Part shown: positions 1 through 21,741 of the stretch, in pieces
How positions within the stretch are numbered: the stretch's first letter is position 1
Layout: each line of letters begins with the position of its first letter
Assembly (NCBI GenBank): GCA_016177875.1
Contig: JACOUL010000008.1
Location: forward strand, 143,432 to 165,172
Direction of reading: 5' to 3'
Length of the DNA: 21,741 nt
Origin: Burkholderiales bacterium
GTDB lineage: Bacteria > Pseudomonadota > Gammaproteobacteria > Burkholderiales > Burkholderiaceae_D
Notes under the pieces: generated by a model
What the model saw: only the letters and a program-made list of their open reading frames with translations
The model's database searches: none
What the model was told of the DNA's origin: nothing
Position numbers and translations under genes: made by a program

Positions 1-1
1 C

Positions 2-1255
2 GAGCCGTTCACCTACGACTACGAGCGCCTGCAGAATGCGCCGCTGTCGCAGACGCCGCCAACCGCGCGTCCGGTATCAGTCATCACCGGCAAGAAGATG
101 GACAAGATCGAATGGGGTCCGAACTGGGAAGACGATCTGGGCGGCGAATTTGCCAAGCGCAGCAAGGACAAACTGTTCGACAACGTGCAAAAAGAAATGT
201 ACAGCACGTTTGAAAACACGTTCATGATGTACTTGCCGCGTTTGTGCGAACACTGCCTGAATCCGGCATGCGTGGCATCCTGTCCATCGGGCTCCGTCTA
301 CAAGCGCGAAGACGACGGCATCGTGTTGATCGACCAGGACAAATGCCGCGGCTGGCGCATGTGCATCTCCGGCTGTCCGTACAAGAAGATCTATTACAAC
401 TGGTCTTCCGGCAAGGCTGAGAAATGCACCTTCTGCTTCCCGCGTATCGAAGCCGGTCAGCCGACCGTATGTTCCGAAACTTGCGTAGGCCGCATCCGTT
501 ACCTCGGCGTCATGCTGTACGACGCCGACCAGATCGAGCAAGCGGCATCGGTCGCCGATGAGCAGGATTTGTACGAATCGCAGCTCGGTCTGTTCTTGAA
601 TCCCCACGATCCGAAAGTGATCGAGGAAGCACGCAAGCAAGGCATCCCGGAAGCGTGGCTGGAATCCGCCAAGCGTTCGCCGGTGTACAAGATGGCGATG
701 GAATGGAAAGTCGCTTTTCCGCTGCATCCGGAATATCGCACGCTGCCGATGGTCTGGTACATCCCGCCGCTGTCGCCGATCCAAGCTGCAGCGGAGTCCG
801 GCAAGATGGGCATGAACGGCATCATCCCCGACACCAAGAGCTTGCGTATCCCGGTGAAGTATCTGGCCAACTTGCTCACCGCCGGCAAGGAAGCGCCGGT
901 CGTGGGAGCGCTGGACCGTATGCTCGCCATGCGTGCCTACATGCGCGGCAAGTCGGTGGAAGGCGTGGAAAACCTCGACGTGCTGAAGCAAGTTGGTTTG
1001 ACCAAGCCGATGGTGGAAGACATGTACCACATCATGGCGATCGCCAATTACGAAGACCGCTTCGTGATTCCGAGCAGCCACAAGGAAATGGTGGAAGACA
1101 GCTTCAATGAAAAAGGTTCGTGCGGCTTCTCGTTCGGCAATGGATGTTCGGATGGTGTATCCGAGCCTTCGCTGTTCGGCAAGAAGAAGCAAGGGTCGGT
1201 GATTTTTGTCGATATGCCCAAATCCCGCAAAAAGCGGGAGGTGGAAGGAGCATAA
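2..1255 (+). CDS. narH: Respiratory nitrate reductase beta subunit NarH, 5'-truncated at the window edge. The reading frame is open from base 2 (EPFTYDYERLQNAPLSQTPP...), upstream of the ORF-track Met at 98.
   Basis: Translation carries the NarH Fe-S cysteine clusters (CEHCLNPACVASCP, CRGWRMCISGCPYKKIYY, CTFCFPRIEAGQPTVCSETCVGRIRY) and the conserved WYIPPLSP region. The frame is open to the window start. It is followed by narJ and narI. Confidence 0.95.
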   Translation, partial: EPFTYDYERLQNAPLSQTPPTARPVSVITGKKMDKIEWGPNWEDDLGGEFAKRSKDKLFDNVQKEMYSTFENTFMMYLPRLCEHCLNPACVASCPSGSVYKREDDGIVLIDQDKCRGWRMCISGCPYKKIYYNWSSGKAEKCTFCFPRIEAGQPTVCSETCVGRIRYLGVMLYDADQIEQAASVADEQDLYESQLGLFLNPHDPKVIEEARKQGIPEAWLESAKRSPVYKMAMEWKVAFPLHPEYRTLPMVWYIPPLSPIQAAAESGKMGMNGIIPDTKSLRIPVKYLANLLTAGKEAPVVGALDRMLAMRAYMRGKSVEGVENLDVLKQVGLTKPMVEDMYHIMAIANYEDRFVIPSSHKEMVEDSFNEKGSCGFSFGNGCSDGVSEPSLFGKKKQGSVIFVDMPKSRKKREVEGA

Positions 1256-1256
1256 G

Positions 1257-1889
1257 GTGAAGAAGCAATATCAAACGCTGTCGGTTCTACTGCAGTACCC
1301 GGAGCCGCAATTGCTTGAAGCATTGCCGGAGCTTGGCGATGCGGTGTTGGCGATGCCGGAGCTTCATCCGCTGATGGTTTATTTTGGATCGAACGACTTG
1401 ATCAAGTTGCAAGAAAACTATGTGATGACGTTCGACCGCAATCCATCGCATTCGCTGCATCTGTTCGAGCATATTCACGGCGAATCGCGCGACCGCGGGC
1501 AAGCGATGGTCGACTTGATGGAAGAGTACAAGAAATACGGCATGGAAATGTGCAGCGAAGAGTTGCCCGATTACGTGCCGCTATTCCTGGAATTTCTCGC
1601 GCAAGTCGATCAGCGGGAAGCAAGCCGCATGCTGACCGACGCGGTCCATGTGCTGGCACACATAGGCCGCAAACTGGCCGCCAACGGCAGTCCGTATGCA
1701 GCAGTCTTCCAGGTGTTGGAGCGGATGAGCCCGGTGGCGGCGGAAGAATTGTCTGAACCGCCGGTGCGCGATATGGACGAAGCGCTCGAAACTTTCGGTC
1801 CGAGCGCGGACGGTGTCGAACCCTTGCTCAAGCCGACCAACAGCGGAGTGCAGCCGATTAATTTCTATCCGAAGCGCGCAGCGCAATAG
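1257..1889 (+). CDS. narJ: Nitrate reductase molybdenum-cofactor assembly chaperone NarJ. Probable GTG start at 1257, directly after the narH stop; the ORF-track ATG at 1206 would overlap narH by 50 nt.
   Basis: VKKQYQTLSVLLQYPE gives the same spacing to the LSxLLxYP motif as E. coli NarJ. LFEHIHGESRDRGQAMVDL is near-identical to the NarJ core motif. GGAGG/GGAAGGA Shine-Dalgarno at 1237-1250. Confidence 0.88.
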   Translation: MKKQYQTLSVLLQYPEPQLLEALPELGDAVLAMPELHPLMVYFGSNDLIKLQENYVMTFDRNPSHSLHLFEHIHGESRDRGQAMVDLMEEYKKYGMEMCSEELPDYVPLFLEFLAQVDQREASRMLTDAVHVLAHIGRKLAANGSPYAAVFQVLERMSPVAAEELSEPPVRDMDEALETFGPSADGVEPLLKPTNSGVQPINFYPKRAAQ

Positions 1890-1909
1890 GTGAGAGAGGA
1901 GAGTACAAA

Positions 1910-2593
1910 ATGGATTACCTGAATCAATTTTTCTTCGGCATTTATCCCTATATTGCGCTGGCTATCTTTTTGCTGGGCAGCCTGATTCGCTTCGACCGTG
2001 AGCAATACACATGGAAGTCCGAATCGACGCAGCTTTTGCATGCCGGCAGCCTGCGCCTCGGGAATATTCTGTTTCACGTCGGCGTGATCGGCTTGTTTTT
2101 CGGTCATGCGGTCGGTTTGCTGACGCCGGTGTGGGTGTGGGATACGCTGGGCATCTCGCACGGCGCCAAGCAAATTTTCGCCATGGTGGCCGGCGGCGTG
2201 ATGGGCACGCTTTGCCTGATCGGCATCCTGCTATTGCTGGCGCGCCGGTTTGCCAACGATCGCCTACGCGCCGTGACGACCTTCAAAGACAAGGTGGTGC
2301 TGCTGTGGATTCTGGCGACGCTGTCGCTCGGCCTTGCGTCGATCTTCGTGTCGGCCAGTCATACCGACGGCCATATGATGGTGCAGTTGATGAGCTGGGC
2401 ACAGCACGTCGTAACCTTCCGCGGCGATGCGGCGTCATTCATCGCCGATGCGCCGCTGATCTTCAAGCTGCACCTGTTCATGGGCATGTCGGTATTCGTG
2501 ATTTTCCCGTTCACCCGCCTGGTGCATGTGTGGAGCGGGTTTGCATCGGTAGGTTATCTGGCGCGCGCATATCAACTGGTGCGTCCGCGCTGA
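1910..2593 (+). CDS. narI: Respiratory nitrate reductase gamma subunit NarI (dihaem cytochrome b membrane anchor).
   Basis: MDYLNQFFFGIYPYIALAIFLLGSLIRFDREQYTWKS... is closely co-linear with E. coli NarI (FFFDIYPYIAG...RYDYGQYTW), including the haem-ligand histidines. GAGAGGAGAG Shine-Dalgarno upstream. Confidence 0.95.
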   Translation: MDYLNQFFFGIYPYIALAIFLLGSLIRFDREQYTWKSESTQLLHAGSLRLGNILFHVGVIGLFFGHAVGLLTPVWVWDTLGISHGAKQIFAMVAGGVMGTLCLIGILLLLARRFANDRLRAVTTFKDKVVLLWILATLSLGLASIFVSASHTDGHMMVQLMSWAQHVVTFRGDAASFIADAPLIFKLHLFMGMSVFVIFPFTRLVHVWSGFASVGYLARAYQLVRPR

Positions 2594-2613
2594 TTCAGTA
2601 CAAGGAGTAAATC

Positions 2614-3360
2614 ATGGGCATTTCCGTCAACGGCATCGAGCTAACCGATGCGGCAATCGGCCAAGAGCTGCCGCATCACCAAAAGGCGGACAATCCATTG
2701 AAGCAGACGGTGCATGAACTGGTCTTGCGCATGGTGCTGCTGCAGGAAGCCGACCGCCTCGGTCTCACCGGCGACACGGAGGACGACCGCATCGAAGCAT
2801 TGTTCGCGCATGAGCTGGATGTGCCCGAGGCCGATGAAGAAACCTGCGTGCGCTATTACCGCAACAACCCGGAGAAGTTTTCCAACGGCGAAATGATCGA
2901 GGTGCGGCACATCCTGCTGCAAGTCACGCCGAACGCACCGCTGGAATTGCTGCGCGAGACCGGCGAGGCGATGCTGGCTGAATTGAAGGAGCATCCCGAA
3001 CGCTTCGCCGAAATTGCCATGCAATATTCCAATTGCCCGTCCGGCGCGGTCGGCGGCAATCTCGGCCAGCTCACGCGCGGCCAGACCGTTCCCGAATTCG
3101 AGACATTCGTTTTTCGGCTAAATGAAAATCAGCTGGCCGATCGTTTGCTGGAAACGCGCTTCGGGCTGCACATCGTGCAAGTGCTGCGCAAGATCGAGGG
3201 GAAATTGCTGCCTTTCGAGACGGTGCGCGATGACATTCGGCAGTGGCTGCGTTTTCAAAGCTGGCAGCGTGCGATGCATCAATATCTGCAGATTCTGGTG
3301 GGGCAGGCGGATGTGCAGGGGGTTACGTTGGAAGGGGTGGGTAGTCCGTTGGTGCAATAG
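2614..3360 (+). CDS. PpiC/parvulin-type peptidyl-prolyl cis-trans isomerase encoded directly downstream of narI.
   Basis: Rotamase-domain motifs: EVRHILLQV, FAEIAMQYSNCPSGAVGGNLGQLTRGQTVPEFETFVF, RFGLHIVQV. AAGGAG Shine-Dalgarno 7 nt upstream. 20 nt after the narI stop. Confidence 0.85.
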   Translation: MGISVNGIELTDAAIGQELPHHQKADNPLKQTVHELVLRMVLLQEADRLGLTGDTEDDRIEALFAHELDVPEADEETCVRYYRNNPEKFSNGEMIEVRHILLQVTPNAPLELLRETGEAMLAELKEHPERFAEIAMQYSNCPSGAVGGNLGQLTRGQTVPEFETFVFRLNENQLADRLLETRFGLHIVQVLRKIEGKLLPFETVRDDIRQWLRFQSWQRAMHQYLQILVGQADVQGVTLEGVGSPLVQ

Positions 3361-3411
3361 GGAGTAGGACGACGAGAACTTAACTTTGCAATACGCCCAT
3401 CCGGTGGGACG

Positions 3412-3427
3412 CTGTTCCGGCATACAA
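3412..3427 (+). promoter_or_regulatory. Degenerate LexA (SOS) box CTGT-N8-ACAA, 26 nt upstream of the dinB start codon.
   Basis: CTGTtccggcatACAA is a 7/8 match to the outer positions of CTGT-N8-ACAG. The GC-rich spacer is atypical. Confidence 0.3.
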
Positions 3428-3452
3428 TGTCGGCTTCTCCTTCAGCCTCACC

Positions 3453-4604
3453 ATGAATCCCCGACCCAGGCGCGTTGCTCATCTCGACATGGATGCTTTT
3501 TATGCATCAGTCGAACTGCTGCGCTATCCGGAATTGCGCGGACAGCCGGTGGTCATCGGCGGACGCAATGACCACCAACCCGTGATGCAGGCTGACGGCA
3601 CTTATGCCTACTCGCGGCTGCGCGACTACGTAGGCCGCGGCGTGATTACCACCTCAACGTATGAAGCGCGCGCACTCGGCGTTTTTTCCGCAATGGGGAT
3701 GATGAAGGCGGCGAAGCTCGCGCCGGACGCCGTGCTGCTGCCCACCGATTTCGATGCCTATCGCCGCTATTCCCGCATGTTCAAAGCGGCTGTGACGGCC
3801 ATCGTGCCGGAGATGGAAGATCGCGGCATCGATGAAATTTATCTCGACCTTACCGATCACGACGACGATACGCGTGCGCTTGCCTTGCGCATCAAGCAAG
3901 CGGTGCGCGATGCCACGGGTCTTTCTTGCTCGATCGGCGTAGCACCCAACAAGCTCTTGGCAAAAATTTGTTCGGATCTTGAAAAGCCGGATGGCCTAAC
4001 GATCTTGGATCATGCCGATGTGGCGCATCGGATTTGGCCTTTGCCGGTTCGAAAAATCAATGGCATCGGACCCAAGGCCGCCGAGAAGCTTGCCAAGCTC
4101 GATATTCGCATCATCGAGGAGCTGGCGCACGCCGACCTCGGCCTTCTTCAAAAGCATTTTGGAAGAACTTACGCGGAGTGGCTGCATCGCGTCTCGCACG
4201 GCATCGACGATCGTCCGGTCGTTACCAGCTCGGAGCCGAAATCGATCAGCAGGGAAACTACCTTCGAACGCGATTTACATGCCAAGCATGATCGTGAAAT
4301 TCTTTCCGGCATTTTTACCCGCTTGTGCACGCGCTTGGCGGAGGATCTTCAGCGCAAGGGGTATGTCGGTCGCACCATAGGCATTAAGCTACGGTATGAA
4401 GATTTCAAGACGGTGACGCGGGATTTGTCTCTGCCTGCTGCTACTGCCGATGCAACGGCGATTCGGCGCGCGGCGGGGGAATGTCTGAAGCGCGTGCCCT
4501 TGCAAAAAAGGTTGAGATTGCTTGGTGTGAGAGTGAGTACATTGTCTAAGACTGCTGCGGCGTCCGGCGCCGTGGATGTGTTTCAAGGACAACTTGCCCT
4601 TTGA
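3453..4604 (+). CDS. dinB: DNA polymerase IV (Y-family translesion polymerase DinB).
   Basis: N-terminal HLDMDAFYASVE catalytic motif, ALGVFSAMGMMKAAKLAP, SIGVAPNKLLAKICSDLEKPDGLTIL, and the little-finger region. About 380 aa. Confidence 0.9.
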   Translation: MNPRPRRVAHLDMDAFYASVELLRYPELRGQPVVIGGRNDHQPVMQADGTYAYSRLRDYVGRGVITTSTYEARALGVFSAMGMMKAAKLAPDAVLLPTDFDAYRRYSRMFKAAVTAIVPEMEDRGIDEIYLDLTDHDDDTRALALRIKQAVRDATGLSCSIGVAPNKLLAKICSDLEKPDGLTILDHADVAHRIWPLPVRKINGIGPKAAEKLAKLDIRIIEELAHADLGLLQKHFGRTYAEWLHRVSHGIDDRPVVTSSEPKSISRETTFERDLHAKHDREILSGIFTRLCTRLAEDLQRKGYVGRTIGIKLRYEDFKTVTRDLSLPAATADATAIRRAAGECLKRVPLQKRLRLLGVRVSTLSKTAAASGAVDVFQGQLAL

Positions 4605-4653
4605 ATCCAAGTCGCTCTCGACGATATAGAACCGCGTCCTGACAGGTAGCGCA

Positions 4654-5583
4654 ATGAACGATTACTTTTTTCTGTCGTTAGGCATCCTATGCGCCGTCAT
4701 CGGCGGCGAACTGTTTGTGCGCGGCGCAGTGGGCCTCGGATATTGGGCTCGCATATCTCCCGGCGTGATCGGCGCCACGTTTGCCGCATTCGCCACCTCA
4801 AGCCCGGAATTATCGGTCTCGATCAATAGCGCGCTGGCCGGCAGTCCTAAGATCGCGCTCGGCGATGCACTCGGGAGCAATGTCGTGAACATTGCCTTGG
4901 TCTTGGGAGCAGCGTTGGCAGTTTCCGGAATTCAGTGTCCGCGCGACAGCGTGAAACGGGACTTTCCCTTAGCGCTTTTCATTCCCGTCATTACCGGCTT
5001 GTTATGCCTCGATGGCGAACTCTCAAGGCTCGATGGCTTGGCGATGTTGACGGTGTTTTTTCTTTGGCTGACCGCGACTGCCGTGGCGGCGCGAAAACAG
5101 CGCGGCGCTGCCGAAGAACCTCATCACGATCAACAGGGTTGGAAGATACTTCTTACTTGCATCCTTGGGCTGGGGTTCCTGATCGCTGCCGGCAATTTCA
5201 TCGTTACCGGAGCAAAGGGTATCGCCGTTTCCTTCGGCATAGACGAATTCATTATCGGCGCAACCATCGTTGCGGTCGGCACGTCGGCACCGGAATTGGC
5301 GACAACGATTATCGCCAAGCTGCGCGGTCATGACGAAATCGGTTTAGGCACCATCCTCGGCAGCAATATCTTCAACGGGATCTTTATTGTGGCGATCGCG
5401 GCCTCGATTCACCCCATACGAATTGCATGGAATGAAGTTGCCATAGCGTTGGCGTTCGGCTTGACCGCTGTAGCGTTGACTTATCCGCCGAGCAACGGCT
5501 TCATCACGCGCAAACGAGGGGTTTTGCTTCTCTCGCTATATGCCGTTTATCTCGCAATGGTTTTTCAAGGCAAGGTAAGCTGA
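4654..5583 (+). CDS. Ca2+/cation antiporter (CaCA family, YrbG-like) inner-membrane protein.
   Basis: Two alpha-repeat motifs (GATFAAFATSSPELSVSI and GATIVAVGTSAPELATTIIA) typical of Na+/Ca2+ exchanger membrane regions. About 10 predicted transmembrane helices. Confidence 0.85.
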   Translation: MNDYFFLSLGILCAVIGGELFVRGAVGLGYWARISPGVIGATFAAFATSSPELSVSINSALAGSPKIALGDALGSNVVNIALVLGAALAVSGIQCPRDSVKRDFPLALFIPVITGLLCLDGELSRLDGLAMLTVFFLWLTATAVAARKQRGAAEEPHHDQQGWKILLTCILGLGFLIAAGNFIVTGAKGIAVSFGIDEFIIGATIVAVGTSAPELATTIIAKLRGHDEIGLGTILGSNIFNGIFIVAIAASIHPIRIAWNEVAIALAFGLTAVALTYPPSNGFITRKRGVLLLSLYAVYLAMVFQGKVS

Positions 5584-5597
5584 TCCGTGTCAAATAC

Positions 5598-5622
5598 TGG
5601 CGCAGTTATTAAAATCGCGCCA
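5598..5622. other. Weak hairpin TGGCGC-N13-GCGCCA between the convergent CaCA and CDF genes; a possible bidirectional terminator.
   Basis: 6-bp inverted repeat with a long 13-nt AT-rich loop. The flanks are A/T-rich on both sides. Confidence 0.2.
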
Positions 5623-5626
5623 AAAT

Positions 5627-6595
5627 TTAATTACCTGACTTTGTATTCACCACAGCGACGCTAGCATGATCCAGGTCCGGCCGCCGCCATGGATCGACGT
5701 GCGTCATGAGATTCAACACCCGGTGCCGCTCCATCACGCGCTGCCTCGCGACGACGGAAATGTCATGCCCTTGCTCGACCGTCAGCGATGCATCGACTTC
5801 AATGTGCGCATCGACCACGATCATGTCGCCCATCTTGCGGGTGCGCAGATCGTGCACGTTATGCACGCCCGGCGTTTCCGTGAGCGTTTGCCGAATGGCT
5901 TCCACTTCTTTGTCGTCCGCCGAACGGTCGACCAGGTCGTGCAAGGCATCCCAGCCGAATCCCCAACCCATGCGCGCGATCATGAAACCGACGATCAGCG
6001 CGGCGATCGGGTCCAATAGCGGAAAGCCTGCCAGGTTACCGGCGATGCCGAGTCCCACCACCAGCGACGATGCCGCATCCGAGCGCGCATGCCAGGCATT
6101 TGCCACCAGCATGCCGGATTTGACGCGCTTGGCAACCGACAGCATGTAGCGAAACAATCCTTCTTTAATGACGAGCGTTGCGCCTGCCACCCAAAGCGCG
6201 GCGACATGAACGGTCGGAATGGCATCGGGTGCCTGCAGTTTCTGCAGCGCCGACCACAACATGCCGATGCCGACCGCCAACAGCAGCACGCCCAACACCA
6301 GCGATGCGGCATTCTCGAAACGCTGATGGCCGTACGGGTGATCCTGGTCGGCTTCCTTATGGCTATGCCGGCTGGCGAACAGCACCACGAAGTCGCCCAA
6401 GAGATCGGAAAGCGAATGAATGCCGTCCGCGATCAAGCCTTGCGATTTGGACAGCGTGCCCACCACAATTTGCACGACCGTCAGCAAGAGGTTGATGACG
6501 ATGCTCACCCAGCTCGTGCGCGATGCCGCGGCCTGGCGCTCGGCGACGCTGACTATCGTGTCTTCGGGATCGTCATTGAATTTTTCGAATTCCAT
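5627..6595 (-). CDS. Cation diffusion facilitator (CDF, FieF/CzcD-like) divalent-metal efflux transporter.
   Basis: The first transmembrane helix carries HSLSDLLGD. Also DHPYGHQRFE (the CDF signature HxxxD...H/D metal site), six transmembrane helices and a C-terminal cytoplasmic domain (VHDLRTRKMGDMIVVDAHIEV). Confidence 0.85.
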   Translation of the reverse strand: MEFEKFNDDPEDTIVSVAERQAAASRTSWVSIVINLLLTVVQIVVGTLSKSQGLIADGIHSLSDLLGDFVVLFASRHSHKEADQDHPYGHQRFENAASLVLGVLLLAVGIGMLWSALQKLQAPDAIPTVHVAALWVAGATLVIKEGLFRYMLSVAKRVKSGMLVANAWHARSDAASSLVVGLGIAGNLAGFPLLDPIAALIVGFMIARMGWGFGWDALHDLVDRSADDKEVEAIRQTLTETPGVHNVHDLRTRKMGDMIVVDAHIEVDASLTVEQGHDISVVARQRVMERHRVLNLMTHVDPWRRPDLDHASVAVVNTKSGN

Positions 6596-6679
6596 GGGCG
6601 GACGTGGCGGCGATATTCAGTTATGGGCATGGACGCGCCGAGATTATCACGTCCGGTAAGGTCATGCGCAATCGGTTAC

Positions 6680-6696
6680 GTTAAGAAATCCTTAAG
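6680..6696 (+). promoter_or_regulatory. PmrA/QseB-box-like direct repeat GTTAAG-aaatc-CTTAAG (hexamers 11 bp apart), 34 nt upstream of the haem/two-component-system operon start codon.
   Basis: Read directly from the sequence. It matches the YTTAAK-N5-YTTAAK architecture reported for PmrA-type regulators (recalled from the literature). One-helical-turn periodicity is typical of OmpR-family sites. Confidence 0.4.
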
Positions 6697-6730
6697 GTGG
6701 CGGCGGCATCATGCAATCTAAGGAGGTGCC

Positions 6731-7144
6731 ATGAACCTGATATCTAAACCGCTATCGCTTGCCATCGTCATCGGCGCGGCGGCAATTTTCATCAATATGC
6801 GGGCCGCGTATGCGGCTGCGCCGGCCGAACTGCTTTCCGGCTACACGAGCCGGAGCGGCACGCTTGCTTCTTCGGCACGCGGCCGGGAGTTCTTTACATC
6901 GAAACACGGGCATGAATGGAGCTGCGCTTCATGTCACGGCGCGGTGCCGACGCAGTCCGGCGAGCATGCCGCTACCGGAAAGACGATTTTGCCGCTGGCG
7001 CCCGCCGTCAATGCCGAACGTTTTACCGACGCGGCAAAGAGCGAAAAATGGTTCCGCCGCAATTGCAATGACGTCGCGGGCCGGGAGTGCACCGCCGCCG
7101 AAAAGGCCGACATCTTGGCCTGGCTGCTGATGTTTAAACCTTGA
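6731..7144 (+). CDS. Periplasmic DUF1924-type mono-haem c-type protein; first gene of a haem/two-component-system operon.
   Basis: Strong AAGGAGG Shine-Dalgarno at 6720-6726. Signal peptide (…AAIFINMRAAYAAAP). Single CxxCH motif (CASCHG). Small size (137 aa). Confidence 0.7.
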   Translation: MNLISKPLSLAIVIGAAAIFINMRAAYAAAPAELLSGYTSRSGTLASSARGREFFTSKHGHEWSCASCHGAVPTQSGEHAATGKTILPLAPAVNAERFTDAAKSEKWFRRNCNDVAGRECTAAEKADILAWLLMFKP

Positions 7145-7160
7145 TTGCCGGAGACTTGCC

Positions 7161-7646
7161 ATGCCACTCAAATTGATTTTTTGCTTTAGCCGCTTGCTGG
7201 CCGCGCTGTTGATCGCTATCGGTATCGGCCATTCAGCCTTCGCCGACGACCATCGTGCAGCGCGCGTACCGTTTTTACCGAAATACCAACAGGAGTGCGC
7301 CGCCTGCCATCTCGCCTATCCGCCCGGCATGATGCCGTCGGCTTCCTGGCAACGAATCATGAACAACTTGCCGCGTCACTTCGGTACCGATGCTTCGCTG
7401 GATGCCGCTACGGTGAAGGAATTGTCGACCTGGCTCAATGTCAATGCCGGCACCTACAAGCGCGTTGCCGAAGCGCCGCCCGAAGACCGGATCACGCGAT
7501 CGGCATGGTTCATTCGCAAGCACGATGAAGTGCCTGCCGCGACCTGGAAGCTGGCTGCAGTGAAGAGCGCTTCGAACTGTGCCGCCTGCCATACCCGAGC
7601 CAACCAAGGAGATTTCAATGAACGCTTTATCCGACTCCCGCGCTGA
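7161..7646 (+). CDS. Periplasmic dihaem cytochrome c (DHC family).
   Basis: GGAGA Shine-Dalgarno 7 nt upstream. Signal peptide (…IGHSAFADD). Two CxxCH motifs (CAACHL, CAACHT) about 95 residues apart. Confidence 0.75.
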   Translation: MPLKLIFCFSRLLAALLIAIGIGHSAFADDHRAARVPFLPKYQQECAACHLAYPPGMMPSASWQRIMNNLPRHFGTDASLDAATVKELSTWLNVNAGTYKRVAEAPPEDRITRSAWFIRKHDEVPAATWKLAAVKSASNCAACHTRANQGDFNERFIRLPR

Positions 7647-8352
7647 TGCGCCGGAAAACAAAACAGAAACACGCAAGATCCTCGTGTGGGATGCGCCGGT
7701 TCGCGTTTTTCACTGGCTGATGGTGTTGAGCTTTGCCGGCGCATATCTCACTGCCGAGAGCGAGCGGTGGCGACTGGTGCATGTCACGCTCGGCTATACG
7801 ATGGCCGGCTTGGTGGTCTTTCGCATTCTCTGGGGTTTGACGGGAACGCGATACGCGCGCTTTGCGAATTTCGTGCGCGGCCCCAAAGCAGTAGCGGCTT
7901 ATCTCCGGACCTTGCTGCACGGGAAAGCTGAGCACCATGCCGGGCACAATCCGGCCGGCGCGTTGGCGATTGTCGCTTTGCTCGGCTTGACGATCGTGGT
8001 GGGAATGTCGGGCTGGGCGACTTTCAACGACATGGCAGGACATTGGTTGGAAGAGGTGCATGAGTCGGCAGCAAACATCATGCTGGCGGTCGTCGGCGTG
8101 CATGTCGCCGGCGTGGCGGTGTCGAGCTGGTTGCATCGTGAAAATTTGGTCCGCGCCATGTTCACCGGTAAAAAGTCCGGCGTCCCGAAGGATGGCATTC
8201 GCAGCACCTGGCGCAGTGTTGCTGCGGTAGTCTTGGTTTCCGTGCTCGGCTTCTGGGTGCTGCAGTGGCAAGGCGGGCCGTCAGGCGGCGTATTCTCCGA
8301 CCGGCCCGTTGCATCGGCCAAAGCTGATCGCCATCATCACGATGAGGACTGA
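7618..8352 (+). CDS. Membrane cytochrome b561 / Ni-Fe-hydrogenase-type b cytochrome (PF01292-like). Start placed at the internal ATG 7618, not the track ATG 7579.
   Basis: AGGAG Shine-Dalgarno at 7607-7611 precedes ATG 7618. Conserved VWDAPVRVFHW entry motif about 24 aa from that Met. Four transmembrane helices with His ligands (HWLMVL, HESAAN, HVAG). The start overlaps the 3' end of the dihaem gene by 29 nt. Confidence 0.78.
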   Translation: MNALSDSRADAPENKTETRKILVWDAPVRVFHWLMVLSFAGAYLTAESERWRLVHVTLGYTMAGLVVFRILWGLTGTRYARFANFVRGPKAVAAYLRTLLHGKAEHHAGHNPAGALAIVALLGLTIVVGMSGWATFNDMAGHWLEEVHESAANIMLAVVGVHVAGVAVSSWLHRENLVRAMFTGKKSGVPKDGIRSTWRSVAAVVLVSVLGFWVLQWQGGPSGGVFSDRPVASAKADRHHHDED

Positions 8353-8381
8353 TTGTTGCCGCTTCATGGGATAATTTCTTC

Positions 8382-9053
8382 ATGCGTATCCTGCTTGCCG
8401 AAGACGACACCTTGCTGGGCGATGGCTTAAAAGCCGGCTTGCGCCAGCTTGGGTTTCAAGTCGATTGGGTACGCGACGGCGAGGCGGCGGAGCACGAGTT
8501 GCGCGCACAGGAGTATGCCGCCGTGGTGCTCGATCTGGGTTTGCCGCGTAAGGATGGACTGGCGGTGTTAAAGACGCTGCGCGACGCGCGCAATGCGACG
8601 CCGGTACTGGTGCTGACGGCGCGCGATACCGTGCCGGACCGCATACGAGGACTTGATTTGGGTGCCGACGACTACGTCGTCAAGCCGGTGGATTTGCATG
8701 AGCTTGGCGCGCGCTTACGCGCACTGGTTCGCCGCGCGCACGGCCACGCCCACGAAGAGTTGGCCGCGCAGGATGTGGTGCTCGATCCGGCTGCCCGTTC
8801 GGTGCGCAAGGCCGGCAAGCCGGTGACGCTTTCCACGCGGGAGTTCGATCTGCTGCAGATCCTGATGCTCAACGCCGGGCGCGTGCTTTCTCGCGAACAG
8901 CTGGAACAGCATATCTACGGCTGGGGGCAGGAGGTCGAGAGCAATGCGATCGAAGTGCACGTCCATAATCTGCGGCGCAAGCTCGGCAATGCGCTCATCC
9001 AAACCGTGCGCGGCGTGGGATACATTCTTTTGCGCGACGCGCCGCAATCATGA
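8382..9053 (+). CDS. OmpR/PhoB-family response regulator (PmrA/QseB/TctD-like), cotranscribed with the haem-protein genes.
   Basis: Receiver motifs (LLAEDD, VVLDLGLP with the phospho-Asp, LVLTAR, GADDYVVKP) plus a winged-helix C-terminus (TLSTREFDLLQIL, VRGVGYIL). Only 29 nt after the cytochrome b stop. Confidence 0.9.
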   Translation: MRILLAEDDTLLGDGLKAGLRQLGFQVDWVRDGEAAEHELRAQEYAAVVLDLGLPRKDGLAVLKTLRDARNATPVLVLTARDTVPDRIRGLDLGADDYVVKPVDLHELGARLRALVRRAHGHAHEELAAQDVVLDPAARSVRKAGKPVTLSTREFDLLQILMLNAGRVLSREQLEQHIYGWGQEVESNAIEVHVHNLRRKLGNALIQTVRGVGYILLRDAPQS

Positions 9054-10396
9054 ATAAGCATTCCGGTTCATTGCAAGGACGCCTGCTTGCCTTGGTGCTT
9101 GGCGTGGTGACGATGGTTTGGCTGGCGGTTGCCGCGGCAATTTGGCTTGACGCCCGCCATGAACTCGACGAGCTGTTGGACGCTCATCTGGCCCAGGCGG
9201 CCGCGCTATTGGTGATGCAGTCCGGCCAATTCGAGCATGACGAACACGGCATCGATGCGCCATCATTGCATCGCTATGCGCCGAAAGTGGCGTTCCAAGT
9301 TTTTCATGAAGGGCGCCTGGCATTGCGTTCCGCGAATGCGCCTGCCGAACCCATGATTCGCCGGGGCACGGATTTTCATGCGGGATTCAAGACTGTGCAG
9401 ATCGAAGGCGCAGCGTGGCGCGTGTTCGCAGCGTACGGCGCGGAGCGCGATATCCAGGTGTATGTGGGTGAAAGAACGAGCTCGCGTTCTTCCATTCTGT
9501 GGGCCGTTTTGCGCAGTACATTGTGGCCGATGGCCGTCGCGTTGCCTTTGCTGGCGTTGGCCGTCTGGTGGGCGGTATTTCGCGGCGTGGCGCCGTTACG
9601 AAGGTTGGGCCGCACGCTCGCTGAACGGTTGCCGCAGGATCTGCAGCCGGTCGCAATGGACGATGCGCCATCCGAAATGAGGCCGATGATCGGCGCGCTC
9701 AACATCCTGTTCGGCCGAATCGGTACGCTGCTGGAATCCGAACGCCGCTTCACGGCCGACGCCGCGCATGAACTGCGCACGCCGATTGCCGCCATCCGCG
9801 CGCAGGCACAAGTGGCTTTGGGTGAAACCGATGATGCCGCGCGCCGCCATGCATTGCAATCCACGATAGAAGGGTGCGACCGTGCCACGCGTTTGGTGGA
9901 GCAGTTGTTGACACTCTCGCGCTTGGAAGCCGCCGAAGCGCCGCCGATGACGAGCGTCGATCTGCGCGCATTGGCGCAAGCTGTCGTGGCGGAGATTGTA
10001 CCCAAGGCGATCGCAAAAAATCAGACACTGGAATTTGCCGGGAATGAGGCGTGCCGTATGGCAGGGGATGAAACGCTGTTGATGGTTCTGGTGCGGAATT
10101 TGGTCGACAATGCCGTGCGCTACAGCCCGTCGAGCGCGCGGGTGAGCGTGAATGTTCGACGGGAAAATAATCGGGTCCATTTAAGTGTTGAAGACAGCGG
10201 CCCGGGTATGGCGGAAGCTGATCGTGTAAAGTTGGGCGAAAGATTCTTCAGGGTAACAGGCAGCGGCGAGACCGGCAGCGGCCTGGGTTGGTCTATCGTG
10301 CGCCGCATCGCTTTGGTGCATAAAATGGACCTACAAGTTGAAAAATCGGCAAAGCTGGGCGGCTTGGCGGTGCATATGCAAGTGCACTCCATCTAG
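9050..10396 (+). CDS. QseC/PmrB-like membrane sensor histidine kinase.
   Basis: ATGA start/stop overlap with the response regulator. Two transmembrane segments flank an approximately 120-aa periplasmic domain. H-box (FTADAAHELRTPIAAIRAQAQ), N-box (LVDNAVRY) and G-boxes (EDSGPGM, GSGLGWSIV). Confidence 0.9.
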   Translation: MNKHSGSLQGRLLALVLGVVTMVWLAVAAAIWLDARHELDELLDAHLAQAAALLVMQSGQFEHDEHGIDAPSLHRYAPKVAFQVFHEGRLALRSANAPAEPMIRRGTDFHAGFKTVQIEGAAWRVFAAYGAERDIQVYVGERTSSRSSILWAVLRSTLWPMAVALPLLALAVWWAVFRGVAPLRRLGRTLAERLPQDLQPVAMDDAPSEMRPMIGALNILFGRIGTLLESERRFTADAAHELRTPIAAIRAQAQVALGETDDAARRHALQSTIEGCDRATRLVEQLLTLSRLEAAEAPPMTSVDLRALAQAVVAEIVPKAIAKNQTLEFAGNEACRMAGDETLLMVLVRNLVDNAVRYSPSSARVSVNVRRENNRVHLSVEDSGPGMAEADRVKLGERFFRVTGSGETGSGLGWSIVRRIALVHKMDLQVEKSAKLGGLAVHMQVHSI

Positions 10397-10507
10397 CCGG
10401 ATTGGCAAACTCCTCCAAAAGAACTACCCGTTTTAGGCATTCATGCGAACTGCCTCCGGCGCAGCGGTTCTATACAATGAACTTGACCTTACTGCCTGGA
10501 GTTACGC

Positions 10508-11482
10508 ATGCTCACCGACCGTTTTGGTCGATCGATCCAATATCTGCGGCTGTCCGTGACGGACCGTTGCGACTTGCGTTGCACGTATTGCATGCCGAAA
10601 GGATTCAAGGGCTTCGAGGAACCGGAACATTGGCTGACCTTCGATGAAATTGAGCGCCTGCTGGCCGCTTTTGCGCGCCTGGGTACGTCGCGTATCCGTT
10701 TGACCGGCGGCGAGCCGCTCTTGCGCCGCAATCTGCCGGAGCTTGCCGCGCGTATTTCCGCCTTGCCCGGCATCCGCGATTTGTCCTTGTCGACCAATGC
10801 CACGCGTCTGAACCGTTACGCATATGAATTGCGCGAAGCCGGTGTCGCGCGCATCAACGTCAGCCTCGATTCGCTCGACCGCGCCTGCGTGGAAAACATC
10901 ACCGGCCATGACAGCCTGACCAAAATCATGGATGGCTTGATGGCAGGGAAGACGGCCGGCTTTTCGCCCATCAAGGTCAACATGGTGGTCATGCGCGGCA
11001 CCAATGATCACGAAATCGATGACATGGTGGCGTTTTGTATCGAGCATGGATTTATTTTGCGTCTGATCGAAGCAATGCCGATGGGGGCCACCGGCCGCAA
11101 CACCGAGTATGTCGATCTTGGTCCGGTACAGGCGCGCCTCAAGGAGAAGTTCGATTTGCATCCGCAAGCGGCCGAACTCGGCGGCGGCCCGGCGCGTTAT
11201 TTGGCCACGGCGGACGGCAGCGCCAGCATCGGATTTATCACGGCGATGTCGCAGCATTTTTGCGCGACCTGTAATCGCGTGCGCCTCGCGGTCGACGGCA
11301 CGCTATATTTGTGCCTTGGGCAGGAAGAGAAGTTCGAATTCCGTCCGCTGTTACGCGGCGGCGCAAGCGATATCGAGCTCGAAGACGCGATCCGTGCCGC
11401 CATCGAATTAAAGCCGCAAAAACATGAATTCCGCGAGCAGCCGCAAAAGATCGTGCGCTTTATGTCGCAGACAGGAGGATGA
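10508..11482 (+). CDS. moaA: GTP 3',8-cyclase MoaA (radical-SAM enzyme, first step of molybdopterin biosynthesis).
   Basis: LRLSVTDRCDLRCTYCMP radical-SAM cysteine triad. GGEPLLR. C-terminal second Fe-S cluster cysteines (CATCNRVRL...GTLYLCLG). 324 aa. Confidence 0.9.
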   Translation: MLTDRFGRSIQYLRLSVTDRCDLRCTYCMPKGFKGFEEPEHWLTFDEIERLLAAFARLGTSRIRLTGGEPLLRRNLPELAARISALPGIRDLSLSTNATRLNRYAYELREAGVARINVSLDSLDRACVENITGHDSLTKIMDGLMAGKTAGFSPIKVNMVVMRGTNDHEIDDMVAFCIEHGFILRLIEAMPMGATGRNTEYVDLGPVQARLKEKFDLHPQAAELGGGPARYLATADGSASIGFITAMSQHFCATCNRVRLAVDGTLYLCLGQEEKFEFRPLLRGGASDIELEDAIRAAIELKPQKHEFREQPQKIVRFMSQTGG

Positions 11483-11484
11483 CC

Positions 11485-12147
11485 ATGGAAGCTATCGAAA
11501 AATTCGTTCGCGGTTTTCGGCGCTTCCAGCAGCAATATTTAAGCGAACCTGCCACCTTCGATAGCCTGCGCCAGGGACAGAATCCGGGTACGTTGGTAAT
11601 CGGATGCTGTGATTCACGCGTCGATCCGGTGCTGCTTACCGGCAGCGACCCGGGCGACATGTTCGTCGTGCGCAACATCGCCAACCTGGTGCCGCCTTGT
11701 ACGCCGGATGCGCCGCCCGGCGTGACCTCCGCCATTGAATTTGCAATTTGCGGCTTACAAGTTGCCCGCGTGATTGTTCTCGGCCATGCGCGCTGCGGCG
11801 GCATACGGGCGCTCATGAATCCCCGGCGTCTGGCGGAAGAAACCGATTTCGTCGGCCGCTGGATGCGTATTGCCGAACCCGTGCGGCTAAGCGTCATGCA
11901 GGAATTGCGCGACAAGACGGAAGAGCAGCAGCATAAGGCGTGCGAATTGGCGAGCATCCTGCAGTCGCTCGATAACTTGCTGACCTATCCCTGGATTAAG
12001 CGGCGGGTCGAAGAGGGGACGCTTGTTTTGCATGGATGGTATTTCGACATTGAATCGGGCGCATTGCTGGCATACTCACCCCGCCAGCAAGAATTTCTTC
12101 CCATGGTTTGCCCGCTTGAAGATGAGGCATTCGCCACGGCGGAGTAA
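11485..12147 (+). CDS. Beta-class carbonic anhydrase. Start placed at ATG 11485; the track ATG at 11479 overlaps the moaA stop.
   Basis: Beta-carbonic-anhydrase zinc-ligand motifs (CCDSRVDP and GHARCGG) plus a dimerisation region. AGGAGGA Shine-Dalgarno at 11472-11478, 6 nt before ATG 11485. Confidence 0.85.
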   Translation: MEAIEKFVRGFRRFQQQYLSEPATFDSLRQGQNPGTLVIGCCDSRVDPVLLTGSDPGDMFVVRNIANLVPPCTPDAPPGVTSAIEFAICGLQVARVIVLGHARCGGIRALMNPRRLAEETDFVGRWMRIAEPVRLSVMQELRDKTEEQQHKACELASILQSLDNLLTYPWIKRRVEEGTLVLHGWYFDIESGALLAYSPRQQEFLPMVCPLEDEAFATAE

Positions 12148-12201
12148 AAATTTCGTTGCTGCCATACTCGCCATACCGACATGTCAACTTGAGCGCCGCC
12201 G

Positions 12202-14163
12202 GTGCTCTTATTCAGAAATCTCATGACGCTTAATTCACATTTTCCGGCTCGGCACAAACTATCGACCAAAATCGCCGGCGCGCTGGTGAGCTTCTTGCTG
12301 TTGGCCTTAATCGTCATCGGCGTGACGCTTTTATTGTCTTGGCAGCTGGAAGGCAGTTCGGCGGCGATTAATGAGACGGGTAGCTTGCGCATGCATAGCT
12401 ATCGTTTGACGCTCTTGGTTACCCGCGCAGTCGATAAGCCGGGGCAGCCTAGTTTACGGGCGGCGGCTGAGCAAGAAATGCAGGCGATCGACTCGACTTT
12501 TAATTTGTTGGCGCACAGCGATCCGCAGCGGCCGCTTGCATTGCCGCCCACCGACAGCATTCGCACGACATTTGCCAGCTTATCGAAGCGTTGGCGGTAC
12601 GGAATGCGCCCGCTCGCAGTGGCGTCGCTCGGTGCCGGTACGGAAAGCGCCGCCGCATGGCAGAAGTATCAGGCTGAAGTGGAACGCTTTGTTTTCGATA
12701 TCGACCGCTTGGTGCATGCAATCGAACGCGACAGCGAATGGCGTACCTTTTGGCTGCGTTCGTCGCAACTGGCGTTGGTGGCAATGGCGCTTACCGGCAC
12801 CGTTGCGCTCATCTATTTGATGTTCATGCTGATCGTTGAGCCCGTCACGCGCTTGAGTGAGGGGATGAAGAGTATGGCAGATCAAGATTTGAGCGTGCGT
12901 CTGCCGGTGGAAAGCAAGGATGAATTCGGGCAATTGACGATAGGCTTTAATCAAATGGCCGACCGCTTGCAAGCGCTTTACGACAGTTTGGAAGACCGGG
13001 TGCGCAAAAAAACCGCCGCGCTGGCCGATCAAAATTGCGAGCTTGCGCTCTTGTACGACAGCGCCTCCTTTTTGCAACTGCCGCAATCGCTGGAATCGAT
13101 GTGTGACGGATTTCTTCAGCGCATCCGCACTTATTTCGGTGCCGACGGCAGCTCGGTGCGCGTGCTGGACCCGCGCAACAGCAATTTGCATATGGTGGTC
13201 CATCACGGCATTTCACAGGAACTCGTCGAAACGGAACGTTGCTTGAAAGTGGGCGATTGTCTGTGCGGCGATGCCGTTGCCAAAAAAATTACGGTGATTC
13301 ATGATTTGCGCAAAATGGATGAAGCCCATCATTTGCAGTGTCACCGTGAAGGTTTTGCCACCGTTTCCGTGTTTCATATACACGTGCACAACCAGCATTT
13401 GGGCTTTTTTAATTTGCACTTCCGGACGGCCAAGACATTTAGCGAGCATGAACAAGCCTTGCTCGAAACGCTGGGTCAGTTGCTCGGCATCGCCATTGAA
13501 AATCTGCGTTTGGCGACGCGTGAACGCGAGATGGCGATTTCGGAAGAGCGCAATCTGGTCGCCCAGGGTTTGCACGACAGCATTGCCCAAGGTCTGACTT
13601 TCCTGAATATTCAAGTGCAAATGCTGGAAGATTCTTTGCGTTACGGGCGCGTGGACGAAGCGACCGCCATCGTTCCGGTGTTGCGCGCCGGCGTGCAGGA
13701 GAGTTATGAGGATGTCCGCGAATTATTGCTGAACTTCCGCAGCCGCTTATCCGAGGACGATTTAATCGGCGCGATAAAAGGCACGCTCGACAAGTTCAAA
13801 CGTCAAACCGGCATCGAGGCGGAGTTGATCGCCAAAGGCAATGGCGCGCCCTTCCCGCGCGAGCAACAATTGCAGGTTTTGTTCATTGTGCAGGAAGCGC
13901 TGTCGAATATCCGCAAGCATGCGTTGGCAAGCAAGGTAGAAGTGAAGCTGGACGATAGCCAAGATTTCACGCTGTCGATTTCCGACAATGGTGTCGGCTT
14001 TGATCCTGCGGGGCTGGCGCAGCGCGGCGATAATCATGTTGGTTTGAATATTATGCAAGAGCGTGCGCATCGCATCCATGCGATACTTGACGTTAATTCG
14101 GCGCCGGGCAAGGGCACGACGGTGTTGCTGCGCCTGCTGAGGGAACATCGGCGCGCCGCATAA
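12202..14163 (+). CDS. narX: Nitrate/nitrite sensor histidine kinase NarX. The start is uncertain: GTG 12202 or ATG 12223, neither with a good Shine-Dalgarno.
   Basis: P-box GSLRMHSYRL in the periplasmic domain between two transmembrane helices. HAMP domain. Cysteine-containing central module (CLCGD). HisKA_3 H-box (ERNLVAQGLHDSIAQGL). HATPase (DNGVGFD, GLNIMQERA...GKGTTV). Confidence 0.85.
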   Translation: MLLFRNLMTLNSHFPARHKLSTKIAGALVSFLLLALIVIGVTLLLSWQLEGSSAAINETGSLRMHSYRLTLLVTRAVDKPGQPSLRAAAEQEMQAIDSTFNLLAHSDPQRPLALPPTDSIRTTFASLSKRWRYGMRPLAVASLGAGTESAAAWQKYQAEVERFVFDIDRLVHAIERDSEWRTFWLRSSQLALVAMALTGTVALIYLMFMLIVEPVTRLSEGMKSMADQDLSVRLPVESKDEFGQLTIGFNQMADRLQALYDSLEDRVRKKTAALADQNCELALLYDSASFLQLPQSLESMCDGFLQRIRTYFGADGSSVRVLDPRNSNLHMVVHHGISQELVETERCLKVGDCLCGDAVAKKITVIHDLRKMDEAHHLQCHREGFATVSVFHIHVHNQHLGFFNLHFRTAKTFSEHEQALLETLGQLLGIAIENLRLATREREMAISEERNLVAQGLHDSIAQGLTFLNIQVQMLEDSLRYGRVDEATAIVPVLRAGVQESYEDVRELLLNFRSRLSEDDLIGAIKGTLDKFKRQTGIEAELIAKGNGAPFPREQQLQVLFIVQEALSNIRKHALASKVEVKLDDSQDFTLSISDNGVGFDPAGLAQRGDNHVGLNIMQERAHRIHAILDVNSAPGKGTTVLLRLLREHRRAA

Positions 14164-14186
14164 TAAATGGAACATGAACTTCTTAT

Positions 14187-14870
14187 ATGGACGCATCCAG
14201 ACCGATTAGCGTACTTTTAATTGACGACCACACCCTATTTCGTAGCGGTATCAAGTCCTTATTGCAACGCTATGAAGATTTCACCGTGGTCGGCGAAGCT
14301 TCCGACGGTGTCGAAGGTATTAAACGTGCCCGTCAATTGCAGCCGGATGTGGTGCTGCTCGATTTAAATATGCCTGGTATTTCAGGTCTGGAGACACTGC
14401 AGCTTTTACTGCAGGATTGTCCCGATGCCGCCGTGATCATGCTGACTGTTTCTGAAGAAGCGGAAGATTTGACCACTGCCCTGCAGTCAGGCGCGCGCGG
14501 TTATTTGATTAAGAATATCGATGCCGATTATCTGGTGCGCGCCATCCGCCGTGCCGCTGCCGGCGATTCGGTTCTGGCCGAAGCGATGGCCGGCAAATTG
14601 GTTGCCCATTTGCAGGGCGGCGGTTCGCAAAAGACCGCCGTTCCTTCGGACTTGGATAAGTTGACCCCGCGCGAACGCGAAATCTTGGCATGCCTTGCGC
14701 GCGGCGAAAGCAACAAGATCATCGCGCGAACTCTGGATGTTGCGGAAAGCACCGTAAAAATCCATGTCCAAAATATCTTAAAGAAATTACATCTCACCAG
14801 TCGGGTCCAAGCCGCCGTTTTTGCGGTGGAACATGGCATGGCCGGCACACAAGTTAGCAACGACCGTTAA
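14187..14870 (+). CDS. narL: NarL/FixJ-family nitrate response regulator with a LuxR-type helix-turn-helix.
   Basis: Receiver (LLIDDH, VVLLDLNMPG, IMLTV), LuxR helix-turn-helix (LTPREREILACLARGESNKIIARTLDVAESTVKIHVQNILKKL). 23 nt downstream of narX. Confidence 0.85.
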   Translation: MDASRPISVLLIDDHTLFRSGIKSLLQRYEDFTVVGEASDGVEGIKRARQLQPDVVLLDLNMPGISGLETLQLLLQDCPDAAVIMLTVSEEAEDLTTALQSGARGYLIKNIDADYLVRAIRRAAAGDSVLAEAMAGKLVAHLQGGGSQKTAVPSDLDKLTPREREILACLARGESNKIIARTLDVAESTVKIHVQNILKKLHLTSRVQAAVFAVEHGMAGTQVSNDR

Positions 14871-15022
14871 AATTTTGACAATCGTTCGGGGCCGGCAGTC
14901 CGTTTGCCTGTGCTCTTTGCTGTATTTGTGCAGCGCTCCTGTCCGAATAGCGGTTGTCGCGCTACACTAACCAAAAAATAAAAAGCACATAACGCGAACC
15001 AGCATGGGGGAGAGCCTGCATA

Positions 15023-16231
15023 GTGCTGAAAAAAATCCAAGTAAAACAATTGAAGGTGGGAATGTTCCTGCATGAATTGTGTGGCGCCGGCTGGCTGCAC
15101 AATCCGTTCTGGCGTTCTGCTTTTTTAATTCAAACCCCCAAAGAAATTCAGCAGATTCTTGATTGCGGCGTCCAAGAACTTTGGATCGACACATCAAAAG
15201 GCGTGGACGTCGATAGCCCGGCGGCGCCACCGCCGCAAGCCGCCGCGCCTGCGCCGGCACCAACGCCTCAACCCGCCAAGCCCGAACGCGTGAGCGTCGA
15301 AGCTGAAATGGCGCGCGCCGCCAAAATTTGCGCTGCCGCTAAGCGCGAAGTCACCTTGATGTTCAACGAAGCGCGGCTAGGGCGCGCGCTGAATGTCAGC
15401 AATGCCATGCCTTTGGTGGAAGAAATTTCGCAGTCGGTTTTGCGCAATCCCGATGCTCTAATTGGACTGGCGCGGTTAAAGACCAAGGACGATTACACCT
15501 ATATGCATTCCGTTGCGGTGTGCGCCTTGATGGTGGCGTTGGCGCGCCAGCTCGGGCTCGAAGAGTTGCAGGTGCGCGAAGCGGGTTTTGCCGGTCTTTT
15601 GCACGACATCGGCAAGATGATGATCCCCAATGAAATTCTCAATAAACCCGGTGCGCTGTCGCGCGAGGAATTTCTCGTTATCCAGACCCATCCGGTTGAA
15701 GGCCACAAGCTTTTGCTGGAAGGGCAGGGCGCGACGGATGCGGCGCTGGACGTGGTTTTGCATCATCATGAAAAAGTGGACGGCACCGGCTATCCGGATA
15801 AACTGGCCGGTGACAAGATTACGCTTCTCGCCAGAATGGGCGCAGTATGCGACGTGTACGACGCATTGACGTCGAATCGCGTCTACAAAAACGGCTGGTG
15901 CCCGGCCGAAGCGATACGCAGGATGGCGGAATGGGCGGGGCACTTCGATGACAAGGTGTTCCAGGCGTTCGTCAAGAGCACCGGCATTTATCCGGTCGGC
16001 ACCTTGGTCATGCTTGAGTCGGGGCGCTTAGGCGTGGTGATCGAACAATCCGAAAAATCGCTTTTGACGCCGCGCGTCAAAGTGTTTTTCTCGACCAAAT
16101 CCAAGACCTACATCACGCCGGAAATTATCAATATGGCCGGCCCCGGTAAAGTCGACAAGATCGTTGGCCGCGAAGACGCCGCCAAGTGGGGGTTAAAAAA
16201 CGTTAACGAATTTTGGACCGGCGGCCGTTGA
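15023..16231 (+). CDS. HD-GYP-domain c-di-GMP phosphodiesterase with an N-terminal DUF3391-like domain and a Pro/Ala-rich linker. GTG start.
   Basis: HDIGKMMIP...HHHEKVDGTGYPDKL (HD...HHxE/K..GxGYP signature). N-terminal VKQLKVGMFLHELCGAGWLHNPFW is DUF3391-like. Low-complexity PAAPPPQAAAPAPAPTPQPAKPE linker. GGGGAGAG Shine-Dalgarno about 9 nt upstream of GTG 15023. Confidence 0.8.
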   Translation: MLKKIQVKQLKVGMFLHELCGAGWLHNPFWRSAFLIQTPKEIQQILDCGVQELWIDTSKGVDVDSPAAPPPQAAAPAPAPTPQPAKPERVSVEAEMARAAKICAAAKREVTLMFNEARLGRALNVSNAMPLVEEISQSVLRNPDALIGLARLKTKDDYTYMHSVAVCALMVALARQLGLEELQVREAGFAGLLHDIGKMMIPNEILNKPGALSREEFLVIQTHPVEGHKLLLEGQGATDAALDVVLHHHEKVDGTGYPDKLAGDKITLLARMGAVCDVYDALTSNRVYKNGWCPAEAIRRMAEWAGHFDDKVFQAFVKSTGIYPVGTLVMLESGRLGVVIEQSEKSLLTPRVKVFFSTKSKTYITPEIINMAGPGKVDKIVGREDAAKWGLKNVNEFWTGGR

Positions 16232-16262
16232 TCGTTAAATTTTTCCCGTCGCCCGGAAAAAA

Positions 16263-16276
16263 TTGATTCATATCAT
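16263..16276 (+). promoter_or_regulatory. FNR/DNR/NNR-type box TTGAT-tcat-ATCAT (9/10 to TTGAT-N4-ATCAA) upstream of nnrS, with a TACCAT -10 candidate at 16299-16304 (class-II spacing).
   Basis: Read directly from the sequence. The box centre lies about 41.5 nt upstream of the predicted transcription start if the -10 element is TACCAT. nnrS genes are typically NNR/DNR/NsrR-controlled. Confidence 0.5.
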
Positions 16277-16334
16277 GTGAGTTTGGCGTTCCATTTTTTA
16301 CCATGGGAGCATCCAAATCTCTCTTAAGCTTCCC

Positions 16335-17534
16335 ATGGCTCTGCTCACGATCGACGAGCCGCTTGTGCCCCCCGCCAAGCCCTCGCTTGCCAATCATCCC
16401 CTGTTCCGCCTGGGTTTTCGGCCCTTTTACTTGCTGGCGGCTGCGTTTGCCGCTGTCGCCGTTCCTTTATGGCTGCTTCGTTTATTCGGCTTCGTGCCCA
16501 GCCTTAGTCATATCAATCTGGCTTGGCATGTGCACGAGATGGTGTTCGGTTTTGCGATCGCCGTCATCATCGGCTTTTTATATACCGCTGTCCGCAATTG
16601 GACCGGCTTGCAGACGCCGCACGGCAAACATTTGGCTGCGCTGGCCGGTTTATGGCTGGCCGGCCGCTTCGCCATGCTGGTTTTGCCCGCTGCGTGGGCT
16701 GCGCCCATCGACTTGGCGTTTTTACCGGCGGCAGCTTGGCCGATTTACCGCGTGCTGAAAAAATCGGGCAATCGACGTAATATGTTTTTGGTCGTCTTGC
16801 TTGGCTTGTTGATTTTTGCCAACGCGGTATTCCATGCCGCCAACACAGGCTTGTTCACCGCTTCTTCTTTGGCGCCGCTGCAGGCGGCAATCTTGATTAT
16901 CGTGATGATCGAGACCGTGATCGCCGGCCGCGTCATTCCGGGATTTACCGCGAACGCGGTGCCGAGTATCAAGCCTTTAACCGACAAGCGGCGCGACCAG
17001 ATCACGTTTGTGGTCACCGCAGTCACCGCGCTCGCCTGGATTGCCGGCGCGCCACCCATCTTGATGGCTTCCCTGGCCTTGGCTGCCGCCGTGTCGCAGG
17101 TGCTCCGCTTGGCAGGCTGGAAAAGTTATCGCACCTTGGCTCAGCCTTTGTTATGGATACTTCATGTGTCGTATGGCTGGATCCCCATGGGATTCGCCAT
17201 GCTGGGATTGGCTGCGTTGGGCATCGTCTCCAGCAGTGCCGCATTTCATGTGCTGACAATCGGTTCGATGGCCGGCCTGATCATCGGCATGATTACCCGT
17301 ACGGCATTGGGCCATACCGGCCGCCGGTTGACCGCAGGACGGTGCGAATTGCTCATGTATTTACTGGTGCAAGTTGGCGTGCTTGCGCGCCTGCTGGCTG
17401 CGTTGAACGTGGCGAGCCTGCAGCAAGCCGGGCTGATCGTCGCGGCTGCTGCCTGGTCGAGCGCTTTTCTTTTATACCTGATCGTCTACGCGCCGTATCT
17501 GATGGCAGCGCGCGTCGACGGCCGCCAAGGTTAG
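16335..17534 (+). CDS. nnrS: NnrS-family haem-copper membrane protein (nitric-oxide stress response).
   Basis: About 12 transmembrane helices. Conserved His residues in the NnrS pattern (NLAWHVHEMVFGF, FHAANTG, LHVSYGWIP, ALGHTGR). 399 aa. Downstream of narXL. FNR/DNR-type box upstream. Confidence 0.85.
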   Translation: MALLTIDEPLVPPAKPSLANHPLFRLGFRPFYLLAAAFAAVAVPLWLLRLFGFVPSLSHINLAWHVHEMVFGFAIAVIIGFLYTAVRNWTGLQTPHGKHLAALAGLWLAGRFAMLVLPAAWAAPIDLAFLPAAAWPIYRVLKKSGNRRNMFLVVLLGLLIFANAVFHAANTGLFTASSLAPLQAAILIIVMIETVIAGRVIPGFTANAVPSIKPLTDKRRDQITFVVTAVTALAWIAGAPPILMASLALAAAVSQVLRLAGWKSYRTLAQPLLWILHVSYGWIPMGFAMLGLAALGIVSSSAAFHVLTIGSMAGLIIGMITRTALGHTGRRLTAGRCELLMYLLVQVGVLARLLAALNVASLQQAGLIVAAAAWSSAFLLYLIVYAPYLMAARVDGRQG

Positions 17535-19117
17535 CGCGGCTTTCTCTTCTCCTCCGGCCGTTCGTGCGCGGGCGGCGGCATTTCCTGCGTTGGAAGCTCG
17601 GCCGCTTCGAGCGGCGACATTGCCGGTCCATGCAAGACTTCGCCGGTTGCAGAAAAGCGCGAGGCATGGCAAGGGCAATCCCAGGATTTTTCTGCGGCGT
17701 TCCACGCCACCACACAGCCGAGGTGCGTGCAGGCGGCGGATAACGAATGCAACTCTCCGGCTTCATCGCGATATACCGCCAGCTTTTTTATGCCGTCGCG
17801 CAGGATCGCGCCGTGACCCGCACGAATCTCATGCGTCGAATCCACTTCGCCGGGCGTCAGCCAATCGCGATACTGCGAAATGGTATTGGCTTGTTCCTTC
17901 AAAAATTCGCTCATGCCATGAATGGCTTTGCGCGCCGGATCGTAGATCGCTTCCCAAGGGTTGTCGCGGCCCATGATCAAATCGGAAATTAAGATGGCGC
18001 CGGCCGTGCAATGCGTCATGCCGTTGCCAGAGTCGCCGGTGATGATGTAGACGTTGTCGTTGTCGAGCGGATTGCGGCCCAGATATGCCACGCCGTCGGC
18101 GGGCTCCATTATTTCGCCGGACCAGGCATATTCGACGTTCTCCGCCATCGGATAGCGTTCGCGTACCCAGTTCTCGACAATCGCATAATGCTGTTCGGGA
18201 TGCACCTCTTGGCCGACTTTATGGTCGGCGCCGCCGACGATCAATACGTCATGATCGGCAAATAAATCGGTCGGCGCCAGTCGCACGTAATAATACGGAT
18301 CGCCGGTATCCCATAACTGTACTCTCGGCACCGAGCCTTTCGGCACGCGCATGCCGACCACATAAGTCCGGTAGCCGGACTGCTTGGTATGCATCACGAC
18401 GCGGTCGTTGAAGGGTGTATTGGTGGCGACCACTACCGCATCGGCGCGAATACGGCCTCCGTTCGTGACGACGACTTGCTTTTGATTGTTGTCTTCAATT
18501 TTCAGCGCGCGGGTTTCGCCGTAAATTTGGCCTCCGTTCGTGGCAAACGCACGCGCCAAGCCTGCGAGATACTGTAGCGGATGAAATTGCGCGCAATGGT
18601 GAAAGCATAGGCAGGGGCCGGTATCGAAACTCTGGTTCGGCGCGCGCGCCAACATGTCGACATCCAAGCCGGCGCGGCGTGCCGCCGCCAATTCATGCGT
18701 TAAATCGAGATGCTGTTCTTCGATCAAAGAGAAGAGATAGCCGTCGACGCGTTCGAAACTGCAAGCAATGCCTTCATCTTGAACAATCGATTCCACCAAG
18801 TCGGTCGCAGCGCGATAGCTGTCGGCAATTTGTTTTGCTTTGGCACTGCCGAAAGCCTGCTCGATTTTGAAATAGCGATTATCGGGCGGAAAGAAATGCG
18901 CGGTCGTGCGTCCGGTTTCGCCGGCGCCGATCTCCATCGCATCGATGAGGACGACTTTCTTACCTTGCTTGCCCAGTAAGTAAGCGGTGGTTAAGCCGGC
19001 AATGCCTGCGCCGATAATGCACACTTCAGCATCGATATTGCTTCGTAAAGGTTCACAGCGGGGCACTTCCGTTGTGGTCATCCAAATGGATGTCGAGCCT
19101 TGATGGGAGTTGTGCAT
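17531..19117 (-). CDS. Fusion protein: FAD-dependent oxidoreductase (DAO-type) with a C-terminal Rieske [2Fe-2S] domain (B. subtilis YhfW-like architecture).
   Basis: Dinucleotide-binding fold VCIIGAGIAGLTTAYLL...VVLID at the N-terminus. C-terminal Rieske boxes CTHLGC and CPCHAS 15 aa apart. AAAGGA Shine-Dalgarno 8 nt upstream of ATG 19117 (minus strand). Stop codon overlaps the nnrS stop. Confidence 0.8.
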   Translation of the reverse strand: MHNSHQGSTSIWMTTTEVPRCEPLRSNIDAEVCIIGAGIAGLTTAYLLGKQGKKVVLIDAMEIGAGETGRTTAHFFPPDNRYFKIEQAFGSAKAKQIADSYRAATDLVESIVQDEGIACSFERVDGYLFSLIEEQHLDLTHELAAARRAGLDVDMLARAPNQSFDTGPCLCFHHCAQFHPLQYLAGLARAFATNGGQIYGETRALKIEDNNQKQVVVTNGGRIRADAVVVATNTPFNDRVVMHTKQSGYRTYVVGMRVPKGSVPRVQLWDTGDPYYYVRLAPTDLFADHDVLIVGGADHKVGQEVHPEQHYAIVENWVRERYPMAENVEYAWSGEIMEPADGVAYLGRNPLDNDNVYIITGDSGNGMTHCTAGAILISDLIMGRDNPWEAIYDPARKAIHGMSEFLKEQANTISQYRDWLTPGEVDSTHEIRAGHGAILRDGIKKLAVYRDEAGELHSLSAACTHLGCVVAWNAAEKSWDCPCHASRFSATGEVLHGPAMSPLEAAELPTQEMPPPAHERPEEKRKPR

Positions 19118-19144
19118 AATGGCTATCCTTTCTATTCTATTCAG

Positions 19145-19184
19145 TTGGGGACAGAGTAACGCTTCGCTTAACGCTGTCCCTCAA
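19145..19184. promoter_or_regulatory. Forty-base-pair imperfect inverted repeat TTGGGGACAG-N19-CTGTCCCTCAA in the divergent intergenic region between the FAD/Rieske gene and the second two-component system. It contains the internal direct repeat TAACGCT ×2.
   Basis: Perfect 7-bp arms GGGACAG/CTGTCCC, read from the sequence, with partially symmetric flanks. It lies between two divergently oriented start codons, so it is operator-like rather than terminator-like. Confidence 0.4.
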
Positions 19185-19314
19185 TGCCTAAAACGTTAGG
19201 CTTTAAACATTCATGCAAGTTCATCATCGCGGCGTCGTGTTTTGAATGAAGGAATTTTGTCCATGTAGAAAAAATGTGCAAAAATCAGTCACCGTTTATC
19301 TCAGGTGAATGACA

Positions 19315-19977
19315 ATGCGGTTTTTGCTGGTCGAAGATGACTCGATGGTGGGCGAAAGTCTGCGCAAGGCGTTGCGCCAGGATGGCTTTACCATTGACTG
19401 GGTACAGGACGGTCGGGCGGCGGAAGTCGCCTTGAGCAGTGAAACGTATGATTTGCTTCTGCTGGATCTCGGGCTGCCGAGCAAGTCGGGACTGGAAGTA
19501 TTGCGATCTGTACGGCAAACGGGCAATCGCATTCCAGTATTGATTTTGACGGCGCGGGATGCGGTATCCGATCGAATCACCGGCCTGGATGCGGGTGCCG
19601 ACGATTATCTAATCAAGCCATTCGATTTCGATGAGCTGGAAGCACGTATCCGGGCGCTGCTGCGCCGCCAGGCCGGACGCGTCGATTCGGTGATTCGCCT
19701 GGGTGAGCTCACGCTCAACACCACCAGCCGCGAGGTGCATTTCAAGGGGCAGGCGGTAACCTTGTCCGGACGCGAATACGCGCTCTTGGAAGCATTCCTG
19801 GACCGGCCTGGCGCGGTGTTGTCCTTGGCGCAGCTGGAAGAAAAAATTTACGGCTGGGATGATGAAATCGGCAGTAATGCCGTCGAAGTCTATATCCATG
19901 GCTTGCGCAAAAAACTCGGTTCGGACTTCATCAAGAATGTGCGCGGCGTCGGCTACATGGTGCCCAAACCGCAATGA
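19315..19977 (+). CDS. OmpR/PhoB-family response regulator, paralog of the 8382-9053 regulator (PmrA/QseB-like). Start placed at ATG 19315.
   Basis: AGGTGA Shine-Dalgarno at 19303-19308, 6 nt before ATG 19315 (MRFLLVEDD). Receiver and winged-helix motifs near-collinear with the first regulator (LLLLDLGLPSKSGLEVL, ILTARDAVSDRITGLDAGADDYLIKP, VRGVGYMV). Confidence 0.9.
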   Translation: MRFLLVEDDSMVGESLRKALRQDGFTIDWVQDGRAAEVALSSETYDLLLLDLGLPSKSGLEVLRSVRQTGNRIPVLILTARDAVSDRITGLDAGADDYLIKPFDFDELEARIRALLRRQAGRVDSVIRLGELTLNTTSREVHFKGQAVTLSGREYALLEAFLDRPGAVLSLAQLEEKIYGWDDEIGSNAVEVYIHGLRKKLGSDFIKNVRGVGYMVPKPQ

Positions 19978-21275
19978 ACTCTATCCGTAATACCTTGCTG
20001 GTCTGGCTCCTGCTCGGCGTGACGACCGCAATCTTGCTGGCGGCGACGCTGGTCTACTTCCAGGCGCGCAACGAAGCCAATACTTTGTCCGATACGCAGA
20101 TGAAGCAATTGGTGGCTTCCTTGCCGCAGTCGCCGGGGCCGATTCCCACGACGCGCAACAATGACACGAATATGCCGGACGATTTCGTGGTCCAGGTGTG
20201 GGATGACAATAACGGTTTTCGGCTGTATGTCTCACATGAAGTGACGGATCTTCCTCAGTTAAAAACGCTGGGATTTCATGACGTTGGATTCGCCGGCGTC
20301 GACTGGCGGATTTATAACGCTCATCTCGGCGAAACCATTGTTCAGGTGGCGCAGCTGGCGAAAGTGCGTCACGAGGTTGCAGCGAAAGTCGCCTTACGGA
20401 CCGTGGCGCCCTTACTATTGCTGCTGCCATTTATCGCAATATTGATTTTGGTCGCTGTAGGCCGCAGTCTGTCGGCGGTCAAGCGCGTGGCCGCCCACGT
20501 AGAATCGCGCGATGCCAGCTCCTTGCCGGCGATTCCGGATGCCGAGTTGCCGCGAGAGATTAAGCCGCTTACGCACGCCTTTAACGACTTGCTGGCCCGT
20601 TTGCGCGCCGCGATTGCCGCACAGCGTGCCTTCATTGCCGATGCCGCGCATGAACTTAAGACGCCGCTGACCGCATTGCGATTGCAAATCCAGCTCGCCG
20701 AACGCGCGCGTACGCCGGACGAAAGAGGCGCGGCATTTGCCGACGTCAAAGGCGGGCTTGAGCGCGCCACGCATCTCGTGCAGCAATTGCTGACTCTTGC
20801 CCGGCAAGATCCGAGCGCGTCGGAGCAGGTGCAAGCCAAGCTCGAGTTGGCCTCGCTTGCGCGCGGCGTCGTTGCCGATTTTGTGCCGCTTGCCAATGCC
20901 AAGAATATCGATCTCGGGATTCGCGCCGACAAGGATGCGCATATTCTCGGGAACGCCGATTCCCTGCGTATTCTGCTCAATAACTTGGTCGACAATGCAA
21001 TTCGCTATACGCCGGAAGGCGGCACTGTCGACGTCTCTATTCAATCAGACGGTTTTCGGGTTTCGCTCGCTGTGGACGATACCGGCCCTGGCATTCCGGA
21101 AAAAGATTTAGCGCGGGTGCAAGACCGTTTTTACCGCGTTCCCGGCAACAAAGCCGAAGGCAGCGGATTAGGTCTTGCGATCGTCAAGCAGATTGCTGTG
21201 GCGCACCAATCGGAGCTAGGCCTCATCAATACTTCTCATGGGCTGCAGGCGAATATGACCTTTGCTGAAATTTAA
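19974..21275 (+). CDS. QseC/PmrB-like membrane sensor histidine kinase, partner of the 19315 regulator.
   Basis: ATGA overlap with the regulator. Transmembrane helix 1, an approximately 120-aa periplasmic domain, transmembrane helix 2. H-box FIADAAHELKTPLTAL. N/G-boxes (LVDNAIRYTP, DDTGPGIPE, GSGLGLAIV). Confidence 0.9.
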   Translation: MNSIRNTLLVWLLLGVTTAILLAATLVYFQARNEANTLSDTQMKQLVASLPQSPGPIPTTRNNDTNMPDDFVVQVWDDNNGFRLYVSHEVTDLPQLKTLGFHDVGFAGVDWRIYNAHLGETIVQVAQLAKVRHEVAAKVALRTVAPLLLLLPFIAILILVAVGRSLSAVKRVAAHVESRDASSLPAIPDAELPREIKPLTHAFNDLLARLRAAIAAQRAFIADAAHELKTPLTALRLQIQLAERARTPDERGAAFADVKGGLERATHLVQQLLTLARQDPSASEQVQAKLELASLARGVVADFVPLANAKNIDLGIRADKDAHILGNADSLRILLNNLVDNAIRYTPEGGTVDVSIQSDGFRVSLAVDDTGPGIPEKDLARVQDRFYRVPGNKAEGSGLGLAIVKQIAVAHQSELGLINTSHGLQANMTFAEI

Positions 21276-21299
21276 GAAAAATCAAATTCTTTTCAAGCA

Positions 21300-21321
21300 A
21301 GCCGCGGAGCGGCTAAGTTTT
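21300..21321 (+). terminator. Rho-independent terminator candidate after the second histidine kinase: AGCCGC-gga-GCGGCT followed by a T-tract after 2 nt (aaGTTTT).
   Basis: 6-bp GC-rich stem, 3-nt loop, then T-tract aagtttt. 25 nt after the kinase stop. Confidence 0.5.
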
Positions 21322-21546
21322 AAAAATATTTTTAAAATTTTAAGTCTGGTTTAAATTTCCGCACATAAGATTCGATTGCCTAATTGCGTCCGAGCGATGA
21401 AAAGTTTTTTTGCCTCGGAGTAATTACAGGGAGCCGAATAATACTCGTCGATTCGTCGATGCAAATCACGCCAAGGCGTCAAGTAGATTCGGAAAGAATT
21501 GCCGGAGGGAAAATTCGGCCTTAAAAAACCATTTTTTGGAGATAGC

Positions 21547-21741
21547 ATGAGCATCAAGGTAAAAGTCCTGACCGCAGCTGTGTGCGGCGCATTGGCAGTT
21601 GGTTTTTCCGCGCCTGCGTCTGCGCAGATCTCGGGCGATGTCATTAAGATTGGCTTGATCACGGACATGTCCGGCGTGTACGCTGACGTTGACGGCCCTG
21701 GCGGCGTAGAAGCCGTGAAGATGGCCATTGCCGACATGGGC
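21547..21741 (+). CDS. Periplasmic ABC-transporter substrate-binding protein (Leu/Ile/Val-binding LivK-like family), 3'-truncated at the window end.
   Basis: GGAGA Shine-Dalgarno at 21536-21540. MSIKVKVLTAAVCGALAVGFSAPASAQ signal peptide followed by IKIGLITDMSGVYADVDGPGGVEAVKMAIADMG, typical of family-4 substrate-binding proteins. The track misses it because no stop codon lies in the window. Confidence 0.6.
   Translation, partial: MSIKVKVLTAAVCGALAVGFSAPASAQISGDVIKIGLITDMSGVYADVDGPGGVEAVKMAIADMG

Follow-up and report, generated by a model that had tools for sequence, protein, structure and literature searches.

A conserved TTAAG direct repeat upstream of SHP cytochrome operons in Burkholderiales as the probable operator of the operon's own PmrA/QseB-like regulator

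The direct repeat GTTAAG-N5-CTTAAG, located upstream of an operon for an SHP-type (sphaeroides heme protein) cytochrome c in a Burkholderiales bacterium, is probably an operator of the PmrA/QseB/BqsR type that is recognized by the response regulator encoded in the same operon and that serves its positive autoregulation. This reading comes from the comparison of sequences, those of the window (the whole stretch of 21,741 nucleotides analysed here, JACOUL010000008.1:143432-165172) and those of 80 related loci. Literature searches on the regulation of DUF1924/SHP and on the BasR transcription complex retrieved nothing defining an shp operator; the box, its consensus sequence and the promoter geometry are derived here and are new relative to the literature searched. 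The coordinates of the features are given in Table 1.

An earlier note on this DNA had described the two hexamers as lying one helical turn apart and 34 nt upstream of the first start codon. Their coordinates and spacing were confirmed, with 34 nt between the repeat and the ATG at position 6731, and the period of the repeat is indeed 11 bp. The proposed likeness to the PmrA/BasR pattern YTTAAK-N5-YTTAAK holds as a resemblance with one mismatch, the G at position 1. When one mismatch is allowed, this pattern gives three matches in the window for 0.43 expected, two of which are the 6680-6696 site read on both strands. The third one, TTTAAGTCTGGTTTAAA at 21339-21355, is found just 3' of a second kinase gene and shares positions with the 3' end of a minus-strand ORF (21351-21737); the position weight matrix (PWM) of the family gives it fewer than 12 bits, and it is probably due to chance. 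The exact pattern TTAAG-N6-TTAAG is present once in the window (6681-6696) versus 0.02 expected, and any match to it was obtained in 1 of 100 shuffles. The scan of the window with the family PWM revealed no further box of 12 bits or more. As TTAA is self-complementary, the site also reads as an inverted repeat, TTAAG-N5-CTTAA, whose 5-bp arms are perfectly complementary in the window. The site being thus both a direct and an inverted repeat, the window alone leaves the choice undecided between them.

Table 1. Features of the shp operon, its promoter region and the divergent genes. Positions are those of the window unless a locus is named.
Feature	Position	Strand	Basis or remark
Promoter-distal half-site GTTAAG (family S-TTAAG)	6680..6685	+	sequence, 77-locus alignment
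Spacer AAATC, 5 nt (family AAA-n-C), partly conserved	6686..6690	+	77-locus alignment
Promoter-proximal half-site CTTAAG (family S-B-TAAG)	6691..6696	+	sequence, 77-locus alignment
Predicted -10 hexamer CATCAT (family C-A-n-C-A-T)	6707..6712	+	10 nt 3' of box
Predicted transcription start, ~6719	6716..6721	+	inferred from -10 position
Shine-Dalgarno AAGGAGG of shp	6720..6726	+	sequence; AAGGAG kept in most loci, 5-7 nt before ATG
shp, SHP-type (DUF1924) monoheme cytochrome c, signal peptide	6731..7144	+	
Soluble diheme cytochrome c (DHC)	7161..7646	+	Pfam PF09626, 4.5e-38; PDB 2FW5, 1.6e-24
Membrane cytochrome b561	7618..8352	+	Pfam PF01292, 1.3e-27
OmpR-family response regulator, PmrA/QseB-like, proposed to bind the box	8382..9053	+	
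QseC-like sensor histidine kinase (2CSK_N, HisKA, HATPase_c)	9050..10396	+	
Divergent CDF cation-efflux gene	5627..6595	-	shares the 135-nt intergenic region with the shp operon
Small membrane-protein genes	L019 4608-4769; L058 3771-3932; L074 4632-4793	-	

A scan of representative genomes with an SHP alignment gave 80 Burkholderiales loci (81 with the window), and the anchor pattern NNTAA[G/C]-N5-NNTAA[G/T/A] was searched in the 300 nt around the shp start. The pattern occurs exactly once in 77 of the 81 loci and the PWM scan adds one (L031), so that a single box precedes shp on the coding strand in 78 loci. The ungapped alignment of 77 loci on the box gives the consensus sequence S-TTAAG-AAAnC-S-B-TAAG. 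In the distal half-site T1 is conserved in 68 and G5 in 76 of these sequences, and in the spacer A6, A7, A8 and C10 are conserved in 66, 59, 50 and 67, respectively; the spacer is probably a region of minor-groove or wing contact. The proximal half-site has G16 in 70/77 and is CCTAAG, GCTAAG or GGTAAG in most relatives, CCTAAG being the commonest form. The columns of the box hold 1.1-2 bits against about 0.1 bit per column of the flanking intergenic DNA, those of the TAA core being fixed by the anchoring expression and hence not independent evidence of conservation. An unbiased count of k-mers found TTAAGA in 58 of the 81 upstream regions and in none of the coding controls, and TAAG-N7-TAAG in 70 of them, whereas any other spacing between N3 and N11 is present in one region at most. 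When about 760 kb of related DNA was scanned on both strands with the PWM, the strong matches were almost all shp boxes. This conservation is the decisive evidence against a chance occurrence. The orthologues also favour the direct repeat over the inverted one, since G5 and G16 are conserved and position 12 fails to complement position 4 in all but 14 of the 77 sequences.

The multi-alignment agrees with the location of the box in the -35 region that the earlier note had supposed: a conserved -10-like hexamer, CAnCAT, follows the box at a constant distance of 10 nt, with no indel in the 77 aligned loci. In this hexamer A28 and T32 are present in all sequences and A31 in 72/77; A28 and T32 correspond to the -11 A and the -7 T, which are key positions of the sigma-70 -10 hexamer. 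The conserved CAnCAT is not a start codon (ATG), because G33 is found in only 55/77 sequences. The composite pattern was recovered once per locus, on the plus strand upstream of shp, in 65 of the 80 loci. The box-ATG distance is not constant (51 to 67 nt) and, since that between box and hexamer is, this variation falls between hexamer and ATG, which suggests that the box replaces the -35 element. With the predicted transcription start, the box would extend from about -39 to -23. A consensus scan upstream of shp detected neither a TTGACA-like -35 nor a sigma-70 consensus promoter, which agrees with a dependence on an activator. The spacing of about 10 bp, the lack of a -35 consensus and the repeats on the coding strand are the attributes of a class II activator site, the start being a predicted one. 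Two caveats apply to this promoter: the predicted start gives a leader of only about 12 nt, and the -10-like hexamer begins with C or G and not with T.

An inverted repeat CATGGCnnC...GnnGCCATG, which joins the -10 region to the start codon, was considered as a mechanism and rejected on account of its weak support. It is present in many of the loci with the shortest leaders (25 in the alignment) and spans 6707-6733 in the window, with the Shine-Dalgarno sequence in the loop. The pairing amounts to 83% versus 79% in shuffles, and the covariation, 0.211 versus 0.148 (a value reached by 3 of 500 shuffles), is confounded by the relatedness of the loci. The fold of 6707-6733 in the window is no better than that of shuffles (z -0.53), and the left arm would be untranscribed from the predicted start, which counts against this mechanism. 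A search of the region 6500-6850 against Rfam gave no known RNA element at E values up to 1.

The product of shp matches Pfam PF09086 (2.6e-38) and the structure of the R. sphaeroides SHP (PDB 1DW0, 3.5e-29). The five genes of the operon share one strand and are separated by 16, -29, 29 and -4 nt. The cytochrome b561 ORF is open from a GTG at 7579, the ATG at 7618 agrees with the homologues, and the overlap of this gene with the end of the DHC gene is the same in relatives; the start of the kinase gene overlaps the stop of the regulator gene by 4 nt. The five-gene order is found again in about 70 loci, in every case where the contig is long enough to show it. The interior of the operon contains no second box, no clear terminator and no excess of terminator-like sites, and the five genes would be co-transcribed from the promoter of the box. 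Around the operon, genes linked to denitrification and NO occupy the stretches 98-3360, 10508-12147 and 12202-17534. Among the neighbours are narH (5' end outside the window), narJ and narI, as well as moaA, carbonic anhydrase, a NarX/NarL-like pair, an HD-GYP-like protein and nnrS; a peptidyl-prolyl isomerase, DinB and a Ca/Na antiporter are encoded elsewhere in the window. The location of the shp operon amid such genes agrees with the role that has been proposed for SHP, as an NO dioxygenase or in connection with denitrification.

The description of the operon regulator as PmrA/QseB-like stands at the level of the subfamily. Its best NCBIfam matches are QseB (256.7 bits) and PmrA (248.5 bits), below the equivalog cut-offs of 345 and 330 bits, and the best match of the kinase is QseC (300.6 bits, for a cut-off of 475); by these scores the pair belongs to the PmrA/QseB subfamily and is orthologous to neither. 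The regulator aligns without gap over residues 1-218 to the PmrA of Klebsiella pneumoniae (4S04/4S05, E 6e-51), for which complexes with DNA have been solved (4S04/4S05, also 8JO2). Among the DNA-contact residues known from the complex and from an NMR model (PMC4660055, PMC3973317), N188, V192, H193, H195, N196, R171, R198 and R210 are identical in the two proteins and two others differ conservatively (T187S, K153R). In the periplasmic domain of the kinase, an ExxE-like motif, EHDEH, was examined as a metal-binding candidate and set aside; it is not conserved in 67 orthologues, so nothing is deduced from it on the signal of the kinase.

The regulator was found in 72 of the 80 related loci, with 70-87% identity, and the box is present in 73 of the 73 loci with an adjacent regulator (window included). 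Five loci with enough flanking sequence have no adjacent regulator (L001, L007, L024, L036 and L073). Two of them keep the box: L007 and L001, the latter with a perfect box and no regulator within 5 kb. The three others display degenerate or different repeats, CTTTAC-N5-CTTAGT in L024 (~4690-4750), CTTAAG-N5-ATTCAG in L036 (~4905-4960) and CTTTAC-N5-CTTAAC in L073 (~1290-1350); regulator and kinase are both absent there and the spacing hexamer-N5-hexamer-N10 followed by a -10-like hexamer is retained, the site being either decayed or re-specified. The association of the box with an adjacent regulator gives a Fisher p of ~1e-4, uncorrected for phylogeny.

Residue 196 of PmrA makes a base contact and is the equivalent of Arg201 of PhoB, which reads a guanine (PMC3973317). 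An Arg196 is found in 13 loci, from Paraburkholderia, Burkholderia, Trinickia, Caballeronia and a Burkholderiaceae MAG; their second half-site is GGTAAG in 13/13 and a G occupies box position 0 in 11/13. With N196 or H196, the second half-site is CCTAAG, GCTAAG, CTTAAG or CTTAAT. A co-evolution of the recognition helix with the second half-site (box positions 11-12) is therefore possible; this covariation, which concerns one clade and essentially one phylogenetic event, is suggestive and not conclusive.

The mechanism that we propose, with positive autoregulation as its probable outcome, would begin with the phosphorylation of the regulator by the QseC-like kinase. A dimer of the regulator would bind head-to-tail to the two half-sites, in the place of the -35 element, and recruit the RNA polymerase in the manner of PhoB/PmrA-type class II activators. 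Transcription from about position 6719 would then proceed through the shp, DHC, cytochrome b, regulator and kinase genes and, the transcript including the last two, the system would amplify its own expression. The sign of the regulation is an uncertain part of this scheme, because BqsR boxes over the -35 or -10 can go with negative regulation (PMC13522522).

Several other explanations have to be weighed against this one. The box could be bound by another regulator of the same subfamily, encoded in the window or elsewhere in the genome. The window does contain a second two-component pair (19309-21275) whose regulator (19309-19977) is PmrA/QseB-like (PmrA, 247 bits) and 51% identical to the operon regulator; PmrA and QseB share a site in the qseBC promoter of Escherichia coli (PMC5053249), and the perfect box of L001 is there without any regulator nearby. 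However, the recognition helix of the paralogue has Y193 and G196 at the proposed specificity residues, against H193 and N196 in both the operon regulator and PmrA, and the paralogue is accordingly less likely to be the protein that binds the box; the box also accompanies the adjacent regulator without exception and its second half-site tracks residue 196 of that regulator. We regard this alternative as unlikely. A role of the same regulator as a repressor, which would block the RNA polymerase at the -35 (negative autoregulation), would fit the overlap of the box with the core promoter and the negative or mixed regulation that goes with the BqsR boxes over the -35 or -10 in Pseudomonas aeruginosa (PMC13522522). 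Yet there is no recognizable -35 for a repressor to occlude, and the strict 10-nt spacing with same-strand orientation in 78/78 loci is the signature of activation of the PhoB/PmrA/QseB type, where a repressor site would tolerate positional drift; negative autoregulation is thus quite improbable.

The palindromic reading, i.e. an operator TTAAG-N5-CTTAA for an unrelated dimeric helix-turn-helix regulator or one that serves mainly the divergent CDF gene, draws on the perfect arms in the window, on the match of the pattern to both strands and on the reverse box that the divergent side possesses in some relatives. It seems very improbable to us, given that the symmetry is lost across loci while G5 and G16 are kept, that the PWM gives 29.2 bits on the plus strand and 13.5 on the minus strand, that the sequence 10 nt downstream on the minus strand is GCGCAT, without the essential -11 A, and that the CDF gene is absent from most of the loci that keep the box. 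As for a chance occurrence without function, only the expectation of 0.43 for the YTTAAK pattern with one mismatch speaks for it, and the comparative data refute it to the point of leaving it next to no probability: the exact TTAAG pattern is expected 0.02 times, 78/81 loci retain the box, at a constant distance from the -10 and between unconserved flanks, and the 760 kb scanned on both strands yielded hardly any strong matches besides these sites.

The operator and the autoregulation proposed for the shp operon have close counterparts. In pmrCAB the target gene or genes precede the regulator and kinase genes in one autoregulated operon, and the shp operon likewise has its target genes ahead of the regulator and kinase genes. 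The pho box is made of tandem direct repeats with a period of 11 bp, which replace the -35 and lie 10 bp upstream of the -10; the geometry is the same here as in this PhoB class II arrangement, with the difference that the half-site of the pho box is of the CTGTCAT type and that the recognition helix is another one. A TTAAG direct repeat that replaces the -35 of an autoregulated two-component operon is in itself a textbook design. The PmrA/BasR box of Salmonella and Klebsiella consists, as here, of two direct hexamers with a 5-bp spacer, G1 being the mismatch to Y in the window, and the verified PmrA box of pbgP, CTTAAT-ATTAT-CCTAAG (PMC3973317), has as second half-site the CCTAAG that is commonest among the orthologues. 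Unlike in the PmrA system, the regulator is PmrA-like and no orthologue (248.5 versus 330 bits), the kinase is QseC-like and not PmrB-like, and the target is a cytochrome operon in place of lipid A modification.

The QseB box CTTAA-N6-CTTAA flanks the -35 of the ygiW-qseBC promoter of Aggregatibacter, an operon in which the gene of a periplasmic protein precedes those of the regulator and kinase and which is positively autoregulated (PMC5053249). The window sequence, GTTAA-N6-CTTAA, belongs to the same class of repeat with the same spacing and one mismatch, its presumed -35 position following from the predicted -10; three cytochrome genes are found upstream of the pair in place of ygiW, and the scores remain below the QseB/QseC cut-offs. 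The box of BqsR/CarR in P. aeruginosa is TTAAG-N6-TTAAG (PMC13522522), a consensus common to BqsR and QseB to which 6681-6696 is an exact match, and BqsR, itself OmpR-like, falls within the same subfamily (match of the receiver domain to 8GC6). The family consensus differs from that of BqsR and QseB by the CTAAG or GTAAG of its promoter-proximal half-site. The sensor of BqsRS binds Fe2+, whereas the EHDEH motif of the present kinase is not conserved, and the action of BqsR is global, while in the window the site is confined to the shp promoter. An SHP operon with a QseC-like sensor named 'SK2' was reported in Burkholderia and other species, where its self-regulation was presumed (Meyer, Kyndt and Cusanovich 2010, PMC2909971); as in the window, it comprises SHP, a soluble diheme cytochrome c, a cytochrome b, a regulator and a QseC-like kinase, and the parts of that article consulted here define no cis-element for it.

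If, on a more tentative reading, the box and its regulator define a dedicated regulon, this would couple a QseC-like sensor to a quinol-dependent system of SHP, diheme cytochrome and cytochrome b, a candidate NO dioxygenase; shp is strongly induced in the nitrate-reducing Fe(II) oxidizer Ferrigenium (bioRxiv 10.64898/2026.01.22.701106). On that reading, the pairing of N196 or H196 with C(C/T)TAAG and of R196 with GGTAAG would illustrate how a recognition helix of the OmpR family and its half-site co-evolve. SHP is widespread, and knowledge of its operator and of the promoter layout (box, 10 nt, CAnCAT) would be of practical value as a reporter for the signal sensed by the QseC-like kinase, as a composite motif for the scan of complete genomes in search of the remaining regulon, and as a testable change of specificity at one residue of the recognition helix. 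The tentative regulon would extend, in many relatives, to a small membrane protein of about 54 amino acids and to the cation exporter (CDF or P-type ATPase) whose gene comes after it.

Of the 80 loci, 17 have the divergent CDF gene upstream of shp (74-78% identical, at 71 to ~1400 nt); in the window this gene directly abuts the intergenic region. A use of the window box in the reverse direction for this gene was judged weak (13.5 bits, followed by GCGCAT), and the CDF gene is only a possible second target. A candidate promoter of its own is seen on the minus strand, TTGCGC (6670-6665), 17 nt, then GATAAT (6647-6642). In two Aquabacterium loci (L006 4892-4920 and L027 4935-4963) an inverted CTTAG half-site lengthens the box on its upstream side, CTTAGCCATGGCTTAAGAAAGCCCTAAG; with only 8 nt between this CTTAG and the start codon of the CDF gene, there is too little room for a separate promoter. 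An inverted repeat GCCTAA-AACG-TTAGGC is also present at 19186-19201, in the AT-rich region upstream of the second two-component pair.

Outside the shp boxes, the PWM scan of the ~760 kb found essentially one independent strong site, at L058 3982 on the minus strand, which reads CTTAAGAAGACGTTAAG, then 10 nt, then GATGCT. This site and the reverse box of L074 precede homologous genes for the small membrane protein of ~54 amino acids (e.g. MHPALRLFIRQYLGVVCATLLPVVLTTFLSIPLNLGGHPGETRGADAMADLHMT), which is conserved, unannotated and encoded divergently from shp, and which has no family match in Pfam or NCBIfam. With tblastn, at least 13 loci were seen to have the small gene ahead of shp in divergent orientation, namely those of Table 1 and L001, L015, L016, L026, L033, L049, L061, L065, L070 and L075; it is absent from the window. 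The dedicated regulon that these elements would compose throughout the Burkholderiales, not previously described, with a QseC-like sensor that governs the SHP system and the small protein/exporter genes and with co-evolution of residue 196 and half-site, is put forward here as a tentative and rather doubtful proposal. The operon regulator probably has the small membrane-protein gene itself as a second target, judging from the sequences upstream of this gene: on its own strand it is preceded, in every locus where it was found, by a repeat resembling the box, then 10 nt and a -10-like hexamer. In most loci this box has a degenerate first half-site (CTCAG- or ATCAG-like), N6 and then CTTAAG; L016 and L075 have CATAAG in place of CTTAAG, with the hexamer CAGTCT. 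Downstream of the small gene comes the CDF gene in each of the six loci checked and, in L058, a P-type ATPase gene.

Follow-up and report, generated by a model that had tools for sequence, protein, structure and literature searches.

Operons that encode the mono-haem c-type cytochrome SHP with a dihaem cytochrome c (DHC) and a b-type cytochrome (CytB) were described by Meyer, Kyndt and Cusanovich in 2010, along with three kinds of sensor kinase, one of which ('SK2') is a QseC homologue (PMC2909971). The published biochemistry comes from Rhodobacter sphaeroides (PDB 1DW0-1DW3, 2FW5, 2FWT): SHP binds O2 and NO, electrons pass from DHC to SHP in vitro, and SHP has NO dioxygenase activity in vitro, an activity common to O2-binding haem proteins (PMC2909971). 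Work on the SHP-DHC-CytB operon is reviewed in bioRxiv 10.64898/2026.01.22.701106. Homologous trios occur in the Sideroxydans 'iron-responsive cluster' ircABCD, which is induced by Fe(II) (PMC12442390), and in Allochromatium vinosum (Alvin_0019-0025), where growth on pyrite induces the trio along with genes for a CDF and a regulator (PMC11267869); between them, the two clusters respond to Fe(II), Fe(0) or pyrite.

The locus examined here lies in a window of 21,741 nucleotides (the whole stretch of DNA that was analysed) from an uncultured Burkholderiales metagenome-assembled genome. It is a new example of the already described SHP system, and its gene content places it among the SK2-type SHP operons distinguished by Meyer et al. 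(PMC2909971). The SK2-type operons of that paper, from Burkholderia species and Leptothrix cholodnii, belong to the same order of bacteria and have the same five gene families and a QseC-homologue kinase; the paper also records CDF genes of CzcD type beside SHP operons. The window SHP shares no more than 76% identity with any sequence that was found. The locus counts, junction geometry, predicted promoter box and -10 element, CDF frequency and kinase HExxE motif reported below add to the published work; the available text of PMC2909971 makes no mention of the box, the -10 element or HExxE.

The R. sphaeroides operon has a homologous SHP, in which haem ligands, Trp and disulfide are the same, a homologous DHC and a b-type membrane cytochrome, but its gene order is CytB/mDHC, SHP, sDHC rather than SHP-DHC-CytB. 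There, cytochrome b and a membrane DHC form one fused protein, whereas the window cytochrome b is unfused, and the Rhodobacter operon has no regulatory genes, being partly under PrrBA encoded elsewhere on the chromosome, whereas the window has a built-in two-component system. The Sideroxydans and Allochromatium clusters also encode a dihaem c, an SHP-like mono-haem c and a b-type cytochrome, and that of Allochromatium a ferrous-iron-efflux CDF and a response regulator as well. They differ from the window in gene order, in an additional hypothetical protein (IrcC) or Orf1, in kinase type (SK1 in Allochromatium) and in their hosts, which are iron or sulfur lithotrophs or phototrophs.

Organization and conservation of the operon

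The window sequence, read directly, contains five co-oriented open reading frames on the + strand at 6731-10396, as a sequence-only reading of the same DNA had stated: an SHP-like gene (6731-7144; 137 aa, CASCH), a DHC gene (7161-7646; 161 aa, two CAACH motifs), a cytochrome b gene (7618-8352; 244 aa counted from its ATG), a response regulator gene (8382-9053; 223 aa) and a kinase gene (9050-10396; 448 aa). Independent gene calls on a public contig of the same organism gave the same five products at 137, 161, 244, 223 and 448 aa. The junctions also match the earlier figures, with a 16-nt gap between SHP and DHC (7145-7160), a 29-nt overlap between DHC and CytB (7618-7646), a 29-nt gap between CytB and the regulator (8353-8381) and a 4-nt ATGA overlap between regulator and kinase (9050-9053). 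Shine-Dalgarno motifs precede genes 1 to 3 (AAGGAGG at 6720-6726, GGAG before 7161 and AAGGAG at 7607-7612). An alternative, longer CytB reading frame begins at a GTG at 7579; the ATG at 7618 is backed by the AAGGAG motif, the independent 244-aa gene call and the median DHC overlap of 29 nt among orthologues.

A promoter and terminator separating gene 3 from gene 4, which would speak against a single unit, were not seen: the 29-nt gap contains no terminator-like site and no stable fold, and is too short for a promoter. Because the packing is so tight, the five genes must, on this layout, be co-transcribed.

Among 72 related Burkholderiales loci with enough sequence, the five genes are contiguous in 62 and a further two carry an insert, while eight have no adjacent two-component system; the trio is likewise linked to a two-component system in 23 of 28 metagenome loci. 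Median junctions in 56 cleanly parsed loci are +33.5, -29, +24.5 and -4 nt. As the same order recurs in 62-64 of the 72 loci, the five-gene arrangement is far beyond chance, and the linkage of the haem trio to the two-component system is conserved, as had been proposed. Hosts in the clade are mostly Paraburkholderia, Ralstonia and Polaromonas.

Haem proteins

The Pfam families anticipated for the trio were all matched: PF09086 by gene 1 (E 2.6e-38), PF09626 by gene 2 (E 4.5e-38) and PF01292 by gene 3 (E 1.1e-27). Hydropathy gives signal-like N-terminal segments for genes 1 and 2. The gene 1 product is a homologue of R. sphaeroides SHP (PDB 1DW0, E 3.5e-29) that in sequence comparison keeps the Asn sixth ligand, Trp and disulfide; C65xxC68H69, W107, N111 and C112/C120 are invariant among 20 homologues. 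These features identify it as a secreted mono-haem c-type cytochrome of the SHP kind, predicted to bind small ligands. Cytochrome c'' of Methylophilus methylotrophus (PDB 1E8E, 1GU2, 1OAE) belongs to the same fold family (E 2.3e-20) and, like SHP, loses its sixth ligand upon reduction and has a disulfide; its sixth ligand is His, however, and it has neither O2 binding nor a DHC partner (PMC2909971), whereas the window protein has the SHP-type Asn.

The gene 2 product matches PDB 2FW5 (E 1.6e-24) and 3U99, and all 77 orthologues keep both CxxCH motifs, H73 and H121. By homology it is a soluble secreted dihaem cytochrome c (sDHC), the putative electron donor to SHP. The gene 3 product has the b561 core (H32, H55, H148 and H162, 99% conserved) and is assigned as a membrane dihaem cytochrome b of the b561/hydrogenase-cytb family, presumed to be the quinol-interacting subunit. 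The b561-class assignment made previously is upheld, but CytB is probably not a plain four-helix protein as then described, because hydropathy gives an additional hydrophobic segment near the C-terminus (197-215). To call the trio 'uncharacterised' goes too far: the structures of SHP (1DW0) and DHC (2FW5, 3U99) have been solved, the operon and its biochemistry have been published (PMC2909971), and the biochemistry of the SHP system is partly known.

Two-component system

Gene 4 encodes Response_reg and Trans_reg_C domains (Pfam). Its product shares 54% identity with E. coli QseB and 48% with BasR, and its best PDB match is K. pneumoniae PmrA (4S04, E 6.4e-51). Three of the five base-contacting residues of PmrA are retained and the remaining two are conservative changes; H193 and H195 of the recognition helix are 100% conserved. 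The product is, by these comparisons, an OmpR-family response regulator of the QseB/PmrA subgroup.

Gene 5 encodes 2CSK_N, HisKA and HATPase_c domains (Pfam), with two transmembrane segments (at about 13-31 and 152-176) around a periplasmic domain of about 120 aa according to hydropathy. The kinase is 34% identical to E. coli QseC over its full length; the alignment with BasS is limited to the cytoplasmic part. Its domain content is that of a sensor histidine kinase of QseC architecture with a periplasmic 2CSK_N domain, i.e., Meyer's 'SK2'. Assignment of the pair to the PmrA/QseBC type is supported; both proteins score under the NCBIfam equivalog cut-offs (300.6 bits against a QseC cut-off of 475 for the kinase). 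The pair differs from PmrAB (BasRS) of E. coli, Salmonella and Klebsiella, and from QseBC of E. coli and Aggregatibacter and FirRS of Haemophilus, in the absence of the EYRED/DYRED motif and in the regulated genes, which are predicted to be cytochrome genes here, versus LPS-modification genes or ygiW.

The kinase relatives PmrB, FirS, QseC and ColS sense Fe or Zn (PMC4660874, PMC4074579). QseC and FirS have an iron-associated (D/E)YR(E/D)D motif that has not been retained in this kinase, where E. coli EYRED aligns to SSRSS and the Arg alone is conserved. An HExxE motif lies at 37-41, at the TM1 boundary (E38 in 62 of 64 sequences, E41 in 54), and E. coli BasS has HESTE at the matching position. 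The kinase also has an acidic patch at 60-66 and a second ExxE that is found only in a minority of orthologues. An ELDEL-like helix may be structural rather than metal-binding, since QseC also has it (VDELF).

Predicted promoter and flanking genes

A PmrA/QseB-type direct repeat, GTTAAG-aaatc-CTTAAG, was found by sequence match at 6680-6696 (+ strand) and is the predicted regulator site. It is unique in the window (0.00 matches expected) and equals the experimentally defined PmrA box, CTTAAG/CTTAAT-N5-xTTAAT/CCTAAG (PMC3973317). Of 79 loci, 72 have the pattern TAAG-N7-TAA[GT] in the 110 nt that precede SHP, a length in which 0.001 matches would be expected. A predicted -10 hexamer, CATCAT (6707-6712, + strand), lies 10 nt downstream of the box, and across 72 loci the spacing from box to hexamer (nAnnAT) is fixed at 10 nt, with A at position 2 in 72, A at position 5 in 67 and T at position 6 in 72. 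A sigma-70 consensus scan gave no full promoter, and there is no -35 element; the SHP promoter is predicted to be activator-dependent because that element is lacking. We infer a transcription start at about 6719. The gene 1 Shine-Dalgarno motif has an 'aagga' consensus as its counterpart at the same place in related loci.

Loci with the box tend to be those that also have the two-component system (Fisher p = 7.8e-5), and the exact box with the -10 skeleton retrieved 101 metagenome stretches, 73 of them with SHP directly downstream. In A. actinomycetemcomitans the QseB site fits the consensus for PmrA, and the operon controls its own expression (PMC4660874); autoregulation is known for ygiW-qseBC. 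A conserved PmrA-type box 10 nt before a -10-like hexamer leads to the prediction that the co-encoded regulator autoregulates the operon via the 6680-6696 box.

Divergent from the operon is a FieF/MamB-like CDF gene (5627-6595, - strand; Pfam Cation_efflux and ZT_dimer), for which the best-scoring NCBIfam sub-models were MamB, MamM and FieF, all under their cut-offs. At 22 of 80 loci an orthologue (59-78% identity) lies beside the SHP operon, in 16 of them upstream and divergent, and CzcD beside SHP operons had been recorded earlier (PMC2909971). The CDF is a recurrent neighbour outside the operon transcript and a possible co-regulated partner. Of the flanks that had been thought to hint at the signal, the CDF is a recurrent partner; the nitrate/Moco genes are not conserved there, and none of the 80 related loci is bordered by a homologue of MoaA, carbonic anhydrase or NarX.

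Proposed function and alternatives

These observations support the proposal of a haem chain that links periplasm and quinone and is coupled to a two-component system of the PmrA/QseBC type, and we consider it probable, though well short of assured, that this is a metal-responsive, regulator-activated chain from quinol through CytB and DHC to SHP, acting on O2 or NO. From published homologues, cytochrome b is thought to take electrons from quinol, DHC would reduce SHP, and SHP would on reduction drop its Asn ligand and bind O2 or NO, the oxy-form turning NO into nitrate in vitro. The phosphorylated regulator would bind the direct repeat, standing in for the -35 element, and switch on the entire operon including its own genes, i.e., positive autoregulation. 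The periplasmic domain of the kinase would sense a cation, for which iron or another transition metal is the likeliest choice. The module would be a haem enzyme of the periplasm, induced by metal stress and supplied by quinol, for the removal or conversion of a small diatomic molecule (O2 or NO), and often deployed alongside a FieF/MamB-like CDF exporter. The case for metal as the signal is circumstantial, drawing on the Fe/Zn-sensing relatives, the conserved HExxE, the Fe-type CDF in 22 of 80 loci and the Fe-induced homologous trios. Counting against it are the loss of the QseC/FirS iron motif, the second ExxE of only a minority of orthologues and the perhaps structural ELDEL-like helix; the Fe-responsive homologues, moreover, have other regulators (SK1 in Allochromatium) or none known. 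The eight of 72 loci with no adjacent two-component system speak against the overall reading. A literature search found no experiment on any SK2-type SHP operon. The haem potentials of DHC, attributed to Gibson et al. in 2006, are reportedly very low, about -240 and -310 mV; reduction of DHC by quinol would be uphill, making the electron source uncertain.

Flow in the reverse direction is unlikely, but is the alternative that survives best. The trio would oxidise a periplasmic donor (Fe(II), or sulfide via an added flavoprotein) and pass electrons from SHP/DHC through CytB to the quinone pool, as an energy-conserving or detoxifying input chain rather than a terminal reductase or oxygenase. The recurrent Fe-type CDF neighbour fits this, as does an FCSD-like flavoprotein between CytB and regulator in two loci (L012 and L034); against it, the conserved dissociable Asn, disulfide and distal Trp are hallmarks of the ligand-binding catalytic haem of SHP. 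Most hosts of the clade (Paraburkholderia, Ralstonia, Polaromonas) are not known as iron oxidisers. In iron oxidisers, homologous clusters respond to Fe(II) (ircABCD, PMC12442390); that of Allochromatium is induced on pyrite (PMC11267869), and a role as the link between MtoA and quinone has been suggested for such clusters (see bioRxiv 10.64898/2026.01.22.701106), but the same preprint, on Ferrigenium, rates the quinone-reducing idea highly speculative, and the direction demonstrated in vitro is from DHC to SHP (PMC2909971).

It is more doubtful still that SHP is an oxygenase for an organic amine or signalling molecule that the kinase senses and the operon modifies or inactivates. Meyer et al. 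suggested an oxygenase role of this kind for QseC-linked operons (PMC2909971). Organic amines as well as O2 are ligands of SHP, and the kinase resembles QseC. Five metagenome variants also have a small-molecule-type cassette between CytB and the regulator, behind the same box (a T_hemolysin-family protein, an AMP-binding enzyme, a haem-oxygenase-like di-iron enzyme, an SDR and a TPR protein); this biosynthetic cassette was, however, found neither in the window nor in 80 genome loci. The kinase is moreover far under the QseC equivalog threshold, it has little in common with QseC in the periplasmic domain, and oxygenase activity on an organic substrate has not been reported.

A little less probable again is an input role, in which SHP, as a periplasmic haem-based co-sensor, would report O2, NO or redox state to the kinase, like the accessory periplasmic proteins of other kinases. 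Trio and kinase are very tightly co-inherited, SHP binds diatomic gases reversibly, and SK1-type operons have an accessory periplasmic Orf1, a presumed component of the sensor (PMC2909971). The regulator-type box in front of SHP nevertheless marks the trio as a regulated output, SHP operons without a linked kinase exist (R. sphaeroides and the eight loci above), and two proteins devoted to supplying electrons would be superfluous for a sensor. A co-sensor role and an output role for SHP are not mutually exclusive. Finally, five independently transcribed and functionally unconnected neighbours are scarcely credible, given order and spacing conserved over Burkholderiales families and metagenomes, two junctions with overlapping coding regions, junctions free of terminator-like elements, and a box whose presence correlates with that of the two-component system.

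Gene content and operon structure

Five open reading frames on the + strand make up the operon (6731-10396). They encode the DUF1924 protein SHP (6731-7144; 137 aa, with a CASCH motif), the dihaem cytochrome DHC (7161-7646; 161 aa, two CAACH motifs), the membrane cytochrome CytB (7618-8352; 244 aa), a response regulator (8382-9053; 223 aa) and a sensor kinase (9050-10396; 448 aa). The coordinates match those of the earlier sequence-only reading, and the junctions it had described (a 16-nt gap, a 29-nt overlap, a 29-nt gap and an ATGA overlap) were all seen in the sequence. Independent gene calls on a public contig of the same organism gave the same product lengths for all five genes, and genes 1 to 3 each have a good Shine-Dalgarno motif in front of them. 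For gene 3, a GTG start at 7579 was dropped in favor of the ATG at 7618 on the basis of the Shine-Dalgarno motif, the independent gene call and the conserved 29-nt overlap.

A promoter and terminator splitting gene 3 from gene 4 would argue against a single transcription unit. A scan of this junction for terminators and promoters returned no site, and the 71-nt stretch folded no better than its shuffles (z = +0.38), leaving neither a terminator-like site nor a stable structure between the haem genes and the regulatory genes. A scan for a terminator 3' of the kinase gene also returned none (fold z = -1.34).

The Pfam families predicted for the haem proteins were all recovered (PF09086 for SHP, 2.6e-38; PF09626 for DHC, 4.5e-38; PF01292 for CytB, 1.1e-27), and the regulator and kinase matched Response_reg/Trans_reg_C and 2CSK_N/HisKA/HATPase_c, respectively. 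SHP scored 130.7 bits against PF09086 (cut-off 22.5); NCBIfam holds no model for SHP. Among solved structures, the window protein is closest to the sphaeroides haem protein 1DW0 (E 3.5e-29, residues 30-132), followed by cytochrome c'' (1E8E, E 2.3e-20). The hallmarks of the family, in R. sphaeroides numbering and as set out by Meyer et al. 2010 (PMC2909971), are a single CxxCH, an asparagine as sixth haem ligand (N88), a distal tryptophan (Trp84) and a Cys89-Cys97 disulfide. The window protein has one CxxCH (C65ASC68H69), and W107, N111, C112 and C120 take the corresponding positions in the alignment with R. sphaeroides SHP; the CxxCH, Asn, Trp and Cys pair are invariant in 20 homologues. Judged by its sequence, the product of gene 1 is an SHP homologue and not an orphan DUF. 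Its N-terminus carries a hydrophobic segment (residues 3-26) followed by AYA/AAP, and the alignment with the mature 1DW0 chain starts at residue 30; the protein is predicted to be periplasmic with a cleavable signal peptide. Signal-like N-termini were found by hydropathy in both c-type cytochromes, in agreement with the secretion claimed for them.

DHC scored 131.3 bits against PF09626, with 2FW5 (E 1.6e-24) and Shewanella 3U99 as solved relatives, and both CxxCH motifs and the distal H73 and H121 are 100% conserved among 77 orthologues. CytB (PF01292, 97.4 bits) has four histidines that are 99% conserved, as expected for a dihaem b561/HyaC-type cytochrome, and hydropathy indicates an additional C-terminal hydrophobic segment past the b561 core. 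The gene set, in which a soluble dihaem c-type and a membrane dihaem b-type cytochrome accompany SHP in adjacent or overlapping genes, is that of the SHP operons already published.

Meyer et al. 2010 recorded SHP in more than 40 proteobacteria. Its operons have three to six genes, among them those for a soluble DHC and a dihaem cytochrome b of the membrane, and most also encode a sensor kinase/response regulator pair, of which three kinds were distinguished (PMC2909971). In the same paper SHP is singled out as the sole c-type haem protein known to bind O2 in a stable way, O2, NO and organic amines are given as its ligands, and the reduction of SHP by DHC and the in vitro conversion of NO to nitrate by SHP are reported or cited (PMC2909971). 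The sequence-only reading therefore had the anatomy and the general idea right; its view of the trio as uncharacterised, and of the tie to a two-component system as new, did not stand, since both are covered there (PMC2909971). SHP was discovered in 1985, and a 2026 preprint that goes over the same findings stresses that its physiological role is still missing (bioRxiv 10.64898/2026.01.22.701106). Literature searches on 'DUF1924' gave two incidental mentions, and those for experimental work in Burkholderia, Ralstonia and Cupriavidus gave nothing relevant, a Herbaspirillum match being to a reference list only.

A QseBC-like two-component system

The regulator shares 54% identity with E. coli QseB and 48% with BasR/PmrA; among solved structures, Klebsiella PmrA (4S04, E 6.4e-51) is the best match. 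Over residues 7-439, a span that takes in the periplasmic domain, the kinase shares 34% identity with E. coli QseC, and it aligns to BasS from residue 156 onwards only, that is, over the cytoplasmic half. Hydropathy places two transmembrane segments around a periplasmic domain of ~120 aa, compared with ~30 aa in BasS; a short periplasmic loop is typical of the PmrB type. Neither pair of NCBIfam equivalogs was reached: the QseB and QseC models (NF007663 and NF007664) gave 256.7 against a cut-off of 345 bits and 300.6 against 475, and the PmrA and PmrB models (NF007928 and NF008025) gave 248.5 against 330 bits and 194.7 against 314. Because both proteins fall well below these cut-offs, the pair is named QseBC-like and not QseBC.

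The second kind of two-component system in SHP operons, termed SK2, has a QseC-homologous kinase and is found, for example, in several Burkholderia species (PMC2909971). In the window, the regulator and QseC-homologous kinase begin after a 29-nt gap past CytB and share the ATGA overlap. The window operon, which comes from an uncultured Burkholderiales bacterium, adds a further instance to the SK2-type SHP operons already published.

Conservation of the operon among relatives

A scan of one genome per species returned at least 590 relatives of the window SHP, the best 80 of which are nearly all from Burkholderiales; these loci (numbered with the prefix L) were compared over 7 kb either side. 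Linkage was mapped by tblastn with the window proteins wherever a locus extended 3.8 kb or more past SHP (72 loci). The five genes were contiguous and in the same order in 62/72 loci, which bears out the conserved tie of the haem trio to the two-component system; two further loci had the same order interrupted by a 1.8-kb insert, and the cognate pair was absent from eight. Fifty-six complete operons were parsed cleanly, to which the tblastn map adds L005, L032, L033, L041, L046 and L066. Median junctions in the 56 were +33.5, -29, +24.5 and -4 nt, which makes both overlaps, the 29-nt one of DHC and CytB and the ATGA one, traits of the family.

Two loci from Burkholderiales metagenome-assembled genomes (L012, about 8700-10460; L034, 8931-10337) carry a flavoprotein (PF21706, PF09242) between CytB and the regulator; it resembles the flavoprotein chain of flavocytochrome c sulfide dehydrogenase (FCSD).

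A conserved, predicted promoter upstream of SHP

The direct repeat GTTAAG-AAATC-CTTAAG (6680-6696) lies fifty nt upstream of the SHP start codon and is unique within the window (0.00 matches expected). With its two hexamer half-sites and 5-bp spacer, it has the form of a PmrA/QseB box; the experimentally defined PmrA box is CTTAAG/CTTAAT, 5 bp, xTTAAT/CCTAAG (PMC3973317). The strict pattern was found in 12/79 loci. As the second half-site in the upstream sequences is mostly CCTAAG or GGTAAG, a relaxed pattern (TAAG-N7-TAA[GT]) was adopted, and this occurs no more than 110 nt before the start codon in 72/79 loci, against 0.001 expected from the rate elsewhere in the 2 Mb of loci. The 18 'background' matches were mostly the same boxes on the opposite strand or boxes missed by the start-codon parser.

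The consensus of the 72 loci is gTTAAGAaa.CccTAAG, followed after 10 nt by the hexamer nAnnAT, in which A2 (72/72), A5 (67/72) and T6 (72/72) dominate. This pattern is the signature of a -10 element, and position counts over the 72 loci place the predicted -10 of the window at CATCAT (6707-6712), 10 nt past the box. The SHP start codon follows 19 nt past the hexamer, so the leader would be very short. There is no -35 hexamer, and a sigma-70 consensus scan found no promoter upstream of SHP. Activators of the OmpR/PhoB family classically bind a box placed in this way, 10 bp from the -10 region. The conserved box and -10 suggest that the regulator would activate the whole operon, its own genes included. 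As far as the literature search found, this predicted, conserved SHP promoter is new.

Several observations connect the box with the regulator. The PmrA residues that contact bases (K153, T187, N188, H193 and H195) correspond to R, S, N, H and H in the regulator, three of the five being identical and two conservative changes, and H193 and H195 are invariant in 68 orthologues. The box is present in 62/64 loci with the two-component pair vs 3/8 without it (Fisher p = 7.8e-5). The QseB operator of Aggregatibacter is reported to fit the PmrA consensus, and its operon is autoregulated (PMC4660874). In E. coli K-12, the ygiW-qseB intergenic region (L081, 3727-3743) contains CTTAACAACTTCTTAAG, ~90 nt upstream of qseB and with the spacing of the SHP box; this site served as an informal positive control only. 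Three loci, L001 (Noviherbaspirillum sp. ST 5-3), L006 and L076, have a box before SHP and no adjacent two-component system, and here the regulator is presumably encoded elsewhere. L001 also has a heavy-metal P-type ATPase with an HMBD ~3 kb downstream.

Metagenome contigs were searched with the exact commonest box and the three invariant -10 bases. SHP lay directly downstream in 73 of the 101 matches, four were too short to judge, and the other 24 did not precede SHP, ~20 of these being one human-gut ABC-ATPase sequence seen repeatedly. All five genes were present in 23 of the 28 long matches, and the other five had the same genes with a 4-kb insert. In L125 (1978-6125), and likewise in L116, L156, L161 and L164, the box and promoter are identical and five extra genes lie between CytB and the regulator, encoding a T_hemolysin-family protein (PF12261), an AMP-binding enzyme, a haem-oxygenase-like iron enzyme (PF14518), an SDR and a TPR protein. 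By gene content, these five resemble a cassette for small-molecule biosynthesis that would be co-regulated with SHP.

Some box-like sequences have other contexts. In L099, L124, L137, L159 and ~16 other metagenome loci, several labelled human gut, the exact 17-mer CTTAAGAAAACCCTAAG and the -10 skeleton are followed, 80 nt past the 17-mer, by an ABC-transporter ATPase (MNMEEILKVTDLKKVYG...) that has no relation to SHP. This 17-mer could be a coincidence or the operator of an OmpR-family regulator in a gut bacterium. Within the window, a second TAAG-N7-TAAG (TAAGCGGTGGTTAAG; 18981-18995, + strand) falls inside the 5' end of a minus-strand FAD/Rieske oxidoreductase gene; another OmpR-type two-component system (19309-21275) follows 314 nt downstream of it. 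This match is probably due to chance, as 0.23 matches are expected in the window. In L050, the box TTAAGGAAGCCCTAAG (6504-6519) precedes an extra, secreted-looking ORF of 127 aa upstream of SHP, and not SHP directly; the nearest two-component system there, ~3 kb distant, is a different one (regulator 43% and kinase 29% identical).

The kinase signal and the neighboring genes

The sequence-only reading had taken the position of the operon, between a cation diffusion facilitator (CDF) gene and nitrate respiration/Moco genes, as a possible hint at the signal. The CDF half of this suggestion finds support. CDF orthologues (59-78% identity) adjoin the SHP operon in 22/80 loci, in 16 of them divergent and upstream as in the window (5627-6595, - strand), and the closest NCBIfam models to the window protein are the iron-type MamB, MamM and FieF, all below cut-off. 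CzcD-type transporters adjoin SHP operons in several species (PMC2909971). The nitrate/Moco half is ruled out as a clue, since homologues of MoaA, the beta-carbonic anhydrase and NarX flank 0/80 related loci.

The kinase signal may be a metal, probably iron. Counted in favor are its relatives PmrB, FirS, Aggregatibacter QseC and ColS, which sense Fe or Zn (PMC4660874, PMC4074579), the recurrent Fe-type CDF, and a conserved HExxE at the boundary of TM1 and the periplasm (H37-E38-L-D-E41; E38 in 62/64 and E41 in 54/64 orthologues). E. coli BasS has HESTE at the matching position, and the role of ExxE as a metal-binding motif is known for PmrB and ColS (PMC4074579). Induction of homologous trios also counts in favor: that of Sideroxydans is among the genes most strongly induced by Fe(II) (PMC12442390), as is that of Allochromatium on pyrite, together with a ferrous-iron-efflux CDF and a regulator (PMC11267869). 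Counted against are the different regulation of these Fe-responsive homologues, the acidity of the first ExxE helix in QseC as well, and a second ExxE (E62HDE65, in a variable acidic patch at residues 60-66 after the HExxE) that is present in the window and in few orthologues only. The (D/E)YR(E/D)D motif, a periplasmic motif of QseC/FirS implicated in iron/catecholamine sensing (PMC4660874), also counts against a metal signal by its absence from the kinase: E. coli EYRED aligns to SSRSS, and only R146 is invariant among the orthologues.

Two Aquabacterium loci (L005 and L024) have back-to-back boxes between CDF and SHP with a common palindromic CTTAAG half-site (CTTAGCCATGGCTTAAGAAAGCCCTAAG), one directed at SHP and the other at the CDF gene, which suggests that one regulator drives both. 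In seven other loci (L014, L029, L044, L045, L058, L070 and L076) a conserved ORF of ~53 aa (MHPxLRxFxRxYLG...LGGHPGE), divergent from SHP, lies between CDF and SHP. It has one hydrophobic segment, no Pfam match and a degenerate box-like element (CTTAAGGgcGTCTGAGG) upstream, and is not in the window.

Possible role of the operon

In the proposed mechanism, a periplasmic cation would trigger the kinase, and the operon's own QseB/PmrA-like regulator would drive its activator-dependent promoter. Quinol would reduce CytB, a step proposed in published work on homologues. The DHC potentials, reportedly measured by Gibson et al. 2006, would be low enough to make quinol a questionable donor. As published for homologues, DHC would pass electrons to SHP, and reduced SHP would release its Asn ligand and bind O2 or NO; NO dioxygenation, shown in vitro for homologous SHPs, could follow. 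A tentative reading, which we consider rather unlikely, is that the SK2-type SHP operon is the output of an iron sensor: an HExxE kinase and a PmrA-type box serving as the -35 would form a self-amplifying circuit, and quinol-fed, O2/NO-binding SHP would protect the periplasm from Fe(II)-driven oxidative and nitrosative chemistry, together with a FieF/MamB-like exporter.

The strongest rival is reverse flow, in which electrons would run from Fe(II) or sulfide to quinone. The flavoprotein inserts of L012 and L034 hint at an entry of sulfide-derived electrons in some lineages; the transfer published for homologues is from DHC to SHP. Alternatively, SHP could be an oxygenase acting on an amine signal; organic amines are among its ligands, as are O2 and NO, and the product shown in vitro is nitrate formed from NO. 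The least persuasive of the three is that SHP is a co-sensor for the kinase; the two genes share an operon at most loci, which speaks for it, and SHP is also found without an adjacent kinase, which speaks against it.

If true, the iron-sensor reading would give SHP its long-missing physiological role and Burkholderiales a new iron-stress regulon. The window locus is worth less as a discovery than as a well-defined way into a long-standing question. With a box and promoter so sharply defined and nearly universal, a reporter fusion could reveal the inducing signal; the conserved HExxE is a target for mutation, and the recurrent Fe-type CDF points to metals, not nitrate. Cultured hosts of the same operon include Paraburkholderia phenoliruptrix LMG 22037, Ralstonia thomasii, Burkholderia diffusa and Polaromonas.

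In the window itself, a nitrogen-oxide gene neighborhood encloses the block of SHP, CDF and Na-Ca-exchanger genes. Upstream (98-4604) are narH, cut by the window edge, narJ, narI and genes for a PPIase and a DinB-type polymerase; downstream (10508-17534) are moaA, the beta-carbonic anhydrase gene, narX, narL and genes for a DUF3391/HD-GYP protein and NnrS. This context (narHJI, moaA, narXL, HD-GYP and NnrS), which is not conserved and recurs beside the operon in 0/80 related loci, would fit an NO-related role in this organism. The start of the beta-carbonic anhydrase gene and the stop of moaA overlap by 4 nt (11479-11482), an unusual coupling; carbonic anhydrase under denitrifying conditions is also flagged in the Ferrigenium preprint (bioRxiv 10.64898/2026.01.22.701106).
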